Source: Myxococcota bacterium (lineage in GTDB: Bacteria; Myxococcota_A; UBA9160; UBA4427). From it: DNA of 64,000 bases. The translations under genes and the position numbers were made by a program. How positions within the stretch are numbered: the first letter of the stretch is position 1; every line of letters begins with the position of its first letter. This document shows positions 1 through 64,000 of the stretch, in pieces. A model generated the notes under the pieces. The model was not told the origin of the DNA. It worked only from the letters and a program-made list of their open reading frames with translations, and did no database searches. The stretch covers positions 3,136,001 to 3,200,000 of the forward strand of contig OZ252299.1 in the NCBI GenBank assembly GCA_965250285.1. Direction: 5' to 3'.

Positions 1-635
1 TCGACGTGCTCGCGGCCGATCGCGGCGACGACGTCGCTCGCGGCGAGCCCCCGCGCGCGCAGCGCATCGACGTCGAGCCAGATGCGAATGTTGCGGTCGA
101 GCCGCCCGAAGATCGCGAGCCCGGCGACGCCTGGGATCGTCTCGAGGGCCGGCTTGATCTGGCGTCGGACGAACTCACTCACCTCGGTCTGGCTGCGCGT
201 GAAGCGCAGCGGCACCCAGAGCACCGGCTGATCGTTCGGATCGAACTTCTCGACGATCGGCGTCTCGATGTCGTCGGGCAGCTCGAAGCGCGCGCGCGCG
301 ACCTTGTCGCGCATGTCCTGGGCGGCGACCTCCATGTCCACGCCGAGCTCGAACTCGACGATGATCTGGGAGGCGCCCTGAAAACTCGTCGACTGAATCG
401 AGCGCACGCCCGCGATCGTGTTGAGGTGCTCCTCCAGCACGGACGTGACGTCTTCTTCCATGCCTTCGGGGCTCGCGCCCTCGAGCGTCGCGACCACCGC
501 GAGGACCGGGAACTCCATGTTCGGGAACTGATCCACGCCGAGACGCTGATAGCCGAGCATCCCGAAGACGATGAGCGCCAGGGTCATCATCCACGTGAGG
601 ATCGGCCGCCGAATCGAGATGTCGGAGAGCGTCAT
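1..635 (-). CDS. RND efflux permease (AcrB/MdtB family), N-terminal part, runs off the window
   Basis: Not in ORF track. Manual translation from ATG 635: MTLSDISIRRPILTWMMTLALIVFGMLGYQRLGVDQFPNMEFP...GASPEGMEEDVT, a typical AcrB N-terminus; ATGA overlap with upstream adaptor stop. Confidence 0.93.
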   Translation of the reverse strand, partial: MTLSDISIRRPILTWMMTLALIVFGMLGYQRLGVDQFPNMEFPVLAVVATLEGASPEGMEEDVTSVLEEHLNTIAGVRSIQSTSFQGASQIIVEFELGVDMEVAAQDMRDKVARARFELPDDIETPIVEKFDPNDQPVLWVPLRFTRSQTEVSEFVRRQIKPALETIPGVAGLAIFGRLDRNIRIWLDVDALRARGLAASDVVAAIGREHV

Positions 636-1795
636 CGCGAAGCCTCGGTGCCGGCGGCGCTTTCGAGGGGAGCCCCGTCGGCCGACCGCAGAGAGACCTT
701 CGCGCCGTCGATCAGCCCGACCTGACCGCGCACGATGACGCGGTCGCCGACGGCGAGTGATCCGATGGCCTCGACGTGGCCCTCGCGGTGCAGGCCGGTC
801 TGGATCCGCACGCGCTCGACCCGGTCGCTGCCCTTCAGTCGAAACACGATCGAGCCGTCGGATCGCTGCAAGACCGCCTCTTCGGGGATCATCGTGACGC
901 CTCCCCGCTCGGCCACGCCCAGGTCGACGCGCGCGAACGTGCCGGGCCGCAGCCGGCCGTCGCCATTCGGCAGCACGGCCTTGACCCGCAGCGTGCGCGT
1001 GCGGGGATCGATCGTCGGCGAGATGGCCGAGACCGTGGCGTCGAAGACGGCGTCCGGGAACGGCGCGACGCGCACGCCGACGGGATCGCCCAGCTCGACC
1101 CGGCTCGAGTCGACCTCGGCCAGACGGAACGAGACTTCGACGGGATCGAGCACGACGAGCCGCAGCAGTGGCTGTCCGACCGTGAGGAACTCGCCCGGGC
1201 TGACGTGGCGCTCGGCCACCAGCCCGGCGAAGGGCGCCCGCACCGTCGAATCGGCCAGTGCCCGTTCGGCGAGCCCGAGCCCCGCCCGGGCGGCTCGCCG
1301 CCGCGCCTCGGCCAGCTCGAGCTGCGTGCGCGCCTCGTCGACCTGCGACGTCGAGGCGGCATTGCGGGCCGAGAGCTGCTCGACCCGCTTCATCTCACGC
1401 CGGGCCTCGGCCACCGCAGCCTCGGCCTCGGCCAGCTGTGCGCGACTCTGCCCCAACTCGAGCTCTCGGCGCGCGGGATCGATCGCGAGCAGCGGCTGCC
1501 CCGATTCGACGGCGTCGCCCTCGTCGAACGAGAGCGCGGTCACCTCGCCCCCGACCTGCGATGCGATGGTCGCCGAATCCTTCGCGACCAGCTCACCGGT
1601 GGCTTCGACGCGGTCGACGACGTCCCAGCCCTCGACCGGCGCCGCCATGACGGGCGCCGCCGAGAGCAGCGGCGCCGTCACCTTCTCTTCACCACACCCG
1701 ACGACCACCGCAACGCCGACCGAGAGCAGCGCCGCGAAGCGCAGCCGGCTGCGCCCCGTGCGTGCGTGCATCGCTTCGCGTCTTCGACCGATCAC
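632..1795 (-). CDS. RND efflux periplasmic adaptor (MFP), lipoprotein-type
   Basis: VVVGC lipobox, coiled hairpin, TVRAPFAGLV, ISPTIDPRTRT, LRPGTFAR; coupled to permease. Confidence 0.93.
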   Translation of the reverse strand: MIGRRREAMHARTGRSRLRFAALLSVGVAVVVGCGEEKVTAPLLSAAPVMAAPVEGWDVVDRVEATGELVAKDSATIASQVGGEVTALSFDEGDAVESGQPLLAIDPARRELELGQSRAQLAEAEAAVAEARREMKRVEQLSARNAASTSQVDEARTQLELAEARRRAARAGLGLAERALADSTVRAPFAGLVAERHVSPGEFLTVGQPLLRLVVLDPVEVSFRLAEVDSSRVELGDPVGVRVAPFPDAVFDATVSAISPTIDPRTRTLRVKAVLPNGDGRLRPGTFARVDLGVAERGGVTMIPEEAVLQRSDGSIVFRLKGSDRVERVRIQTGLHREGHVEAIGSLAVGDRVIVRGQVGLIDGAKVSLRSADGAPLESAAGTEASR

Positions 1796-2451
1796 GACTG
1801 CGCCCCGCGCGCGGTCGGCGCGCTCGATCCATTGCGGCGCACCGCCGCGTCGGCGGCAGGCAGAATCGTGCCCGCGATCATGCCGCGGAGCGCGACGTCG
1901 AGCAGACGCTCGTCCCAGTCGCGCTCGGGGTGCGTCACCTGGAGCGACACGACGCCGTGCACCAGCGCCCAGTACGCATCCTTCGTCAGATCGAGATCGG
2001 TGTGCGCGAGTCGCCCCTGTGACGCGAGTCGCTCCAGTGGCTCGGCGAGCAGCTGCGTGCAGACGTCGGCCGACGGCGGGCGCGCATCGGGGCGGGCCGC
2101 CGATCGCGTGAAGAGCAGATAGTGCGCCGGGTGAGCGCGCCCGAAGTCGGCGAAGACGCGCGCGCGGCCGCAGAGCTGCTCGACGGCCTCATCCGCGTCG
2201 CCAACGCTTCGCAGCGCGTCGGCGAGCTCGGCGAGGCGCAGTTCGAGCAGGTCGGCGAGCAGGTGCTGCTTGTCGCCGAAGTGTCGGTAGATGATCGGCG
2301 CCGAGTGCCCGCACTCCGCGACGAGCCGACGAATCGAGAACGAAGACTCACCACCGGTCGCGAGCAGCTGGTCCGCCTGCTCGAGGATCGTGCGGCGGAC
2401 ATGCTCGGCGCTGGGGATCGATGTGGTCGCAGACCGGGCCCCGAGTGACAT
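1792..2451 (-). CDS. TetR/AcrR family regulator (WHG-type C-terminus)
   Basis: HTH FSIRRLVAECGHSAPIIYRHFGDK, WALVHG; ATG 2451 with GGAG RBS preferred over the longer ORF. Confidence 0.88.
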   Translation of the reverse strand: MSLGARSATTSIPSAEHVRRTILEQADQLLATGGESSFSIRRLVAECGHSAPIIYRHFGDKQHLLADLLELRLAELADALRSVGDADEAVEQLCGRARVFADFGRAHPAHYLLFTRSAARPDARPPSADVCTQLLAEPLERLASQGRLAHTDLDLTKDAYWALVHGVVSLQVTHPERDWDERLLDVALRGMIAGTILPAADAAVRRNGSSAPTARGAQS

Positions 2452-2545
2452 GCGATGCTCTCCGTGATTGGAACACCCAATCGTGTCGTCCATGGCCCAG
2501 GCGGGCGCCGACGCGCACGCGACGCCGACAGCGCTCAGATGCCTG

Positions 2546-2558
2546 CTAACGCCGTTAG
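2546..2558. promoter_or_regulatory. Palindrome CTAACGCCGTTAG, candidate TetR operator
   Basis: Perfect 6-1-6 palindrome ~95 bp upstream of the TetR start; a second inverted repeat AACACACG...CGTGTGTT lies at 2618-2644. Confidence 0.5.
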
Positions 2559-2716
2559 AGGCCCGATCGGATAGCACAACCCGCCCACACCCGGCTTGCC
2601 GGCACCCGCCTTCTTCGAACACACGTTCTTACGGCTCGTGTGTTTTCGGCCTCTCGGGTGAAATAGTTTGAATTCGTGCGACAGAGCACAAGTCGGACGC
2701 GTCGGCGCCCGCTAGC

Positions 2717-4141
2717 GTGACATCCAACTGGCGGAGCACCCGTCCCCTCCGCCGGAGCCAGCCCGTGGCCAGCGTTGTCTCTGCCCGACTCCTGAACGCG
2801 TTTCTGCGCGCCCTCGTGGCGCAGAACGTCGACGTCGATTCGATCGTCGGTGACCTGCCGATCGAATCGACGGACGACCCGTCGCGCACGGCCCTGATCG
2901 CATGGGACGACGTCGCAGAGCTCGGCGTTCGGCTCGAGCGGCGTCTCGGCGGTGCTGATGCCCTCGTCGACCTGGGCGCGACCCTCGCCGCTTCACACCC
3001 GATGCCCGCGATGCGGCGACTGGCCGGCGTGACATCGGGCTCGCACGCGCTCTACCGCACGGCGCTGCGCTGGCTCGAGCTTCACATGCCGCGGGATCTC
3101 ACCACCCACGTGCGTGGGGTCGGCGAGGATCAGCTCGAGATTCGCATCATCATGCCTTCGGGCAGCGCCTCGTGCCCGGCCTTCTTCCACCTGCTCGAGG
3201 GCATCGCCCGGTCACTGCCCCGACAGCTCGATCTCGACGAGGCCGTCGTGACGTCGCGTATTCAGTCGAACGCGGCGACGTTCGTCGTCACGCCGCCGAC
3301 CAGCGGAACGATCTGGCGGCGGGGTCTGCGCAGCCTGCGCACGCTGCTCGGCTCGAATGCCGCCCTCGCCGAGCTCGAGGAAGACCGACACCGGCTGCGT
3401 CATGACGTCGATCAGCTGGAGCGCGCGCTCTTCGACACGACCGCCCGAGAGTCGACACTGCGCACACTCGTCGCCGGCAGCACCGAGCTGTTGCTCGTCG
3501 TCGGCCACGACGGCCGAATCCATGCGGCGAGCGAATCCTCGCGCCGGGTGACGGGGTATGTGCCCGACCAGATCGTCGGCAGCCACCTGGCGCTCTGGTT
3601 CCACCGCGACGACGACGCCGCGATCCGCGGCCTGCTCGATCGGGCCTTCTCGGGTGAACGCTTCGACTCGGCCGACGGATTGCGCGCGCGGCACGAAGAC
3701 GGCCGCTGGCTCGACACGCACGTCGAGCAGCGCGGCGGGCGACTCGACGGCGATCTACACGGCGTCGTCCTCGCCGTCGCGCCCGCTCGCCATCCCGACG
3801 AGCACGCCGACCGCGACGAGCTGGCAGCGCGGCTGCAGCGCCTCGAACGCCGACACGACGAGCTCAAGGAAGCGTACGAGAAGCTTCGACAATCGCGGCA
3901 GTCACGCCCGGCACATCACCTCGACACGCTGATCGACGCTTCGGTGGCCGCTGCGGTCGGCCCCGACGCCGAGCCCGACGACGCCGCGCCGAGCGCGAGT
4001 CAGTCGGCCTCGCGCTCGATCTCGACGCCGGGCTCGGGTCAGTCGGCCTCGCGCTCGATGTCGACGCCAAGCGCGGGTCAGTCGGCCTCGCGTTCGATGT
4101 CGACGCCGAGCGCGCGCAGCTTCTCTTCGAGGCGTTCGTAG
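2717..4141 (+). CDS. PAS-domain sensor-like protein lacking an output domain
   Basis: PAS motif (LLVVGHDGRIHAASESSRRVTGY...FHRDD...RARHEDGRW) between coiled coils; C-terminus made of repeats and overlapping murA; start uncertain. Confidence 0.65.
   Translation: MTSNWRSTRPLRRSQPVASVVSARLLNAFLRALVAQNVDVDSIVGDLPIESTDDPSRTALIAWDDVAELGVRLERRLGGADALVDLGATLAASHPMPAMRRLAGVTSGSHALYRTALRWLELHMPRDLTTHVRGVGEDQLEIRIIMPSGSASCPAFFHLLEGIARSLPRQLDLDEAVVTSRIQSNAATFVVTPPTSGTIWRRGLRSLRTLLGSNAALAELEEDRHRLRHDVDQLERALFDTTARESTLRTLVAGSTELLLVVGHDGRIHAASESSRRVTGYVPDQIVGSHLALWFHRDDDAAIRGLLDRAFSGERFDSADGLRARHEDGRWLDTHVEQRGGRLDGDLHGVVLAVAPARHPDEHADRDELAARLQRLERRHDELKEAYEKLRQSRQSRPAHHLDTLIDASVAAAVGPDAEPDDAAPSASQSASRSISTPGSGQSASRSMSTPSAGQSASRSMSTPSARSFSSRRS
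4000..4116. repeat. 3 x 39-bp tandem repeat of the murA 3' end
   Basis: TCAGTCGGCCTCGCG(C/T)TCGAT(C/G)TCGACGCC... starts at 4000, 4039 and 4078. Confidence 0.9.
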
Positions 4142-5358
4142 CCCCGATCGAGGATCTCGGCGTTCTGCACGATGCTGGGCCGACCGGTCGCACAACACGC
4201 CGCGATCACCAGCGCCATGCCCGCGCGAATATCGGGGCTGCGCACGGTCTGCCCGCGCAGCGCCGTCTTGCCGCTCACGATGGCGCGGTGCGGATCGCAC
4301 ACCACGATGTTCGCGCCCATCTGGATCAGCGGGTCGACGAAGTAGAGCCGGCTCTCGAACATCTTCTCGAAGAAGAGCACGGTGCCCTCGGCCTGGGTGG
4401 CGAGCACGAGGATCGGGCTCATCATGTCGCTCGGAAACTGCGGCCAGGGGCCATCGTCGACCCGCGGCATCGCGCCGCCCGCGTCGTGCTGGATGCGCGC
4501 GCGTTGGCCGGGCGGGAGCACGACGCAGTCGCTGCGCAGATCGAGCTCGATCCCGAAGCGCTCGAACACGCGGTTGGTCATCCAGTAGTGGCTTCGCACG
4601 GTGTCGCGGACGGTGATCTCGCCGCCCATCGCGGCGGCGAGCGCGAGAAAGCTGCCGACCTCGATGTGATCGGACACCACGCGATGCGTCGCGCCGTGGA
4701 GCTTCTCGACGCCCCGCACGGTCAGCGTGTTGGTGCCCATCCCGGTGATGTCAGCGCCCATCGAGTTGAGAAGCGCCGCGAGATCCTGCACGTGCGGCTC
4801 GCCGGCTGCATTGAGCAGCGTCGTTTCGCCATCGGCCAGCACGGCGGCCATCAGGATGTGTTCGGTGGCGGTGACGCTCGCTTCGTCGAAGAAGAGCATG
4901 GCCGACTGGAAGCGACCGTCGACCTCGAAGGCGAAGGAGTGCTCGTCGACCTCGGCGCCGAGCCCCCGCAATCCGTAGAAGTGGGCATCGAGGCGACGTC
5001 GGCCGATCTGGTCGCCACCGGGCGGTGACAACTTCGCGCGCCCGAGCCGCGCGAGCAGCGGCGCCACGAAGAGCACCGACGTGCGCGTCTGATCGCAGAG
5101 GGCTTCCGACACCTCGTAGGTTTCGAGATTGGCTGCGGTGATCGACACCCGACCGGGTGAGCGCTCGACACGCGCCCCCAGGCTCTCGGCAATCTCGAGC
5201 ATGCTCGCGACGTCCCGCAGGTCGGGGACGTTCTCGAGCACGACCTCTTCATCGGTCAGCAGCGCCGCCGACAGCATGGGCAGCACCGCGTTCTTGTTGC
5301 CGCTGGCCTCGATCTCTCCGGCGATCGGGGATCCACCCCGGATCACGAACCTGCTCAT
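4078..5358 (-). CDS. murA: UDP-N-acetylglucosamine 1-carboxyvinyltransferase (Asp-type)
   Basis: GNKNAVLP, PPGGDQIGRRRLDAH, ASVTATE, PQFPSDM, FESRL, PDIRAG, LDRGYE. Confidence 0.95.
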   Translation of the reverse strand: MSRFVIRGGSPIAGEIEASGNKNAVLPMLSAALLTDEEVVLENVPDLRDVASMLEIAESLGARVERSPGRVSITAANLETYEVSEALCDQTRTSVLFVAPLLARLGRAKLSPPGGDQIGRRRLDAHFYGLRGLGAEVDEHSFAFEVDGRFQSAMLFFDEASVTATEHILMAAVLADGETTLLNAAGEPHVQDLAALLNSMGADITGMGTNTLTVRGVEKLHGATHRVVSDHIEVGSFLALAAAMGGEITVRDTVRSHYWMTNRVFERFGIELDLRSDCVVLPPGQRARIQHDAGGAMPRVDDGPWPQFPSDMMSPILVLATQAEGTVLFFEKMFESRLYFVDPLIQMGANIVVCDPHRAIVSGKTALRGQTVRSPDIRAGMALVIAACCATGRPSIVQNAEILDRGYERLEEKLRALGVDIEREAD

Positions 5359-5467
5359 CGTCCCCCCTCCGGCGGGCAGCGTAGGGCAAGATCCGACCCG
5401 GCGCGCCGCTGCGTCGGATTCTTCGTTTGCGATCGGGGCTCGACCTGGGGAACGCTACGGCCCGTCC

Positions 5468-6232
5468 ATGGAACTCGACCCGCTGCACTTCTACGAGACC
5501 GCGACGCGCGTGGTCATCGGCGTCGCGATCTGCGTCTTCGCGCTGCTGCTGCTGATCGACGCGCCGTACGGCCGCTTCGTGAGCGACGCCTGGGGGCCGA
5601 CGCTCCCGGCCCGCTTCGGATGGGTCGTGATGGAGGCCGCGGCGCCCGTCGCGATGGCCATCACGTTCTTTCGAGGTGCGGGTCGGAGCGACGTCGTGCC
5701 GCTCTTCTTCTTCGCGCTCTTCCAGCTGCACTATCTGAATCGGGCGGTGATCCAGCCCTTGCGCACGCGAGGCTCGAATCGCCGCACGACGCTCTTCATC
5801 GTCGTGGCGGCCCTGATCTTCAACAGCGTGAACGGCGTGTTGATCGGCCTCGCGCTCACGTACGTCCATACGTACGACACGAGCTGGCTCACCGATCCCC
5901 GATTCATCGTGGGCCTGGCAATCTTCGCGATCGGGGCCGGCATCAACCTGCACGCCGACTCGGTGCTGCGGCATCTGCGCGCGCCGGGAGAGTCGGGCTA
6001 CCGCATCCCGCGCGGCGGGCTCTGTCGCTGGGTGACCTGCCCCAACTATCTCGGCGAGATCATCGAATGGCTCGGCTTCGCGATCGCCACGTGGAGCACA
6101 GCGGGCCTCGCCTTCGCGTGCTTCACGATCGCGAACCTCGCGCCCCGCGCGCTCGCGAACCACCGCTGGTATCACGAGCACTTCGAGGACTACCCCGAAG
6201 AGCGCCGCGCGATCATTCCGCGCGTGGTGTGA
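5468..6232 (+). CDS. 3-oxo-5-alpha-steroid 4-dehydrogenase-like membrane reductase
   Basis: APYGRF, WVVMEA, HYLNRA, YRIPRGG, CPNYLGEIIEW, NHRWY, RRAIIP. Confidence 0.88.
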   Translation: MELDPLHFYETATRVVIGVAICVFALLLLIDAPYGRFVSDAWGPTLPARFGWVVMEAAAPVAMAITFFRGAGRSDVVPLFFFALFQLHYLNRAVIQPLRTRGSNRRTTLFIVVAALIFNSVNGVLIGLALTYVHTYDTSWLTDPRFIVGLAIFAIGAGINLHADSVLRHLRAPGESGYRIPRGGLCRWVTCPNYLGEIIEWLGFAIATWSTAGLAFACFTIANLAPRALANHRWYHEHFEDYPEERRAIIPRVV

Positions 6233-6258
6233 CCCGCCAACGATGCCGCCGCAGCGCG

Positions 6259-6756
6259 CTACTCGACGACGGTGATCGTCACGACCTCAGAGTAGACCGG
6301 CGGATCATGGGGCACGTGCGCGTGGTCACCCAGCAAGAGCTGCAGCGTGTGGGTGCCGGGCGGCAGGTCGAGCTCGACCTCGGTCTGCCCGCCGCCGAAG
6401 TGCTTGTGCTTCTCGTCCGCCGGGATCGGCATGTCGGTCGGCGGCAGGGGCGCGTCGATGACGAGGTGATGATGCCCCGTGCCCGGCTTCTGCACGCCCG
6501 CCGGTGCGATGCCCATGCCCGAGAGACCGAACTGCACGAGCACCGGCGAGGTCACCTCGGCCCCGTCGTCCGGCCCGATCACGTAGACGCGCGTGCCCGG
6601 GTTCGATGGACTGCGCGGGATGCCCCCCTCGGCCGAGGCGAACGCGGCGAAGAGGACCGCGCCGACGCCGGCTGCGAGCGCGGCCGTCGCGATCGTGACG
6701 ACGAGCCGAGCGCCGAGGGTGCGGGGGCGAGCCGGTGAGGACGTGCGCGATGCCAT
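6259..6756 (-). CDS. DUF4399 domain exported protein
   Basis: Signal peptide, then PAGVQKPGTGHHHLVID, HFGGGQTE, PGTHTLQLLLGD. Confidence 0.85.
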   Translation of the reverse strand: MASRTSSPARPRTLGARLVVTIATAALAAGVGAVLFAAFASAEGGIPRSPSNPGTRVYVIGPDDGAEVTSPVLVQFGLSGMGIAPAGVQKPGTGHHHLVIDAPLPPTDMPIPADEKHKHFGGGQTEVELDLPPGTHTLQLLLGDHAHVPHDPPVYSEVVTITVVE

Positions 6757-7016
6757 GGTCGAGGTCTCCCTTGAGCGAGCGTGCGGATCGAATGATCGGG
6801 CGTTGCCGAGCGTAGCAGCGACACGCTCGACGCATCGCTGCCCACCGCCATTCGTGCCTTGGGCGAGCGCGTTGCGCGACGGCGCGGATCCGGTCGTGTG
6901 TAGAGACCGACCCGGGTGTGGTCGCGCTCGCATGAATCGCGCACTCTCCCTGCCGGCCGAGGCGACCGCGTTCGTCCGCACGCCCTCGCACAGGCCGAGA
7001 CGAGGATCTGCCCGCC

Positions 7017-7520
7017 ATGCTTGATTCGCTGCCCGCGCCGTACACCCCCGACGAGCTGAAGCACTTTCTCGATACGTTCCTGTACAAGGAGGAGGCCTTC
7101 CTCGTCGACGAGATCGTGCGCATGGACGCCGAAGCCGGCCTCGTCGAAGCCCGGATGGACACCGAGCGCCCCCTGCCCTTCGCCGCAGCGCAGCGCACTG
7201 GCCCCAACCATCCGGGCCATGTCTCGGGCGCCGAGATCATCATGATCACGGGCGGCCTCGGCTGCTTGCACGCCTGGTTCTTTCACGGCTGCCGCTGGGA
7301 CGAGGGCTGGGCGGGTTTCGGCAACCGCATTCACCGCGCGGACTTCAAGCGACTCGCACGCCTCGGCCCCCCCCTCGAGCTCGTCTCTCGCGAGACGCGC
7401 AAGCGCGTCGGCGCGCGCCGCGTGCTGCTCACGTACGAGTTCGAGTTCAGCCAGGAAGGCGAGCTCGTCTACAAGAGCGAGCAGACGGCGATGTTCTTCA
7501 AGGATCAAGCGCTGGTCTGA
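7017..7520 (+). CDS. Hotdog-fold (FabA/FabZ-like) protein
   Basis: FLVDEIV, HPGHVSGAE, ADFKRLARLG pattern. Confidence 0.55.
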   Translation: MLDSLPAPYTPDELKHFLDTFLYKEEAFLVDEIVRMDAEAGLVEARMDTERPLPFAAAQRTGPNHPGHVSGAEIIMITGGLGCLHAWFFHGCRWDEGWAGFGNRIHRADFKRLARLGPPLELVSRETRKRVGARRVLLTYEFEFSQEGELVYKSEQTAMFFKDQALV

Positions 7521-7723
7521 GCCGCGGCGCGTTGTGCGCCCCGCCGCGGTCACATCGACCCGCGCCGGCTCATCAAGAATCAAGCGCTGGTCTGAGCCGC
7601 GGCGCGTTGTGCGCCCCGCCGCGGTCACATCGACCCGCGCCGGCTCATCAAGAATCAAGCGCTGGTCTGAGCCGCGGCGCGTTGTGCGCCCCGCCGCGGT
7701 CAGGTCGACCCGCGCCGGCTCAT
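7498..7723. repeat. 3 x 75-bp tandem repeat spanning a convergent intergenic region
   Basis: ATCAAGCGCTGGTCTGAGCCGCGGCGCG... at 7504, 7579 and 7654; each unit holds the hairpin CCGCGGCG...CGCCGCGG. Confidence 0.92.
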
Positions 7724-9705
7724 TCGGCGGCCGGCTCCGGCCAGCGCGTCAGCGCGGCTTCGACGCTGGGGCGATGGCCGACGTCTCCGTACCGCAGCGC
7801 GGCATATCGATCGAGCAGCTCGGCCGCCTCGAGGAACGCGGGCTCGGGCCAGGTCGCTGCATCGTCACCGAGTTCGCCGGGCCCGCGAAGTCGCCGCGCC
7901 AGGCCCTCGAGTGACTCGCCGTGCTCGCGCTGGAAGCCGGCGTCGGCCAGGCGCCGCAGCATGGCCTGCAGCGCCAGCGAGACACGTCGCGCCTTGGCCG
8001 CCTCGTCGCCGCGTGCCTCGGTGCGGCCCTGCACGAGCCGCACGATCTGCGCGACGGCGAGGCCGCAGACGAGGACGATCAAGAGCACCGTGCGCCCATG
8101 CACGCGCGCCTGTCGTGCGATCCAATCGATGATCGCCGCGATCTGCGGCGTCTCGGTCAGACCCTCCGACTGGGTCGCCGCCGCGAGCGGCGTCCCGTCG
8201 AGGGTCGTCCAACCGAGGCCGGGCAGATTCGCCTCGACCCACGCGTGGGCGTGGCGCTCGCGCACGACGGCCCAGCCCCCGATCGGGTTGCGCTCGGCCA
8301 CGCGGTAACCGCTCACGAATCGCGCGGGGATGCCGTCGGCGCGCAGCAGCATCGTCAGCGCCGAGGCGAAGTATTCGCAGTGCCCCGTGCGCATCTCCTC
8401 GAGGAACACGACGACCAGGTCGGCGTCGGGGCGCGCGCGCCGACCGGCGAGCCACGCATCGCGGAACGACGTCGAGTAGGTGTACTGCGTCGCGAGGAGC
8501 GCCTCCATCGTCCGCGCCCGCGCGATGGGATCGGTCGGCGCGTCCGCGAGCTCGCGCTGCAGCCAGACTTCGAGATCGGCACGTGCGCCCTCGGGCACAC
8601 TCAAATCCGCTTCGCCCGGTGGCGCCGGCTCGAAGCGCGTCGGCGGTGGCCACACGAGCTCGGCCTGCAGCGGTTGGGTCTCGTCTCCGTGCACGAGATG
8701 CCAGGGATCGACGAGCGCGGCTTCGGGCTCGATGTCGAAGGGATGCGCGCCGAGCGGCAGGAAGTAGTGCGCCGTCGACTCGGAGACGTACTGAATGCGC
8801 GCCGATGGCGCTTCGGGCGGCGGGGGCGCTGCGAGCTGGATCGGATCGAGATCGGCGACGCTCGTCTTCTCGTGCGGTGCCCAGCGGCCGCTGTCGTACG
8901 TGACGTACACGTTGCCGCGCAGGTGCGTGCCGACCGACCCGTCGACGCGCATGACGACCTCATCCGACTCGCTCATGCCATCGAGCGCGTGCAGGCTGAT
9001 CGGACCGTCGTGAAAGCCCGTGCGCTTGATCGGACCGAAGAGGCCGAGCACCGTGGATGCGCCCGAGCGGACCAATCGCGGTCCGTTCTGGCCCCAGACC
9101 CACATGAGCCCGGGCACGAGCGCGACGAGCAGTACGGCCACCAGTGCGTCGCGGCGCTGCAGACGCCACGGCGCGGGCGCGCGCCCGCGCAGCCAGGCAT
9201 CGAGCATGACGGCTGCGAGCGCGAGCGCGAGGTAGGCCGCGAAGAGCCGCGGCAGCCAGAGACCGGTGCGCACGGTTCCGCAAGCGAGAAAGACGAGCCC
9301 GGCCGCCGCGAGCGACCCGGGCAATCCGCCCTCGGGTCGATCCAGGTGCAGGCGCAGCGCGGCCATCGCGAGGCCCGTGAACGCGAAGACGAACATGGCC
9401 GCGCGAAGGGGCGCCTCACCGAGGCCCGTCTGATCGGGCGTCAATGCGTGGATCACCGAGCCGAGTCCGCCCAGCAAGATCAGCGTCAGAACCTCGCCCG
9501 CCGAGCCGGCGTGCCAGTGCCGGCGATGAAGCAGGGAGGCCAGGGCCAGGGTGCCCCCGGCGAGCGCGATGACCGTGCGTCCGGTCGTCAATGCGAGCTG
9601 CGCGGCCGCGACGCCGACCGCGGCGACGGCGAGCACGCTCGCAAGGTGCGCGGCCGCCCGCGTCGCGTTCGCCCCCGACTGCGGCTCGAGATGACGCGCC
9701 TTCAC
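7720..9705 (-). CDS. Membrane transglutaminase-like protein (TgpA/DUF3488 type)
   Basis: N-terminal TMs; catalytic GHCEYFASA, HAHAWVE, DGTP; GTG 9705 overlaps the DUF58 stop. Confidence 0.88.
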   Translation of the reverse strand: MKARHLEPQSGANATRAAAHLASVLAVAAVGVAAAQLALTTGRTVIALAGGTLALASLLHRRHWHAGSAGEVLTLILLGGLGSVIHALTPDQTGLGEAPLRAAMFVFAFTGLAMAALRLHLDRPEGGLPGSLAAAGLVFLACGTVRTGLWLPRLFAAYLALALAAVMLDAWLRGRAPAPWRLQRRDALVAVLLVALVPGLMWVWGQNGPRLVRSGASTVLGLFGPIKRTGFHDGPISLHALDGMSESDEVVMRVDGSVGTHLRGNVYVTYDSGRWAPHEKTSVADLDPIQLAAPPPPEAPSARIQYVSESTAHYFLPLGAHPFDIEPEAALVDPWHLVHGDETQPLQAELVWPPPTRFEPAPPGEADLSVPEGARADLEVWLQRELADAPTDPIARARTMEALLATQYTYSTSFRDAWLAGRRARPDADLVVVFLEEMRTGHCEYFASALTMLLRADGIPARFVSGYRVAERNPIGGWAVVRERHAHAWVEANLPGLGWTTLDGTPLAAATQSEGLTETPQIAAIIDWIARQARVHGRTVLLIVLVCGLAVAQIVRLVQGRTEARGDEAAKARRVSLALQAMLRRLADAGFQREHGESLEGLARRLRGPGELGDDAATWPEPAFLEAAELLDRYAALRYGDVGHRPSVEAALTRWPEPAAE

Positions 9706-11069
9706 GGCCTGCGCCTCCGGGCCGGACGCAGCCGCCCCGACCACACGCTCGACGGCACCCGGCGCACCTCGGTGAAGCCCGCGTCGACCGGCGCGCCGAC
9801 CGGGGCCCGGTCGCCGCGAGCGAAGCGGGTCGGCTTCGGCTCGAGCACGAACAACCGGATCGGTGCGGCGCCCCGCGCAAACACCGCCGCGCGCTCGAAG
9901 CCCGACCCATCGTCGGAGGGCGTGACGAAGAAGATCTGCGCATCGCCGGCGAGGCTCAGCGCGAGCCGGGCGAGATCGACGTCGTCCGACGACAGCGCGG
10001 CGTCGGACTCTGGCTCGGACTCACCGGACCCGTCGCCCCGCCATGCGCGCACGTTCGCCAGGGCGTCGAAGCCCGCGTCCACGGCACCGCGCCCTCGCCC
10101 CAGAGCGATCGGTGTCGGGTGGTCTGCGTCGAGCACGACGAGCACGATCTCGGCGTCGGCGCTCGCGGCGTCGATGATGAGCCCGGCCGCCACCGAGACC
10201 GCCGCTTCGAAGCGGGTCTCGTTCGAGAGGTCGGCGTCGAGCACGATCGCGACGCAAGCCCGCTCTTCGGCCTGGTACTCGCGTACGACCGGCTCACCGA
10301 GCCGCGCCCAGGTCGCGGCGTGCAGGTCGCGCACCGAGTCGCCCGGGCGATACGGCCGCAGCCCCAGCAGCTCGAGCGACTCACCGCCGGCGCGCGCGCG
10401 CGGCGTCTGGCGTGCCGACTCACTCGCGGCCACGTCGAACGACACGTCACCCAGGTGGATCGGGCGCGGCCAGACGATGAACCGGGTGCCGCGGCTCTCG
10501 AGCTCGGGTCCGGTGGCGAGGCCGAGGGGCAGTGTCGCCGCGACGCCGAAGGTATCGATGTGATGCCTGCCGCGCGCGACGAACGTGCCCGTCGAGACGA
10601 GCTCGGCGTGCGCACCCGCCGCGAGCTCGGCGACGGCGTGCTCCCCTGGCGTCCACTGCCCATCCCAGGGCAGGAACGGACGACGCAGGCGCAGGGCGTG
10701 GAGCGGCGCATCGCCTTCGTTGCGCAGCACGACGCGAAACGGAATCGGCTCGCCCGCCATCGCGCGCGAAGGCGCGTGGATCTCGAGCGCGAGGCCGCGC
10801 GCAGTGAAGAGTCGACGCACGGCGAGGGAACCGATGATGAGGGCCCAGAGCGCGGCGGCGACGTAGTAGTTCTGGCCGCGCAACACGTCGAGTCCCATCA
10901 GACCGGCGAGGAACGCGAGGCCGAGGAGCCCGCGCCCGAGGTCGGTGAGCGCAAGATAGACACGCGCCATGGGACCGAAGAGCACGCGCACGAGCCAGCG
11001 ATCGCGCTGGGCGTCGCGCCCCTCCTTCGTCGCCGGGATCAGGATGTGATTGAGGCGCGCGAAGTTCAT
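9702..11069 (-). CDS. DUF58 domain protein
   Basis: LRPYRPGDSVRDLHAATWAR, VVREYQ, FEAAVSVAA. Confidence 0.9.
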   Translation of the reverse strand: MNFARLNHILIPATKEGRDAQRDRWLVRVLFGPMARVYLALTDLGRGLLGLAFLAGLMGLDVLRGQNYYVAAALWALIIGSLAVRRLFTARGLALEIHAPSRAMAGEPIPFRVVLRNEGDAPLHALRLRRPFLPWDGQWTPGEHAVAELAAGAHAELVSTGTFVARGRHHIDTFGVAATLPLGLATGPELESRGTRFIVWPRPIHLGDVSFDVAASESARQTPRARAGGESLELLGLRPYRPGDSVRDLHAATWARLGEPVVREYQAEERACVAIVLDADLSNETRFEAAVSVAAGLIIDAASADAEIVLVVLDADHPTPIALGRGRGAVDAGFDALANVRAWRGDGSGESEPESDAALSSDDVDLARLALSLAGDAQIFFVTPSDDGSGFERAAVFARGAAPIRLFVLEPKPTRFARGDRAPVGAPVDAGFTEVRRVPSSVWSGRLRPARRRRP

Positions 11070-11136
11070 GCTGCGCTCCTCTCGTCCCGACCCGGGCCCT
11101 GGCCCGAACAGCTCACGGTCGTCACCGGCGGCGGGT

Positions 11137-12108
11137 CTAGAGCGGCGGGCGCGTCTCGCCCACGATCTCGCGAACCAGGGCCGAGGCAGTGGCCCCGCTG
11201 AACCGGGCGTCGCCGCCCAGCTGCAGCCTGTGCGCGAGACAGGGGACGGACAGCTGCTGCAGGTCGTCGGGCGAGACGAAGTCGCGGCCGTCGAGCAGCG
11301 CCCAGGCCTGCGCGCTGCGCAGCCAGGACAGGCTGCCGCGTGGGCTCACGCCGAGATCGAGCTCAGGATGCGTGCGCGTGCGCTCGACCATCTCGAGCAT
11401 GTAGCGCGCGACCTCTTCCTTGACCTGGACCGCGCGCACCCGCTTCTGCACCGCGGCGAGCGCCGACACGTCACCGACGGGCTCGAGCGCGTCGAGGGGA
11501 TCGGCGCCGCGGCGGTCGAAGAGCAGGTCGAGCTCGTCGTCCGAGCTCGGGTAGCCGAGCCCGAAGCAGAGATGAAAGCGGTCGAGCTGCGCTTCGGGCA
11601 GCGGGAACGTGCCGTGGCTGTGCGCCGGATTCTGCGTGGCGAGCACGCAGAACGGCGAAGGCAGCGCATGGCTCGTACCGTCGACGGTCACCTGCTCTTC
11701 GTTCATCGCCTCGAGCAGCGCGGCCTGGGTACGCGGCGATGCGCGGTTGATCTCGTCGGCGAGCAGCACGTGCGCGAAGACCGGACCCGGACGAAACGCG
11801 AAGCTCTGATCGCGCGGGTCGAGCACCGGGCAACCGAGGATGTCGGCCGGCAGCAGGTCGGGCGTGAACTGGACACGCGCGAACTCGGCATCGAAGCAGC
11901 GGGCCAGGGCCTTGGCGAGGGTCGTCTTGCCGACCCCGGGCACGTCCTCGAGCAGCACGTGGCCGCCGGCGAACACCCCGCACAGCAGCAGGTCGATCGC
12001 CTCGGGCTTGCCGCGGATCACGCTGCCGAGGCGGGCGCGCACGCCGCGGATCAGCTCGTCGCCCGGGGTGGCATCGGGTCGGCGCTCGGTGGCAGACGGG
12101 TCGTTCAC
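11137..12108 (-). CDS. moxR: MoxR family AAA+ ATPase
   Basis: LLEDVPGVGKT, QFTPDLLPAD, LADEINRA, LPEAQLDRF; GTG 12108 with GGAG RBS. Confidence 0.94.
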   Translation of the reverse strand: MNDPSATERRPDATPGDELIRGVRARLGSVIRGKPEAIDLLLCGVFAGGHVLLEDVPGVGKTTLAKALARCFDAEFARVQFTPDLLPADILGCPVLDPRDQSFAFRPGPVFAHVLLADEINRASPRTQAALLEAMNEEQVTVDGTSHALPSPFCVLATQNPAHSHGTFPLPEAQLDRFHLCFGLGYPSSDDELDLLFDRRGADPLDALEPVGDVSALAAVQKRVRAVQVKEEVARYMLEMVERTRTHPELDLGVSPRGSLSWLRSAQAWALLDGRDFVSPDDLQQLSVPCLAHRLQLGGDARFSGATASALVREIVGETRPPL

Positions 12109-12427
12109 GGGGGGCTCTCCTCGGTCGATCGGCAGTGCGAGCATGGCGCCAGCGAGCTGGCCCGGCCATGCGCTCGGCGTCGTTGCCCCGCCTCGTCGGT
12201 CATGGCCTCGAAGCTTCGACACCGGGGCACAGGTCTCGGGTGCAGCCTGGATCCGCCGAGGCTTCCCTACCGGCGGAACCGGAGCGAACCGGCGCGGACG
12301 CGCGGCGAATCCGCTCCGTCTCATCGACCCCCCGAGAACCCGACCTGACGTCGAACTGACCCGGCGGGCCCGCGGCGGAGCCATGCCGGGCCCGAGCGAC
12401 CCGACCGGGCTCGGGTAAGCTCGCCGG

Positions 12428-13468
12428 ATGCCCTCGCCCGCGCCCCTCCGCTCGCTCCCCAAGCAGCCCGACGACACCCCGTTCCCGACCGACGCCTGGC
12501 CGGAGCACCCCGACGCGGCCCTGCGCCGCGACGTCGGCGCGCAGCTCGAGACCCACTTCGGGCCCGCCGCAGCCGATCGCATCGGCGAGACCCACGCGCT
12601 GCTCGTCGTCCAGGGCGGCCGCCTCGTCGCCGAGCGCTACGCCCCGGGCTTCGACGCCGAGACAACCCTGCCCTCGTGGTCGATGGCCAAGAGCATCCTG
12701 CACTCGCTCGCGGGCATCGTCGTGCGCGAGGGCGGGCTCGACATTTACGCGCCCGCGAACGTGCCCGCCTGGCAGAGCGATGACGACCCGCGGCGCGAGA
12801 TCACCCCCGATCAGCTGCTGCGCATGTCGAGCGGGCTCGCGTTCCACGAGGCGTACCTGCCCGACGTCGGCAGCGACGTCGTCGAGATGCTCTTCGGGAG
12901 CGGCCAGGACGACGTCGCGGGCTTCGCCGAGTCGTTCCCCCTCGCCCAACCCCGCGACACGTGGTGGAACTACTCGAGCGGCACGAGCAACATCGTCTCG
13001 GCCATCGTGCACCGCTCGATCGACCGGTTCGGCGACGCCCACCGCGCCTACCTCTTCAGCGAGCTCTACGACCGCATCGGGATGCGCTCGTGCGAGCCGA
13101 AGTACGACGCCGCGGGCACCTGGATCGGTTCGTCGTACAACTTCGCGACCGCCCGCGACTTCGCGCGCTTCGGCCTGCTCCAGCTGCGCGACGGCACCTG
13201 GGACGGGCAGCGGATCCTGCCCGAGGGCTGGGTCGACTACGCGCGCACCCCGACCCCGCGCTCGTCGGGCCACTACGGCGCCCACTTCTGGCTCTCGAGG
13301 CACGGCGGTGCGCGCTTCAGCTGCAACGGATTCCGCTGTCAGTTCATCGTGATGGATCCCGAGCGCGACGTCGTGCTCGTCCGCTCGGGCAACAGCGCCG
13401 ACGAGCACCGCGCCGCGCTCTACCTCGCCCTCGCCGAGGTGATCGAGACCTTCCCCGAGCTCGCCTGA
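12428..13468 (+). CDS. Serine hydrolase, beta-lactamase/esterase family
   Basis: SMAK (SxxK), LLRMSSGL, WNYSSG, ARDFARFG. Confidence 0.88.
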   Translation: MPSPAPLRSLPKQPDDTPFPTDAWPEHPDAALRRDVGAQLETHFGPAAADRIGETHALLVVQGGRLVAERYAPGFDAETTLPSWSMAKSILHSLAGIVVREGGLDIYAPANVPAWQSDDDPRREITPDQLLRMSSGLAFHEAYLPDVGSDVVEMLFGSGQDDVAGFAESFPLAQPRDTWWNYSSGTSNIVSAIVHRSIDRFGDAHRAYLFSELYDRIGMRSCEPKYDAAGTWIGSSYNFATARDFARFGLLQLRDGTWDGQRILPEGWVDYARTPTPRSSGHYGAHFWLSRHGGARFSCNGFRCQFIVMDPERDVVLVRSGNSADEHRAALYLALAEVIETFPELA

Positions 13469-13654
13469 GCGGCGCGCCAGACTCACCCAGCGCAATTCGA
13501 GTGCCACTGTAGAGGCCCGCGCTGCGGCGGAGGCGAAGGCGTGGCCCCCGCGTTCGTGCTCAAGAATGCCCCCTCGACGGGACGATCCTGAATCCGGTCC
13601 GTTTTCGGATCGGCCGCGCGCCGGCAGGCACGCGGTGCGGGAGGGGAGCCGCAC

Positions 13655-15364
13655 GTGTCGGCCTATCTGAAGTTCTTCCAGCTCGAGAAGTCGCCTTTCG
13701 ACACGCGAGCCCAGAGCGCCCTCGTGCTCGGCACGAAGGCTTTGCGTGGCGCATTCGCCGAGATCGAGGCGGGCCTCGAAGACGCCGCGCCGCGCATCTG
13801 CGTCGACGGCAAGGCGGGGCTGGGCAAGACGAGCCTCGCGCGCGCGCTGCCGAAGCTGCTCGGCGAGAGCGCTCGGGTCGTGCTGATCCTGAACCCCTCG
13901 CTGCCCTGGAGCACCCTGCGCAGCGCCATCGTCAAGCAGCTCGACCTCGCCGAGGGCAACCTGTCGCGCAAGACGCTCATGCGAGCGCGCAGCGAGGGAC
14001 GCCGGCTGGTGATCGTCGTGGATCAGGCCGAGCGCATCTCGAGCGAATCGCTCGATCATCTCGACATCCTGCTCGGCTACAAGAACGACGACGACCAGCA
14101 GCTCGTCCACTGCGTGCTGCTCGCGAACCTCCAGGCGGCGGCCTCACAGCACAACGAACAGGGCGAGCAGACGCCGCTGCTCTGGTGGCTCGACAAGCTG
14201 AACACGCTGCAGCTCGAGTTCCAGCCGATCCCGTCGGCCGGCGTCACCAGCTACGTGAACAAGCACCTCAAGCGCGCAGGCTGGAAGGGCGGCCAGATCT
14301 TCACGGCGGACGCGCTGCAGACGATCCATCGCCTGACGGGCGGCGTCCCCCGCGAGATGAGCGAGCTCTGCGAGCGCGCCCTCGAGCTCGCCGCCGAGGA
14401 AGGCACGAGCGAGATCGACGCGCAGCTCGTCGAGGACGTCTTCGGCGAGATCCCGCTCGAAGAGCTCGTCGACGACGACCCCGACCTCACCGACTCGATG
14501 TTCGTCGGCGCCCGGGACGACCACGCGCAGGCGAACACGACCACGTTCGGCGGGACCGCGCCCCCCCCGCCCGAAGCGGCCCCGTTCAGCGAGCCGACCA
14601 GCGCGCTGGACGCCGAGGTGACCGACACCCTGCAGGCCGACGATCCGCGCATCGACCGCATGCCGACGCCGGGTCGCAGCGTGCACGCGCCGGTCGAAGC
14701 GCCGGTGAGCCTCGACTCATTCTTCGGCGACTCACTCGACGGTCCGTCTGTCCGAGCGACGCCGCCGCTGCCCGAAGAAACGACCGACCCCTTCGATCCG
14801 CTCGAGGCGGCGACCGAAGCGCCTCCCGCGGCCGAAGCGTCGTTCGATGACACCGACGTCGAGGCGGCGTCGCCGGAGCGCAGCTGGATCAAGTGGGCCG
14901 GGATCGCAGCCGGCGCGCTGGTCGTGCTCGGCGGCGGGAGCTTCGCGGCGCTTTCGCTGCTCGGTGGCAGCGACAGCCCCGACGAGCCGCCGGCCGTGCT
15001 CGCGCGGCCCAAGCCCGCGCCGAGCGTGCAGCCGCCGATCGCCGGCATCGAGCCGATCCGGCCCGATGCCCAACCCGCCATCGAGCCGATCCGGCCCGGC
15101 GCCCAACCCGCCAACGAGCCGACCACGGGCAGCGAGGAAGGGTTCGTCGAGCTGGGCGGGATGGCCATCGACCCGCTCGACGCCGATCTCGCCGCGGCAG
15201 CGGCCGAGCCGGGGGCGACCGAGTCGCAGGGCGTCCCCAGCCCCGATGCCCCGGACCGGCCCGGGGCCGACGCACCGAGCGCCGACGTCGAAGCCGAACC
15301 CGCGCCCGCCGCCCCGGCCTTCGAAGACCCGGCCGAGACCGAGGTCGACGCGCCGTACTGGTAG
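13655..15364 (+). CDS. ExeA-like AAA ATPase with one TM and Pro/acidic low-complexity regions
   Basis: YLKFFQLEKSPF, GKAGLGKT, IVVDQAE, TGGVPRE; TM near residue 420. Confidence 0.8.
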   Translation: MSAYLKFFQLEKSPFDTRAQSALVLGTKALRGAFAEIEAGLEDAAPRICVDGKAGLGKTSLARALPKLLGESARVVLILNPSLPWSTLRSAIVKQLDLAEGNLSRKTLMRARSEGRRLVIVVDQAERISSESLDHLDILLGYKNDDDQQLVHCVLLANLQAAASQHNEQGEQTPLLWWLDKLNTLQLEFQPIPSAGVTSYVNKHLKRAGWKGGQIFTADALQTIHRLTGGVPREMSELCERALELAAEEGTSEIDAQLVEDVFGEIPLEELVDDDPDLTDSMFVGARDDHAQANTTTFGGTAPPPPEAAPFSEPTSALDAEVTDTLQADDPRIDRMPTPGRSVHAPVEAPVSLDSFFGDSLDGPSVRATPPLPEETTDPFDPLEAATEAPPAAEASFDDTDVEAASPERSWIKWAGIAAGALVVLGGGSFAALSLLGGSDSPDEPPAVLARPKPAPSVQPPIAGIEPIRPDAQPAIEPIRPGAQPANEPTTGSEEGFVELGGMAIDPLDADLAAAAAEPGATESQGVPSPDAPDRPGADAPSADVEAEPAPAAPAFEDPAETEVDAPYW

Positions 15365-15394
15365 GCGCCGCGCGGGCACGCCAAGCTCCCGGCC

Positions 15395-16207
15395 ATGTCG
15401 AGCCCCGACCGGTCGCTCGCCGAGCGCGTCGCGCGCGTCTATCTCGCGCAACGCACGCTCGGTTGCGAGACGACGCGTCGCCCGGGTCTGACCGTGGCGC
15501 GCAACCGCGAGACGCCGCTCATCTGGGACGCGAACTTCGCGTACGAGATCGCGGCGCCCCTTGCCCACGACCCGGCCGCGCTCGGCGCGGCGCTCGACGA
15601 GGCCTTTGCCGACGCATCACACCGCAAGGTCGTGTGCGACGTCGACACCGCGCCCGGGGTCGAGGCCGCACTGGTCGCACTCGGCTTCGGGGTCGAACAG
15701 ATCGTTCAGCTCGTGCTCGAAACCGAGCTCGCGCACCCCACCCCGATGCCGGAAGGGGTCACGATCGAAGCCGCCGAGAGCGAGCCCGACTGGGCGGCGC
15801 TCGTCGATCTGCAGCACGCAAATTTCACCGAGAAGGCCGAGGGCGGCGCGCGTCCGCCGATGGAGCGCGTCGTGGCCGAGCAGATGGTGCGCAGTTGGCG
15901 GATGAAGCGCGCGATGCGGTTCTGGCTGGCGCGCGCGGAGGGGGTGCCTTGCGCCTATCTGGGCTCATGGGTCGGCGAGGCGGGGCTCGGCATGGTCGAA
16001 TCGCTCTTCACCGAGCCGGGGGCGCGTCACCGCGGCATCGCGAGGGCGCTGATTGGCCGGGCCGTCGCCGAGGTACGCGCCGAGGGCGCAGAAGCGGTGC
16101 TGATCGGCGCAGACATCGAGGACACTCCCAAGCAGATGTACCTCGACCTCGGTTTTCGTCCCGTCTGTCTCACCCGCGAGTGGCTGCGACTGCCTGACGC
16201 CGACTGA
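15395..16207 (+). CDS. GNAT acetyltransferase
   Basis: VESLFTEPGARHRGIA, MYLDLGF. Confidence 0.85.
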   Translation: MSSPDRSLAERVARVYLAQRTLGCETTRRPGLTVARNRETPLIWDANFAYEIAAPLAHDPAALGAALDEAFADASHRKVVCDVDTAPGVEAALVALGFGVEQIVQLVLETELAHPTPMPEGVTIEAAESEPDWAALVDLQHANFTEKAEGGARPPMERVVAEQMVRSWRMKRAMRFWLARAEGVPCAYLGSWVGEAGLGMVESLFTEPGARHRGIARALIGRAVAEVRAEGAEAVLIGADIEDTPKQMYLDLGFRPVCLTREWLRLPDAD

Positions 16208-16243
16208 GCAAGGGCATCGGGCGGACGGACGAGAGCGCGCCGA

Positions 16244-16702
16244 TCAGCCCGCTCGAACGGTCTCCACCGTCACCCAGCCACGCCCACCCGAGCTGCGGTC
16301 GTAGCCGACGCGCAGCTCGATGCGGCGCATGTGGCCCGAGCGGTCGAGGTTGGTCACCCGCACCTCGACGTCGTAGATCTCGGGGGCGGCCTCGGGATCG
16401 ATCGTGTCGCCGAAGAACTCGACCGGCACCTCGCCCAGCGCGTAGCCGGGCTGGTTCACCCAGGGCGCCGGCACGAAGTCGGGCGTCTCGGTGACGCGGG
16501 CGAAGTCGATCTGATGCGCCACGTTGCTCTGGCCCTGGGCGATGGCGAACGCCTGGCTCCGCGTCTCGGTCGACTGGGGCGCCGCATCGGGCGAGCCGCT
16601 CACCCAGTCGGCGCCGAAGACGACCATCGCCACCAGGGCGAGGCACGCGCTGAATTCGGTCACGCTGAAGCCGCCGGTCCGTCTCGTGTTCACGTCGATC
16701 AT
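16244..16702 (-). CDS. Type IV pilin/pseudopilin-like protein (PilV-like)
   Basis: Basic leader RRTG, then G|FSVTE (F+1, E+5) and a hydrophobic helix. Confidence 0.6.
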   Translation of the reverse strand: MIDVNTRRTGGFSVTEFSACLALVAMVVFGADWVSGSPDAAPQSTETRSQAFAIAQGQSNVAHQIDFARVTETPDFVPAPWVNQPGYALGEVPVEFFGDTIDPEAAPEIYDVEVRVTNLDRSGHMRRIELRVGYDRSSGGRGWVTVETVRAG

Positions 16703-16772
16703 CGCTTGCTCCCCCAGTCGGGCGCCCGATCGGTCCGCATCTTCGCCGACCGCGCGTCTTCAGCGATGAAAG

Positions 16773-16789
16773 AGCAAGCATCGGGCCAA
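16773..16789 (-). promoter_or_regulatory. Sigma54 (-24/-12) promoter
   Basis: Minus strand TTGGCCCGATGCTTGCT = GG-N10-GC, ~70 bp upstream of the pilin-like gene. Confidence 0.6.
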
Positions 16790-16944
16790 CCGCGCGAGGC
16801 CCTCTTTCTCGATGGATTCCGGGCACTTGCTGTGTGAGCGGAACGATTGCAGGGCGTCCTGCCTCTCCGGGTCGTGGAACCGCGCCACCCAGTGCGAAGC
16901 AGCTTGCACAGCGCCGGGGCCGGGCTGACCGCCCTGCGACGCAA

Positions 16945-16976
16945 GAGGCCCCGCGTCGATGACGACGCGGGGCCTC
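16945..16976 (-). terminator. 14-bp hairpin downstream of the peroxiredoxin gene
   Basis: GAGGCCCCGCGTCG-ATGA-CGACGCGGGGCCTC; weak U tract. Confidence 0.5.
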
Positions 16977-17034
16977 GGTGGAGCAGGGTCGGTTCGCGCC
17001 CTTGCGGCGAAGGGCGCGCCGACTGAGCTGCAGG

Positions 17035-17508
17035 CTAGAGCGCGGAGAGGATCGAGTCCGCGTCACTCACCTCGAACTTCATCGGAGCCTCGACGTTCAG
17101 CGTTTCGACGACGCCGTCGTTCACGATCATCGCGTAGCGCTGCGAGCGCAGGCCGAAGCCGATGCCCGAGCCGTCGAAGTCGAGGCCAACGGCCTTCGCG
17201 AAGTCGCCGTTGCCGTCGGCGAGCATGGTCACCTTGTCACCGGTGTTCTGATCCTCGCCCCACGCGCCCATCACGAAGGCGTCGTTGACCGAGAGGCACA
17301 CGATCTCGTCGACGCCCTTGCCTTTGATCTCTTCGGCCTTGGCGACGAAGCCGGGCAGGTGTTGGTTCGAGCACGTGGGCGTGAAGGCGCCGGGGACGGC
17401 GAACACGACGACCTTGCGGCCGCCGAAGAGCTCATCCGTCGAGAGGTCGCTCATATCGGTCTTCTTCAGGGTCACGCTGGGGATCTTTTCGCCGACTGCG
17501 ATGGACAT
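17035..17508 (-). CDS. Peroxiredoxin (Prx5/redoxin)
   Basis: VPGAFTPTCS, SVNDAFVMGAW, RSQRYAM. Confidence 0.95.
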   Translation of the reverse strand: MSIAVGEKIPSVTLKKTDMSDLSTDELFGGRKVVVFAVPGAFTPTCSNQHLPGFVAKAEEIKGKGVDEIVCLSVNDAFVMGAWGEDQNTGDKVTMLADGNGDFAKAVGLDFDGSGIGFGLRSQRYAMIVNDGVVETLNVEAPMKFEVSDADSILSAL

Positions 17509-17700
17509 CGGGGGTCTCCGTATTTTGAGGGAATCGGACGGGCAATCCGAGCTGGGCGGCCGGTCTCGGATGCCCGATCTCGAGACGGGGGATCATACCG
17601 CAGGGCCGGTCGCGCGACGCGCCGCTGCTACCCTGAAGTCGACCGGGGCGGGCGAGCCGAATCGCTCGACGCCCCCATCCCCATACAGGGAGTTCCCAGG

Positions 17701-18708
17701 ATGGCCTCTTCCGAGCCCGCTTCGCTTCGCCCCGAGCCCTTCGTCGCCCGGCCGCCGATCTTCGTCCCCAAGGTGCTGCCCGACGGCTTCGACTTCAGAG
17801 GCATGGTCGAGCGCAACGCCCCCTACGCGCCGGTACAGCGCTACTTCGCGAACGCCGCGGCCGCGGTCTCGCAGTCGTCTCAGGCGCAGCCCGGGCCGCT
17901 CATCATCGCCCCGAACTTTCGGGGCGACTGGGCGTACAACGAACCGCTCGTCGAAGGCGCCGAGACCTTCCTGCATCAGCCCGACTTCGTTGCGGCGGCC
18001 GCCGAGATGTTCGGCAGCGATCGTGTGCGACCCTTTGCAGTGTTCTCGAACCTCACCTGGCAGCTGCCCTTCCCGCAAGGCGGTGGGCATACCGACGTGC
18101 CCGAGTTTCGCGGCTTCAACCGAAGCGATCACCCGACCTGGCTGCTGAACGCGATGGGTCACTCGCGTCTCTTCGAAGCCGAGCGCGTGAACATCGCGAC
18201 CGCCGTCGCGTGGTTCTACGAGGGGGCCGACGGCGGCTTCGACTACTGGCCCGAGGGCCCGGACGGCCCGCGCCGCAAGCACGAGGGCTCGATTCACGAC
18301 ACCGCGATCGTGGGCGACAACGACCGGATGTTCCATCGCGTTCGCGCCGTGGGCGATCGGGCGAACGGCATGCCCCAGGGCATGAGCCTCGACAGCCGAC
18401 TCGAGCACCTCGGCGGCGACCAGTGGCGCGTGCAGGATGGCGACACGACGATCGGCGCGTTCGAATGGCCGGCGCTTCGCATCAGCGTGTCGTGGAAGGC
18501 GCTCGTGTTCGCCGACGCCGCCGAAGAACGGGCGTACGATGAGCACACCGACGACCTCGATCTCGAGATCGTGCTCGACCGCTTCGAGGCCGACCTCGAC
18601 GCGCGGGGCATCCGGATGCCTCGGCCCGCCGAGCCGAGCCACGACGTCGGCTTCACCGAGCTGATCAGCGACGCCTACGTCTCGGGGCCGGGCACGGCGC
18701 CCGCGTAG
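17701..18708 (+). CDS. Hypothetical protein, possible 2OG-Fe(II)/cupin-type oxygenase
   Basis: HTD...MFHRV candidate HxD...H triad, GGFDYW; ATG 17701. Confidence 0.5.
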   Translation: MASSEPASLRPEPFVARPPIFVPKVLPDGFDFRGMVERNAPYAPVQRYFANAAAAVSQSSQAQPGPLIIAPNFRGDWAYNEPLVEGAETFLHQPDFVAAAAEMFGSDRVRPFAVFSNLTWQLPFPQGGGHTDVPEFRGFNRSDHPTWLLNAMGHSRLFEAERVNIATAVAWFYEGADGGFDYWPEGPDGPRRKHEGSIHDTAIVGDNDRMFHRVRAVGDRANGMPQGMSLDSRLEHLGGDQWRVQDGDTTIGAFEWPALRISVSWKALVFADAAEERAYDEHTDDLDLEIVLDRFEADLDARGIRMPRPAEPSHDVGFTELISDAYVSGPGTAPA

Positions 18709-18761
18709 GGGGCGAGGGGCCGGCGGTCCGCTTCGGCCTCCGCCTCAGCCTGCGCCTCGCG

Positions 18762-19523
18762 TCACGCCTCGACCTTCGGCTCGGCCGCCCAGCGAATGCC
18801 ACGCTCGAGCAGCTCGTGGTAGACGGGCAGCTCCCAGGCACCGCGTTCGATGACCGGGTACTCGTCCATGAGCGGCCGCATGTCCCACTTGCCCCGGCAG
18901 TGGCCGAGGGTGAGGTAGAGCACGCAGCCCGCGCCGACCGGGTGCAGGTACATGACCAGTCGCGGATCGTCGTCGGGCCAGTCGTCGTACTCGAAGCCCA
19001 GCGCCTTGCCGGTGTACCGCGTCTCGAGCAGCGCCTCGATGCCGCCCTCCCCTTCGATCATCTCGCAGAGGTAGAGCTCGTCCTCGGTCTCGAACGATTC
19101 GATCCCCTTCATCAGCGGGTGGTCGGGGTTGGCCACCGTGACCGTGTAGGGCTCGATCGGCGGATGCGCGAGGAAGCGACTGCCGAGGGTCTCCATCAGG
19201 ATCGGGTACTCCTCGGGGCAGTGGAACGGCTTGCCCGGCGAAGGCTCGAGCAGCGCATTCGTGCCGTGCAGCGCGAACCACCGGCCCCCGGCGCGAACCC
19301 AGTCGCGCAGCGCGCGCTGAGCCGACTCGGTCGGGCGGACGTCACACGTGTAGGTGATGAGCAGATCTGTGTCGGCCAGCGCATCGACGTCTTCGTAGTC
19401 TTCGCGCACGCAGGTGCGGATGCGCGTGTCGCGCTCGAGGTGCTCGCAGAGGCGCAGACGCGCGTAGTCCATGTCGTGGTACTTGCCGCCGCAGACGAGC
19501 AGCGCATTCAACGGCAGGGGCAT
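18762..19523 (-). CDS. ThuA-like domain protein
   Basis: GGKYHD, GGRWFALHG, FLAHPP, EDELY, YLTLGH. Confidence 0.85.
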   Translation of the reverse strand: MPLPLNALLVCGGKYHDMDYARLRLCEHLERDTRIRTCVREDYEDVDALADTDLLITYTCDVRPTESAQRALRDWVRAGGRWFALHGTNALLEPSPGKPFHCPEEYPILMETLGSRFLAHPPIEPYTVTVANPDHPLMKGIESFETEDELYLCEMIEGEGGIEALLETRYTGKALGFEYDDWPDDDPRLVMYLHPVGAGCVLYLTLGHCRGKWDMRPLMDEYPVIERGAWELPVYHELLERGIRWAAEPKVEA

Positions 19524-19733
19524 GCATTCTCCTCCGAGGGTCGGGCCGAACCCGGCGCAGCCCTGATTGTGCCCCGAATCGAGCCGCCCGGGGATGCCCG
19601 CTTCGGGCGCCCGCGTGTCGCGAAAGGCAGCCGCGTATCGCGAAGGGCCCCGGCGTGCCGCGAAGGCCGGCCGCGGCCGAGCGCATTATGCTCTCGGGGC
19701 GCCCACCGCTCCGGCTCCCGGGAGGATCCCACC

Positions 19734-20105
19734 ATGTTCGACTCGGCCCTCGACCACGTCTCGATCACCGTCGACGACTTCGAGGCGGCGCGCCCGTTCT
19801 ACGAGGACGTGCTCGGCTTGAAGCAGGATCCCACGCGACCGGCGTTCGGCGTCGCCGGCGCCTGGTACGGGGTGGGGAACAGCCAGATCCATCTGATCGA
19901 AGTGCCCGCCGATGCCGACCTCGGCACCAAGCCCCCGAAGCTCGTGCCGATGGCGCCGCACCTCGCGCTGCGCGTCGACGACTACGACGCGACGGTCGCC
20001 CACTTCAAGGCGCGCGACATCGAGGTGTTCGAGACGAACGCCGACAACGGGCAGTGCTGGGTGCGGGATCCCGCCGGCAACATCATCGAGCTGACCGCAC
20101 GCTGA
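19734..20105 (+). CDS. VOC/glyoxalase family protein
   Basis: LDHVSITV, FYEDVLGL, HLALRV, RDPAGNIIEL. Confidence 0.9.
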   Translation: MFDSALDHVSITVDDFEAARPFYEDVLGLKQDPTRPAFGVAGAWYGVGNSQIHLIEVPADADLGTKPPKLVPMAPHLALRVDDYDATVAHFKARDIEVFETNADNGQCWVRDPAGNIIELTAR

Positions 20106-20138
20106 CAGCACGCGCTCGCCGAGCCCGCTGGCGATCCG

Positions 20139-21020
20139 CTAGCCGAGCCAGTCGGCGACACGCTCGACCTGCGCGACGTCGATCGACGTCGGCACCAGGA
20201 ACACTTCGTCGGTGCCCAGCGCGGCGAGCTCGTCGAGCGTCGCGCGCAGCGCCGACGCATCCCCCGCAAAACCGGTCGTCGGCACGACCGAGTCGACGAA
20301 CGACGACGGCAGCCAGCTGAGATAGCGGCGCAGATGCCCGCCGATCTGGTCGCGCGGGTCATCGCCCGCCGCGAACCAGAAACCCACCGAGAGACGCGGC
20401 GCCGGCTTGTCGGCGGTTTGCCACGCCTCGCGGGCCCGGTCGAACGCCGTCGCGATCTCGCCGGCGTCGGGCCCCCAGCTGAAGCCCGAGAGGCCGTCGG
20501 CCCAGCGCGCTGCCTTCGCGATCGCGCGCGGCCCGAGGGCGCCCGCGAGCAGCTCGGGCCCGCCCGGCTGCACGGGCTTCGGTTCGAGCGCGCGGTCGAT
20601 GCCTCGGCCGATCGGCTCGCCCGACCACAGCGCGCGCAGCTTCTGCGCGCGGCGCACGAGCTCGTCGTTCGTCTTCGCCGACAGATCCGCCCCGACGGCG
20701 ATGTAGTCTTCTTCGCGCCCGCCGATGCCGAGACCGACGCTCAACCGCCCGCCCGAGAGCACGTCGACGGTCGCGAGCTGCTTGGCGAGCCACACCGGGT
20801 CGTGCATGGGGCCGATGACGACCGTGGTGACGAGCTGGACGCGCTCGGTCAACACGGCGCACGCAGCGAGCAGCGTCGTCAGCTCGGGGTTCACGAACGC
20901 GATGCGCTCGCCCATCGCCAGCGAGTGCCACGGCCCCGCCTCCACGACCTGCACCCAGCGCCGGAGCGCCTCACGATCGAGGCCCGGCTCCATCACGGGC
21001 AGCGTCATCGAGATCTTCAT
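20139..21020 (-). CDS. LLM-class flavin-dependent oxidoreductase
   Basis: AKQLATVDVLSGGRLSVGLGIG. Confidence 0.9.
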   Translation of the reverse strand: MKISMTLPVMEPGLDREALRRWVQVVEAGPWHSLAMGERIAFVNPELTTLLAACAVLTERVQLVTTVVIGPMHDPVWLAKQLATVDVLSGGRLSVGLGIGGREEDYIAVGADLSAKTNDELVRRAQKLRALWSGEPIGRGIDRALEPKPVQPGGPELLAGALGPRAIAKAARWADGLSGFSWGPDAGEIATAFDRAREAWQTADKPAPRLSVGFWFAAGDDPRDQIGGHLRRYLSWLPSSFVDSVVPTTGFAGDASALRATLDELAALGTDEVFLVPTSIDVAQVERVADWLG

Positions 21021-21182
21021 CGCAGTCGTCTCACTCCTCGAACTTCTCGACCTCCTCGAAACCGGCGCCCGGAGCGTCAGATTTCGCGTGAGGTTGCACG
21101 TTTTCGCGCCCCACGGTCGCAGATCGCGGGTGGGGTCGGATATGTAGTCAACTCCCCATGCGGTTCGCTCGATGCGCCCCTC

Positions 21183-21932
21183 ATGGCCGTGCTCGTCATC
21201 TCCATCCCGCTCTGCGCCCTGATGCTGTTCGTCGGCGTGCGCGTCCTCGTCGTGACGCGAAGAGCGGGCGGCACGACCGAGCAGCTGGTCGGCGATGCGT
21301 TCGTGCTGCTCGGCCTCGGTGGCCTACCGGGTCTGCTCGCCGGCCACGGTGACCTCTTCGCGCCATCGATCCAGCCGACGTTCTTCTGCGCCGGTCAGAT
21401 CCTGATGGCCGGCGCGTTCTGCTGTCTCTACCTCTTCGCGTGGCGCTGCTTCGGCCGCGCAACGCAGTGGCGCAAGGGGCTCGCGCTGACCGGCATTGCG
21501 GGTCAGGTCGCCGGCTTCGCTGCCCTCGGCGTGCTCGAAGGCTTCGAGCCCCAGAGCGGCGGCGTCGTGCGCTTCGTCTCGCTCTCGCGGTTGATCGCGA
21601 TCGGGTGGTGCTTCGCCGAGTCGCTCCACTACTGGCGGCTGATGAGGCGACGCGGCGGGCTCGGCCTCGCCGACCCGGTCGTGACGAATCGCTTCGCCCT
21701 GTGGTGCGGCTGGACCGGCGGGCTCGTCGCCGCTTCGATGATCGTGGCCTTCGCCCGCTTCGCGCGCACGAACATCACGCTCGACTTCTCGAACCCCTTC
21801 GACGCGGTGATCATCGCCTCGACATTCGCAGCGCTCGTCGTGTCGATCATCAGCCTGACCCTCGCCTTCCTCCCCCCCGCTCGCTACCTCGACTGGGTCC
21901 GCCGGCGCGCCGACGCGAGCTCCCACGCCTAG
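21183..21932 (+). CDS. Multi-pass membrane hypothetical protein (~7 TM)
   Basis: Alternating hydrophobic helices; GLADPVVTNRF and FLPPARY motifs. Confidence 0.7.
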   Translation: MAVLVISIPLCALMLFVGVRVLVVTRRAGGTTEQLVGDAFVLLGLGGLPGLLAGHGDLFAPSIQPTFFCAGQILMAGAFCCLYLFAWRCFGRATQWRKGLALTGIAGQVAGFAALGVLEGFEPQSGGVVRFVSLSRLIAIGWCFAESLHYWRLMRRRGGLGLADPVVTNRFALWCGWTGGLVAASMIVAFARFARTNITLDFSNPFDAVIIASTFAALVVSIISLTLAFLPPARYLDWVRRRADASSHA

Positions 21933-21982
21933 CCGCCGCCTCTGCGACGCGCCGCGCGCTTCGCGTCCTGCGTCGTCGCGCC

Positions 21983-23278
21983 CTACGTCGTGTAGTCGGC
22001 GTTGATGTGGATGTACTCGTGGGTCAGGTCGCAGCCCCACGCCTTGAAGCGGTGGCGGGGCTCGCCGATCTCGACGCCGATCCGCGTCGTCTTCGCCTTG
22101 CGCATCGCCTGGGACAGCCCCTCGAGGTCGGCCTCGACCGCCGCCCCGCGATCGAAGACCGTCTCGCCCATCACGCGAATCACGAGCGACGCCGGGTCGA
22201 CCCGATCGAACGAGACGTCGGCCACCGGCTTGCCGATCGCCATCACGATGCGACCCCAGTTCGGATCGGCGCCGTGCACCGCCGTCTTCATGAGCGGCGA
22301 GTTGATCAGCGTCTTGGCGAGCGCGCGGGCATCGGCTTCGTTCGTCTCGACGGCGACCTCGACCTCGATCAGGTTTTCGACGCCCTCGCCCCGCCCCACC
22401 ACGTCCCGCGCCAGCTTGGCGCAGAGCATCAGCAGCGCCCGCTCGAAGTCGGCGACGGCCGCGGTCGGTACGTCGACTTCGTCGGTGCTGAAGATCGCGA
22501 CCGTGTCGCTCGTGCTGGTATCGCTGTCGACGCTGATGGCGTTCCACGTGCGCTCGGCGCAGCGGCGCAGCATCGCGTCGAGCTCGCTCGACGGCAGCCG
22601 AGCGTTCGTGAAGAGATAGCCGAGCATCGTGGCCATGTTCGGCTCGATCATGCCCGCGCCCTTCACGAACCCGCACAGCACCAGATCGCCGAGCTTCACC
22701 GATGCCCACTTCGGCGCCGGGTCGGTCGTGAGGATCGCCTCGGCGGGCCCTTCGAGCGCCCCCGGTTCGAGCCCGTCGGCCAGGCCCGGGATGCCGCCGA
22801 GAATGCGATCCATCGGCAGCGGCACCCCGATCACACCGGTGCACGAGAGCAGGATGTCACCCGGTGCGACGTTCAGGTCTTCGGAGAGTGCCGCCAGAAT
22901 CTCGTCGACATGTCGGGCCCCGTCGGGCGTGAACACGTTGGCGTTCTTCGAGACGACGGCGAGACACTGCAGCCGGCCATCGGCCACGTTGGCGCGCCCC
23001 GAGACGACGGCGTCGCCCGGGCAGCGGTTTCGGGTGAAGATGGCGGCGGCGGGGCCCGGTCTGGGCAGCCGAACGGCGCAGAAATCGAGCACACCGGGGG
23101 GACCGACACCCAGGGCCCTGGCGACACTCTCGATGCCGGAGGGCTGGTGGACGAGCGCGTTCTCGAGCTCGACGCGGCCCGGGCCCGACTCGGCCTCGAA
23201 GGCGAAACGATCCTGCTCGCAGCCCACGCCGTCGATCTCGGTGAGCTCGATCGAGCGATCCGGCCAGATGAACGGCAC
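21983..23278 (-). CDS. argJ: Ornithine acetyltransferase (ArgJ family, Oat2-like)
   Basis: TGVIG, ILTTD, KGAGMIEPNMATML (autocleavage A|T), DTSTSDT, KTAVHGADPNWGR, NADYTT. Confidence 0.92.
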   Translation of the reverse strand: MPFIWPDRSIELTEIDGVGCEQDRFAFEAESGPGRVELENALVHQPSGIESVARALGVGPPGVLDFCAVRLPRPGPAAAIFTRNRCPGDAVVSGRANVADGRLQCLAVVSKNANVFTPDGARHVDEILAALSEDLNVAPGDILLSCTGVIGVPLPMDRILGGIPGLADGLEPGALEGPAEAILTTDPAPKWASVKLGDLVLCGFVKGAGMIEPNMATMLGYLFTNARLPSSELDAMLRRCAERTWNAISVDSDTSTSDTVAIFSTDEVDVPTAAVADFERALLMLCAKLARDVVGRGEGVENLIEVEVAVETNEADARALAKTLINSPLMKTAVHGADPNWGRIVMAIGKPVADVSFDRVDPASLVIRVMGETVFDRGAAVEADLEGLSQAMRKAKTTRIGVEIGEPRHRFKAWGCDLTHEYIHINADYTT

Positions 23279-23570
23279 CCGGGGACTCCCTCTTCGGTGA
23301 AGAACGTGGCGGCGGAAGCTAGCAGCACCCGCCCGCGCCCTCGATCGGGGCCTCTGGGCGCCCCGCGGCGGACCCGCTACGCTCCCGCGAGTTGTGCTCC
23401 GCACTCGTGCTCGGTTGGGACCCCAGCGAGTCGCGTGTTCTTTGCGGAGTGCGGTCCATCCCCGATCCAGGCTTCAAGGTGAGGCCACGAGATCTCGCGA
23501 GGACAAGATTCCCCGGCTCCACAGCGCCACCCAGTGCGGAGCAATGCCCGGCGTCGGGGAGGAGAGCGTT

Positions 23571-23774
23571 TTGGCACAAGGCACGGTCAAGTGGTTCAGC
23601 GACGAAAAGGGCTACGGCTTCATCACCCCCGATGACGGCTCGAAGGATCTCTTCGTTCATTTCTCGAACATCGTCGGCGATGGCTTCAAGTCGCTGCAGG
23701 ACGGCCAGAAGGTCTCCTACGAGCCCGCCGAGGGCCGTAAGGGTCCGGAGGCCACGTCGGTCCAGCCGCAGTAG
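23571..23774 (+). CDS. csp: Cold-shock protein
   Basis: TTG start after [26 protein letters not shown]. Confidence 0.96.
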
Positions 23775-23823
23775 GCGAATCGTCGTATCCGGTCGGCTCT
23801 CGTGAGTCGAGCGGACGAACACG

Positions 23824-23861
23824 AGAGGCGGCCCGTTTCGACGGGTCGCCTCTTCTCGTTT
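23824..23861 (+). terminator. Rho-independent terminator
   Basis: AGAGGCGGCCCGT-TTCG-ACGGGTCGCCTCT followed by TCTCGTTT. Confidence 0.75.
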
Positions 23862-24040
23862 CGGGCTTCGACTGAGCCCGGGCGCCCCGTTCGACCCGCG
23901 GTCTCGGCCGACCGCGGCCCAGCGCGGAACCCGCCGAGCAGGCGGGGCACCCAACCGCCGCTCTGTTCACGAGACAAGCAGGTGACCCCATCCGACCGCA
24001 TCGCCCCTCGCGCTCGCGCACCGATCGCTCCCCGCTCGGG

Positions 24041-24940
24041 TGGGGGGCGATCTCGATCGTCCTGCTGGGGTGCCTGCTGACGCTGCCCGGCCGGGCCAGC
24101 GCCCAGAGCGCCGGCGAGCGACAGCCCGTGCACTGGGCGTTCGGCGCGTTCCTCGGCACCGGTGTGTACCGGCTCGACGAAGGGCGCACGGCCTTCACGA
24201 TTCAGATCCCCGCGCGCTGGACGCTCAGCCGGTCGGCGCTCGGCCAGGACGGCGAGCGCCGTATCGGACTCGAGCTTCGCTTTCCCGTGACCCTGGGCGT
24301 GCTGACGGGCGACTCGATCCAGGACTACATCGACCAGTCGGTGTACGGCACGATCGCGTTCACACCCGGGATCGAGGCCGAGATCGAGGTGTTCCGCGAT
24401 CTCTGGCTGCGCCCTTCGTTCGCGATGGGCTGGGGCACCGAGCTCGGCCCCGATCCCGTCATCGACCCGAACGACCCCGACCCGCCCGAGGCGCTGTCGT
24501 CGGCGCTGATCTATCAGGTCGGGCTCAAGTCGCGATACAGGCTGCCCATCGACCGGGGCGTGTGGTCGCTGCTCGGCTTCGTGCAGTACGCCGGCTACAA
24601 CCCGAGCGAAGGCCCATCGGCCGATCTGCTGCTGGTCACCGGCGGCTTCGAGACGCGGCAACGGCTCGGCTCGCTGATGCGCGGCAACCATGCCCTCTTC
24701 TGGGAGACCCACGCCACGTACAACTACGTGAGCGACCTCGACCGGCTCCGCAACGGGCCCGGCCAGCCGGTCGGCATCGACGACTTCGTCGAGGTCGGGC
24801 TCGCCGTGAGCCAGGGCGTCGTGCCCTTTCGCCTCTTCGGGTGGCTGCCGATCGAGCGGGTGGGCATCGCCTTCCAGCTGAGCACCGACCTCGACTACCG
24901 CGCGGTAAAGCTGAACTTCCGTTCACCTTTTCGTCGCTAG
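24041..24940 (+). CDS. Exported, probable outer-membrane beta-barrel protein (start unresolved)
   Basis: In-frame signal-peptide-like WGAISIVLLGCLLTLPGRASA upstream of GTG 24128; amphipathic strands, C-terminal LNFRSPF. Confidence 0.55.
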   Translation, partial: WGAISIVLLGCLLTLPGRASAQSAGERQPVHWAFGAFLGTGVYRLDEGRTAFTIQIPARWTLSRSALGQDGERRIGLELRFPVTLGVLTGDSIQDYIDQSVYGTIAFTPGIEAEIEVFRDLWLRPSFAMGWGTELGPDPVIDPNDPDPPEALSSALIYQVGLKSRYRLPIDRGVWSLLGFVQYAGYNPSEGPSADLLLVTGGFETRQRLGSLMRGNHALFWETHATYNYVSDLDRLRNGPGQPVGIDDFVEVGLAVSQGVVPFRLFGWLPIERVGIAFQLSTDLDYRAVKLNFRSPFRR

Positions 24941-24965
24941 GCGGGCACGCCAGGCTCGGCCGCAA

Positions 24966-25466
24966 TCAGCCCGTGCGCGCGCCGTCGGCGATCGCGAGGA
25001 GCGCCTCGGCAACGGCCTCCTTGTGGTCGAGCAGCAGCAGCTTCGCAGGTCGATCCGGCCCGAAGAGCAGCGGGCCGAGCACGTCGCTGCCACACGCGAG
25101 CCGCACCACGAGCACGCGACCGGCGTGCCGGGCGACGACCGTTTCGACGCGACGGGCCATGCGCTCGGCACAGTCGTCCGTCACGAGCAAGAGCCGGGAC
25201 ACGCGTTCGCCGCGCGTGGCGCCGCTTCGGCGGTCGGCGCGCTGCATGCCGCGTAGCTCGGCGGCCAGCCGCTCTTCGGCTCGCTCGAGCCCCCGCGTCA
25301 CCTGCCCCGCCGCGTGAACGCTCTCGAGCACGTCGCGCAGCGCGCGCCCGAGCGGGACGACGGGCACCTCGAGCTGGCCCTTCGGCCAGAGGCGCTCGGT
25401 GCCCCTCAGCGCCCGCTCGACATCGGCGGTGCGCCCTTCGAGCTCGATGCGCTTCGGGAGCTTCAC
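24966..25466 (-). CDS. Hypothetical protein, possible L7Ae/L30e-like RNA-binding fold
   Basis: GQVTRG...RLLLVTDDCAE...LGPLL pattern resembles L7Ae. Confidence 0.45.
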   Translation of the reverse strand: MKLPKRIELEGRTADVERALRGTERLWPKGQLEVPVVPLGRALRDVLESVHAAGQVTRGLERAEERLAAELRGMQRADRRSGATRGERVSRLLLVTDDCAERMARRVETVVARHAGRVLVVRLACGSDVLGPLLFGPDRPAKLLLLDHKEAVAEALLAIADGARTG

Positions 25467-25509
25467 GCGTCGCCGGTACGGCGGGGCCGGGCCGGCCTCG
25501 AGTCGAACT

Positions 25510-26922
25510 TCATGCGCGCGCGGGCACCCATGACCCGTGAAATCCGTTGGGGACGCGCGTATCGAGGCGCGCCACGCACACCGGGCCTGCGTCGAGCTGT
25601 TGCGCGTCGAAGATCGCGAGCTCGCTCGTGTTCGTCGGGGCGCGGTAGATCACGCTGAGCACCCAGCCCTCGCCCTCGGGCGCATCGTCGGCGCGCGGCA
25701 CGAAGACCGGCTCCGATGCGTAGTCACCCTGCGGCAACGAGAAGGTCGTGCGCCGCCCGGCCTCGAGGTCGTAGTGCACGAGGGTGTCGTAGAGCGTGCG
25801 CGCCGCCGTGCCGTGCACGCTGGCTGCCGCCCAGCCGTGGCGATACGGCAGCCCGTTCACGCGATCGTCGATGCGCGGGAACTCGGCCGGCTCGTCATCG
25901 AGGCGTTCGGCGTGCCAGCCTTCGCTCTTCTCGGCCGACTCGATCGTCCAGCGCTCGAGGTACGCCAGCGCGTCGGCACGCTTCGGTCGGCTGCCATCGG
26001 CGCCCGGGAAGCCGGGCGCCGCGCCGTACTTCATCACATCGAGCACGATCGCGTCGCCGTCTTCGTACGCGTTCATCGGGTGGAAGACGTACGAGGGGTC
26101 GCCCGAGAGCCAGCGCACCTCGGTGACCGGCTGGTCGCGGCGCAGCACGCCGATGTGCGTCGGCAGGCTGCGATCGAACCCGATGAAGGGGCCGCCCTTC
26201 ATCGCGCGCCCGACGTCGATGGTCGCGGGGAAGATCGGGAACAACACGTAGTGCTCGGTGATGGCGAAGTCGTGGACCATCGAGCCGTACGGTGCGTCGA
26301 AGTGATCGACGCGAGTGAGGCGCCCCTCGGCGTCGGCCACGTAGTAGCCGAGACCCGGAGCCCCGAAGCCACCCACGCCGTACGCGAAGAAGTGCAGCTC
26401 GCCGGTCTTCGGATCGACCTTCGGGTGCGCCGTCATGTGACCGGGCAGCTTGCCGTCGAAGTCCCACGAGCCGAGCGAGCGCAGCGTGTCGGCCTCGAGC
26501 TCGAAGGGCGGGCTCGCCTCTTCGAGCGCCAGCAGCCGGCCGGCGTGAGAGACGATGTGGGTATTGGCGACGTTCGACGGGATGCCCTGCGCGCGCTCGT
26601 CGGTCTCGAGCGGATTGCCGAAGGCGCCAAAGAGCGCCTCGCCCGCCGCTGCGTCGGCCTCCCACTTCTTCGTGCGCACCCAGCGGTTGAGATACGACAC
26701 GCGTCCATCGCGCATGTGGAAGGCGTGCACCATGCCGTCGCCCGTGAAGTAGTGGTACGCGCCGCGGGGGGCGTGCAGCGGGTTGGGGCCGTTGCGATAG
26801 AGCGTGCCCTCGAGGCCGTCGGGCATGTCGCCCTCGAGCACCAGGTCGGGGGCGTCGACCTCGGCGCGCAGCGGCGCGTAGTTGCCGTTCAGGAAGGGAT
26901 GGTCGGGATAGGGCGTGGCCAT
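25510..26922 (-). CDS. Carotenoid oxygenase / lignostilbene dioxygenase family
   Basis: RNGPNP, GDGMVH; four iron His: TAHPK, MVHDF, VFHPMN, GFHG; EPVFVPR. Confidence 0.93.
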   Translation of the reverse strand: MATPYPDHPFLNGNYAPLRAEVDAPDLVLEGDMPDGLEGTLYRNGPNPLHAPRGAYHYFTGDGMVHAFHMRDGRVSYLNRWVRTKKWEADAAAGEALFGAFGNPLETDERAQGIPSNVANTHIVSHAGRLLALEEASPPFELEADTLRSLGSWDFDGKLPGHMTAHPKVDPKTGELHFFAYGVGGFGAPGLGYYVADAEGRLTRVDHFDAPYGSMVHDFAITEHYVLFPIFPATIDVGRAMKGGPFIGFDRSLPTHIGVLRRDQPVTEVRWLSGDPSYVFHPMNAYEDGDAIVLDVMKYGAAPGFPGADGSRPKRADALAYLERWTIESAEKSEGWHAERLDDEPAEFPRIDDRVNGLPYRHGWAAASVHGTAARTLYDTLVHYDLEAGRRTTFSLPQGDYASEPVFVPRADDAPEGEGWVLSVIYRAPTNTSELAIFDAQQLDAGPVCVARLDTRVPNGFHGSWVPARA

Positions 26923-26995
26923 GGGGCGGTGCTCCGAGCGGGTGTCAGCGGGCGTCGGGCCGGGCCGCAGACGCGAGCGATTTCGATGCCGAAGT

Positions 26996-27556
26996 CTAGG
27001 TCAACGACTCGGCGTCGATCAGCTCGGCGACCAGCGTCTGGAGCGCCCGTCGAGCCCGGCGGGTCGTCGCCGTCTCGGGGGCCCGCCGCGCGGTGCGCAC
27101 GAGCTGGCGCAGCTGCTGACGATCGGCGTGGGGGGTCCGCTCGACGAGCGCCTGAATCGCCGGATCCCCCTCCTCGAGCAGCCGCTCGAGCCACTGCGCG
27201 GCCGGACCGGGTGGCCCGGAGGCACCCGGCGCGTAGCTCGATCCCAGTCCGCGCTCGAGCCGCTGCTCGAGGGCCTCGAGGTCGCTGCGCCGAAGGATGC
27301 CATGCACGAACTTCGCCTGGCGGTTGCGCGCCGAGCCCTTGAGCGCGTTCAGCTCGGCGAGGGCCTTGCAAAGATCTTCATCGAGCTTCAGCGCCTCGCG
27401 CTCGTGCGGGCGCAGCGCGACCAGACGCTGGGTCAGCGCCTCGATGCCCTGGCGCTCCTGTTTCTTCTCGCGGTGGGAACGGCGATGCGGCGCATCGGCT
27501 TCGGCCGCGGCGTTCGACTCGCTCGGTGTCTCGGGATCCCGGCGGCGCGCAGTCAT
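26996..27556 (-). CDS. yjgA: Ribosome-associated protein YjgA/DarP (DUF615)
   Basis: ARNRQAKFV, WLERLL, DRQQLRQLVR. Confidence 0.75.
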   Translation of the reverse strand: MTARRRDPETPSESNAAAEADAPHRRSHREKKQERQGIEALTQRLVALRPHEREALKLDEDLCKALAELNALKGSARNRQAKFVHGILRRSDLEALEQRLERGLGSSYAPGASGPPGPAAQWLERLLEEGDPAIQALVERTPHADRQQLRQLVRTARRAPETATTRRARRALQTLVAELIDAESLT

Positions 27557-27608
27557 GGCGCGCGAACGCTAGCCCTGCCCGTGCGATCCGACGAACCCGA
27601 GGCGAGCG

Positions 27609-27983
27609 CTACTCGGGCGGATCGAGATCGAGCCCCAGCTCGCGCTGCCGCTTCTTCGAGAGCCCGAGACCGACAATGCGGTGCGATTCGCGGATCAGTG
27701 TCTCGAGGGCCGCTGCATCGAGCCCGGGCGCGGCGTAGTGCTGAATCCAGGTCATGCCCCGCGACGCCAGATAGGGCGCGGGGCGCACCCCGGGCAGCGC
27801 GGTCAACATGTCGAAGTCGTCGGCGCTCACCTTGAACGTGAACGCGGGCTCGTCCTCGGCCCAGCCGCCGATCGCGAAGACCTTGCCGCCGACCTTCCAG
27901 ACATCGGAGCCGCCCCACTGCACGACGTGGGTCGTCGCGGGCAACCCCTTGCAGAACGCGTTGAACGCGTCGTAGGAGAGCAT
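27609..27983 (-). CDS. MmcQ/YjbR family protein
   Basis: QWGGSDVWKVGGKVFA, FKV, PAPYLA. Confidence 0.88.
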   Translation of the reverse strand: MLSYDAFNAFCKGLPATTHVVQWGGSDVWKVGGKVFAIGGWAEDEPAFTFKVSADDFDMLTALPGVRPAPYLASRGMTWIQHYAAPGLDAAALETLIRESHRIVGLGLSKKRQRELGLDLDPPE

Positions 27984-28108
27984 GGGGCGAAGCATTGCAC
28001 GTCGGCGCAATCCGGTCTCGCGGCGCTCGTCGCGTCGGCGTCGCGGCGCGCTAGCGTCCACCGGCGAGCACGCCAGCGCACGAACCCCAACGCAGGGAGA
28101 GCGAACCC

Positions 28109-28945
28109 ATGAGCGATCACGTCGAAGGCAAGGTCATCGTCATCACCGGCGCCGGGGGCGGCTTCGGCCGGCTCGTGACCCAGAAGTGCGCCGCCCGCGG
28201 CGCGCGCATCGTCGCCGCCGACATCGACGAGGCGGCGCTCGCCGAGACGCTCGCATCGACGCAGGATGCGCCGGGCAAGGTCATCACGATGCGCACCGAC
28301 GTCACGCGGCTCGACGAGATGCGGGCGCTCGCGGCGCGCGCCATCGATGAGTTCGGTGCCCTCGACGTCATGGTGAACAACGCGGGCACGATGCCGCTCG
28401 CGCTGTATGCCGACCACGAGATCGCGGGCGCAGCCTGGGATCGCTGCATCGACATCAACATCAAGGGCGTGCTGCACGGCATCATGGCGGCCTGGGACGC
28501 GATGATCGAGCAAGGGCGCGGTCAGGTGATCAACATCTCGTCGATCTACGGCAACTATCCCGTTGCAGGGGCGGCGGTCTACGGGGCGACGAAGGCGGCG
28601 GTAAACGTCCTCTCCGAATCGCTGCGCCAGGAATCGCAGGGCCGCATCAAGGTGACCACGGTGCGGCCGACGGGTGTGCCGGGGACGGGTCTGGGCGCAG
28701 GCGTACTCAACCCGGCCGCCCTCGGCGGGATCCTCGGCAAGCACGAGGAACCCTTCATGCAGACGATGGGTGAGCTCATGGGCGAGAACCCCCCGGCCGA
28801 GCTCGCCGACCCCGAGCGCATCGAGTACTACATGCTCTCGCCCGAGCTGCTGGCCGATCAGATCGTGTACGTCATCGACCAGCCGTGGGGCGTCTCGATC
28901 GGGGACATCACCGTGCGCGCATCGGGCGACGTGTACGTCATCTGA
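28109..28945 (+). CDS. SDR oxidoreductase
   Basis: TGAGGGFG, VNNAG, YGATK. Confidence 0.93.
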   Translation: MSDHVEGKVIVITGAGGGFGRLVTQKCAARGARIVAADIDEAALAETLASTQDAPGKVITMRTDVTRLDEMRALAARAIDEFGALDVMVNNAGTMPLALYADHEIAGAAWDRCIDINIKGVLHGIMAAWDAMIEQGRGQVINISSIYGNYPVAGAAVYGATKAAVNVLSESLRQESQGRIKVTTVRPTGVPGTGLGAGVLNPAALGGILGKHEEPFMQTMGELMGENPPAELADPERIEYYMLSPELLADQIVYVIDQPWGVSIGDITVRASGDVYVI

Positions 28946-28991
28946 GATCTGAGGACGTGATCGGATCCCCGGCCAACCGGAGCATCGGCCC

Positions 28992-29603
28992 GTGCTGACG
29001 ATCCACCACTCGCCGCAGTCGCGATCGACGCGCGTCGTCTGGTACTGCGAAGAGCTCGGCCTCGACTATCGACTCGAGCCCGTCGAGATGTTCAGCGATG
29101 CGATGAAGCGGCCCGAGTACCTGGCCGTTCACCCGCTCGGCAAGGTGCCCGCCCTCGACGACGACGGGTTCGTGCTCTGGGAGACGGGCGCGATCCTGCA
29201 GTATCTCGACGCGAAGCACGGCGGCGGGGCGCTGATCCCGCCGCCCGACACCGAAGCCGGTGCGCGCACTGCCCAGTGGATGGGGTTTGGCGAGAATCCG
29301 CTCACCATCATCATGGGCGAGATCGCCGCCCACAGCGGACCGATGCCCGAGAAGTGGCGGGTGCCCGCGCTCGTCGATCGGGGTCGCGAGACCGCGCCCG
29401 AGCTGGTCGCGGTCGTCGAGCGCGCGCTGGGCGACGCCCCCTGGATCGTCGGCGAGACGTTCAGCGCCGCCGACATCATGCTGGCCTACGGCTTGATGAT
29501 TGCGCGGCACCTGGGCTTCGTGAGCGAAGCGACGCCACGCACGCTCGCGTACTGCGATCGCGCGATGGCCCGCCCCGCCTTCGGCCGAGCGATGGGCGCC
29601 TAG
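28992..29603 (+). CDS. Glutathione S-transferase
   Basis: SPQSRS, HPLGKVP, LWETGAI, FSAADI. Confidence 0.92.
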   Translation: MLTIHHSPQSRSTRVVWYCEELGLDYRLEPVEMFSDAMKRPEYLAVHPLGKVPALDDDGFVLWETGAILQYLDAKHGGGALIPPPDTEAGARTAQWMGFGENPLTIIMGEIAAHSGPMPEKWRVPALVDRGRETAPELVAVVERALGDAPWIVGETFSAADIMLAYGLMIARHLGFVSEATPRTLAYCDRAMARPAFGRAMGA

Positions 29604-29610
29604 ACGAAAG

Positions 29611-30873
29611 CTACGACGCGATGCGGTAGCGCATCGGCAGCTTCTTCAGGCCCACCACGAAGCTCGAGTGGATCCACTCGGGATCGCCTGCGAACTCGGC
29701 CGACTCGATGCGGCGCGAGAGCTCGAGCCAGAGCGCGCGCTGCGAGCGGCGGGCGAGGTTCGCACCGAGGCAGAAGTGCTCGCCGATCCCGAAGCCGAGA
29801 TGCCGATTCGGCTGGCGGTCGATCCGCAGCGAGAACGGGTCTTCGAAGACGTCCTCGTCGCGATTGGCCGACGAGTAGAGCATCACCAGGCGTTCGCCCT
29901 CGCTGATCGTCTGACCGCGCAGCTCGGTGTCGGCCGTTGCGGTGCGGACCATGTAGTTGACCGGCGTCGTCCAGCGGACCAGCTCTTCGACGGCCGCCTC
30001 GACGAGCGAGGGATCGCGGCGCAGAGCGTCGTACTGGTCGGGGGCGTCGAGGAAGGCGCGCATCCCACCCACGAGCGCGTTCTTCGTCGTGTCGTGCCCG
30101 GCGGTGAAGGTGATGAGGAAGTAGCCGAAGGTCTCCATCGGCCCCATGAGCTCGCCGTCGACGCGCCCGTTGGCCAGCACCGAAGCGAGGTCGTCGCTCG
30201 GGTTCGCCCGGCGATCCTGAATCACCTTGTCGAAGAGCTGGTAGAGCTCGAGGCCGAGCTCCATCGTCGCCTGGGCGCGGTCTTCGCCCTCACGCTGAAG
30301 ATCGGGGTCGTCGCCCGCGAAGAGCTGGTTGGTCAGCTCGAGGATCTTCGGCTCGTCTTCGCGGGGCAGGCCGAGCGCGTGGGCCAGAATGCGAAGTGGA
30401 TGACGCGCGGCGATGTCGTTCGCGAAGTCGCAGACGCCCTCGCCGTCGGGCCCCGCCTTGGCTTCGAGCTCGTCGACGAGCTCACGGGCGCTCTGGTCGA
30501 CCAGGTCGTCGAGGGCGCGCACCGCGCGCGGCGTGAACGAAGCGCTGCTCACCTTGCGCACGGCGCGATGCTCGGGCGGATCCATCTCGATGATGACGCG
30601 CATGGCGCCCAGGCCCTGCTGCTCGTCCTCGCGCATGGTCAGCTGCTCGTCGCTCATCAGCACGATGCCGGGCTCGTTCGAGAAGAGCTCGGGATCCTTC
30701 GAGATGCGGCAGATGTCCTCGTGCTTCGTCACCGCCCAGAAGCTCTGGAAGCCTTCGGGCTCGAAGAACGCGAGCGGGTTCTCTGCGCGCAGCCGGGTCA
30801 TCAGCTCGTGCGGGTGCCCACCCGCCGCGTAGGCATGGGGGTCGATCAGGGCGAGGCCGTCCTTGGCTTGCAT
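29611..30873 (-). CDS. Cytochrome P450
   Basis: MDPPEH, AGHDTT, EELVR, HLGFGIGEHFCLG. Confidence 0.95.
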   Translation of the reverse strand: MQAKDGLALIDPHAYAAGGHPHELMTRLRAENPLAFFEPEGFQSFWAVTKHEDICRISKDPELFSNEPGIVLMSDEQLTMREDEQQGLGAMRVIIEMDPPEHRAVRKVSSASFTPRAVRALDDLVDQSARELVDELEAKAGPDGEGVCDFANDIAARHPLRILAHALGLPREDEPKILELTNQLFAGDDPDLQREGEDRAQATMELGLELYQLFDKVIQDRRANPSDDLASVLANGRVDGELMGPMETFGYFLITFTAGHDTTKNALVGGMRAFLDAPDQYDALRRDPSLVEAAVEELVRWTTPVNYMVRTATADTELRGQTISEGERLVMLYSSANRDEDVFEDPFSLRIDRQPNRHLGFGIGEHFCLGANLARRSQRALWLELSRRIESAEFAGDPEWIHSSFVVGLKKLPMRYRIAS

Positions 30874-30942
30874 GGGGGGATCCTTTCGCTGGACGGCGAC
30901 CGAAGGCGCGGTCGCCGCCTTGCTTCGCATCGAAACGACGAG

Positions 30943-30965
30943 ACCGATAAATTATCAGAATCGGT
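30943..30965. promoter_or_regulatory. AT-rich inverted repeat between divergent P450 and TetR, candidate operator
   Basis: ACCGAT-N11-ATCGGT overlapping GATAA-A-TTATC. Confidence 0.45.
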
Positions 30966-31006
30966 TTCCAGAAACCAGATCCAGGTAATCTGCTAGCCTG
31001 CCCGCC

Positions 31007-31684
31007 ATGTCGAGCGAGCCCGCACAGCCCTCTCCCCGCGGCCGCCCCCCGCGGGTCACCCCGGAGCGCCTGCGCAACGCGCTGCTCGCGATCGAGGGCG
31101 AGGTGCCGACGATGGCCCGGCTCGCCCGCCAGCTCGAGGTGGGCGTCGCCACGCTCTACACGCACGTCCGGGGTCAGGACGAGCTGCGACGCCTCGCGGG
31201 CGACGTCGCATTCGACGCCTGGGGGCTGCCGCCGGTCGAGCCCGGCATGCACTGGTCGACGTGGGCGTACGCGTACGCACTCGACGCGCGCACGATGGCG
31301 GCGCGCTACCCGGCCGTGACCGGCGCGCGGGCGCTGGCAGGGGGCCAGCTTCGCTACGCCGATCGGGTGCTCGGGCGCTTCGTCGAATTCGGCTTCACGC
31401 CCGACGAGGCGCTCGCCGCCTTCAACGCGATCGTGCTGATCGTGCTCGGCGTGGGCGCGCAGCTTGCCGCCATGCGGGGCGAAGAGATCGAAGCCGGCCA
31501 GTCGGGCTGGGATCTGTTTCGCGATGCGCTCGCAGCCCAACCCGACGAACTCGACGTGCTCGGGCGCCTCTCGGCCAACGCCCTGCCCGATCCCGACAGC
31601 GCCTACGGTGATCTCGTCTGGTACACGCTGTGCGGCATCGCGCGGCAACGCGGCGAGACGCTCGCACCCGATCCACCGGCCTGA
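31007..31684 (+). CDS. TetR family regulator
   Basis: RGRPP, TMARLARQLEVGVATLYTHV. Confidence 0.85.
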   Translation: MSSEPAQPSPRGRPPRVTPERLRNALLAIEGEVPTMARLARQLEVGVATLYTHVRGQDELRRLAGDVAFDAWGLPPVEPGMHWSTWAYAYALDARTMAARYPAVTGARALAGGQLRYADRVLGRFVEFGFTPDEALAAFNAIVLIVLGVGAQLAAMRGEEIEAGQSGWDLFRDALAAQPDELDVLGRLSANALPDPDSAYGDLVWYTLCGIARQRGETLAPDPPA

Positions 31685-31711
31685 AGCACTCGCTCGCCGC
31701 TGCCGACCCGC

Positions 31712-32266
31712 TCAGATCGTGAGCGGCGCGACCTCGTCGAGGGTCAGCTTGCGCTCGGCGATGCCTGCGAAGCCATCCGTGCCGGTGTAGGTCTCTTCAC
31801 CGACCAGCTTGCCCTGCGCGTGATCCACGGGCCACACGACGCTCATGCGCGTCTCGTAGAGGTAGTACGCCTCGGGGTCGTCGACCTCGATGCCCATGGC
31901 CTGCAGCGTCGCGCCGGGATACGCCATGCGCATCACGCCCTCGGTCATCACCGCGTCGCGGTCGGCGATCACGCGGTCGCAGTCGAGCTCGAGCCGATGG
32001 GCGCCGGTCTGCACGATGGTCAGGTCGTAGAAGGCCCGGATCGCGTCCTTGCTGCCCTTCGGGTTCATCGGCTCGAGGTCGGGGACGTCGTGAGCGAGAT
32101 AGCGTGGCGACTCACTCAGGGTCTCGACGACGCCTTCGATGTCGGCTCGGGCCTCGGCCTGCATGTGATCGAGCACGAGCTGCAGGTTGCGCCGCACGAC
32201 CTCGTCGGTCTCGCTCTTGAGCCGCTCTTCGACGAGGCGCCAGGTCTTGTTCGGGTCGAGCTTCAC
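31712..32266 (-). CDS. SnoaL/NTF2-like protein
   Basis: HMQAEARADIE, IRAFY, VMTEG, LVGEETY. Confidence 0.65.
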   Translation of the reverse strand: MKLDPNKTWRLVEERLKSETDEVVRRNLQLVLDHMQAEARADIEGVVETLSESPRYLAHDVPDLEPMNPKGSKDAIRAFYDLTIVQTGAHRLELDCDRVIADRDAVMTEGVMRMAYPGATLQAMGIEVDDPEAYYLYETRMSVVWPVDHAQGKLVGEETYTGTDGFAGIAERKLTLDEVAPLTI

Positions 32267-32301
32267 GGGGCTCTCCTTCGCTGCGGGTGGCAATAGACCG
32301 G

Positions 32302-32676
32302 CTATGCCGACGCCACATCGACTCGGTCGGGATAGAACGCGACGTAGTCGCGAATCGCGGCGACCTCATCGAACGGGTCTTCGTAGCTCCAGGCCACGTT
32401 CTCGGCCGGCGTGTCGCCGCAGGTGAACGTCCAGTACGAGGCTTCGCCCTTGAAGGGGCAGAAGCTCTCGTGCTGCGTGCGCTCGGCGAGGTCGAGCCGC
32501 ACGTCGGCGCGAGGGAAGTAGATGACCGGCGTGTGGTTCGATTCGCGCACGACCAGGGCGGCGTCGCTCTCGGCGATGACGACGTCGCCGAGCGTGGCGC
32601 GCATGCGCTCGGAGCTCGTCTCGGTGTCGACGCGGTAGTCGGGGTGCTTGGCGTAGAGCGATTCGCGCTTCGGCAT
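32302..32676 (-). CDS. DUF427 domain protein
   Basis: YFPRADV, SFCPFKGEASYW, AWSYEDP, YVAFY. Confidence 0.92.
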   Translation of the reverse strand: MPKRESLYAKHPDYRVDTETSSERMRATLGDVVIAESDAALVVRESNHTPVIYFPRADVRLDLAERTQHESFCPFKGEASYWTFTCGDTPAENVAWSYEDPFDEVAAIRDYVAFYPDRVDVASA

Positions 32677-32801
32677 GGTCGAGTCTCCCAGATCGAGTCG
32701 GACGAGATGCAGCATCGCACGTCGCCGCGGCGAGAGCGATTCGGTCCGTGGTGCGACCCGGCCTCCACGCCGGCGGGCACGGGTAGCCCGGGCCGTGCGC
32801 G

Positions 32802-33392
32802 TCAGCGCTGCAGCTTGTCTTCGATCGCCGGCACCAGCCAGCGGGACAGAAAGGCCCTGAGCTCGGGTTCGCTGCGTTGCGGTCCGGCATCGGCCAGCAG
32901 GCTGCGCAGCAGCCGAACGAGGATCTCGGCGAGCTCGTCCCGCTCGGCCGCAGTCAGCCCGGGTGCGTCGTCGGCCAGCGCGTGCAGCTCCTCCTGCACG
33001 AAGCCGAGCTTCAGCGCCGACGACACGGTGAACGAGTCGCCGGTCTTCACGAGCTCGCTCAGATGCGCGTCGCGTGGAATCTCGGTGGCCGCGACGACGA
33101 GCGCTTCGACGGCGCGAGCCGCGAGCCCCGATTGGCGGCGGACGCGGGCGCGCAGATGCTCGAGAAAGCCACCGCTCGCCAGGACGGCCGCGGCGCCAAA
33201 GAGATCGTCCGCGTCGACGAAGTAGCGGTACACCGTCTGTCGGGTCACCCCCGCCGCCTCGGCGACGTCGGAGAGGCTGACCTTCGAAGGGCCGAACCGG
33301 TCGATGCAGGCCTGGGCCACGTCGAGCAGATGCCGACGTGCCTCGGCCTCGCCGCCGGGCGGCTGGCCGTTCCAGGCCCTGCGTCGCGCCAT
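32802..33392 (-). CDS. TetR/AcrR family regulator
   Basis: LSDVAEAAGVTRQTVYRYF. Confidence 0.9.
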   Translation of the reverse strand: MARRRAWNGQPPGGEAEARRHLLDVAQACIDRFGPSKVSLSDVAEAAGVTRQTVYRYFVDADDLFGAAAVLASGGFLEHLRARVRRQSGLAARAVEALVVAATEIPRDAHLSELVKTGDSFTVSSALKLGFVQEELHALADDAPGLTAAERDELAEILVRLLRSLLADAGPQRSEPELRAFLSRWLVPAIEDKLQR

Positions 33393-33422
33393 CGATCTCT
33401 CCTCCCTCTCGGCTCTCTCAGC

Positions 33423-33460
<38 letters not shown>

Positions 33461-33515
33461 CAGCCGGCCGGGCGCGCGCCCTCCGGGGCAAGCGCGCCGA
33501 TCGAGCCAAGCATAC

Positions 33516-33544
33516 ATCATACATCGACCGTCAACGTGTATGAT
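33516..33544. promoter_or_regulatory. Inverted repeat, candidate TetR operator
   Basis: ATCATACA-N13-TGTATGAT between divergent genes. Confidence 0.6.
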
Positions 33545-33587
33545 CGGGGCCCTTCATCCGAGTGCCGAACGGAGACGCCCACCCGCC

Positions 33588-34616
33588 ATGGAAGAGCCCC
33601 TCTCGTATGCGATGCGCAATCGCGAAGCCGTCGAGCAGTGGATCAGCTTCAACGCGCCGAGCGAGCTACTCGACTGGAGCTTCCTCGCGATCGAGTTCGT
33701 GCTGTTCGTCGGCGTGGTCTGCGCGGTGGCGCACGCGCGCCGACAGGCGCGAGCGACCGGCCGCCTGTCGGCCATCTACACCCTCATCGGCGCGCTCGTG
33801 TTCGGGCTGCTGAACGACATCGTCTCGTACTACACGGTCGAGAGCTTCTGGCACGGCGAGTTCTCGGTGATGCTCGTCTTCAATCGGCTGCCGCTCTACA
33901 TCTCGGTGCTGCTCGCGACGCTGCTCTATCACACGTGCATGACGATCCGGCGCTTCGACTTCTCGCGCCCGGTCGAAGCGCTGAGCGTCGGCTTCTACAC
34001 GGGCGTGATGTACATGATCTTCGACAACCTCGGCCCGATGTTGAACTGGTGGATCTGGGACCGCGCCGATCCGACCAACCTGCCCTTCCTGAACGCCGTG
34101 CCGATCACGAGCTATTTCTGGCTCTTCGCATGGACCGCGATCTTCGCGTACATCCAACGCATCGTGTGCTGGGACTGGGTCGACGAGGGGCGGGCGCCGA
34201 AGCAGATCTGGGCGGGCGTCATGCTCTTTCCGCTCGTGACGTGCATCGTCGGGATCATCGTCTTCATCCCGTTGAACATTCTGGCGATGAACGATCTGCA
34301 CGGCTGGATCGGGGCGCTCTATGCGCTGACCTTCGGCGCGGCCGGCCTGGCCTTCGTGCTGCACTTCAGGCGCCCCGCCGTGCCACGCGACCCGCTGCTC
34401 ATGGTCTTCCCACTCGTGTGGGCCGCCGGGCACGTCTACGTGTACGCCGCGAAGTTCGACATCTACTACGCGGTCACCCCCGACGGCCTCTCGGCCGAGG
34501 GCCTCGCCGTCGGCAACCTCTTCGTCGCGACCCTGGCCATCGTCGCCTTCACGGCCATGACGTTGGTCTCGCATCCAGTCGCCGACGCCACCCACCGCCC
34601 GGAGACCGCCCGATGA
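33588..34616 (+). CDS. Multi-pass membrane protein, possibly a CruF-like lipid-modifying enzyme
   Basis: About 9 TMs; FWHGEF, RLPLYI, FDNLGPMLNWWIW. Confidence 0.6.
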   Translation: MEEPLSYAMRNREAVEQWISFNAPSELLDWSFLAIEFVLFVGVVCAVAHARRQARATGRLSAIYTLIGALVFGLLNDIVSYYTVESFWHGEFSVMLVFNRLPLYISVLLATLLYHTCMTIRRFDFSRPVEALSVGFYTGVMYMIFDNLGPMLNWWIWDRADPTNLPFLNAVPITSYFWLFAWTAIFAYIQRIVCWDWVDEGRAPKQIWAGVMLFPLVTCIVGIIVFIPLNILAMNDLHGWIGALYALTFGAAGLAFVLHFRRPAVPRDPLLMVFPLVWAAGHVYVYAAKFDIYYAVTPDGLSAEGLAVGNLFVATLAIVAFTAMTLVSHPVADATHRPETAR

Positions 34617-35452
34617 GCACGCCGCCCGAGATCGCTGCGCCGAAGCGAGCGGAGATCAAGTCGAAGAAGATCCAGATCGATCTCGAGGGCCTCGAGCCCG
34701 CCTGGTGCGACGACGACTTCTACCGGATCTTCTACAACATCCTGAACGCCGCGATCCCGGCCTTCGAACGCTACGTCATTCGTGCCCTGGGCGAGGTCAA
34801 GAAGGACCCGCGCCTCGAAGACGAACCGAGGCTCCGCCAGCTGATCGACGTGTTCATCCGCCAAGAGGCGGAGCACACTCGGCAGCACGTTCGAACCAAT
34901 CGCCTGATCGGCATGGATCGAATCAAGACGATCCAGGTCACCGAGAAGATCACGAGATTCATCCAGCGCCTGACCCCCACGTACGTCTCGGTCGCCGCCG
35001 CCGGCTTCATCGAGTTCGTGGGCTTCGGCTTCTTCAAGAGCCACATCGACCGCGACGTCCTCGACACCAGCGGCATGCAGCATGAGATGGCGAAGCTCTG
35101 GAAGTGGCACATCGCCGAAGAGCTCGAGCACTCGTTCATCAAGCTCAAGGTGATCAACCACCTCGACGACGCGTACTGGATCAAGGCGGCGGGCTTCGTC
35201 GAGGGCAACTTGATGTCGCAGCTCTTCGTGACGGTGCTCATCCCCGAGATCGTCTGGCGCGATGCCAAGACCCACGGCAAGCCGTTCTGGCCCCACCTCA
35301 AGATGTTCCTGTCGGGGCTCCGTGACACCGAGTGGGGCGTCGACAACGAGTCGTTGAGTCAGTACTTCCGAAAGGGCTTCGACCCCGAGATCAAGGATGC
35401 GTGGGTGGCCGAGCGCATCGACCAGTGGGTCGATGAGACCCGCGCGGCCTGA
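34613..35452 (+). CDS. Predicted metal-dependent hydrolase (ferritin-like fold)
   Basis: PAFERY, FIRQEAEHTRQH, LWKWHIAEELEH; ATGA coupling. Confidence 0.82.
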   Translation: MSTPPEIAAPKRAEIKSKKIQIDLEGLEPAWCDDDFYRIFYNILNAAIPAFERYVIRALGEVKKDPRLEDEPRLRQLIDVFIRQEAEHTRQHVRTNRLIGMDRIKTIQVTEKITRFIQRLTPTYVSVAAAGFIEFVGFGFFKSHIDRDVLDTSGMQHEMAKLWKWHIAEELEHSFIKLKVINHLDDAYWIKAAGFVEGNLMSQLFVTVLIPEIVWRDAKTHGKPFWPHLKMFLSGLRDTEWGVDNESLSQYFRKGFDPEIKDAWVAERIDQWVDETRAA

Positions 35453-35468
35453 GCCCGGGCGCAGCCCC

Positions 35469-35834
35469 TCAGCGCAGGCGCACCGTCGGGGCGGGGTCGA
35501 GGTACTCCTCGATCTTCGAGATCAGACCGCCTTGCACCGTGACGACGACGCAGGCGTGCATCTTCAACTCTTCGCCCGAGAGGCTCGTGAGGTGCAGCAC
35601 GTGCTGCTGCAGGTAGCCCCCCTCGATCTCTTCGAGTCGCGTGATCTCGTAGTGGCGGCGGGTCGCCTTGCCCTTCATCCACTCGAGCAGCGCCATGTTC
35701 TGATCGACCGTCTGGGTCTGGTCGTCGAAGTTGTGCCAGATGCCTGCATCGGGCGTCAGGCAGGCGCGCGCGCCATCGACATCGCCGGCCTCGAGGACGT
35801 CCATGAAGCGACGTGCGAGCTCGAGCGTCTTCAT
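35469..35834 (-). CDS. SnoaL/NTF2-like (ketosteroid isomerase-like) protein
   Basis: IWHNFD, LQQHVL, KIEEYLD. Confidence 0.82.
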   Translation of the reverse strand: MKTLELARRFMDVLEAGDVDGARACLTPDAGIWHNFDDQTQTVDQNMALLEWMKGKATRRHYEITRLEEIEGGYLQQHVLHLTSLSGEELKMHACVVVTVQGGLISKIEEYLDPAPTVRLR

Positions 35835-35878
35835 CGTTCTCGTTCTCCCTCCCGCACCGCCCGGGACGCGACCGAATC

Positions 35879-36307
35879 TCAGTCGACGAGCGCTTCGACC
35901 CACTCGGGCAGCGCCTCGCCGGCCTCGGAGCGAGCGACGAGCCCCGCGTCGAGATAGTCGCGCCAGCCCCGAATGAGACCGTCTTCGAACTCGAAGATCC
36001 CCATGTACGGCGTCCGCAGACGTCGCCCGTCGGCGTTCACATAGTCGTCGACGCCCTCGACGAGCAGGCTGTCGCCGCTCTGGGCGTGATGCACGATGCG
36101 CCAGCGGATCTCGCGCTGTCCCTGGCCGAACTTGTCGAGGAAGCGACGCACCCGGTCACGGCCGACGAGGGGCCGCGTGCCGACGTGGAAGTGGTAGACC
36201 ACGTCTTCGTGCAGCCGGGCGAGCACGGCCTCGACGTCGCCTCGCTTCCAGTCAGCGATCAGCCCTTCGATCACGTCGATGTGGCGGTGGAATGCCGATC
36301 CGGCCAC
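35879..36307 (-). CDS. Limonene-1,2-epoxide hydrolase family protein
   Basis: LVEGVDDY, PYMGIFEFEDGLIRGWRDY. Confidence 0.8.
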   Translation of the reverse strand: MAGSAFHRHIDVIEGLIADWKRGDVEAVLARLHEDVVYHFHVGTRPLVGRDRVRRFLDKFGQGQREIRWRIVHHAQSGDSLLVEGVDDYVNADGRRLRTPYMGIFEFEDGLIRGWRDYLDAGLVARSEAGEALPEWVEALVD

Positions 36308-36459
36308 GCCTGCGTCTCCGTGGTGGTGGGGGGCTGCGCGTCGCCGCGTTGGCGATGCCAGCGCCGCTCCCTATCGTCATGAGACCAGCTCGCGCCTCAC
36401 CCCGCAAGGGCGTGTCCCGGGCGACGATCGACGCCGAAGACGAGAGGCAGGAGAGGCCG

Positions 36460-37218
36460 ATGAAAATCGAGGGCTGCAGGGCACTCGTGAGTGGGGGCAA
36501 TCGCGGCATCGGCGAGGCATTCGTGCGTGCGCTGCTCGACGCGGGCGCCGCGCGCGTCTACGTCGGCTCGCGCGCGGTCGGCGGCGCGGCTCACATCATC
36601 GACGCTGCGCCGGATCGCGCCGTCGAGATCGAGCTCGACGTCACCGACGATGCGCAGGTCGGCGCCGCCGCGAAGCGGTGCGACGACGTGAACCTCGTCG
36701 TGAACAACGCTGGCCTCTTCGCCGATCGCCGACTGATCGGGGCCGACGACATCCAAGGTGCCCGCGCCGAGATGGAGGTCAACTACTTCGGCACGTTGCG
36801 CATGTGCCGGGCGTTCGCGCCGGTCCTCGCAGAGCACGACGAGAGCGCGATCGTGAACGTGCTCTCGTCCGCGGCCATCGTGAGCGTCCCCGTCATGGGC
36901 GGCTACAGCCCGTCGAAGTTCGCCGCGCGCGCACTCAGTACGAGCGTGCGCGCCGAGCTCGCGAAGCAGCGAACCCAGGTGATCGCGCTGATCGTCGGCT
37001 CGGTCGATACGCGCATGGCGGCGCAGGTCGAGGGCGCGAAGGAGCCGCCCGAGACGATCGCGCTCGCCGGCCTACGCGCGGTGCGCGAGGGCATCCCCGA
37101 GCTCGACACCGACCCCTTCGCCGAGGCGGTGCGCGCGGGGTTCGAACGCGCGCCCGAGAAGCTCGAACGCAACCTCGCCGCGATGCTCGACCAGGAAGGC
37201 ATGTCGACGGGGCGCTAG
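36460..37218 (+). CDS. SDR oxidoreductase
   Basis: SGGNRGIG, VNNAG, YSPSK. Confidence 0.92.
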   Translation: MKIEGCRALVSGGNRGIGEAFVRALLDAGAARVYVGSRAVGGAAHIIDAAPDRAVEIELDVTDDAQVGAAAKRCDDVNLVVNNAGLFADRRLIGADDIQGARAEMEVNYFGTLRMCRAFAPVLAEHDESAIVNVLSSAAIVSVPVMGGYSPSKFAARALSTSVRAELAKQRTQVIALIVGSVDTRMAAQVEGAKEPPETIALAGLRAVREGIPELDTDPFAEAVRAGFERAPEKLERNLAAMLDQEGMSTGR

Positions 37219-37228
37219 CCGCGTCGCC

Positions 37229-38500
37229 TCAGCCCGAAGACGCGCCCAGAGAGCTCAGCACGTTGGCCCGCGCACCGAGCGTGTGCGAGATGCCCGAGAG
37301 CAGGGAGAAGACCCGGCCGACGAGCACGAAGTCGCTCGGGACCGTGACGATCGGGTTCTCTCGAATCTCGTCGAAGAGCCCGCCCGTCATCTCCTCGGTC
37401 AGCTCTCCGTCGAACTGATTCGCTTCGCTGCGGCGCATCATGCGGCGCGCCAACGTGGCGAAGCTGTCGGTCTCGCCCGACTTCGTCTCGAAGCCGAGCT
37501 CGGTGAACGCCCGCACCATCGCCGATTCGTTGAGCGTCATCAGCGAGAAGAGCAGCTCGAACATGCCGAGGCCGAAGCCCTCGGGCAGCTCTTTCGAGAG
37601 CCCGAAGTCGATGAGCACGATGTCGCGGTTCGGCCGCACGAAGAGATTGCCCGGGTGCGGATCGGCGTGGAAGAACCCCGCCGCAAAGACCATCTGGACG
37701 AAGATCGCCATCAGGTCGGCCATCACTTCGGTGGGCTCGAGGCCTGCGCTCTTCATCGCGTCGACGTCGGTCACCTTGATGCCGTCGACGAACTCCATGA
37801 CCAGCACGCGCTCGGTCGAGATCTCGCGGTGGATCTCGGGGACGACCACACCGCCCTCGCGCCGAAAGATCTCGCGCACCCGGTCGGCGCAGTCGGCTTC
37901 GCGCCGAAAGTCGAGCTCGAGCGCGAGGTGCTTGGTGACCTCTTCGAGCAGCGGCAACAGCTCGATCGGCTGCGGGTCGAAGTACTCGTAGACCCGACAG
38001 GCGCGGCGCACGTTCGCGAGGTCGGTGTAGACGACCTTCTCGATGTCGGGATACTGCACCTTGACCGCGACGCGCTGGCCGTCGTGCAGTCGCGCTTCGT
38101 GCACCTGCGCAAGCGACGCCGACGCAATCGGGATGGGGGCGAACTCGGCGAACACGGCGTCGAGCGGCTGACCGAGCTCGCGTTCGACCGCGCTGCGGAT
38201 GACATCGAACGACACCGTCGGCACCGCGTCGTGACACTGCTTGAGGATCTCGATGTACGGCGGAGGAAAGATGTCCGACCGCGTCGCGATCACCTGACTC
38301 ACCTTGATGATCACGCCGCGCAGCGAGAGCGTGCACGCGAGGATCTCGCGCGCCGCGCGTTCGTGCGTCTTCGTCAGGTCGTCGGGCGGACCGAGCCGCA
38401 GCAGCCTGCGTCCCCACTCGGGCACCTTGTAGGTGAGATAGATGTAGAGACCGCTGTACGCGATGCGCAGGCTGCGCAGGAACCGGATCAGCGCGTTCAC
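37229..38500 (-). CDS. ABC1/AarF/UbiB atypical kinase
   Basis: IKVSQ, ASASLAQVH, VAVKVQYP, ELDFRRE, HADPHPGN, IDFG. Confidence 0.93.
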   Translation of the reverse strand: MNALIRFLRSLRIAYSGLYIYLTYKVPEWGRRLLRLGPPDDLTKTHERAAREILACTLSLRGVIIKVSQVIATRSDIFPPPYIEILKQCHDAVPTVSFDVIRSAVERELGQPLDAVFAEFAPIPIASASLAQVHEARLHDGQRVAVKVQYPDIEKVVYTDLANVRRACRVYEYFDPQPIELLPLLEEVTKHLALELDFRREADCADRVREIFRREGGVVVPEIHREISTERVLVMEFVDGIKVTDVDAMKSAGLEPTEVMADLMAIFVQMVFAAGFFHADPHPGNLFVRPNRDIVLIDFGLSKELPEGFGLGMFELLFSLMTLNESAMVRAFTELGFETKSGETDSFATLARRMMRRSEANQFDGELTEEMTGGLFDEIRENPIVTVPSDFVLVGRVFSLLSGISHTLGARANVLSSLGASSG

Positions 38501-39594
38501 CGGGCTGCTTCCGCCTCCAGATCGAGCTCGAAGCCCGTGCGCTCCGGCGGCTGCCAGGGGCGCGCGAGGCCCTCGAATTCCTGTCGGATCGAGTCGGCCG
38601 AGGCGTGGCCGATGAGCGCGTCATCGAGCGCATCACGGGTCTCACCCTGCTGCTCCTCGGGCCGGCTGCGTGTCATCTGGTCGAGGATGCCGTGCAGGTA
38701 GCCGTGCACGAGCCAGCGACCCGGCAGGGTCTCACCCTCGGTCGTTCGCACGGTGCGCGCCGCGAGCTCGCTGAGCGCGGTGCGCAGATACTCGACGTGC
38801 GGCGCCTCGTCGGTCTGGATGTAACCGACCATGGCCGCCGCCTCCTTCGGCGCGGCCGAGACCTGCTCGTTGCCGAGCACCGTCTTGCCCCACTCGAAGA
38901 TCCGCTTCGCGAATACCTCGATCACGTAGACCTGCGCCATGGTCGCCACCATGCGCTCGAGCTTTTCGTCGACCATCGGAAACCGGCGCTCGCGCGCGCC
39001 GCCCCGCCCGCGTCGCCCCATGATGCGCATCAGCACGTCGCCCGGGATCTTCGGGTTGTCGAAGGCGAGATCGCGGGCCGCCTCCCACATCTGCTTGTGG
39101 CCGCCCTCGTTCTTGTGACCAGCCTCGTCGCGCGCATGCGCCTCGAAGAGCCCCTGATCGAGGTGCGCCAACGCCGTGCCGTCGACCGATTCGACGATGT
39201 TCTCGCCGAGATCGGGCACGCGCACGTCGCGGATGATCGCGCCGAAACCCTCGACGATCGAGATCACCGTCACGGTGCGCACGATGGGCTCGACGACGCC
39301 CTCACGCAGGAGCAGGATCGCCTGGTCTTCGTTCGGATACTGCGGCGGAAGCAGCGCCTCGTCGATCTCGACCAGCGCGTGACCGTCGGCCGCGAGCCGC
39401 GCCTGCCACGCGTCGATCGCCGGCTGGCGGTGGAGTGTGCGCGGTGAGAAGTACTGCCCCGCCTCATCGAAACCGCCGTGGCAGCGCACGCCGTTGGCGA
39501 AGAGCGGCTCGAGTCGGTCGCCGCTCGCAAGCAGCTCCTGGGGTGTGAAAACGCGGTTCGACGGATCGACCGTCGCGGACAGGCTCTCGGACAT
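38497..39594 (-). CDS. Ferritin-like diiron protein of unknown function
   Basis: IVEG...RDEAGH...IEV...DEAPH, two E...ExxH sets. Confidence 0.6.
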   Translation of the reverse strand: MSESLSATVDPSNRVFTPQELLASGDRLEPLFANGVRCHGGFDEAGQYFSPRTLHRQPAIDAWQARLAADGHALVEIDEALLPPQYPNEDQAILLLREGVVEPIVRTVTVISIVEGFGAIIRDVRVPDLGENIVESVDGTALAHLDQGLFEAHARDEAGHKNEGGHKQMWEAARDLAFDNPKIPGDVLMRIMGRRGRGGARERRFPMVDEKLERMVATMAQVYVIEVFAKRIFEWGKTVLGNEQVSAAPKEAAAMVGYIQTDEAPHVEYLRTALSELAARTVRTTEGETLPGRWLVHGYLHGILDQMTRSRPEEQQGETRDALDDALIGHASADSIRQEFEGLARPWQPPERTGFELDLEAEAAR

Positions 39595-39703
39595 GCGGGT
39601 TCTCCCACCGCACGAGGCGCGCGACCGCGCGGTCGCCCGAGTCTAGCGGGGCTGGCCCGGTGCCCGCGAATCCCCGGGTGCCATCGTGGGCTAGGGTCGT
39701 CGC

Positions 39704-40321
39704 ATGAAGCTGTACACATACTCGGGCGCGCCGAACCCGCGCCGTGTCCACATCTATCTCGCCGAAAAGGGCATCGAGGTGCCCTTCGAGCAGGTCGACA
39801 TCATGAAGCGGGCGAACCGCGAGCCCGGCTTCATGCGCGACGTGAACGCGCTGGGCGGTCTGCCGGTGCTCGAGCTCGACGATGGCTCGCACATCGCCGA
39901 GTCGGTGGCGATCTGCCGCTTCTTCGAGGCGCGCCAGCCCGACCCGCCGCTCTTCGGCGAGTCGCCCGAGGCCCAGGGGCGCGTCGAGATGTGGCTCCGG
40001 CGCGTCGAGCTGAACGGGATGATGCCCGTCGGGATGGTCTGGCTGCACGGCTCACCGCTCACCCGCGCGGTCGTGAAGCAACAGATCCCGGAGGTGGCAG
40101 AGCAGTACCGCCGGGTGTTCCGCGATTTTCACACCCTGCTCGACCGTCGACTCGCGGAGCACGCCTACCTCGCGGGTGACGACTACTCGATGGCCGACAT
40201 CCTTGCGCTCTGCACGCTCGACTTCGCGGCCGGTCTCAATGACCTGCCCTGGTCCGAAGAGCAGACGCATCTCGCGCGCTGGCACGCGTCGGTCTCGGCG
40301 CGGCCCAGCGCGTCGGCGTGA
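39704..40321 (+). CDS. Glutathione S-transferase
   Basis: APNPRRV, PVLELDDG, ESVAICR, YSMADI. Confidence 0.92.
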   Translation: MKLYTYSGAPNPRRVHIYLAEKGIEVPFEQVDIMKRANREPGFMRDVNALGGLPVLELDDGSHIAESVAICRFFEARQPDPPLFGESPEAQGRVEMWLRRVELNGMMPVGMVWLHGSPLTRAVVKQQIPEVAEQYRRVFRDFHTLLDRRLAEHAYLAGDDYSMADILALCTLDFAAGLNDLPWSEEQTHLARWHASVSARPSASA

Positions 40322-40337
40322 GGCCGCGCCGCCGGTC

Positions 40338-40622
40338 TCAATCCTGGTAGCGGTGCATCGTGGGCGGACCGTCGAGGAAGGGCCCGATCTTCGCCATCTC
40401 GCCCATGGCGGGCGACTTGCCGTGCGCGTCGAGCTCTTCCTGCGAGGCCCACGACTCGACGAGCACATAGCGCGTGTCGCTGTCGACGCTCTTGAAGAGA
40501 TCGTACATCTCGCAGCCGGCGTCCTCGGCCTTGACCTTGGCGATCGCCGCACCGGCGGCGGACTCGAAGTCGGCGGCGCTGCCGGGCTTGATGTTGAACT
40601 GGACGGTGAGTCGGAAGGACAT
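40338..40622 (-). CDS. ABM-domain monooxygenase-like protein
   Basis: MSFRLTVQFNIKPG, EDAGCEMY, ESWASQEELDAH. Confidence 0.82.
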   Translation of the reverse strand: MSFRLTVQFNIKPGSAADFESAAGAAIAKVKAEDAGCEMYDLFKSVDSDTRYVLVESWASQEELDAHGKSPAMGEMAKIGPFLDGPPTMHRYQD

Positions 40623-40699
40623 GGGGGCTCCATCAGAGGGGTTCGGTTCGTTCGACCCCGTCGATCGGGGACGCGCGAGCCTAGCGCGACCCGAACGCC

Positions 40700-41596
40700 C
40701 TACATCAGCACCCCACGCTCGTCCGGCAAGAGCTTCTCGGGCACATCGGGGTCGCCCACCATCTGCCGCAGGTCGATCTCGATCGTGTTGCAGAGCGCCG
40801 TCATCGGCGTGTCGGAGCCGCGGTTGCGAAACGGATCCTGCAGCTCGAGGGCCACCCCCTCGATCGTGGCGAAGAAGAGCGCGACGAAGAAGCAGATGGG
40901 CACCACGAAGATGTCGGTCGAGTACAGCATGCCGAACGGCAGCATGATCACGAAGATCACGATGCCCGCGCGCGTATAGACGTCGTAATCGACGGGGAAG
41001 ACCGTATTGTTGATGCGCTCGCACTTGCCCATGTGGTCGCAGAGGCGCTTCAGGGTCTCGTCGATGGCGAGGGAGCCGAAGCCGTCGAGCGCCTCGCGTT
41101 CGCGCAGACCCCGCAGCGTCGTCTGCATCGACTCGAGGATCGCGTTGGCCTTGTTTGCACGCCCCTCGAGCGCCGCGCGCTCGGCCGCGTCGAGATGGGC
41201 CTCGAGCCCCTCGAGCGGATCCTCCGCGCGCAGCTGGCTGCGCAGGGCCTTGCACCACGCGACCTGATGGTGGGCGAGCGAGGCGACGACATCGGCGCAG
41301 GCCGGATCGACGAAGCCCCGCAGCTGACGCACGAACGTCCGGCTGTCGTTGACGATGCCGCCCCACACCTTGCGCGCCTCCCACCAGCGGTCGTAGGCCG
41401 CGTTCGTCCGAAAACCGAGCAACAGCGAGACCGAGATGCCGAGCACCGTCGAAATCGACATCGTCAGGTCGATGTGGGTGAAGCCGGCGTATTCGTAGAG
41501 ATAGTGAACGCCGGCAACGAACAAGACGTAGACGAGCGCCGGCAGCCGCAGCTGTCTCAGCAGGTGGGTCGACGTGTGGAGCGGATTCGTGTGCAA
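40700..41596 (-). CDS. Bestrophin family channel
   Basis: LLLGFRTNAAYDRWWEARKVWG, CERI, LQDPF; probable TTG start. Confidence 0.9.
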   Translation of the reverse strand: MHTNPLHTSTHLLRQLRLPALVYVLFVAGVHYLYEYAGFTHIDLTMSISTVLGISVSLLLGFRTNAAYDRWWEARKVWGGIVNDSRTFVRQLRGFVDPACADVVASLAHHQVAWCKALRSQLRAEDPLEGLEAHLDAAERAALEGRANKANAILESMQTTLRGLREREALDGFGSLAIDETLKRLCDHMGKCERINNTVFPVDYDVYTRAGIVIFVIMLPFGMLYSTDIFVVPICFFVALFFATIEGVALELQDPFRNRGSDTPMTALCNTIEIDLRQMVGDPDVPEKLLPDERGVLM

Positions 41597-41790
41597 GTGA
41601 GACCTCGGGCAGAATCGGATGCGCGCGTCGGCTGGGCCGCCACGAGCCCCAGCAGGATGCCGCCGTCCGAGAAAAGGACAAGCGCCACACTGCCCGAAAC
41701 CGCAACGAACGTCGCGCGCAGCGTCGGGTTCGATCGAACTCGGGCGAAGACCTATCCTCACCCGCGAGACGCCCTCGACGAGGAGACCCG

Positions 41791-43113
41791 ATGAGCACTG
41801 CGCCCGCCCTCGATGCTTGGTCTGCCCTCCCCCCTCGCCCGTCGACGCCGCAGCTGCGGGGTGAGACCCCGAAACCCACCGGCCAGGTCGACGCCGACCC
41901 CGAGACCTTTCCGATCGATCGCATCGATCCCAGCGACGGCGACCTGTTCGCGGCGAACCAGCACGGCGGCTACTTCGCACGCCTGCGCCGCGAAGATCCG
42001 GTGCACCTCACGCGCGAGAGCCACTTCGGCGCCTACTGGTCGGTCACGAAGTACGACGACATCGTGACGGTCGAGAAGGATCCCGAGACGTACTCGTCGG
42101 CGCGCACGATCACCGTATCGGATCCGCTGCCCGACTCACCGATGGATTCGAGCTTCATCACGATGGACGGGCCGACCCAGGTGGCCCACCGCAAGACCGT
42201 GGCGCCGGCGCTCGGCCCGCGAAACCTCAAGCGGCTCGAGCCGATGGTGCGCGAGCGAGTCGAGCTGATCCTCGACGGGCTCCCCGTCGGCGAAGACTTC
42301 GAGTGGGTCGACCGCGTCTCGGTCGAGCTGACGACCTCGATGCTCGCCGTGCTCATCGACTTTCCGTTCGAGGAGCAGCGTCGGCTCACCTACTGGTCCG
42401 ACATGGTCACGACCCAGCCGAACCTCGACGGCCCGGGCAGCATCACGATCGACCAGCGCCACGCGGCCCTCACCGAGTGCCTCGAGGTCTTCGAGGGCCT
42501 CTGGAAGGAGCGCCAGGGCCAGGGCCGCACCGGCGACTTCATCAGCCTGCTCGCCGACGGCGCCGCGACCCGCGACATGTCGCCGCGCACGTTCCTGGCG
42601 ACGCTGGTGCTGCTGATCGTCGGCGGCAACGACACCACGCGAAACTCGATCAGCGGCGGCGTGCTGGCGTTGAACGAGCACCCGGCCGAGTACGACAAGC
42701 TGCGCGCCGACCCGACCCTGATCCCGAACATGGTGAGCGAGATGATTCGCTGGCAGACGCCGCTCTCGCACATGCGGCGCACCGCCACGCGCGACACCGA
42801 GCTGCGCGGTCGCTCGATTCAGGCCGGCGACAAGGTCGTCATGTGGTACGCATCGGGCAATCGCGACGAAGACGCGATCGAGCACGCGAACGCCTTCCGC
42901 ATCGATCGCCCCGACGCCCGCAAGCACCTTTCGTTCGGCTGGGGTCGCCACTTCTGCGTCGGCAGCCGCGTCGCCGAGATGCAGGTGCGCGTGCTCTGGG
43001 AGGAGATCCTGAAGCGCTTCGAGCACGTCGAGGTCGCGGCCCCCCCCGAGCGCGTGCGCTCAAGCTTCGTCAACGGCATTACGCGGCTGCCGGTGCGTCT
43101 GCACGCACGCTGA
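41791..43113 (+). CDS. Cytochrome P450 (CYP153-like)
   Basis: YWSVTKY, LLIVGGNDTTRNS, RWQTPL, HLSFGWGRHFCVG. Confidence 0.93.
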   Translation: MSTAPALDAWSALPPRPSTPQLRGETPKPTGQVDADPETFPIDRIDPSDGDLFAANQHGGYFARLRREDPVHLTRESHFGAYWSVTKYDDIVTVEKDPETYSSARTITVSDPLPDSPMDSSFITMDGPTQVAHRKTVAPALGPRNLKRLEPMVRERVELILDGLPVGEDFEWVDRVSVELTTSMLAVLIDFPFEEQRRLTYWSDMVTTQPNLDGPGSITIDQRHAALTECLEVFEGLWKERQGQGRTGDFISLLADGAATRDMSPRTFLATLVLLIVGGNDTTRNSISGGVLALNEHPAEYDKLRADPTLIPNMVSEMIRWQTPLSHMRRTATRDTELRGRSIQAGDKVVMWYASGNRDEDAIEHANAFRIDRPDARKHLSFGWGRHFCVGSRVAEMQVRVLWEEILKRFEHVEVAAPPERVRSSFVNGITRLPVRLHAR

Positions 43114-43146
43114 GGCGCGCGGGCGGCGCGAAGGGTTTCCGCGGCG

Positions 43147-44295
43147 CTAGCCGCTCAGGGCCGCCACCGCGCCGAATGCGGCGCCTGCGATCTTGCCGCC
43201 GCGCAGGTCGCCGACGAGGCTGCCGGCCATCCGGTTCATCACGTAGGTGATGGTCAAGCGCGCGTCGAGGTCGGTGATCGCGAGCGAGCCACCCCAGCCG
43301 CCCCAGAAGAACGTGCGCGGGTTGGGGCCGATGGGCAGGGTCGCGCTGTTGAGACCGAACCCGTTGCCGAGCGCGAAGGGCACGCCGAGCACGAGGTCTT
43401 CGCCCTCGATCTGCTTCTCGAGGATGCGCGCGACGCCCGCCTCCGAGAGCAGCCGCACGCCGTCGACGGCGCCGCCGCACGCGAGCGCCGAGTGAACCCG
43501 CGCGACCGAGCGCGCGTTGCCCGTGCCGCCGGCGGCCGGGATCTCGGCGCCGCGCCACGCGCGCGAGCGCGGTTCGAGGGCCGTCAGCGGCGCGCCCGCG
43601 AGCGCCCGACCCGCGATCGAATCCTTCGGCGGCGCGCCTTCCCCGGTGCCGAGCGCGTTCGGCGGAGGGACGAGCTGGGCGACGCGCTCATCCTCGCTCG
43701 CGGGCAGGCCGATATGGAAGTCGGCCCCGAGCGGCTCAGCGACTTCTTCGCGAAAGAACGTGCCGATCGAGCGGCCGGTCACGCGACGCACGATCTCGCC
43801 CTGCAGATAGCCCTGGGTCACGGCGTGATAGCCCGACTGCGTGCCCGGCTCCCACCAGGGGGCCTGCGCCGCGAGCCGCTCGACGCACGCGTCCCAGTCG
43901 TAGAGCAGCGGGGCGTCTTCGAGCGGGGGTTCGAAACCCGGCAGCCCCGCCGTATGACTCATGACGTGCGACACGGTGACGCCGGCCTTGCCGTTCTGCG
44001 CGAACTCGGGCCAATAGGTCGCGACCGGGGCGGCCAGGTCGACCTCGCCCCGGTCGGCGAGCATGAGCACGCAGAGCGCGGCCATGGTCTTGGTCGTCGA
44101 GTAGACGTTGATGATCGTGTCACGCTGCCACGGGCGACCGTCGGGGCCGGCTTCGCCCGCCCAGAGATCGACGACGAACTCGCCGTCCTTCGTGATGGCG
44201 ACGCACGCGCCATCCTCGAGCCCCTCTTCGAAGTTGGCGACGAACGCGTCGCGCACGCTCTCGAAGCCCGGCTTCACGAATCCCTCGATGTCCAT
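43147..44295 (-). CDS. Serine hydrolase (EstB-like)
   Basis: YSTTK, YWPEFAQNGK, WWEPGTQSGYH, WGGWGGS. Confidence 0.9.
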   Translation of the reverse strand: MDIEGFVKPGFESVRDAFVANFEEGLEDGACVAITKDGEFVVDLWAGEAGPDGRPWQRDTIINVYSTTKTMAALCVLMLADRGEVDLAAPVATYWPEFAQNGKAGVTVSHVMSHTAGLPGFEPPLEDAPLLYDWDACVERLAAQAPWWEPGTQSGYHAVTQGYLQGEIVRRVTGRSIGTFFREEVAEPLGADFHIGLPASEDERVAQLVPPPNALGTGEGAPPKDSIAGRALAGAPLTALEPRSRAWRGAEIPAAGGTGNARSVARVHSALACGGAVDGVRLLSEAGVARILEKQIEGEDLVLGVPFALGNGFGLNSATLPIGPNPRTFFWGGWGGSLAITDLDARLTITYVMNRMAGSLVGDLRGGKIAGAAFGAVAALSG

Positions 44296-44483
44296 CGGTT
44301 CCCCCGTCTTGATCGCTGACTCGGTAAGGGCCGACGCGGCGGCACGGCGTCGGCGCGTCACGATCCGAGAGGATGGCTCGTCTGGACCGCCTGCGTCACC
44401 ATGAAATCGAGACGCCGGTGCGGCCATTCTTCGCCTCACGGATCGACATGAACGCGCCTCCAGGCGCGCACAAGGGAGTGCCG

Positions 44484-45287
44484 ATGTCCTTCATTCGGAT
44501 CGAGAAGCCGATCCCCCACACCAGCGTGATCACCATGGATCGGCCCGATCGCATGAACTCGCTGGCGTTCGAGCTGGCCGTGCCGCTGCACGAGGCGTTC
44601 GAGGAGGTCGCGGCCGACAACGACACGCACTGTGTGATCCTCACCGGCACCGGCCGCGGCTTCTGCTCGGGCGCCGACACCCAGCACACCGAGCCGCCCC
44701 CCAACATCGGCGGCATGACGCTCACGCGCATCGCCACGCGCTCGTTCACGATCCTCGCCGATCTCGTGCCGGCGATGCAGCGTATGCCGCAGCCGGTCAT
44801 CTGCGCGGTCAACGGCGCGGCGATCGGCGGCGGCATGTGCCTGACGCTCGGCGCAGACGTCCGACTCGCCGCCGAGTCGGCGTACTTTCGCGCGGCCGGC
44901 ATCAACAACGGGCTCACGGCGGTCGAGCTCGGCTTGAGCTTTCTGCTGCCGCGCGCCATCGGCTCATCGCGCGCGTTCGAGATCTGCCTCTCGGGCCGCG
45001 ACGTGTCGGCCCGCGAGGCCGCCGAGATCGGGCTGGTCTCGCGCGCCGTCCCCGACGACGAGCTCTTGAATGAAGCGCTGAAGCTGGCCGAGCAGATCAA
45101 CGGCTGGAGCACGCAGGGTGTTCAGCTGACGAAGCGCATGCTCTGGTCGGGGCTCGAGACGAACAGCGTGCGCGCGGCGATCGAGATGGAGACGCATACG
45201 CAGCTCTTCGTCCGCCTCACGACGAAGAACTTCGAAGAGGCGACGCGGGCGAGAAAGGAAGGGCGCAAGCCGGTCTTCGAGGACTAG
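44484..45287 (+). CDS. Enoyl-CoA hydratase/isomerase
   Basis: GFCSGAD, PVICAVNGAAIGGG, GLVSR. Confidence 0.92.
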   Translation: MSFIRIEKPIPHTSVITMDRPDRMNSLAFELAVPLHEAFEEVAADNDTHCVILTGTGRGFCSGADTQHTEPPPNIGGMTLTRIATRSFTILADLVPAMQRMPQPVICAVNGAAIGGGMCLTLGADVRLAAESAYFRAAGINNGLTAVELGLSFLLPRAIGSSRAFEICLSGRDVSAREAAEIGLVSRAVPDDELLNEALKLAEQINGWSTQGVQLTKRMLWSGLETNSVRAAIEMETHTQLFVRLTTKNFEEATRARKEGRKPVFED

Positions 45288-45435
45288 GCGCGCGCCGCGT
45301 TCGAGCGGAGGGCTCGCTCTGGCGTGATGCATCTGGGGCGCGGGGGTCTGGCCCTGGGCCTGCGGGTGCCCGATCGACGCGGTCGACTGCACCTGGCGGA
45401 GAGAACAGAGGCGTTCGCGCTAGGCTAAGCGCGAC

Positions 45436-46683
45436 ATGTCCGAACTCGAATCCCTCCGAAGTGCCCATGAACAGTTGCGGTCGTCCGGCCTGTCGCTCTC
45501 GATGACGCGCGGGCAACCGAGCGACGACCAGTTCGACCTCTCGAATCCGCTCCTGCAGAGCGTCGGGGCCGACGCCACGCGCACGCCCAGCGGCGTCGAC
45601 ATCCGCAACTATCCGGGCGGCGTCGCCGGCCTCGTCGAGGCTCGCCATCTGTTCGGCGAGCTCCTCGGCGCATCGGCCGAAGAGACCATCGTGGGCAACA
45701 ACGCGAGCCTCGAGCTGATGGGCCACGTGCTCGTATGGGGCCTGCTGAAGGGGCTGCGCGCCAGCCCGGCGCCCTGGGTGAGCGAGCGCCCGCGCATGAT
45801 CGTGACGGTCCCGGGCTACGATCGTCACTTCTCGATGCTCGAAGGCTACGGCTACGAACCGGTGCCTGTCGCGATCACGCCGAATGGCCCCGATATCGAT
45901 GCGGTCGAGTCGCTCGCGAAGTCGGACCCGAGGGTGAAGGGCATCCTGTTCGTGCCCGTCTACAGCAATCCGACGGGCGATGTGATCGCAGACGACGTGG
46001 TCGACCGGCTGGTCCAGATGCCCACGGCCGCGCCGGATTTCACGGTGCTCGCCGACAACGCCTATGCGGTCCACCATCTGACCGACGACGAAGTGGTGCC
46101 CCGCAACCTGCTCCGCGCAGCCGAGGCAGCGGGCCATCCCGACCGGGTGATCCTCTTCGGCTCGACCTCGAAGATCACGTTCGCCGGGGCCGGCCTCGGC
46201 TATCTCGCCACCAGCCGGGCCAACGTCGAGTACCTGTCCGGTTTGATGGCGCTCCACACGATCGGGCCGAACAAGATCGAGCAGCACCGGCACGTGCGTT
46301 TTCTGCAGTCGTTCGAGGGGGGCGTCCGCGGTCTCATGCGCGCCCATGCCGAGATCATCCGACCGAAGTTCGAGGCCGTGCAGCGCGTGCTCGAGGCCGA
46401 GCTCGGCGACTCGGGCCTCGCCACGTGGACGAACCCGCGTGGCGGCTACTTCGTGAGCCTCGACACGGCGCGTCCTGTCGCCGACCGCGTCGTCGAGCTT
46501 GCGAACGAGGTGGGCGTCGCTTTGACCCCGGCCGGGGCGACGTACCCGGGCGGGGTGGATCCGAACAACCAGAACATCCGTCTGGCGCCCACGCGGCCCC
46601 CGCTCGAAGACGTCGAGAAGGCGATGCACGTCGTCGGCCACTGCATCAAGCTGGCGTCGGCCGAGTACGACGCGCGCGGGTAG
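45436..46683 (+). CDS. PLP-dependent aminotransferase (Rv3722c-like aspartate aminotransferase family)
   Basis: MTRGQP, PGYDRHF, YSNPTG, DNAY, STSKITFAG, IRLAP. Confidence 0.88.
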   Translation: MSELESLRSAHEQLRSSGLSLSMTRGQPSDDQFDLSNPLLQSVGADATRTPSGVDIRNYPGGVAGLVEARHLFGELLGASAEETIVGNNASLELMGHVLVWGLLKGLRASPAPWVSERPRMIVTVPGYDRHFSMLEGYGYEPVPVAITPNGPDIDAVESLAKSDPRVKGILFVPVYSNPTGDVIADDVVDRLVQMPTAAPDFTVLADNAYAVHHLTDDEVVPRNLLRAAEAAGHPDRVILFGSTSKITFAGAGLGYLATSRANVEYLSGLMALHTIGPNKIEQHRHVRFLQSFEGGVRGLMRAHAEIIRPKFEAVQRVLEAELGDSGLATWTNPRGGYFVSLDTARPVADRVVELANEVGVALTPAGATYPGGVDPNNQNIRLAPTRPPLEDVEKAMHVVGHCIKLASAEYDARG

Positions 46684-46759
46684 GCTTCGAGCCGCCGGCC
46701 GGGCGGAGCGTCACCCACCGATCCTCGAGTGATCCCGAGCGCCACCCTCGGCGCGATGC

Positions 46760-47107
46760 CTAGTACGGATAGCCGAAGACGAAGGGGCGGTTCCAGCTTG
46801 TCGATGCGTCGTCGCGGTCTTGCTCCGCCATCTCCCGGAGCGCGATCGTCGCCATGCCGATCGTTGCGGCGCTGACGTTCGCGGCCTCGTCCTCGTTCTC
46901 GGAGCGGGGCGAGCAGATGCAGCCGACGTTGTCGGCCATGATCGCGACGGCACCGAGCTCCATCCCGATCCGTTCACAGTAGGTCGCGCACTGGTCGGCA
47001 CTGTCGGCGGGCACGTCGACGCCGGTACCCGTGCCGACCGTGGCCTGGCAGGCGAGCAGCATCGCGCACAGCGAGATCATGCAGAGGCGGGCGCGGCGTA
47101 ACGGCAT
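46760..47107 (-). CDS. Small Cys-containing lipoprotein
   Basis: LLAC lipobox; CxxxC and CxC. Confidence 0.55.
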   Translation of the reverse strand: MPLRRARLCMISLCAMLLACQATVGTGTGVDVPADSADQCATYCERIGMELGAVAIMADNVGCICSPRSENEDEAANVSAATIGMATIALREMAEQDRDDASTSWNRPFVFGYPY

Positions 47108-47327
47108 GCGCACGAGACTACCGCCGGGTGACGGCTCGAGCCAAGGCGAAGGCGCCTGCCCACCGCTCGGCTCGACTCGGCTCGGCTGCACGGGGCCGCT
47201 CACCGGTCGGACCGCGCAGCGACGTGCCCGCCTGAGCCACAGGTGCTGCGGCCTGCCTCGCTGCGGGCACATGGTTCGCCCACCTTCGCACGCCGTAGGC
47301 GAACGGCTGCGTTGCATGAGATCGTGA

Positions 47328-49100
47328 CTAGGGGGCCCCGGTCTCCGGCGTGATCGAGCCGTCAGCGCCGGGTGTCGCGCCGGCGCCGCCACTCGCGTCC
47401 GCCGTGCCGTATACGATCTCGCCGGCCACGATCGCGATCGCGCCCGCGTCGCCGCCCTGCGATCCGATGACGCCCGGGTTGGCGTTGCCGCCCGAGCTGT
47501 CCATCGCCGGCTCAACATCGACCGAGCCCGTCGCCACGCCCGCCTCGGCGGCGAGGTCGAACGACAGCCCTACGCTGTCGCCACCGGCGCTCTCACCGTC
47601 GCCGCCCCTGGCAGTCAGGCCGTCGAAGCCGAGGAGGTGGATCGCCTGGGTGCCCTCGCTGATGTCGTTCAGTAGGTAGAAGAAGACGCCGCCTCCCGCG
47701 CCGCCCGTGCCATCGCTGGCCAGAGATTCGCCGCCCGTCGCGATCACCCCGCCCGAGACCCAGATGTCGCCCGCCGGAACGTCGAGCTCGCGCTCTTCGT
47801 AGTCGTCGACGCTCGACCCGGTGAAGAAGATTGCGGAGCCACCAACACCGTAGTAGTCGGCTCCGATCTCGCTCGACGCATCTCCGCCGTGAGCGATGAG
47901 CATGCCGCTCGATCGCAGGTCCGCACCCGCCGCCCCGAGGCCTATCTCGCCCCCACTGCCCGGATACACGAACTGGGCGGCGTCATCGGTGGCGTCGCCG
48001 CCATCACTCGTGAGGTCGCCCGTGTTGCGCAGCTCGCCGCGGTAGTAGCCCGCAACCTGGATGGTGCCGCCGTCGCCGCCCTGGCCAACACCATCGCCGC
48101 CGCTCGCCTGCAGATCGCCCGAGTTGCAGAGCGAGGCGTACGGCAGAATCGCGATCCCGCCGCCACTGCCACCGATCCCCGTGGCGCCCGATGCAGCACC
48201 ACCGCTGCTTCGCATGTCGCCCGTATTCTCGATCAGGCCACCGGGCTCACCGTCGAAGTCCACTTGATAGTTGTAGAAGCCGGTGTAGAAATAGATGCCG
48301 CCGCCGTTGCCGGCTCGACCATCGGTCTGATCGGCGCCATACGAGAGCCACGCGCCGCTGTTGTAGCCACGGCCGAGCGCACCGACGTCGATCGGGCCGC
48401 CATCCTGCCCGGGCAACGTGCCGAACGTCTCGATGCCGCCCCTGCCGATGTAATCGCCATCGGTATAGAGATTGACGGCCCCGCGCTGCTCGCTGTCGAC
48501 GTCGACGACCGTGATCGTGCCGTCGTTGACCAGGTCGTGGCTGAAGGTCAGAACGCCGGCCGGCCGACCATTGCTCGATAGATTCAGGCCCAGCGTGACG
48601 GTGGCACCCGCCTGCACCTCGAAGCCAGTCACGGGCGCCTCGTTGCCGAGGATCAGATCACCGTCCGAGACGTACAGGCTCGAGTCGTCTTCGAGCAGGT
48701 ACGGAACACCGAGGGGAGGCGCCGAGAGCACGACCGGAATCGCGAGATCGCCGCTCACGACGAGTGGATTGGGGCCGAGATCGGGCGAGAACGAACCCGT
48801 GGGCACGAAGCTCGCGTCAACCGAACCGCTCTCGCTCACCTCGATCGAGCCCGCACCCCCGAACCAGATCTCGAAGCCGATGAAGCCCCCCAGGCCGCCC
48901 GTGCCACCGGTCGAGCCGGCGTCGCCCCCCGAGACATCGATCGGGTGCGTCGATGCACTCGCGCCTCCGACGCCCGGATTGCAGAGCACCACCGTCGTCG
49001 TCGTGCTCGTGCGGGTCTGCTTGCAGCCCAGGTGGCCCGCACCGAGCAGGCACACGAGCACGAGCGCGCTGATCCGCACGGCCGGAATCGAGCGATGCAT
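47328..49100 (-). CDS. Gly-rich repetitive surface lipoprotein (beta-helix/adhesin-like)
   Basis: HLGC lipobox; repeated NxGxLxAxGG...GGxGGxI units. Confidence 0.7.
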   Translation of the reverse strand: MHRSIPAVRISALVLVCLLGAGHLGCKQTRTSTTTTVVLCNPGVGGASASTHPIDVSGGDAGSTGGTGGLGGFIGFEIWFGGAGSIEVSESGSVDASFVPTGSFSPDLGPNPLVVSGDLAIPVVLSAPPLGVPYLLEDDSSLYVSDGDLILGNEAPVTGFEVQAGATVTLGLNLSSNGRPAGVLTFSHDLVNDGTITVVDVDSEQRGAVNLYTDGDYIGRGGIETFGTLPGQDGGPIDVGALGRGYNSGAWLSYGADQTDGRAGNGGGIYFYTGFYNYQVDFDGEPGGLIENTGDMRSSGGAASGATGIGGSGGGIAILPYASLCNSGDLQASGGDGVGQGGDGGTIQVAGYYRGELRNTGDLTSDGGDATDDAAQFVYPGSGGEIGLGAAGADLRSSGMLIAHGGDASSEIGADYYGVGGSAIFFTGSSVDDYEERELDVPAGDIWVSGGVIATGGESLASDGTGGAGGGVFFYLLNDISEGTQAIHLLGFDGLTARGGDGESAGGDSVGLSFDLAAEAGVATGSVDVEPAMDSSGGNANPGVIGSQGGDAGAIAIVAGEIVYGTADASGGAGATPGADGSITPETGAP

Positions 49101-49624
49101 GAGAACCTCCTCGGCATGTCGGCGTCTCGGCACCCACGCGCAGCCGGCAAGATCTGCAGTCTACGGCACGCGCAAACAGAATCGGCATCTTCGTCGCGAT
49201 CGGCTGCGTCCTCACGCCCGGGTGCGTGCTCGACAGATAGGTCACTCGCAACATGTCGAAATCAAGCCGGGCCCGAGCGCTGAGCGGGGGCGGGGGCGGG
49301 GGCGGGGATCTCGCCTTCCGCCCCGTCGCGCGCGGTCCGTACGCGTCTGCATCTGCGGCGAAGTGCGTGCTGAATTCGGATCTTTCGATCCTGCACCGGG
49401 TCCGACTTGTGCGGCCCGGTCGAGTTCGTGGCATCGCGACCGTTCAGGCGCTGTCGATCACACCCATTGTGAGTTCCGTGAGCGGGCAAGACGCAGGCAG
49501 TTGCGCGGTCGCGATCGCCGCCGAGAACGGACAATGCCGGAAGAGGAAGCACGGCCCTCGCTTGACACGCCTCCAACGAAGGCTCGCGGGGGATTCGCCG
49601 ACCCGCCGCGACACGAACGGGCGT

Positions 49625-50770
49625 CTACTTCTTCGAGTGCACGATCGCGCCGGCCTTCGAGCGGCTGGCGTCGTCCTGCGGCGGGGCGAAGAACCGCTCC
49701 GGGGCCTGCGACGCGTCCCCCCGTTGAATCTGCGTGTTCCGGGCGCCGCCAAAGTCGTTCAGCCCGAGCTGTTCCCGAAAATCCACCGATGCATGGAGTG
49801 ACGTGTCATCCAGGGGAATCCCGCTCAGGTCGGCCGTGCGGACCAGGCCGTTGAAGATCCCCACGATGCCCGACGCCTCGGCCACACCGGCGTCACCCAG
49901 CTCGGCCCGCACGCGCGCGCGGGCCGGGTCCATGTCGTCGCTACCGCGGGTAATGGCCTCGGCAAAGCGCAGCAGGGCCGCACCGTGCGCGACGCCCCCA
50001 TCGCCCTCGCCATCGACCGTGGCGCGCAGTTCGATGTCGACGCCTTCGTTTTCGCCGCTCTCACGGAGCAGGCCGACGTGGGAGGTCGTTCAGTAGAAGC
50101 ACTCGTTCACCGCAGAAACCCGCGCCGCGACGAGCTCGGCCTGGGCGCGCGTGAGCGGGCCGGCCCAGTCGAGGTCGTAGAACCCCCCGCTCTCCCCCGC
50201 GCTGTACATCGCCATGACGTTCTGCATGAAGAGCCGATTGGCACTCGGAACGAGCGACAGTGCACGTCCGACGTTCGGCCCCTGCCACGGCACCATCATC
50301 GGAATGTACGCGCCGGCCTCGCCCGCCTCTGCGAGGCGCTCACCCGTGGGCTCGCCGGGCTCGGGGGTGGGCAGCGGTTCGTGCCCGCGTCCGAGCGCTT
50401 CGCCGAAGGCATCGATCGCCGAGACGGTCGCGACCACCGAGCCGAGCTCGACGTACGGCGCATCACCGAGCGATTCGATCACCTGCTCGGCCCAGGCCCG
50501 GTCGATCTTGTGCGCGTCGGCCGCAATGGTGCGAGCGGCCTCGATGGCGGCGTCGCTGAGCGGCACCTCGGGGTCGGGCAGCGCGCCCCGTGCCCAGGGC
50601 GGGTCGGTGCGCGCCGCACGGGCGGCCCGAGCCTGCCGGGCGATCTCGACGCGCTCGGCCCCCGTCCAGTAGGCCCCCGCCGAGCCGATCTGCTGCCAGC
50701 TGGCACGGTGCAGATCGGCGATCAGATCTCTCACATCGAAGTGATCGCCTGCATAGTCGAATGAGCTCAT
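49625..50770 (-). CDS. AhpD/CMD-like alkylhydroperoxidase-related selenoprotein (381 aa, Sec at UGA 50090-50092)
   Basis: ORFs 50090-50770 and 49625-49933 are in frame; read-through gives ELVAARVSAVNECFY-U-TTSHVGLLR, i.e. AhpD CxxCxxxH with U as the second Cys. Confidence 0.85.
50055..50071 (-). promoter_or_regulatory. Candidate bacterial SECIS hairpin
   Basis: CUGCUC-CGUGA-GAGCGG, loop starting 25 nt after UGA with G at loop position 2. Confidence 0.6.
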
Positions 50771-50877
50771 GCTGCGCCTCCGCTGCGCTTCGCTCGAAGT
50801 GAACGCTCGTCCGGTCGCAGAGGGTAGCGCCAGCCGCGGCTACCCGAGGCCAGCTGGTGCGAACGGGCCTGCGGAGC

Positions 50878-51000
50878 TCGAGCACCAGACCAGATTCGAA
50901 CGGTCGTCCCCTGCCCACATCCGTCCGCCGCCGCACGCTGTGTCGGCGCGCTCATCCGATCTGCTCGCTCATCGCTCGCAGATCGCCCTCACGTTGGCAT
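50878..51000 (-). mobile_element. Degenerate tRNA-Gly 3'-half fragment with insert (att-like copy A)
   Basis: Collinear with copy B at a 216-bp offset; GTTCGAATC T-loop. Confidence 0.6.
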
Positions 51001-51048
51001 GCCTTAAGCGCACGGGCCTCTAGCCCAAAACCGGCTTCGAGCTCTGGA

Positions 51049-51093
51049 TACAAAAACGGCCCGCCCCACTACGTGGGACGAGCCGATTTTGTA
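51049..51093. terminator. Long bidirectional rho-independent terminator directly after the tRNA-like CCA
   Basis: TACAAAAACGGCCCGCCCCAC-TAC-GTGGGACGAGCCGATTTTGTA. Confidence 0.75.
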
Positions 51094-51216
51094 TGGAGCA
51101 CGAGACCAGATTCGAACTGGCATCCCCTTCGCACACCAGACATGCCGTTCCGGCATGTCCGGCGCGCTCATACGATCTGCTCCCTCATCGGTCGCAGATC
51201 GCCCTCAAGTTGGCAA
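51094..51216 (-). mobile_element. tRNA-Gly(GCC)-like 3'-half fragment with ~78-nt insert (att-like copy B, probable island end)
   Basis: Minus strand: TTGCCAA anticodon loop ... GCCAG-TTCGAAT-CTGGT T-arm, CTCGTGC-T-CCA; no 5' half upstream. Confidence 0.7.
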
Positions 51217-51800
51217 AGCGAAAGAAGCGTGAGGGAGGACAGACACTTACGCTCTCGAGTCGGCAGATCGCGGCAGGGGATGACACTCAGCGGCAGCAGG
51301 CACGTCACCGAACGGCTAGACGTCACCTTACTGCGACCGCCCACACCCTCTGGGAGGGTCCGATCACACTCCCGATGACACTCCCATGGACCGGAGCGAC
51401 GACGCAGCCGGCCAGGCCGATTGGCCCTTTCGACCGTTCTGTTAGGATCGATCTGATCAGATCGAGCGGGATCGGAACGGCGGAGTCCACTCGACCCGAC
51501 TGCCTGGCAGTGTCGGCGAATGCCCTCTCTCGGGATGCTCGTGCGCTCGCGGAGGCCCATCGCGACGTGTCCCGCGCATGCCGCCGCCTTGCGATCGATC
51601 TCGTGCTTGGAGGTCAGGGGCGCTGGCCGGAGCGAATCCGGTATGGCCATCGACTGCGAAAGTTCCGAGAACTCCACGTGAAGTTCTCGGGCTGACGAGC
51701 ATCGGGACTCGGTCCGCCCCCGTAACAGCTGGTTCCTTGCCACGGAACCCTGTACCGACCCGCCGGAATCGAAGACGAAGACCTGGACAGGCACGACTCT

Positions 51801-54497
51801 ATGCATCAAGAACTCCTGAGAACGAAGCTCAATCCCCCTGGTACCGGCAGCCTCCATTTCCGGCGCGAGCGCCTGGTTCGCATCCTGGAAGCGGGTGCGA
51901 GCGATCCTTTCGTGCTCGTCTCGGCGCCAGCCGGCTTCGGAAAGACGACGCTGGTCAGCGACTGGCTCTCGTCATGTGACCGGCCGCATGCCTGGCTGTC
52001 GATCGACGAGCGCGACGGCGACCTCCGGCAATTCCTCAGATACATCGTGGCGGCAGTTCGGACGGCCATTCCCGATGCCCTGCCAACGATGGCGCTGACG
52101 GTGCGAGATTCGCCGCTCCCTCCCGTCGACACGCTGTGCACGACCCTCAGCAACGAGCTCGAAGACCTCGACACACCCATCACTCTGGTGATCGACGACT
52201 TTCATCGCCTCGGGTCGTCGCCCGTGCATGAACTGATGGCCGAGATCGTCACCCGGCCACCCCGGCCGCTCCGGTTGATCCTGATCTCGCGCTTCGACCC
52301 CCCGCTTCCGCTGGCGACATTGCGGGCCCATGGATGGAACACGGAGGTCAGAGCAGAGGATCTTCGCTTCACCCGCAGCGAGTCTGCGCATCTGTTGCGC
52401 GAGCTCGCAGGGGGGGACGTGGGCGATAATGCCCTGGGCAACCTGGAGCATCAGAACGACGGCTGGGCGGCCGGGCTCCAGATGATTGCGGTCTCCCTGC
52501 GCGGCCGCGACGACGCGGATGCCTACCTGCGGAACCTCCAGATCGGGCAGAAGTTCGCCCGAGAGTTTCTGGCGCGCGAAGTGCTCGACGTACAGTCCGA
52601 AGATCTGAGAAACTGGCTGCTCAGAGCCTCCATCGCCGAGCGCTTCTGCGCACCTCTCTGCGAGGCCGTTCAGGATCCGAACGAAAACCAAGCCTCGGGG
52701 ATGAGTGGCGAGGACTTCCTCGCAACGCTCGAGGAACGCGGCTTGTTCGTCATCCCCATGGATGCGACCGGGCGATGGTATCGATTTCATCACCTCTTCC
52801 GCGACCTCTTGCGCTCAGAGCTCGCTGCGCGCTGGAACCCCGAGTCGATCACCGAGCTGCACGAGCGTGCGAGTCGCTGGTTCGCCGAGCAGGGCCTCGT
52901 CGAAGAGGCGCTGGATCACGCGCTGATGCTGGGTGACCCGGCGCTGGCGGTAGAGCTGGTCGCCGAAAACCGACACGCTGCAATGAATCAAGAGGACTGG
53001 CACCGCCTGGGTGCATGGCTCGACCGGCTGCCGGCTGGCAGCGCCACGTCGGATCCGAGGATCATGCTCGCCCGTGGCTGGCATCTCTGCCATATCCCGC
53101 GATTCGAGGAAGCCCTCTCGCTGATCGAGGATGTACGCGCGCTGCCCGCCGAAACACGGGCGTGTCACCGCGGCGTCGAGGGCGAGATCGAAGCGATGGA
53201 TGGCCTGCTCGGCTACATCGGCCAGGGCGTCTTTGGTCGGGACCGCGAGAGAGTCATCCGTCACTGCGAGAAGGCGCTGCTGCAACTCCCAGCAGACTTC
53301 GGGTGCATCCGAGGCTATGCGACCTATTTCCTTTCCTTGTCGCACGCTCTAAGCGGCCAGGGCGAGACGGCTCGCACCATTCTCTGGCGGGCAATGGAAG
53401 AGGACAGTGCGACCGGTGCCGCCTGTCAAGCTCGCGTCCGGAGCGCCCTCGCCCACGTCCTCTTCCGGGCGGGCGACTTGAGGGGGACGCTGGTCGCAGC
53501 ACAACAGCAACTCGACGTGGGGAGTACGCATGACCTCCCTGAAACAGTGCAGATGGCGCGGTCCACGTTGGGATGGTCTCACTATCTGAGGGGTGAGATC
53601 GACCAAGCCGAGGAGCACTTCAAGGCAGGCTCAGCCGCCATCGGAGCCTCGACGCCGGCTCCTCATGCCGAGAGCCACATCGGTCTCGCGCTCAGCAAAC
53701 GGGCTCGGGGAGACGGCGTCGACGCACGCGAGTCCATCGCGTCGCTCACCGCCTCGGCCATCGCGCGCGGCGCGAGCGCCTGGATCGAACACGGGCGCCT
53801 GTATCAGGCCGAGATCGCTCTTCTCGACGGACGGACAGCGGAGGCTCAGGCGCTGCTGAAAGGGATCGAGAAGCCACGCGCCTTCGGCTTCTACTACGAC
53901 GCGGAGCTGACGATCGCGAAGGCCCGCCTGGCAGATGGCGGGGAGGCTGCTCTGAGCGAAGCGGTCTCGATGCTCGAAGCGATGCGACTGCGCCTGGAGG
54001 ACAGACACGACATCATGCGCCTCGGCCCCGTGCTGGCCGTCGAGGCGCTGGTTCATCGGGCCCTGGGTGAAGAGACCGCCGCGATCTCGTTCCTCGAGGC
54101 CTCACTCGCCGCAACCGAGATCGGAGAGGCCATCCAGCCCTACCTCGACCTGGGTGCGCCCATGGCTGCGCTGATGCGAGAGCTCCCTAGCCCGGCGTGC
54201 GACTCGGAACATGCTCGCCGAATCCTCGCGGCCTCGAGCGGCGAATCAGATGGGCAGCCTGCAACTACGGAAAGACGACATCGACCTGAAGAGACCGGAC
54301 TGATCGAGCCGCTCACCAACCGGGAGCTCGATGTTCTGGAGCTCCTGGCCGAGCGATATCGCGACAAGGAGATCGCCGAGAAGCTCGTCATCTCGCCCGG
54401 TACGGTCCGATCGCACCTGAAGCGCGTCTACGGCAAGCTCGGCGTGAGCGGGCGACGAGAGGCGGTGGCTCGGGCCCAAGGCCTCGGTCTCATCTAG
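51801..54497 (+). CDS. MalT-like STAND ATPase / LuxR-HTH regulator
   Basis: LLRTKLNPP, APAGFGKTT, LVIDDFH, WYRFHHLF, C-terminal LTNRELDVL...TVRSHLKRVYGKL. Confidence 0.93.
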   Translation: MHQELLRTKLNPPGTGSLHFRRERLVRILEAGASDPFVLVSAPAGFGKTTLVSDWLSSCDRPHAWLSIDERDGDLRQFLRYIVAAVRTAIPDALPTMALTVRDSPLPPVDTLCTTLSNELEDLDTPITLVIDDFHRLGSSPVHELMAEIVTRPPRPLRLILISRFDPPLPLATLRAHGWNTEVRAEDLRFTRSESAHLLRELAGGDVGDNALGNLEHQNDGWAAGLQMIAVSLRGRDDADAYLRNLQIGQKFAREFLAREVLDVQSEDLRNWLLRASIAERFCAPLCEAVQDPNENQASGMSGEDFLATLEERGLFVIPMDATGRWYRFHHLFRDLLRSELAARWNPESITELHERASRWFAEQGLVEEALDHALMLGDPALAVELVAENRHAAMNQEDWHRLGAWLDRLPAGSATSDPRIMLARGWHLCHIPRFEEALSLIEDVRALPAETRACHRGVEGEIEAMDGLLGYIGQGVFGRDRERVIRHCEKALLQLPADFGCIRGYATYFLSLSHALSGQGETARTILWRAMEEDSATGAACQARVRSALAHVLFRAGDLRGTLVAAQQQLDVGSTHDLPETVQMARSTLGWSHYLRGEIDQAEEHFKAGSAAIGASTPAPHAESHIGLALSKRARGDGVDARESIASLTASAIARGASAWIEHGRLYQAEIALLDGRTAEAQALLKGIEKPRAFGFYYDAELTIAKARLADGGEAALSEAVSMLEAMRLRLEDRHDIMRLGPVLAVEALVHRALGEETAAISFLEASLAATEIGEAIQPYLDLGAPMAALMRELPSPACDSEHARRILAASSGESDGQPATTERRHRPEETGLIEPLTNRELDVLELLAERYRDKEIAEKLVISPGTVRSHLKRVYGKLGVSGRREAVARAQGLGLI

Positions 54498-54513
54498 CCG
54501 AGCAGAGCGCCAC

Positions 54514-55504
54514 TCAGCTCCCTCCGAGCAGCGGGTTCCCGATGAGCGAAGGGATGACCGGGATGATGTCAAACTTCATCATCGCCACCTTGCCGAACGA
54601 GTCCGGGCTGACCACGGAATACTCGAGCCCAACGTTGATCCGCACTGGGAACTCACCGAAGTTGACCGTCTTTGCGACGCTGATCCCGACCGGCACGGTC
54701 CACTGCTCTCCCTTCGGCTCATTCGCGTTGAACGTGATCGTCGGATCGAACCCGATCTGCCATCCATCCTTCAGGTTGATGTTGAAGTAGTAGAGCATGC
54801 TGAGCTGGCTCAGTTCGGACTTCTGAGTCGGATCGAAGTCGTTTCGATCCGCGACGCGAAAGTAGTACTGCGGCCAGATGAACGCCGTGAAGTGCTTCGG
54901 CGTTGTACCCGAACGTCACGGTTGGTCCGACGCCGACCTGCTGCGACCCGAGCGCGTCATTCGTCGAAGACGGGAAGGAGAAGGTCGGGCCCACTCCGAT
55001 GATCCACCGTCCCGCCGGCGGCGAGACGACGAGTGGCAGCACGATGTCGCCCAGGCCGGCTGCCGACGTGAACTCATCCTGCGCGCCTGTCGGCACGGGT
55101 GTGCTGAGCGTGATCGGAATGACCGGGCGCGTGATCAGCCGCCACTCCTTCTCGCCCTTGCCATGGAGCGGGATCGGCAGTACAGGCTCGAAGAGCAGGT
55201 TGCCGCCGTACTCTGGCCCATCCTCGGCCACGTTCCCGTTGTTGAACGTGAGCTCGAACTCCGTGAACAGCGCCCAGATGTCTGAAGTCGGGTCTGCGAG
55301 CTTGCGGGCAATGTCTCCGAGGCCGCCGTGCTCGGGGTGCTTGTACTCCTTCTTCTCCGGCTTCGCGCCTTCTTGCGCTGCGGCCGCCTCGTCTGTCGCT
55401 CCGTCGGTCTCGGCAGCTCGTGCGACGGTGGCCAGCGCGGGTAAGAACAATAGGACCATCATGAAGAATGTGATCTTGATCCGCGGCTGAGCAGCGAAGG
55501 TCAT
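54514..55504 (-). pseudogene. Outer-membrane beta-barrel/transporter-like protein, frameshifted near 54895-54900
   Basis: Signal peptide, LADPT, FEPVLP, LITRP, GLGDI, GVGPT; continues in a shifted frame as KHFTAFIWPQYYF...WTVPVG...IIPVIP. Confidence 0.75.
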
Positions 55505-55598
55505 GAGGTGATCTCCGTCAGTTGGCCCTGCCGCGTCGGGCAGTGCGGACCATTTTCGACTCACGATGTCGGAGGTCGAGGCGTCTTCAGGACGGCGA

Positions 55599-55997
55599 TC
55601 AGCCGCTGCCCTCGACGAACGCCTTGAGCCGCGTCAGAGCCGCGCCCCAATGGGTGTTGCAGTACCCCATGCTGGGGTCGCCATCCTTCCACGCGCCGTC
55701 GCTGAAGTTGACGAGCGTGCCGCCATCTACGTCGGACAGCTCGAACGTGATCTTCTTGCCGACGTCGCCAGGCCCCTCGACTCCTTCCTGGACGAGTCGC
55801 GTGTCCTCGACCATCTCGAGGGTTTTCCAGGCAAAGCTGAGATGGGGCTTGGCCTTCATCGACACGGTGGCGCCGACGGCAATTTCGCCCTCGACCCCGG
55901 CGTAGTGCCACTTCTCGAAGTCGGTCACGTTCGTGAGAGCTTCGTAGACCTTGTCTCTCGGCGCGGCGATCTTGATCGTGTGGTGAAGCGTCGTCAT
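55599..55997 (-). CDS. SRPBCC/AHSA1 ligand-binding protein
   Basis: IKIAAPRDKVYEALT, GGTLVNF, CNTHWGAALTRLKAFVE. Confidence 0.85.
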   Translation of the reverse strand: MTTLHHTIKIAAPRDKVYEALTNVTDFEKWHYAGVEGEIAVGATVSMKAKPHLSFAWKTLEMVEDTRLVQEGVEGPGDVGKKITFELSDVDGGTLVNFSDGAWKDGDPSMGYCNTHWGAALTRLKAFVEGSG

Positions 55998-56008
55998 CGT
56001 GGATCTCC

Positions 56009-56251
56009 TCACTTCTTTCGCAGCGGGGGAATCGCCGGCATCATCGGAAAGTTGTCCAGGTCGTTCGGATCCAATTTGAACGTCGGGTCGTACTTGTCCC
56101 GGTCCGTCATGTAATCGGGCTCTGTGCTGCGGAAGGTGTAGTTGCAGGTCTTGCACATGTAGACGTCCCACACGCCCTTGACAGGCGACGAGAACACGAC
56201 ATCGAGCGTCTTGGAGCCGCAGCGGGGACAGATCGTGAAGGCATTGGCCAT
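56009..56251 (-). CDS. Non-oxidative hydroxyarylic acid decarboxylase subunit D (VdcD/BsdD-like)
   Basis: CPRC, SPVKGVWDVYMCKTCNYTFRSTEP, PAIPPL. Confidence 0.9.
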   Translation of the reverse strand: MANAFTICPRCGSKTLDVVFSSPVKGVWDVYMCKTCNYTFRSTEPDYMTDRDKYDPTFKLDPNDLDNFPMMPAIPPLRKK

Positions 56252-56263
56252 GGGTCGAGTCTC

Positions 56264-57709
56264 CTACTTGCTTGCGTTCGCGAGGTTCTGAATCAAGGCT
56301 TGCACCTTCGGCAGCCACTCCTCGGCTTCGGGCGGATTGTTGATCTGCATCGCGTAATCGCCGTGATCGTCCGGCGGGGCAGGTGTCGCCGCGTCCAGGA
56401 TGATCTTGTCTGTGATGCCGACCGGATCGGACCCCGGGTCGAGTGCGAGGACCGAGTGGTTCGGCACGACCATGCAGTCGAACCTGGGGTTGAACTTCGT
56501 CGACAGTGCCCACATGACCTGCGGCAGGTTGAAGGGGTCGACATCGGCATCGACGATGATGACCACCTTCGCGTAGCCGGTGCCGTGCGGTGTCTGCAGC
56601 ACCGACATCCCGACTGTCTTGGCGAAGCCGCCAACTCTCATCTCGGTCGACACGATCACCACCAGGCCGTGGGTATAGAGCGCGTTCACGTCGACGACTT
56701 CGGGGAACGAGTCCTTGAGCTGCACGTAGAGCGCGGCACCCGTGTTGATGAACATGTAGTCGATCTCGGTCCAGGGCATTCCGATCGCGCAGTACTCGTA
56801 GATCGGATTGTTCCGGTGATAGACCTTCTTCACGTTGACCGAGCACATGAGTCGACAGCCCGAAAGATGACCCGTGAACTCGCCGTAGGGGCCGTCGGGC
56901 ATTCGGACGCGGGGCAGCACCTCGGCCTCGATCACGATCTCGCTGCCCCAAGGCACCTGCAGGCCGTTTTCCATCGTCACCACCGGGTACGGTGCGCCAT
57001 CGGCCATGGCGCTGCACATCGTGTACTCGTCCTGGTCGTACAGCAGCGGCATGCTGGCGATCAGCGGGACGATCGGCTCGTTCCCCATGGTGATATAGAT
57101 CGGTAGAGGCTCGTTTCGCTCTTCGGCGGCCTTGAAGTGCAGCGCGATGTCGTGATCCGGCACCATCTGCATGCTCAGATGGTTCGTCCCCTGGACCTGG
57201 ATCCTATACATCCCGACGTTCTGATCGTCGAAGCTGTCCATGCGGTCGGGGTGGCGAGAGACGACCGAGGACTTGTTGAGGAAGAAGCCGCCGTCCCCCG
57301 GGTTCAGACGGAAGAGCGGCAACAGCTCGAACAGATTGACGTCGTCGCCTTCGATCACGTTCTCTTGCCAGGGCGCGCTGTCCATCTCTTCGATGCTGCC
57401 TTTCTCGAAGTTCTGGTAGCGGCGGTTGAACTCGCGCGCGATGTCCTTGAGCGGAGTGTCCTTCGGCATGCCGAAGGCGAGCGCGATGTTCGGCCACGAC
57501 CCGTGCACGTTCGACACGAGCTTGGCGTCGCTCGTGTACCCCTTGATGTTGTCGAAGGCGATCGCGGGTGCCGTGTCACCGACCCCCTTGTTGTTTGCGC
57601 TCAGGATCGCGGAGATGTCGGGTTCGGGCAGAACCGGATCTGTCATGTGAATCATCTGCCCTTCCTTTTCCAGTAGCTCGAGGAATCCTCTGAAGTCCTT
57701 GTGCGCCAT
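56264..57709 (-). CDS. UbiD-family prFMN decarboxylase, subunit C (VdcC/BsdC-like)
   Basis: NVHGSW, FRLNPGDGGF, NVGMYRIQV, DGPYGEFTGH, MPWTEIDY, DVDPFNLPQVMWAL. Confidence 0.92.
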   Translation of the reverse strand: MAHKDFRGFLELLEKEGQMIHMTDPVLPEPDISAILSANNKGVGDTAPAIAFDNIKGYTSDAKLVSNVHGSWPNIALAFGMPKDTPLKDIAREFNRRYQNFEKGSIEEMDSAPWQENVIEGDDVNLFELLPLFRLNPGDGGFFLNKSSVVSRHPDRMDSFDDQNVGMYRIQVQGTNHLSMQMVPDHDIALHFKAAEERNEPLPIYITMGNEPIVPLIASMPLLYDQDEYTMCSAMADGAPYPVVTMENGLQVPWGSEIVIEAEVLPRVRMPDGPYGEFTGHLSGCRLMCSVNVKKVYHRNNPIYEYCAIGMPWTEIDYMFINTGAALYVQLKDSFPEVVDVNALYTHGLVVIVSTEMRVGGFAKTVGMSVLQTPHGTGYAKVVIIVDADVDPFNLPQVMWALSTKFNPRFDCMVVPNHSVLALDPGSDPVGITDKIILDAATPAPPDDHGDYAMQINNPPEAEEWLPKVQALIQNLANASK

Positions 57710-57803
57710 CATCTCTACTCCCACGCAGTCACTTTGGATCGCTCTCGCTGCCGAAGCCGACGTTCGGCTTTTTCGAGTCGAGAGCCTTGTTCGTCGAGAA
57801 CGC

Positions 57804-57935
57804 CTATTGGTCGTCGAATCCCCACCGAGACCAGTTGTCGAGCACCTTTTGCTTGATCGGCTCGGGGATGTGGCTCGAGCGCGAGCCGCGCACGGTTCGG
57901 GATGGAGTTCGCTTCGAGGAGATCCTCTCGGCTCG
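57804..57935 (-). pseudogene. Remnant 3' end of an Fdc-like UbiD paralog
   Basis: Encodes PEPIKQKVLDNWSRWGFDDQ*, matching the 58789 gene's PDPVRQKVLENWSRWGFAK*. Confidence 0.75.
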
Positions 57936-57936
57936 A

Positions 57937-58347
57937 TCACCCCCCACCCTGCGCCTTCCATGCCGCCTCTTCGGGGCTGCCGGGGACGGGAAGGATCTTG
58001 CCCCCCTCGATGCAATGGCTTGCATCGACTTCGCCCATCACGATTTCGATCTCGCCGGAAGCACACCCGAGGGCGTCGGCGAACGCCTTGCGGATCCCGG
58101 TCTCGATCTTGGCCTTGTCCTCGTCGGTCCTTCCCGCGCGGATCGTGGCGTTCAGGTAGGCCAGCTTTCCTTCCGGCAAATCGGGGAACCCGACCTCGGG
58201 GTCGGCCTCCTCGGAGAAGAAGGCATTCACGAACTGGCGAGGGGCTCCCGTCACATCCACATGGGTCGTGAAGATCCCCTCGGCCATTCTCGAGCGCTGA
58301 TCCTCGGTGGTCGCGCCCGGTTTGACCGTCGTCAGATAGATCGGCAT
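57937..58347 (-). CDS. Tautomerase superfamily protein (cis-CaaD-like, Pro-1)
   Basis: MPIY start, THVDVTGAPRQFV, TIRAGRT, IEGGKILP. Confidence 0.85.
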   Translation of the reverse strand: MPIYLTTVKPGATTEDQRSRMAEGIFTTHVDVTGAPRQFVNAFFSEEADPEVGFPDLPEGKLAYLNATIRAGRTDEDKAKIETGIRKAFADALGCASGEIEIVMGEVDASHCIEGGKILPVPGSPEEAAWKAQGGG

Positions 58348-58392
58348 GAGTCTCCCCTCTCGGTCCGGATCGGGTCCGGACATGTCGGCGCT

Positions 58393-58704
58393 CTAGGTCG
58401 TCACTGTGACTTCGTTCGAGTCGACCCCGGTCTTCTCGACCCACAGGTCACTGAGCGACTTCAGGAGCTTCACACGGTCGTCGTAGGCGATGTCGTTCGG
58501 GACGTCGCAGCGAATCACGGTCGTCGTGCTGGGGTTGCCGCCGGTCCAGGCGAAGCCCTGGTCGACGGACCGCCAGAAGACGGGCGTCGAGGCTGCGTCC
58601 TGACCGAACTGGTCCACCGCGATCCTCTGGATGCCTTCCACCAGCTCGTGTTTTCGCGCGTCGGCCGCCTGGCCCCCTTGGACCAGCACTCGATACTTGG
58701 TCAT
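58393..58704 (-). CDS. Tautomerase-fold protein lacking Pro-1
   Basis: MTKYRVLV...RKHELVEGI...FAWTGGNPS...LWVEKTG, two beta-alpha-beta units. Confidence 0.55.
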   Translation of the reverse strand: MTKYRVLVQGGQAADARKHELVEGIQRIAVDQFGQDAASTPVFWRSVDQGFAWTGGNPSTTTVIRCDVPNDIAYDDRVKLLKSLSDLWVEKTGVDSNEVTVTT

Positions 58705-58788
58705 CTGTGTTCTCCTTGGAGTCGGTCCGCCTTCGTGCCGAGCCACTCGTTCGAGTGACTCGGCACGCGCTACAGCGGTCGTCGAGCT

Positions 58789-60315
58789 CTACTTGGCGAA
58801 TCCCCATCGTGACCAGTTCTCGAGCACCTTCTGCCGGACGGGGTCCGGGTAGTTCGTCTCGAAGGTCAGGATGTTCTCCAGCTGCTGCCCGGTCTTGCCT
58901 TCGATGGGCAGGCAGCTGTACGCCGTCAGGCCACTGCCGTGGATGAAGTCGCTCTGGCTGTGATAGGCCTCGAGCCCCGTCCCGACGACGTTCTCGATCT
59001 CGGGGAAGTAGAACGTGCTCCGCGTCGGGTGATTCCGGGTCGCGAAGGCCCAGCACACCTCGAGGGCGCTATCGGGATCGACGTCCTCGTTCACCACGAT
59101 GATCTTCGTGGTGATGTTGCCCACGTGCTGCGACCAGAGCGTCGTGCCGATCTTCCGGACGAACTCCTCCATGCCCAACCCGGTCTTCTGATGCCAGTCG
59201 TTGTCGACGCGAATGACCAGCCACGCCAGGGCAGACTCCATCGTCAGCATGCTGTCGATCACGGGGAGCCCCTCCTTCTGCAAGGCGACGGTGACGTCGC
59301 CCGACATGAAGAAGCCCATGCCGACGGTGCACGAGTCGATCGGCTTTCCCGGCACCGAGACGGGGAAGAGCGGGTTGTTGCGGTACGTGACGTGGGTGAC
59401 GGTCACCCGTGCGCGGTTCGCCGTATCGAAGGGCAGGTAGCCCTGATACTCGCCGAACGGCCCTTCCACCTCCATCGCATCCTTCGAGACGAAGCCTTCG
59501 AGGACGATCTCGGAATCGGCCGGCACCAACAGGTCGTTCGTGTCGCACTTGACCATGCGGATGCCTTCGCCGAGCAGCCGGCTGGCATAGTCGTACTCGT
59601 TCGTGAAGTCGGGCGCCTTCGCCGACGACTGCGTGAGAACGACCGGCGGCACACCGAACGCCATCGCCCACGGCGTGTCCTGCCCTTCCTCGGTCCACTG
59701 ATCGTGCACCATGCCGTTGTGCTGCGAAGAGAGCCAGAGACCCGTCATCGTGGTCTCGTTCACGATCATCGCGCGATTGATCGACCAGCTCGTCCAGCTC
59801 TCGTCTGGAGTCCGAACGATGTTGACGCCCGCGGTTCCGATGTAGCGAGCAGCGTCGCCGTCATGACAGAGCGGCGCGGGGATCTTGTAGATGTCGATCT
59901 CGTCGCCGGTCCACGTGTTCTCCTTGCACGGCGCATCCGACGCATCGACGATGACCGGCTCGTGCACCTCCGTGCCCTCTCGAGCCTCGAGGTACGCCTT
60001 CTGGATGTCCATCAGGCCGGTTTCGGGCGGAAGGCCGAGCATGGCCGCGAGGCGGCACCACTCCCGCCCTGGCGTGCTCGACTTCGTGTACCCGATGTCG
60101 CAGGCGCGGAAGCCTTCGCCCTCTGGCGTGCCCTTGATGTTGTTGAAGATCGGCGTCGGAGCCAGCGTCTCGTAGGAGTGACGGCAGACTGCACCCATCT
60201 CGAGATGCGTGTCGATCTCGTCATCGATCTCGACCGCCTCCCCCATCTTCTTGAGGTTCTCGATGTATTCGCGATAGGTGCGCGGGATCTTTGCTCGGTC
60301 GATCGAAACTGACAT
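58789..60315 (-). CDS. UbiD-family prFMN decarboxylase (Fdc1-like)
   Basis: HDGDAARY, WSINRAM, LLVPADSEIVLEG, EGPFGEY, WAFATRNHP, NWSRWGF. Confidence 0.92.
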   Translation of the reverse strand: MSVSIDRAKIPRTYREYIENLKKMGEAVEIDDEIDTHLEMGAVCRHSYETLAPTPIFNNIKGTPEGEGFRACDIGYTKSSTPGREWCRLAAMLGLPPETGLMDIQKAYLEAREGTEVHEPVIVDASDAPCKENTWTGDEIDIYKIPAPLCHDGDAARYIGTAGVNIVRTPDESWTSWSINRAMIVNETTMTGLWLSSQHNGMVHDQWTEEGQDTPWAMAFGVPPVVLTQSSAKAPDFTNEYDYASRLLGEGIRMVKCDTNDLLVPADSEIVLEGFVSKDAMEVEGPFGEYQGYLPFDTANRARVTVTHVTYRNNPLFPVSVPGKPIDSCTVGMGFFMSGDVTVALQKEGLPVIDSMLTMESALAWLVIRVDNDWHQKTGLGMEEFVRKIGTTLWSQHVGNITTKIIVVNEDVDPDSALEVCWAFATRNHPTRSTFYFPEIENVVGTGLEAYHSQSDFIHGSGLTAYSCLPIEGKTGQQLENILTFETNYPDPVRQKVLENWSRWGFAK

Positions 60316-60445
60316 TCTGGAAGGTCTCCATGGTTCGAGTTGCGGTGAAGGGGCAGCGGTACCGCCGGGCCGTCCGGTCGGTCACGCCAGGTAGTCGTTC
60401 TCCACGACGGCCGGGCGTATGCCGTGTCGAGGAGCTCACGCGTCT

Positions 60446-61111
60446 TTACGCTTCTTCCCGCGATGCGAGGGACCGAGTGGACTCCTCGAAGTCGTTCGTT
60501 TCGGCCTGCCAGTCGCGGCCGTTCTCTCCTCGCTGCTCGCGATGCAACCGACCGCCTTGCCAGCGGTTGACGACACCCGGGTCGATGTCGAACAGATCGA
60601 GCACACGACCCACGCTGTGCAGCACCTGGTCGTCGATCGTCTTCGGCTCGTTGTAGAAGGCCGGCATCGGCGGCGAAATGATCGCGCCCATCTGCGCCGC
60701 TTCGTACAGCAGCTTGCAGTGGCCAACGTGGAGCGGGGTCTCGCGCACCATCAGCACGAGCTTTCGCCGCTCCTTGAGCACGACGTCGGCTGCGCGCACG
60801 AGCAGGCTGTCAGCGAAGGAGTTCACGATGCCCGAGAGCGTCTTGATGGAACACGGCGCCACGATCATTCCGTCCGTGTGGAACGAGCCGCTCGAGATCG
60901 CGGCGGCCTGATCCCGAAAGTTGTGGACGACGTCGGCCTGGGCCTCGACTGCCTTCGCCGAGTAGGGTGTCTCGATCTCGATGTTCTGCTTCGCGTGCGG
61001 ACTCATGACGAGGTGGGTTTCGACGGAGGGGTCCGTCGCGAGTACCTCGAGCATGCGCGCGCCATAGACGACGCCCGATGAGCCTGACATACCGATGATG
61101 ATTCTCTTCAC
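60446..61111 (-). CDS. ubiX: Flavin prenyltransferase UbiX/Pad1
   Basis: GMSGSSG, ISSGSF, APCSIKTLS, RAADVVLKERR, RETPL, PPMPAFY. Confidence 0.96.
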   Translation of the reverse strand: MKRIIIGMSGSSGVVYGARMLEVLATDPSVETHLVMSPHAKQNIEIETPYSAKAVEAQADVVHNFRDQAAAISSGSFHTDGMIVAPCSIKTLSGIVNSFADSLLVRAADVVLKERRKLVLMVRETPLHVGHCKLLYEAAQMGAIISPPMPAFYNEPKTIDDQVLHSVGRVLDLFDIDPGVVNRWQGGRLHREQRGENGRDWQAETNDFEESTRSLASREEA

Positions 61112-61911
61112 ACGTCGCTCCTCTCTCTGTGGCCCGCCGGCGCCTGCGCGCTGCTCAAGGCGACGCTGATCAAATCGCCGTCGACGATGCCGAGTTCATC
61201 CCGCACGCCGGCCTCAGCGATGACTTCGATCTGGTCGGCGGGGTAGTCTTCTACGTCGGGCAACACGATGGCCGCGCGCCCGATCGAGTGGATCTCGACG
61301 GGGAAGCATCGGGCGCCGCAGCTCTCGGCCTCGTCGCTCGGCGGGTCGATGGGGATGCCTGGCGTTGCTCGCAGGCCGCTCCAGATCGCGCGTGATTGCG
61401 CATCCACCAAACGTGCGTTCAGGGTGCCCGGGTGTGGATCGATCCCGAGCTTGCCGACGAGCTCGGCGCGAACCCAGTCGAGTTGCGTGAAGCCACTGGC
61501 GACGCCCGCGCCGGTCACGACGCGGCCACAGATCGTTCGATGTGCGGCCTCGGACTGGTCTGCCCACTCGAGAAACGTGACCGGGATGCCGTCTGGGTCA
61601 CGAAGCTGGAAGACGCGAGCGCCCCACGACGTCATCTCGGGCGGTGGCGTATCGAGCCCCAGGCGAAGGTGCGCCCCCACGGCGTCTTCGACTTCGATCA
61701 CGAGATGAAAGCGTTCGCCCGGCGAGTGGATCGCGAGAGGAGAACGCTCGCGGCCATTGTCGAGCACCTCGAGGGTCATCCCGCCGAGGTCGAAACGTTG
61801 GCCTCGGCCATTCGCGCGATCCCACTCCGCGATGAGCGGAAGACGAAGCGTGTCGCCGTAGAACTCGACGACTGCGTCGAAGTCGTCTGTCGCAAGGGCG
61901 ACGTAGCTCAT
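61108..61911 (-). CDS. VOC domain fused to CTP-dependent riboflavin kinase (DUF120/archaeal-type)
   Basis: N-half YVALAT...FYGDTL...SWGARVFQLRDPDG; C-half GRVVTGAGVASGF...LGIDPHPGTLN...IEVIA...RDELGIVDGD. Confidence 0.82.
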   Translation of the reverse strand: MSYVALATDDFDAVVEFYGDTLRLPLIAEWDRANGRGQRFDLGGMTLEVLDNGRERSPLAIHSPGERFHLVIEVEDAVGAHLRLGLDTPPPEMTSWGARVFQLRDPDGIPVTFLEWADQSEAAHRTICGRVVTGAGVASGFTQLDWVRAELVGKLGIDPHPGTLNARLVDAQSRAIWSGLRATPGIPIDPPSDEAESCGARCFPVEIHSIGRAAIVLPDVEDYPADQIEVIAEAGVRDELGIVDGDLISVALSSAQAPAGHRERSDV

Positions 61912-63029
61912 GCCGACATCCTTCGTTCGGCGCCCGCATCGAGCGTGTCGAGCGGTGAAGCGCACATCGGCAGGACCTCTTCGATCAGCAGCCGCTCGCT
62001 TCGCTCCCACTCGGCGCGCTCGGCCGTCGCGTCGTAAGCGACGCTCAGAAGGGTTCCGAAGCCCCCGGTCTTCGACTGCAGCTCCGAGATCGACTCCGCC
62101 ACGGTCTCGGGCGAGCCAACGAGCCAGATGTGGTCGGCGAGATACTCGAGATCGATCGCTTCATCGGGGATCGAGGGCTCGGTCTTCAGCAGTGGCCCGA
62201 GGCCCAGGCCGAGGTAGACCGGCAGGAGAAACTCGCGCCAGCAACGTCCCATCATCCCTTCGATGGCGAGCTCGCGCGCCTCCGCGTCCGTGGGCGCAAC
62301 GTAGACGTCGCGCACGACCCGCCAATCGTTACGGTCGGCGACGCGACCGACCGCAGCAGCCCCCTCTGCCACGGTGTCCCAGTGCTTCGCGGTCTCTTCC
62401 GGATCCGGGCCAATGCTGAGACTGACGGGGATGTACCCGCGCTCCCCGGCAAGTCGGTGGTTCGCCGAGCCTTGCGTCATGCCCGCGATCGCGATCGGAG
62501 GATGGGGCTGCTGCAGCGGGGTGACGTGGTACCCGAGCCCCGCGATATCGCTCTGGACAGCGCCCATCGACCAGAACTCGCCCTCGGTGTCGCCATCGCC
62601 GTGAAGCCAGAGGCGCGTCATGAGGTCGAGCGCCTCGAAGGTCATGCGCCGATTGCGTCCGAACTCATCTCCGAGCGCGAAGAGCTCACGGTCGGAGGGC
62701 AAGGCGCTGATCCCGACCCCGAGCTGGTAGCGGCCCTCGGCCATGTGATCGAGATACGCGACGCGATGTGCGAGCTCGACGGGGTGGTGATACGGGAGCA
62801 GGTGACCGAGCGGGCCGAGCCGAATGCGTTCGGTGCGCTGAAGCGCCTGCGCGATCAGGAGATCGGGCGCCGGGCAGGGCTCCCAGGGCGCGGTGAAATG
62901 CTCGCCGATCCACGCCTCGGTGTACCCGAGGCGATCGAGGCGCTCGAGCTCTTCGAGGTCGGCGAGCTGGCCCTCCCGCATGCTTCGTTCGGGGGGATGA
63001 GACGGCATCAGCAGCGCACCAAGCTTCAT
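61908..63029 (-). CDS. LLM-class flavin-dependent monooxygenase (limonene monooxygenase-like)
   Basis: MPSHPP, AWIGEHFT, LPYHHP, LDHMAEGR, WLVGSPETV. Confidence 0.9.
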   Translation of the reverse strand: MKLGALLMPSHPPERSMREGQLADLEELERLDRLGYTEAWIGEHFTAPWEPCPAPDLLIAQALQRTERIRLGPLGHLLPYHHPVELAHRVAYLDHMAEGRYQLGVGISALPSDRELFALGDEFGRNRRMTFEALDLMTRLWLHGDGDTEGEFWSMGAVQSDIAGLGYHVTPLQQPHPPIAIAGMTQGSANHRLAGERGYIPVSLSIGPDPEETAKHWDTVAEGAAAVGRVADRNDWRVVRDVYVAPTDAEARELAIEGMMGRCWREFLLPVYLGLGLGPLLKTEPSIPDEAIDLEYLADHIWLVGSPETVAESISELQSKTGGFGTLLSVAYDATAERAEWERSERLLIEEVLPMCASPLDTLDAGAERRMSA

Positions 63030-63284
63030 TTCGTGCTCCTCGTCGTCACGCCGCTCATGAGATCTCTTCACCCGGATGAATCTCGACGGCGTCCAGATCC
63101 GGGCAACGACCTGCGATCGATGCGACGCATCCAACCCCTCATTGCCTTGGTGGCGAAGTCGCTCGAAAGGAGAGCCGAAGGGTCTTGCGTCTCGATCGGC
63201 GGACACACTAAGTGCCGCCTACCTGAGTGACCTGCCCGGAAACTGGGGAATTTTGAGGGAATGGGTGCGCGCGCAGGACGACGG

Positions 63285-63527
63285 CTATTCGATGACGATG
63301 ACTTCGACGATCGGCAGGTGCAGGTCGTGCAGCGCATTGAGCACCCCGATGAGCTGCGACTGGTCGGCCACTTCGCCCTCGAGGGTGGACACGGGTGGGT
63401 GACCGTCAGACGTGACCCTCGAGATCTTCAAGCCGGCGACGAGGGGCCGCATCGCGGGATCGAACCAGCCATCCACGACGATCCGATAGTGACCCGGGTT
63501 CCACATGCGTTGGCTCGGTCGCTGCAT
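63285..63527 (-). CDS. Small ACT-like hypothetical protein of the type often found beside MalT-like regulators
   Basis: YRIVVDG...STLEGEVADQSQLIGVLNALHDLHLPIVEV. Confidence 0.7.
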   Translation of the reverse strand: MQRPSQRMWNPGHYRIVVDGWFDPAMRPLVAGLKISRVTSDGHPPVSTLEGEVADQSQLIGVLNALHDLHLPIVEVIVIE

Positions 63528-63830
63528 GCCTCGCCCCCGCGCTCGTTGACGCAACACACGTCGAGGTCAGGCGTCGCACCCTGAAAACGGGACGCGCACT
63601 CGTCCCGGCAGTGCACCGCGCACCTGGAGCCGCATCGCCCTACTACGACGACCATTCGAATCTAGTCGCGCACCTGAACGCCGGCCTCTCCTGTAACCGG
63701 ACAATTACTGGGTACCCGGCTCCTGGCCATGCACCGAAGACCTGACAAAACTGATGGGTTCGCGAAATCGATCTCGAGTAGTTCGACATCGGCCGGTGAC
63801 ACGGACTTTTGCTGGAGTACTGTGGTTCTG

Positions 63831-64000
63831 ATGGAGCCCGCCCCCTTCGGTCCTGCAGCAAACGACGAAGCCAACCGACTCAGTCGGCCGGGCGAAGAAT
63901 GGGTCGTTCTGGTCAACGAGCGCGACGAGCAGATCGGCGTGATGGAGAAGCTCGATGCGCATCGCGATGGAGGGAGGCTCCATCGCGCGTTCTCGGTGTT
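63831..64000 (+). CDS. idi: Isopentenyl-diphosphate delta-isomerase type 1, N-terminal part
   Basis: Not in ORF track. Translation: ...EEWVVLVNERDEQIGVMEKLDAHRDGGRLHRAFSV. Confidence 0.88.
   Translation, partial: MEPAPFGPAANDEANRLSRPGEEWVVLVNERDEQIGVMEKLDAHRDGGRLHRAFSV

Follow-up and report, generated by a model that had tools for sequence, protein, structure and literature searches.

A 381-codon frame on the minus strand of the window (the whole 64,000-nucleotide stretch of DNA analyzed here) contains an internal TGA, and the two frames around it are almost certainly one gene. Judged by its profile score and motif, this gene is a further member of a curated selenoprotein family, NF041238, known since 2005. 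Decoding of the UGA as selenocysteine (Sec) is predicted with near certainty, and the best overall explanation, which we hold to be very probable, is a single NF041238 gene with UGA read as Sec, encoding an AhpD-type selenol/thiol oxidoreductase of 381 residues. The features of the locus are collected in Table 1.

Table 1. Features of the NF041238 locus in window coordinates; signed positions are counted from the UGA.
Feature	Coordinates	Strand	Basis
Full gene, 381 codons + TAG (ATG at 50770, TAG at 49627-49625), alkylhydroperoxidase-related selenoprotein (NF041238)	49625..50770	-	NF041238 score; both halves coding in one frame
Shine-Dalgarno-like GGAGG, 6 nt 5' of ATG	50777..50781	-	sequence inspection
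In-frame TGA (50092-50090), codon 227, predicted selenocysteine	50090..50092	-	TGA in 104/104 distinct homologs
Bacterial SECIS-type hairpin: 6-bp stem +19..+24 with +30..+35 (strands 50071-50066 and 50060-50055), loop CGUGA +25..+29 (50065-50061)	50055..50071	-	conservation, RNAalifold
N-terminal lobe, ~residues 1-130, predicted degenerate AhpD/CMD-type helical unit without Cys	50381..50770	-	model pLDDT 94.9
C-terminal lobe, predicted catalytic, ~residues 150-330, 2PRR/6K40-type AhpD-like fold, split by TGA	49781..50323	-	structure match, phmmer
AhpD relay residues E212, C224, Y226, U227, H231	50078..50137	-	invariant in 29/29 aligned proteins

Gene structure and family assignment

The original prediction placed the TGA at the second Cys position of an AhpD-type motif and counted about 154 open codons behind it; on translation of the minus strand these statements and the coordinates proved exact, and a plus-strand reading of the locus, which has two stops, was dropped. 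The portion before the TGA comprises 226 residues with the C-terminus NECFY, the 154 open codons past it start with TTSH, and the TGA itself occupies the second Cys position of the motif C224-F-Y-U227-T-T-S-H231. Both peptides quoted earlier, ALLRFAEAI and GIVGIFNGLVRTAD, are present in the translation. The two halves are coding in the same frame according to a genome-trained codon model (0.22 and 0.26 per codon, with at most 0.015 in the other five frames). A sigma-70 promoter scan returned 0 sites.

Gene calling with translation table 11 splits the locus into a 226-aa ORF and a 102-aa ORF, the latter starting from an ATG 53 codons past the TGA. No in-frame ATG, GTG, or TTG is found between the TGA and codon 280 of the window gene (52 codons), so that H231 would be missing if the second half were a gene of its own. 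The open frame downstream of the TGA, on which the original prediction had leaned, is a weak argument by itself and was set aside as stand-alone evidence: across the whole genome (68.6% GC), at least 100 codons remain open after 8355 of the 25379 TGA codons that close frames of at least 100 codons. What lifts the observation above chance is the homology across the TGA, together with the conservation of the codon and of the hairpin in 104 distinct genes.

The read-through product matches the NCBIfam equivalog NF041238 (AhpD_rel_CFYUT) with 304.8 bits against a cut-off of 175, the match spanning residues 13-340 and profile positions 1-355 of 357. The halves alone score 174.3 and 105.3 bits, and the cut-off is passed only upon read-through. 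The same holds for the Pfam CMD family PF02627 (31.4 bits, cut-off 23) and for the AhpD core TIGR00778 (30.9 bits, cut-off 27.8), while the scores are below the cut-offs for AhpD proper, TIGR00777 (13.5 versus 191.95 bits), and for TIGR01926 (38.8 versus 81.8 bits). A 2026 review, in the passages covered, equates NF041238 with a selenoprotein family reported in 2005 as "hypothetical protein 1" and gives its motif as CxxU. The corresponding passages of the 2005 study (PMC1088965) base that family on four sequences, for which a SECIS is predicted, and give no functional evidence. The window gene resembles the family in its above-cut-off score, the CxxU motif of CFYUT (here C224-F-Y-TGA-T), a single predicted Sec, the bSECIS-type hairpin, and similar length.

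The genome has three loci above the NF041238 cut-off, each containing a single TGA: the window gene (about 296 bits in the within-genome comparison) and two paralogs (386 and 459 bits). In a quick tree of 101 rows, for which 3 of the 104 genes were left out for short flanks, the window protein falls in a subclade of 42 rows (SH-aLRT 99) that lacks an N-terminal CxxC. That CxxC is present in 55/101 rows, including both paralogs of the genome; the window protein has a lower family score than these two paralogs. Two NF041238 paralogs, one per subclade, face each other across a short-chain dehydrogenase gene in another genome (G021, L055:5089-8216). Finally, weaker CMD-type matches containing one TGA each were observed at G035:C1:3328058-3328603, G035:C1:1293477-1293887, G028:C49:33366-33728, G018:C72:101058-101555, and in G009:C222; these could possibly be other AhpD-like selenoproteins.

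Conservation of the TGA and of the downstream hairpin

Alignment of homologs was expected to show Cys or UGA at codon 227 within continuous homology. Column 227 is TGA in 31 of the 33 aligned loci, the exceptions being one locus that is unaligned over the column and a distant, weakly matching paralog, which has GAG there. It is also TGA in all 80 of the best 80 of 475 genome matches, whose titles name Myxococcota, Deltaproteobacteria, Gamma- and Alphaproteobacteria, Acidimicrobiia, Dehalococcoidia, Binatia, and others. Pooling both sets and dropping 7 duplicates leaves 104 distinct homologous genes; every one of them has TGA at the column, never TAA, TAG, or a frameshift. In a sample of 201 genomes of the phylum, exactly one TGA was found in 33/33 places among the matches listed, in 24 genomes. 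One homolog (L069) has a stop 20 codons past an intact TGA and hairpin, with homology reaching residue 346, and this early stop is probably a frameshift or an assembly error.

The homology runs across the TGA to solved structures as well. In phmmer alignments, which cross the TGA, the column is Cys in 2OYO, 6K40, 2PFX, 3C1L, and 2PRR, with E 2.5e-8 for the catalytic lobe against 2OYO. No full-length member with Cys at position 227 was found among 1458 candidates of a region search or among the 120 profile matches listed, so the putative equivalence of the column to Cys is drawn only from distant, single-lobe solved relatives.

The hairpin loop opens at +25, in agreement with the 25 nt after the UGA given in the original prediction. 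RNAalifold applied to 31 sequences yielded a single helix, that of Table 1, closed by a loop CG(U/G)GN, and predicted no conserved lower stem. In these sequences 186/186 cells are paired, compared with 25-59% in slid-register controls, and 0/500 shuffles match the observed pairing or covariation score, a comparison in which the shuffles take no account of relatedness and the structure comes from the same sequences. All six pairs are retained in 96 of the 104 distinct genes. The pair +19:+35 is C-G in 82 genes, A-U in 10, G-C in 2, U-G in 3, and unpaired in 7. The pair +24:+30 is C-G in 96 genes and U-A in 8, by synonymous changes on both sides; the eight changes are probably one event (seven are in the tree, mostly in one clade). 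The Arg codon within the loop is CGT in 78 and CGG in 26 of the 104 genes and CGC in none, whereas the comparison column, a conserved Arg ten codons 5' of the TGA, is CGC in 30/104. Because of this codon bias and the synonymous compensatory changes, the constraint on the putative SECIS hairpin is one that acts at the RNA level. Of the 25379 TGA codons considered in the genome, 50 have a hairpin in the same register behind them, and three, those of the family paralogs, have the strict motif in register.

The published bSECIS model has a loop of 3-9 nt with a G among its first two positions, a stem of 4-16 bp, a spacing of 16-37 nt, and a folding energy of -7.5 kcal/mol or lower. The geometry of the window hairpin is within this model and like the consensus summarized in Fig. 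2A of PMC13188914: a 5-nt loop with G at position 2 followed by U, a 6-bp stem, and 24 nt from the UGA to the loop. It differs from the consensus in having no predicted conserved lower stem and in a conserved 17-nt register slightly weaker than -7.5 kcal/mol (-6.7). The energy is borderline and varies with the segment taken, with -7.4 for 19 nt, -10.1 for 22 nt, in a slipped lower register, and -13.8 kcal/mol for 43 nt. In the region of the UGA, segments of 43-101 nt are no more stable than their shuffles (z from -1.24 to +0.32), and the isolated 17-nt hairpin has z -2.66 as a segment picked after the fact. The energy of the single sequence was accordingly set aside as evidence, and the earlier folding argument is weak when taken alone.

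Could the TGA be a true stop, separating two genes or splitting a pseudogene? Public gene calls do end there: 120/120 public protein matches listed end in ECFY (one being the window gene's own fragment) and 119/120 matches listed in a profile search end in xCFY, which makes 239/240 homologs with the same truncation among the matches listed; the 226-aa product, used as a query of the ESM Atlas, retrieved unnamed clusters truncated to that length. Many homologs also have an ATG 6-7 codons 3' of the TGA. The public calls, however, are automatic, and a true stop does not fit with the invariance of the triplet in 104 genes from several phyla, the position of the break inside one helix-turn-helix active site, the lack of an early start codon in the window gene, or the conservation of the hairpin at synonymous sites. 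We therefore regard a true stop as very unlikely. The 120th profile match (P0122) is a single ORF of 402 aa with SFYG for CFYU, 32% identical and aligned over residues 1-346, and this homolog shows both halves joined in one chain without a TGA. It has lost both redox residues, retains the N-terminal CxxC, and is a possible non-catalytic member.

The original prediction pointed to selA, selB, selC, and selD as genes to be looked for, and all four are present, each above its own cut-off (selA 492 bits, selB 317, selD 281, and tRNA-Sec 62.6). The tRNA-Sec was found by ARAGORN too and is the only TCA-anticodon tRNA listed in the genome. SelD of this genome (L010, C1 5312234-5313154, minus strand) has Cys rather than Sec in its N-terminal motif CGGCAAK. 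Among 41 related genomes, 29 have NF041238 above the cut-off, and selA is matched in every one of these (above the cut-off in 28, as two partial pieces in the remaining one); the two relatives without selA have no family match. This co-occurrence is consistent with the family using Sec and discriminates little, selA being present in 39/41 relatives. It is extremely unlikely that the TGA is instead translated as Trp, Cys, or some other residue, be it by a code change across the whole genome or by leaky read-through. TGA closes 2326 of 3323 long coding-like frames and is thus the ordinary main stop of the genome, which excludes a genome-wide code change; the sole TCA-anticodon tRNA, the Cys at this column in solved homologs, and the bSECIS-type hairpin behind the TGA also argue against such recoding.

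Predicted structure and possible chemistry

The AlphaFold2 model of the read-through chain is one unit (pLDDT 92.2, pTM 0.91), in which the protein is predicted to consist of two AhpD-type lobes, the N-terminal one without catalytic residues; residues 1-223 contain no Cys. The N-terminal 140 residues were also modelled alone and compared with 48161 chains. The top 8 rows are all CMD/AhpD-family chains or Sestrin2, with Z from 9.4 to 5.0, values that are modest for a helical domain in a ranking that is uniform for this model. Foldseek on its own found no match to either model at E <= 0.001. The catalytic lobe matches 2OYO, 6K40, and 2PRR with Z 15.9-16.1 and rmsd 2.5-2.9 over 162-166 residues. 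In the alignment its relay residues correspond to Glu74, Cys86, Tyr88, Cys89, and His93 of 2PRR (numbering as in the passages of PMC4674687), and they match the five-residue relay described in PMC3141380. Both the fold of this lobe and the Glu/Cys/Tyr/Cys/His relay are shared with the AhpD-like peroxidase-related proteins (TIGR01926; 2PRR, 6K40, 2OYO, 2PFX, 3C1L) and with Mycobacterium tuberculosis AhpD, from which the window protein differs in having Sec where they have their second Cys and in carrying the extra degenerate N-terminal lobe.

The best structural match of the whole chain is human Sestrin2 (Z 16.9-17.4, rmsd 3.4, 241 residues, 8% identity), tied within about 1.5 Z with the single-lobe matches. 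The two share, in the predicted model, a single chain made of two AhpD-type lobes of which only one is catalytic, but the order of lobes is reversed in the window protein, where the catalytic lobe is C-terminal and has CxxU instead of a single Cys. Of the Sestrin features, neither the catalytic Cys of the N-terminal lobe nor the DDYDY-type hinge of the C-terminal lobe is present, the sequence having no DDYDY. Sestrin2 is treated as a fused 2PRR-type dimer in the passages of PMC4674687, and in the model the N-terminal lobe of the window protein likely stands in for the partner subunit of a 2PRR-type homodimer. Since fused dimers of AhpD-like proteins in which one lobe is differentiated have already been described in bacteria (PMC11429811), Sestrin ancestry was set aside as a novel claim; independent fusion would be a simpler reading of the likeness than shared ancestry. 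A literature search by title found no title linking NF041238 to a Sestrin-like two-lobe layout.

Thiol/selenol oxidoreductase activity is highly probable given the fold and the conservation of the catalytic residues, and an organic hydroperoxide is slightly favored as the main substrate. The original prediction spoke of one 381-aa Sec peroxidase/reductase split by gene callers. Its first part, one split Sec gene, is supported by the 104/104 TGA codons, the Sec machinery, the homology to Cys-containing structures that runs across the TGA, and the bSECIS-like geometry of the hairpin; the peroxidase or reductase function is suggested by the fold and the catalytic residues. In M. tuberculosis AhpD, the attacking residue is reportedly the one at the second motif position. 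By the established pathway, the hairpin 19-35 nt past the UGA likely recruits SelB with its Sec-tRNA, so that the UGA is decoded as Sec. The Sec227 selenolate would then attack an organic hydroperoxide, or the disulfide of an oxidized partner, Cys224 would resolve the intermediate to a selenenylsulfide, and E212, Y226, and H231 could relay protons. A lipoyl carrier or a small thiol may re-reduce the enzyme, by analogy with the AhpD system (PMC8945050).

The same selenoprotein could alternatively be a reductive dehalogenase of halogenated aromatics that attacks with Sec, which we consider unlikely. Bmp8 is known to act as a debrominase of the CMD family, and Sec is the attacking residue of the animal deiodinases. 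Bmp8 (6OHI/6OHJ) aligns with the catalytic lobe at Z 15.1-15.3, close to the 15.8-16.1 of the peroxidase-like proteins, it is the best, though weak, sequence match of the N-lobe profile (E 0.064), and the presence of three paralogs in one genome suggests differing substrates. By sequence, however, the catalytic lobe matches the peroxidase-related proteins 2OYO, 6K40, 2PFX, 3C1L, and 2PRR, with Bmp8 absent among the matches listed (11 and 12 sequences); its identity to Bmp8 is 13-14%, compared with 22-26% for the peroxidase-related proteins, and no halogenase-type neighbor occurs among the genes scanned. A broader and similarly improbable proposal is that NF041238 is a near-obligate selenoenzyme with a substrate of its own and not a generic antioxidant: Sestrin-shaped, with a SECIS near-invariant across many phyla, a dead N-terminal lobe binding a ligand or partner, and a Sec lobe dehalogenating halogenated aromatics. 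The AhpD-type selenol/thiol oxidoreductase is the reading we prefer.

Genomic context and implications

The flanking genes differ among the 7 loci compared, where 52 of the 107 called ORFs were scanned, and share no Pfam family except the common enoyl-CoA hydratase, SDR, and GST, in shifting positions; at these loci the neighborhood names no partner or substrate. Directly downstream of the window gene on the same strand, positions 47331-49100 encode a Gly-rich protein of 590 aa whose N-terminus is lipoprotein-like, and a well-coding ORF of 365 aa is located at 38500-39594, also on the minus strand; neither matches a Pfam family at 1e-5. Two copies of the tRNA-Gly(GCC) 3' end (50878-50907 and 51094-51123, with 5 and 2 mismatches in 30) are found a short way upstream of the NF041238 gene. 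They lie in repeats of 240-270 bp that are 91-93% identical to repeats behind a tRNA-Gly gene ~22 kb away (window 50878-51215 and genome C1 3208433-3209967). The DNA between the repeats has a lower GC content (0.61-0.67 versus 0.67-0.71) and contains two UbiD genes, a UbiX-type flavoprotein, a piece of a phenolic acid decarboxylase, and two MalT-like regulators, with no integrase family among the ORFs scanned. This region is probably an aromatic-acid decarboxylation island at tRNA-Gly.

The passages covered of the 2026 review and of PMC1088965 contain no measured activity for the NF041238 family. A substrate for the family would be new, the window copy offering no special handle on it. If the dehalogenase reading were true, such an NF041238 protein would be a bacterial CMD-fold counterpart of the deiodinases. 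The short and strongly conserved hairpin is a handy natural minimal bSECIS for reporter tests. Finally, the public collection carries the product of this gene as a 226-aa fragment, and this annotation needs correcting.

Follow-up and report, generated by a model that had tools for sequence, protein, structure and literature searches.

The window analyzed here is a 64,000-nucleotide stretch of a Myxococcota genome. It contains part of an island of 23,088 bp (~23 kb) located at a tRNA-Gly gene. The GC content of the island was 64.1%, versus 69.5% and 68.7% for the flanks. The sole ubiD, ubiX and idi genes of the genome are all inside this island. The features are as follows.

50880..51215, no strand: left junction of the island, a copy of the tRNA-Gly 3' end plus a downstream palindromic element (att-like direct repeat)
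51801..54497, plus strand: MalT-like LuxR regulator (NF003420, 341 bits, under cut-off)
54514..55504, minus strand: putative outer-membrane-barrel-like gene, one frameshift near 54900
55599..55997, minus strand: SRPBCC/AHSA1 ligand-binding protein (PF08327)
56009..56251, minus strand: VdcD zinc-ribbon activator subunit (NF041205, 103 bits, cut-off 30)
56264..57712, minus strand: UbiD2, VdcC-like hydroxyarylic-acid decarboxylase (NF041204, 626.5 bits; triad Arg170/Asp273/Glu278)
57816..57875, minus strand: apparent leftover 3' end of another clade-A ubiD (UbiD1 residues 487-506 matched at 65% identity)
57937..58347, minus strand: cis-CaaD/Cg10062-like tautomerase with N-terminal Pro (PF14832 over cut-off; PDB 5UIF, 7M58, 3N4G)
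58393..58704, minus strand: tautomerase-fold-like partner without Pro-1 (PF01361, E 0.006, under cut-off)
58789..60315, minus strand: UbiD1, decarboxylase of the Fdc1/HudA branch, "clade A" (TIGR00148 over cut-off)
60446..61111, minus strand: UbiX flavin prenyltransferase (NF004685, 254.9 vs 188; TIGR00421, 216.6 vs 108.9)
61108..61911, minus strand: fusion of a VOC domain (residues 1-118, PF00903) and an archaeal-type CTP-dependent riboflavin kinase (120-255, PF01982)
61908..63029, minus strand: LLM (luciferase-like) protein, invariant core gene (PF00296)
63285..63506, minus strand: 73-aa protein of no known family, between LLM and idi
63831..64000, plus strand: 5' part of a type-1 idi; the gene runs to 64436, past the window (201 aa)
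64433-65092, past the window: GST convergent to idi (ORF map)

The genes that an earlier note had named as one run were all found, and all of them read from the minus strand. LLM, VOC-kinase and UbiX were linked by two 4-bp overlaps (61908-61911, ATGA; 61108-61111, GTGA). The idi gene was found on the plus strand as the note had described, but it is not the direct divergent neighbor of LLM because the 73-aa ORF intervenes. This small protein had no match in Pfam or NCBIfam; it has a 63% identical paralog at C1:3201263-3201475. The next gene after idi is the convergent GST, ruling out that idi heads a terpenoid operon beyond the window.

The left junction was 92.6% identical over 272 nt to C1:3209528-3209797, which adjoins tRNA-Gly(GCC). 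The LuxR regulator has a 50% identical paralog at the opposite island end (65976-68684, past the window). The barrel-like gene prolongs the minus-strand run; it had no Pfam hit, and its two frames match a single homolog. The run contigs list no indel at the frameshift. Positions 51094-64000 were matched without a differing letter by a single 22,466-nt contig of run X1. This run is possibly the window's own source sample, so the match checks the assembly and is not an independent occurrence. The assembly across 51094-64000 is supported. The ubiD remnant is probably a recombination scar.

Both UbiDs passed TIGR00148 (285 and 350 bits vs 244.85) and contained Arg/acid/acid triads. In UbiD1 the triad Arg/Glu284/Glu289 was intact. 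The pocket residues did not bear out the label "cinnamate-type" given to it in the earlier note. An Fdc1-type pocket was rejected, as Tyr replaces the Met after the catalytic Glu and other sequence stands in place of the ETHTMI and GFPL segments. The HudA pocket (Asn318, Trp322, Tyr279, Phe432) was also rejected: the Tyr is kept, Asn is changed to Cys and Trp to Met, and the Phe segment differs. UbiD1 scored alike against Fdc1 and HudA (330-343 bits). In the alignment, Tyr290 and Cys329 correspond to Tyr279 and Asn318 of HudA, and the predicted pocket resembles that of HudA. The HudA N318C mutant takes furan- and thiophene-2-carboxylate (PMC7976604).

UbiD2 adjoins VdcD, which contains two CxxC motifs at 8 and 33. 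Its best PDB hit was 7AE4 (489 bits), and it was 52-53% identical to annotated VdcC. It was rejected as a full VdcC, its NF041204 score being under the cut-off of 650, and is VdcC-like only. Asp at the first acid of the triad is active in Fdc1 E277D (PMC5818171). The protein encoded by 57937-58347 has Pro2, His29, Arg70, Arg73 and Glu114, and we take the catalytic set of cis-CaaD-like tautomerases to be Pro-1, His, two Arg and Glu. The protein encoded by 58393-58704 begins MTKY and was rejected as a tautomerase with a catalytic Pro-1.

We surveyed 124 loci, all located via the VOC domain, which has a glyoxalase fold. The same LLM gene was present in 112 of them, ubiX in 101, ubiD in 83 and an SRPBCC homolog in 46, whereas the kinase was found in 16, tautomerases in 6, idi in 3 and VdcD in none. 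Kinase, idi, tautomerases and VdcD (with UbiD2, VdcCD) are thus optional members. One linear pathway with tautomerase steps, as had been suggested, is unlikely because VdcCD occurred in 0/124 and tautomerases in 6/124 homologous loci.

The signal overlooked earlier is that LLM-VOC is the invariant core and the UbiD is exchanged. The partner UbiDs fall into three clades (A, B and C). Between clades A and C, the median identity was 24% for UbiD, 50% for UbiX, 59% for VOC and 70% for LLM; within clade C, that of LLM was also 70%. Fixed differences between the two clades numbered 51 in 107 conserved columns for UbiD, 21 in 93 for UbiX, 1 in 46 for VOC and 0 in 182 for LLM. Therefore, the decarboxylase was exchanged next to a constant LLM-VOC pair. 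Clades A and B group with the phenylphosphate carboxylase alpha subunit. The best PDB hit of clade C was 6H6X/6H6V, presumably HmfF. At least five types of UbiD pocket motif occurred across the cassette loci. LLM-anchored searches gave no new ortholog at ≥60%.

The LLM protein was modeled as a luciferase-like TIM barrel and its partner as a VOC protein. LLM was 66-74% identical across 85 full-length homologs. Its nearest structure was 3,6-diketocamphane monooxygenase (DKMO; 34% identity, TM 0.85). The equivalents of His46 and Glu52 are kept, and the flavin contacts His10 and Ser44 are replaced by Met8 and Gly42. One explanation is that LLM itself uses or degrades prenylated FMN (prFMN), the UbiD cofactor that UbiX builds, with UbiX serving LLM plus the UbiDs or LLM clearing damaged cofactor. 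The replaced contacts agree with it, as does the contiguous, translationally coupled order LLM-VOC-UbiX here and in most loci. However, a stand-alone 47% identical relative likewise has Met8 and Gly42, even the two DKMOs differ from each other at these contacts (PMC4631483), and some clade-C loci have lost the local ubiX yet keep UbiD. We consider this explanation very improbable.

For the VOC model, riboflavin-bound TnmS3 (5UMX) was joint first (Z 13.5, rmsd 2.2, 109 residues aligned), with many generic VOC proteins within 1 Z. Arg32/36/39 and Trp30/96/116 were invariant. About 50 full-length relatives of the fusion were among the 120 matches listed. The kinase domain scored 89.5 bits vs 25 with PF01982, and its model matched MJ0056/RbkR (2VBV/5TRD) at Z 16-17. 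The NCBIfam full-length archaeal kinase models scored under cut-off. By PF01982, fold and motifs, the C-terminal part is a predicted CTP-dependent riboflavin kinase. UbiX had 1SBZ as its best PDB hit and carries His165 at the DMAPP-linked beta-phosphate position (PaUbiX 181), a residue that is not alone in determining DMAPP use (PMC6541611). The idi product scored 198.8 bits vs 127 (NF002995) and 138.3 vs 105.8 (TIGR02150).

The proposed linkage of ubiX, kinase and idi was partly confirmed. The kinase lay ≤10 kb from ubiD/ubiX in 8/33 VOC-less loci, versus 0.25-0.63 expected under assumed densities; most of the homologous loci lack kinase and idi. The idi gene was beside the cassette in 3/22 clade-A loci, versus 0.03-0.06 expected under assumed densities, and was present in only 3/60 relatives. 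Both genes were absent from all 39 clade-C loci. The host encodes RibF and IspH, so kinase and idi are non-essential. Self-provisioning of the cofactor as a fixed design is not supported; the recurrence of idi by the cassette, outside any terpenoid operon, and the proximity of the kinase to ubiD/ubiX still speak for it.

Alternatively, the island could be a patchwork: a tRNA hot spot would have collected idi, GST, kinase, the tautomerase pair and VdcCD as passengers without a link to prFMN supply, and ubiX-ubiD would be the sole functional unit. The repeats and ubiD scar fit this, and so do the absence of VdcD from the surveyed loci and a paralogous tautomerase pair (36% and 42%) elsewhere in the genome without a UbiD; of five other idi genes fetched, none was by the cassette. 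Against it, the cassette idi copies belong to three lineages that have diverged from one another (36% identity between the window and Microbulbifer, versus 81% for the UbiD1s, the Microbulbifer UbiD1 being that of Microbulbifer agarilyticus), and only 2/58 Microbulbifer genomes have idi, in one case as the copy in the cassette. The fusion of the kinase is in frame, a kinase gene also occurs at 23 nt from ubiX within a cluster for phenylphosphate carboxylase, and the LLM-VOC linkage persists through many rearrangements. We regard a patchwork as improbable.

We tentatively favor, at slightly under an even chance, the reading that the cassette services prFMN, combining a precursor boost with LLM-VOC carriage and maturation for two UbiDs. 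The chemistry of UbiX and the activator role of VdcD are established, as is the fact that dedicated maturation helpers exist. The fused kinase would supply more FMN and IDI more DMAPP, both for UbiX, which would form prFMNH2; this precursor boost, taken alone, is probable. VOC would bind a flavin phosphate. LLM-VOC would carry the oxygen-sensitive prFMNH2 and ripen it to the active iminium form, with LLM perhaps applying O2/C4a-peroxyflavin chemistry to prFMNH2; prFMN maturation has been proposed to proceed via a C4a-peroxo species (PMC5818171). The two UbiDs would act on different acids and not in one linear pathway, a hydroxybenzoate for VdcCD and possibly a heteroaromatic acid for UbiD1. 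Across several bacterial phyla the LLM-VOC pair hardly varies although the decarboxylases next to it differ greatly, which makes the pair likely a new helper for prFMN ripening. PhdC/YclD and LpdD are precedents for such helpers (PMC13040415, PMC10865409), and LLM-VOC likely plays a similar part to PhdC and LpdD in carrying or maturing the cofactor; with a TIM barrel and a VOC fold, the likeness is by analogy only. A stronger version is doubtful: LLM would be a new type of prFMN maturase, converting prFMNH2 to the iminium by luciferase-type C4a-peroxy chemistry, VOC would stack the flavin and carry it among UbiX, LLM and any UbiD, and both, with kinase and IDI, would form a complete portable prFMN factory in at least four phyla with unrelated decarboxylases.

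Several observations support the prFMN service. LLM lay ≤150 nt from VOC in 110/112 loci, and ubiD or ubiX was present in 37/38 well-flanked LLM-VOC loci in many gene orders. Riboflavin kinase was the only partner found in a long fusion with this VOC, and a RibAB fusion was downstream of ubiX in two near-identical clade-B loci. A single clade for the cassette UbiDs was rejected (p-AU 0.024). The DMAPP-linked UbiX site was His or Gln in 53/53 and Phe in none. When 160 loci were searched for flavin/FMN reductases by tblastn with six queries, one had a match, 10 kb away, and no downstream catabolic gene recurred in >11/112 loci.

Other observations count against it. AnFdc1 ripens its own cofactor without a helper (PMC13040415). 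The closest characterized or annotated relatives of LLM are substrate monooxygenases, and its sister subfamily (46-53%), found in 103/400 Acetobacteraceae genomes, was alone in 29/29 fetched loci, so the older job of the LLM fold is not tied to UbiX. The LLM clade labels still cluster (4 changes, minimum 2), and Symploca L095 has LLM-VOC without ubiD/ubiX within about 10 kb. The kinase could supply LLM's own FMN need. The specificity of a UbiD is not settled by its place in the tree (PMC7976604), so one substrate could be common to clades A and C. AraC regulators, present in 14/112 loci, and barrel-like genes point to a substrate that acts as inducer.

The main alternative, a catabolic or detoxifying operon, is a real possibility. 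Unrelated UbiDs would converge on one acid class, e.g., five-membered heteroaromatic or acrylic; LLM would oxygenate or epoxidize the product; VOC, GST and tautomerase would handle a reactive intermediate; kinase and idi would supply the flavin and prenyl pools here too. The DKMO/limonene-monooxygenase-like LLM, the HudA N318C-like Cys329 beside Tyr290 in UbiD1, the clade-C hit to 6H6X/6H6V, and the recurrent AraC regulators, barrel-like genes, GST (two loci plus the window) and tautomerases (six loci) are all consistent with it. However, UbiD pockets vary widely, even inside clade A, while LLM has no fixed difference. Neither a reductase nor an onward catabolic step is conserved among the loci, and the fusion partner of the VOC is a flavin kinase. 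Of the usual metal ligands, the VOC presumably retains only some half, which we also counted against this alternative.

The literature searched contained no description of this cassette and no LLM or VOC fold linked to prFMN. PhdABC of Mycolicibacterium fortuitum and YclD of Priestia megaterium similarly combine UbiD, UbiX and a flavin-binding-fold accessory, which works across non-cognate UbiDs (PMC13040415). PhdC is small and HpaC-reductase-like, whereas the candidate accessories here are a TIM-barrel LLM and a VOC, with precursor genes added. The gallate decarboxylase LpdBCD also has a small accessory gene with ubiX; LpdD is co-transcribed and handles prFMNH2, but its fold is different, and it is reported as rare and without a monooxygenase-like partner (PMC10865409). 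VdcBCD/BsdBCD (7AE4; PMC8379154) share the UbiD2 plus zinc-ribbon D subunit, C before D; here, ubiX is 2.7 kb upstream and common to a second UbiD, and UbiD2 is under the VdcC cut-off with Asp for the triad's first Glu. Fdc1/Pad1 and Pseudomonas aeruginosa HudA (PMC7976604) are on the same branch as UbiD1 with the Arg/Glu/Glu triad; its pocket matches neither exactly. DKMO (4UWM; PMC4631483) and limonene 1,2-monooxygenase have the nearest LLM fold and the His46/Glu52 equivalents, but at 34% and 43% identity; His10/Ser44 are not kept, and no reductase is nearby. The archaeal kinase MJ0056/RbkR shares the fold and the GxG, PGTLN and EI motifs; the kinase here is bacterial, VOC-fused and additional to host RibF.

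In vivo prFMN maturation and delivery is an open question, and many UbiDs are inactive when expressed. The LpdD paper expected further unidentified prFMN helpers (PMC10865409). If the service reading is true, the cassette is a natural cofactor-supply module to activate UbiD biocatalysts for carboxylation and alkene production. If the catabolic alternative is true, it represents an undescribed catabolic route and two uncharacterized UbiD clades common in sampled metagenomes. The two concrete helper candidates, LLM and VOC, are available in the cultured carriers Microbulbifer agarilyticus DP4N21-6, Silvibacterium bohemicum S15 and Terracidiphilus gabretensis S55.

The gene run occupies the minus strand of the window and reads as follows.

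63029-61908, minus strand, LLM (luciferase-like monooxygenase-fold protein)
61911-61108, minus strand, VOC (glyoxalase-fold) domain fused to a CTP-dependent riboflavin kinase; 4-bp overlap with LLM
61111-60446, minus strand, UbiX (flavin prenyltransferase); 4-bp overlap with the VOC-kinase fusion
60315-58789, minus strand, UbiD1
between UbiD1 and UbiD2, minus strand, two tautomerase-fold ORFs
57712-56264, minus strand, UbiD2, then VdcD and SRPBCC
54514-55504, after SRPBCC in the minus-strand run, barrel-like gene interrupted by a single frameshift at about 54900
63506-63285, minus strand, between LLM and idi, 73-aa ORF of no known family
63831-64436, plus strand, running past the window end, idi, 201 aa, over the equivalog cut-offs

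The co-oriented run described in the earlier note is present in the sequence, with 4-bp overlaps at both the LLM/VOC-kinase and VOC-kinase/UbiX junctions. Its interpretation as a self-provisioning prFMN decarboxylase cluster was supported in part and is redirected here to an LLM-VOC-UbiX-UbiD unit. A convergent GST gene directly follows idi, so idi does not head an unrelated terpenoid operon. Contigs from the sequencing runs show no indel at the frameshift site, and the barrel-like gene is therefore probably a real pseudogene. A promoter scan of the region gave 0 promoter sites and 5 terminator-like sites, which is chance level.

The VOC-kinase fusion is a genuine family. Both domains were present in about 50 of the 120 matches listed, at 46-58% identity. 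The fusion alignment had 515 matches in metagenomes and 268 in genomes; loci were fetched for the 80 best of each, and 124 of these 160 carried a VOC domain. Within 10 kb, on contigs that were often short, these 124 loci contained LLM (112), ubiX (101), ubiD (83), SRPBCC (46), kinase (16), tautomerase (6), idi (3), and GST (2); with the fusion as query, the kinase count is inflated and every cassette locus is VOC-selected. The 40 VOC loci with at least 3 kb on both sides contained LLM (38), ubiD (36), ubiX (35), SRPBCC (23), kinase (5), and idi (2). A ubiD or ubiX was found in 37 of the 38 well-flanked LLM-bearing loci, the Symploca locus L095 being the exception. LLM was at most 150 nt from VOC in 110 of 112 loci, although gene order varied. 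Named carriers were Acidobacteriota, Pseudomonadota, Verrucomicrobiota, and Actinomycetota. The closest fetched locus, from Microbulbifer agarilyticus DP4N21-6, had the order GST-idi-LLM-UbiD1(81%)-VOC-UbiX. The conserved unit is a mobile LLM-VOC-UbiX-UbiD cassette, and the supply genes (kinase for FMN, idi for DMAPP) are optional. Few VOC loci carry the kinase or idi named in the earlier note.

LLM-anchored genome samples yielded orthologs of at least 60% identity in 0 of 250, 0 of 300 (one 47% match), and 0 of 400 genomes (103 matches at 46-53%), with 4-7 candidates scored per genome, so that misses are possible. Plasmid searches with LLM, UbiD1, and UbiD2 gave no match of at least 60%, and the viral collection gave a single 47-residue fragment. 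A 580-aa LLM (P0213) and a 207-aa LLM-VOC piece (P0057) look like artefacts rather than fusions. We found no description of the cassette in the open literature searched, and it could already appear in a genome-neighbourhood supplement.

In a quick tree the partner UbiDs fell into three groups. Clade A, the Fdc1/HudA branch, had 23 rows including UbiD1 of the window; clade B had 3 near-identical rows with 6DA6 as the nearest structure; and clade C had 39 rows without a close structure. A single clade for cassette UbiDs was rejected (p-AU 0.024; 22 rows, 12 cassette and 10 other, LG+G4, the group having been defined with the first tree already in view and locus L092 left out). The UbiDs showed at least five types of pocket motif. 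Compared with each other, clades A and C had median identities of 24% in UbiD, 50% in UbiX, 59% in VOC, and 70% in LLM; LLM identity inside clade C was equally high. Over columns conserved to 85% or more in each of the two clades, fixed differences numbered 51/107 in UbiD, 21/93 in UbiX, 1/46 in VOC, and 0/182 in LLM. The LLM tree required 4 clade-label changes (minimum 2) and had short inner branches; the 59 LLMs formed 36 groups at 85% identity, so not all rows are independent. These comparisons suggest two or more replacements of ubiD and ubiX, with LLM-VOC retained throughout. The clade C UbiDs (L100:7260-8858 and 38 related loci), from Acidobacteriaceae and Acetobacteraceae, were under every NCBIfam cut-off and carried a C-terminal extension of about 100 residues past the profile end.

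If ubiD and ubiX were replaced while LLM-VOC stayed, every one of these UbiDs should share the target of LLM-VOC. UbiDs have the cofactor in common by definition, and they would share a substrate or product only if the enzymes converge. We tentatively favour the cassette as a cofactor service for prFMN. As precedents, the prFMN radical is oxidised by PhdC and YclD, which also activate non-cognate UbiDs (PMC13040415), LpdD binds prFMNH2 and its authors expect further helpers (PMC10865409), and a C4a-peroxo species is proposed in Fdc1 cofactor maturation (PMC5818171). The cassette would then act in a similar mode to PhdABC and LpdBCD, but its LLM and VOC have other folds than the accessories of those systems. 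TnmS3 was among the tied top structure matches of the VOC model, also in complex with riboflavin (Z 13.5), but many VOCs lay within 1 Z. The invariant Arg and Trp residues of the domain may suit a flat phosphorylated ligand. A protein-atlas search gave only generic VOC clusters.

LLM-VOC may instead serve in catabolism of a product common to the UbiDs, a reading that is plausible but that we hold with some doubt. LLM relatives at 43-44% reside in ordinary catabolic clusters, and the commonest non-core neighbours of the 112 LLM-bearing loci were an AraC regulator (14) and a hydrolase (11). That the LLM itself uses prFMN seems very improbable. Its model (pLDDT 86.5) had 3,6-diketocamphane monooxygenase as the nearest structure (34%, TM 0.85), an FMNH2/O2 enzyme working via C4a-hydroperoxyflavin (PMC4631483). 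No flavin reductase accompanies the LLM (six queries over the 160 loci, 1 distant match). Separately, a stand-alone LLM subfamily (L186-L214), 46-53% identical to the LLM of the window, was present in 103 of the 400 Acetobacteraceae genomes, and none of its neighbours within 1.5 kb was conserved. Met8/Gly42 was dropped as a mark of a prenyl pocket, as a stand-alone relative has both.

UbiD2 and VdcD are VdcCD-like by sequence (PMC8379154), so UbiD2 likely acts on a hydroxybenzoate. UbiD2 scored 626.5, below the VdcC cut-off of 650. Its Asp273 stands at a position that is Glu in 72 of 75 UbiDs of the fetched loci (3 unmatched); Fdc1 E277D is described as retaining activity (PMC5818171). The cinnamate-type label for UbiD1 was unsupported, because it scored similarly against Fdc1 and HudA and its pocket residues Tyr290, Cys329, and Met333 align to HudA Tyr279, Asn318, and Trp322. 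HudA N318C prefers furan and thiophene acids (PMC7976604). Because VdcCD follows a ubiD remnant in the window and is missing from all homologous loci (VdcD within 10 kb in 0/124), it looks like a late plug-in that shares the single UbiX.

Predicted structure and alignment gave the kinase domain the MJ0056 fold and motifs. Among 33 VOC-less kinase loci in genomes, 8 had ubiD or ubiX within 10 kb, against a chance expectation of 0.25-0.63 assuming 2-5 such loci per 4 Mb; in one of the 8, a phenylphosphate carboxylase cluster, 23 nt separate ubiX from the kinase that follows it. Since the other 25 had neither gene within 10 kb, the riboflavin kinase is a general flavin add-on. The kinase occurred in 9/22 clade-A loci and idi in 3/22, and each in 0/39 clade-C loci. 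Two of the three idi copies were 81% alike, and with the idi of the window they made three lineages 36-50% apart. Only 2 of 58 Microbulbifer genomes had idi. None of 5 other idi loci (including the second Microbulbifer idi) was near cassette genes, nor did the 1 kinase locus checked in relatives have them. RibAB fusions followed ubiX in two loci (L024 and L025). From this recurrence and the patchy presence of kinase, idi, and RibAB, the supply genes were repeatedly recruited yet optional; self-provisioning was not supported as a fixed feature of the cassette. The UbiX of the window has His165 at the site occupied by His or Gln in enzymes that use DMAPP, and 53/53 cassette UbiXs have one of these residues at this site, which does not by itself determine DMAPP use (PMC6541611). 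By inspection, bacterial CTP-dependent riboflavin kinases were often fused to a HAD domain (P0058-P0120; L132, L137, L152, L155, L159), and lay in aromatic-catabolism or molybdo-flavoenzyme-like clusters.

The cluster lies inside a 23,088-bp island bounded on one side by tRNA-Gly(GCC) and on the other by a duplicate of this tRNA gene's 3' region (50880-51215; 92.6% identity over 272 nt). Island GC was 64.1%, versus 69.5% and 68.7% in the flanks. No integrase was recognised among the scanned island ORFs. A unit of about 216 nt (tRNA-Gly 3' end plus a palindromic element) was tandemly repeated at both ends (window 50880-51215 and, on the host contig, C1:3209478-3209967), which suggests successive insertions. 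That the island is a patchwork is unlikely in our judgement, and the cassette recurs as a unit at other loci. The host genome's only ubiD, ubiX, and idi matches lie in the island; a RibF-type kinase and IspH are present in this genome as well, and no type-2 IDI was over the cut-off. IspH gives DMAPP directly. Among 60 relatives (genomes 68-99% complete), UbiD1 matched in 0, type-1 idi in 3, and the CTP-kinase in 1 (weakly). One run contig (22,466 nt) covers window 51094-64000 without a difference and may derive from the source sample. The contrast in contig depth between the island and its surroundings differed in direction among runs and was not used as evidence.

Several other features were observed. 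MalT-like regulators, 50% identical to each other, bracket the cluster (window 51801-54497 and L001:2976-5684, in the extension past the window end). The small protein of no known family has two copies, 63285-63506 and C1:3201263-3201475, with 63% identity. A second two-gene tautomerase pair, one with Pro-1 and one without, lies among tRNA-Ser genes without UbiD (L173, host genome G000 C1:4570742-4571424); such pairs are possibly a heteromeric tautomerase-superfamily enzyme. Just outside the island, two minus-strand ORFs of 226 and 102 aa (49625-50770) had no Pfam match, and we take them to resemble an AhpD/peroxidase-related pair. At 47328-49133 is a Gly-rich 601-aa protein, probably secreted, without a Pfam match.

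Follow-up and report, generated by a model that had tools for sequence, protein, structure and literature searches.

A glyoxalase-fold domain fused to a RibK-type riboflavin kinase domain in a UbiX/UbiD gene cassette of a myxococcotal genomic island

Introduction

The RibK type of riboflavin kinase is described as restricted to archaea in the accessible text of PMC5397151. What is the function of such a kinase in a bacterium, where it is joined to a glyoxalase-fold (VOC) domain and encoded directly ahead of ubiX? We have studied this in a stretch of 64,000 nucleotides from a Myxococcota genome (hereafter the window). The question touches a wider one, that of the supply, protection and oxidative maturation of prenylated FMN (prFMN) in vivo, on which the application of UbiD enzymes to carboxylation and decarboxylation depends. 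The cassette offers three small, expressible candidates, i.e., a luciferase-like monooxygenase (LLM), the VOC domain and the RibK-like kinase, together with natural controls with and without the kinase. It also strengthens the view that the supposedly archaea-only kinase has a broad bacterial branch which prFMN systems have taken up and in which the flavin pocket is altered.

The features of the window that concern us are these.

50880..64000, no strand: left part of a lower-GC island of ~23 kb (GC content, tRNA-Gly repeats)
55599..56012, minus: SRPBCC/AHSA1 ligand-binding protein (Pfam)
56009..57679, minus: VdcC-like UbiD (613.8 bits, under the cut-off of 650) and VdcD (profile)
57937..58701, minus: pair of genes of the tautomerase superfamily that related cassettes do not conserve (Pfam)
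58789..60315, minus: UbiD decarboxylase of the Fdc1/HudA branch, 508 aa (family match, structure relatives)
60446..61111, minus: UbiX flavin prenyltransferase, its start overlapping the stop of the fusion (family match)
61108..61560, minus: linker, RibK-type kinase domain (residues 126-252) and short disordered tail of the fusion (Pfam, PDB alignment, residue table, fold)
61561..61911, minus: VOC (glyoxalase-fold) domain of the fusion, residues 1-117 (Pfam, alignments, fold)
61908..63029, minus: LLM, 373 aa, its stop overlapping the VOC start (family matches)
63831..64000, plus: first part of a type 1 isopentenyl-diphosphate isomerase (IDI) gene, transcribed away from the operon and continuing to 64436 (198.8 bits against a cut-off of 127 for NCBIfam NF002995)

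The minus-strand genes thus read LLM, VOC-RibK, ubiX, Fdc1/HudA-like ubiD, two tautomerase-like genes, vdcC-like, vdcD and SRPBCC.

Results

A single gene encodes both domains

The sequence 61108-61911 on the minus strand is a single open frame of 267 codons and a stop; the remaining two minus frames contain 9 and 3 stops. A preliminary description had read it as one ORF with a complete VOC domain followed by DUF120 kinase motifs, and a Pfam analysis of the architecture agrees. Residues 3-111 match Glyoxalase (PF00903) with 37.7 bits against a cut-off of 20.6, over profile positions 4-119 of 121, and residues 131-251 match CTP-dep_RFKase/DUF120 (PF01982) with 89.5 bits against a cut-off of 25, over positions 1-120 of 121. 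The C-terminal half therefore does match the profile of the CTP-dependent riboflavin kinases, and both expected motifs are present, as G129-R-V-V-T-G134-A-G136-V-A-S-G-F141 and L155-G-I-D-P-H-P-G-T-L-N165.

A stop or frameshift separating the domains was sought in contigs from three runs that cross the junction (at most three samples from one study, one of them possibly the source of the window). No stop and no indel was found, and the sole difference among these contigs within the fusion is a synonymous change at codon 196. Since the junction is intact in the contigs and the domain pair recurs in homologues, an origin by frameshift or chance read-through is rejected. We also rejected a longer in-frame GTG start at 62010, which lies inside the LLM gene; homologues begin at the same Met-Ser-Tyr. 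The ATG at 61911 overlaps the LLM stop (ATGA) and the fusion stop overlaps the ubiX GTG (GTGA), by four bases each. The invariant Ser2 is not relied upon as a catalytic N terminus, because all 42 intact VOC starts read (A/G)TG-AG and overlap with the upstream TGA would force such letters.

The AlphaFold model of the fusion alone contains two separately folded domains (mean pLDDT 83), the relative orientation of which is undefined given a pTM of 0.53. Both expected folds are recovered, with Z = 16.8 against RbkR (5TRD), 16.4 against RibK (2VBV) and up to 13.6 against VOC proteins. A sequence search of the PDB likewise returns T. acidophilum RbkR (E = 1e-9) and M. jannaschii MJ0056. The VOC-RibK fusion is thus confirmed to be real.

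The kinase domain has an altered flavin pocket

The kinase domain shares its fold with the archaeal RibK MJ0056 (2VBV) and the kinase of RbkR (5TRD/3CTA), with Z = 16.4-16.8 and rmsd 2.6-3.3 Å (for 2VBV, Z = 16.4 and 2.6 Å over 130 aligned residues of the RibK barrel). Also shared are the GTLN motif, Gly-rich loop, catalytic Glu, Pro/Tyr lid and xR-xx-L cytosine loop. Unlike these proteins it is bacterial, only 25-26% identical to them, accessory to RibF, and preceded by a VOC domain where they carry a wHTH or nothing.

Residues G134, G136, T163, N165, P218, Y223, E229 and R237 of the fusion align with RbkR G102, G104, T131, N133, P185, Y190, E195 and R203, for which the accessible text of PMC5397151 gives roles in the CTP site and lid, with E195 as the proposed base. 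L164 likewise matches the CTP site, beside G134, G136, T163, N165 and R237; GTLN occupies residues 162-165 and the cytosine loop is V236-R237. The conservation of the Thr and Asn across the fetched kinase loci is partly imposed by the search pattern. Relative to RbkR there are substitutions of G106 by Ala, L202 by Val, Y128 by His and Y109 by Phe. The third Gly of GxGxG is A138 in the fusion; it is Gly in 21/23 fused domains, and Ala also in 44/114 unfused bacterial members. The motifs GTLN, GxGEG, LRxxxL and PxxT are described in the accessible part of bioRxiv 10.1101/2021.04.15.440061, and the Thr of PxxT is not retained. The domain also scores below the NCBIfam equivalog cut-offs, at 76 against 279 bits and 41 against 168 bits.

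Two further departures are found around the flavin ring. Tyr115 of RbkR, termed absolutely conserved in the text available from PMC5397151, is replaced by V147, and all 137 bacterial sequences have Val or Ala here, preceded by an invariant Trp (W146; 137/137). The F165 site is S197 in the fusion, Asp in 19/23 fused domains, and Phe or Trp in 67/114 unfused bacterial members. The next residue, Cys198, is invariant in the bacterial domains, so that W146 and C198 mark the clade. The archaeal flavin contacts Tyr115 and Phe/Tyr165 are therefore both absent from the fusion, which lowers our confidence that this is an archaeal RibK, and not that it works like one. Judged from its sequence, the domain looks catalytically intact with a remodelled flavin-ring pocket, and riboflavin is the likely substrate. 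The kinase probably provides, in addition to RibF, a further supply of FMN for UbiX and the LLM, which both use it as substrate.

Could the specificity have shifted further? The kinase might instead re-phosphorylate prenylated riboflavin, salvaging dephosphorylated prFMN, or convert prenol into DMAP for UbiX. The loss of two ring-contacting aromatics and the gain of W146 and C198 would fit such a change, as would the presence of RibF in the hosts and the repeated fusion of this clade to HAD phosphatases, PNPOx-like domains and UbiX. However, F141 of the flavin/ribityl site is retained along with P218, Y223 and E229, and the frequent Phe or Trp at the F165 site of unfused members also counts against a shift. 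Moreover, His165 of the island UbiX, at its beta-phosphate site, occupies the position of H164 in O157 UbiX and Q203 in A. niger UbiX. The O157 enzyme uses DMAPP, although this residue is not the sole determinant (PMC6541611, accessible text). The IDI gene near ubiX further lowers the need for a prenol kinase. We consider a shifted specificity improbable.

The VOC domain lacks a complete metal site

Folded alone, the VOC domain gives a model with pLDDT 86 and the paired beta-alpha-beta-beta-beta modules. Its nearest solved relatives by sequence are the glyoxalase I-like proteins 3L7T and 2P25, by comparison with which the metal-site positions are Y3, E48, H69 and T112. Only two of the four His/Glu/His/Glu ligands are thus kept. 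Position 3 is Tyr in 48/48 sequences, position 112 is Thr or Ser, and H69 is replaced by Gln in 3/34. A classical metalloenzyme role is therefore unlikely.

The top structural match of the isolated model is TnmS3 with riboflavin (5UMX; Z = 13.4, rmsd 2.1 Å, 107 residues aligned), within 1 Z of SMU.1112c, GloA2, TnmS1, TioX and E. coli GloA, a tie that includes metal-dependent VOCs. With the metal-free sequestration proteins (TnmS1-3, TioX and the bleomycin- and mitomycin-binding proteins) the domain shares a single-chain two-module fold, an incomplete metal site and conserved Trp, Tyr and Phe. The existence of a TnmS3-riboflavin structure is taken from the title of 5UMX, and sequestration of tiancimycin by TnmS proteins from the accessible text of a review (PMC6804068). 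Against the comparison, the identity is ~20%, the setting is UbiX/UbiD and not antibiotic biosynthesis, and the structural score is tied. A search of the ESM Atlas gave generic VOC clusters only.

A ligand-binding role is nevertheless plausible. Our tentative proposal, to which we give slightly less than an even chance, is that VOC dimers hold a planar flavin between Trp, Tyr and Phe and join the LLM in conveying reduced (prenylated) flavin to UbiD or conditioning it. This is in line with the earlier suggestion that the VOC module might bind or mature flavin or prFMN. The invariant residues of the domain are W30, R36, E48, D51, E73, W96 and F101. The invariance of E48, D51, E73 and R36, as in a catalytic site, counts against a pure carrier, and the VOC may perform metal-free catalysis.

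The conserved unit is LLM-VOC-ubiX

We fetched 160 loci, comprising the best 80 of 222 genome hits and the best 80 of at least 570 metagenome hits. This VOC is present in 47, fused to RibK in 23 and standing alone in 24 (122-124 aa; one cut off). The LLM lies directly upstream in 37/39 VOC loci with room for it, and ubiX directly downstream in 41/45; several of these loci are near-copies, so the counts are not independent. The coupling to ubiX that had been noted earlier is thus upheld, both by the overlapping stop and start and by recurrence, while the equally regular LLM upstream had been overlooked. Nor is the fusion the functional core, since 24/47 cassettes have the same VOC standing alone. 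The kinase is optional, and the conserved unit is LLM-VOC-ubiX(-ubiD), with the kinase inserted at the VOC/ubiX junction.

The cassette occurs in several phyla. A relative of the SRPBCC gene follows ubiX in six cassettes with a stand-alone VOC, and in one locus (L120) the kinase is encoded on its own, behind ubiD. Na+/H+ exchanger genes adjoin the cassette in L002, L004 and L090, and a carbonic anhydrase gene lies inside that of L004, hinting at pH/CO2 handling tied to decarboxylation. In Aliiruegeria haliotis (L007:9698-10684) the fusion lacks the first ~40 residues of similarity, has no LLM, and lies beside an integrase-bearing element.

LLM and VOC are conserved despite exchange of UbiD

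Does the LLM-VOC pair act on a particular substrate or on the cofactor? The cassette UbiDs are of two kinds, one Fdc1/HudA-like and the other nearest to structures 6H6V/6H6X, which we take to be HmfF. We compared 13 loci, nine of Fdc type and four HmfF-like. Between the two kinds, mean identity falls from 71 to 26% for UbiD and from 76 to 57% for UbiX, and only from 78 to 73% for the LLM and from 68 to 66% for the VOC. That LLM and VOC are equally conserved despite the exchange of UbiD favors a role on the cofactor side over one on a specific substrate. Both UbiD branches include heteroaromatic decarboxylases, however, so that a shared substrate class may exist.

The nearest solved relative of the LLM is 3,6-diketocamphane monooxygenase (E = 7e-58), and the protein is 43% identical to the product of a gene annotated as limonene 1,2-monooxygenase. 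It belongs to the same branch as these (4UWM and the limonene type) and keeps E43/H44 and the HLLPxxHP motif. Unlike them, the cassette LLMs form a tight clade of their own, with at least 119 other clusters at 69-75% identity. Among more distant LLM relatives (36-59% identity), none of the 33 loci found in 800 sampled genomes contains VOC, RibK, ubiX or ubiD within 1.5 kb. Every cassette-linked LLM was reached through the VOC, and the association is therefore counted from VOC to LLM and not from the LLM clade to VOC. A 580-aa LLM (P0213) considered as a UbiX fusion was rejected.

VOC-fold enzymes that open epoxides are known, e.g., FosX. In an alternative reading, LLM and VOC are catabolic enzymes. 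Decarboxylation of an acrylic or heteroaromatic acid by UbiD would be followed by an oxygenation catalyzed by the LLM, either an epoxidation or a reaction of Baeyer-Villiger type, whose product the VOC would open or isomerize by means of Glu48, His69 and Tyr3. This would agree with the relatives of the LLM, the Fdc1/HudA-like character of the first UbiD and the invariant polar residues of the VOC. Yet the exchange of UbiD for a subfamily 26% identical is accompanied by little divergence of LLM and VOC, and the VOC lies between LLM and ubiX in overlapping frames and not after ubiD. Nor does any dehydrogenase, flavin reductase, transporter or other catabolic gene recur among the fetched cassettes. 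We regard this alternative as unlikely, though a serious competitor, and extend the same judgment to its corollary, in which the kinase does no more than boost FMN and owes its fusion to its position.

A bacterial RibK clade lies beyond the VOC cassette

The kinase class had been taken to be mainly archaeal, with bacteria normally using RibF. A RibF-type flavokinase was found in all six kinase-bearing genomes tested (one split by a stop), and the fusion is accordingly rejected as a replacement for RibF. The class is not rare in bacteria, however. A distinct bacterial RibK clade spans many phyla, and its genes frequently lie near ubiX/ubiD or genes of aromatic degradation. Among 113 kinase loci with no VOC, 34 have ubiX or ubiD in the fetched DNA and 15 adjoin ubiX (two of these probably being cut-off VOC fusions). 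With one or two ubiX/ubiD clusters per genome, we estimate that chance would give a few percent. The remaining 79 have neither gene in the fetched DNA, and many lie in other aromatic-catabolism clusters.

Two further arrangements are independent of the VOC. A natural UbiX-RibK fusion of 328 aa (L125:212-1195) matches Flavoprotein with 145.6 bits and PF01982 with 109.4 bits, and the phenylphosphate carboxylase operon of Azoarcus KH32C has the order ubiD-ubiX-DUF120-Nudix, with the kinase gene between ubiX and that of a Nudix hydrolase. Together with the 15 adjacent loci, these independent ties to UbiX support the link to prFMN.

Other partners are also seen. RibK-HAD fusions make up 61/120 among the matches listed (L015, L016, L039 and others; P0058-P0120). 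As a pairing of kinase and phosphatase they resemble the plant FMN hydrolase-riboflavin kinase, with the order reversed and a non-homologous kinase. In Chloroflexota (L017:3721-4587 and L029:9989-10858), RibK is joined to a PNPOx-like FMN-binding barrel beside molybdoenzyme and CoA-ligase genes. Alphaproteobacterial stand-alone RibK-like genes (L014, L019, L024, L045 and others) lie in clusters with FAH, mandelate racemase-like, amidohydrolase and Rieske genes, with no ubiX or ubiD in view in the fetched DNA.

A possible role in the supply of prFMN

The explanation that we prefer, and hold to be about evenly balanced against all others together, is that the fusion is a two-domain accessory of a mobile UbiX/UbiD cassette, serving prFMN supply. 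IDI on the island would provide DMAPP. The C-terminal kinase would phosphorylate riboflavin, or a close flavin derivative, with CTP, topping up FMN, and UbiX would prenylate FMNH2 to prFMNH2, which is its established chemistry. For the N-terminal VOC we predict a metal-poor domain that binds flavin and partners the LLM. The two may then take charge of the reduced, oxygen-sensitive flavin as it passes to UbiD, much as LpdD and PhdC do with other folds; this step is the least certain. The fusion may go back to the in-frame insertion of a stand-alone kinase gene at the VOC/ubiX junction, and would then reflect co-expression and not obligatory channelling. Counting against this explanation are the altered flavin pocket, the Ala in GxGxG, the tied TnmS3 match, the relatedness of the LLM to monooxygenases of organic substrates, and the 79 kinase loci with neither ubiX nor ubiD.

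Small helper proteins of prFMN have precedent in LpdD, a prFMNH2 chaperone, and PhdC/YclD, a prFMN maturase; the accessible text of PMC10865409 and PMC13040415 describes no VOC, LLM or kinase helper. Like these, the domains studied here are small, are encoded beside ubiX/ubiD and could raise the level of holo-UbiD. Their folds differ, since LpdD is Pba3-Pba4-like and PhdC HpaC-like, and neither fold is present in the fusion. A bolder reading would make LLM plus VOC(-RibK) a third system of prFMN supply and maturation, unrelated to LpdD and PhdC. Oxidation of prFMNH2 by O2 on the LLM barrel would yield the active iminium, and VOC dimers would ferry the cofactor from UbiX to whichever UbiD is present. 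The CTP-dependent kinase, remodelled as it is, would make FMN or rescue dephosphorylated prFMN, the unit plugging into unrelated UbiD subfamilies across phyla. We think this unlikely.

Distribution and origin of the fusion

About 80 database clusters share the VOC-RibK architecture, with 47 full-length homologues at 46-55% identity among the matches listed. A search of longer proteins with the VOC alignment gave 85 hits (the query included) among the matches listed, 81 with PF01982 and none with a UbiX, UbiD or LLM family fused to the VOC. Named carriers include Verrucomicrobiales, Rhodospirillales, Aliiruegeria, Halopseudomonas and Okeania; no full-length fusion was found on plasmids in 72,556 records. 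Some members bear the NCBI label 'DUF120 domain-containing protein'.

VOC-RibK is thus a recurring architecture built of two known families, and apparently undescribed. In mostly openly readable papers we found nothing on the VOC-RibK fusion, the LLM-VOC-ubiX cassette or a bacterial RibK beside UbiX. Similar searches, again of mostly openly readable papers, found nothing linking prFMN maturation with riboflavin kinase, TnmS3 with riboflavin, or phenylphosphate carboxylase with riboflavin kinase. A term check of the accessible text of phenol and aniline papers (PMC7500099, PMC5946492) gave no mention of riboflavin.

In quick trees the kinase domain of the window falls outside a clade of 12-18 other fused domains; an AU test did not reject a single origin of the fusions (p = 0.45). 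The copy in the window sits on a long branch (0.72-0.81), and its sequence differs from the consensus of the family at 137-140, 150-151 and 197. Has it then decayed into a weakened or non-catalytic flavin-binding appendage, the fusion being a neutral passenger? The divergence of the copy and the lack of a kinase in about half of the cassettes might suggest so. All invariant catalytic positions are intact, however, and the ~80 clusters keep the full domain at the identity given above, making decay very improbable.

The cassette lies on an integrated island

The cassette is carried on an island of ~23 kb with a GC content of 62-67%, compared with 68-74% in the flanks. The island ends at a tRNA-Gly(GCC) gene (window-equivalent 73892-73967), and 91-93% copies of the tRNA 3' region are present at 50880-51215. 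Lower GC content, the tRNA end and these copies together indicate an integrated island. In fact several tandem copies of the tRNA-Gly(GCC) 3' region (81-93%) occur at both island ends, at 50880-51215 and at window-equivalent 73478-73967 (G000:C1:3209478-3209967), suggesting repeated integration at this site.

PF01982 was found in just one of 60 relatives of the host, as a distant form (29%), and the kinase as a native gene of the host lineage is therefore rejected. The host RibF-type flavokinase is encoded elsewhere in the genome. A tblastn search found no other ubiX or ubiD in the host genome outside the island. A host that otherwise appears to have no prFMN system is thus given a complete one by the island.

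Also on the island are a pair of MalT-like LuxR regulators that are 50% identical, and a small protein of 73 aa that is present twice (64%), at 51801-54497 and 63285-63509 of the window and at window-equivalent 65257-68681; a MalT-like gene precedes the cassette also in L104 and L109. About 1.44 Mb from the start of the window lies a second tandem pair, paralogous to the tandem tautomerase-like genes of 57937-58701 (42% and 36%). Lastly, 54514-55564 contains two overlapping minus-strand ORFs of 281 and 94 aa with no Pfam match, which look like one gene for a membrane or secreted protein, split near 54790.
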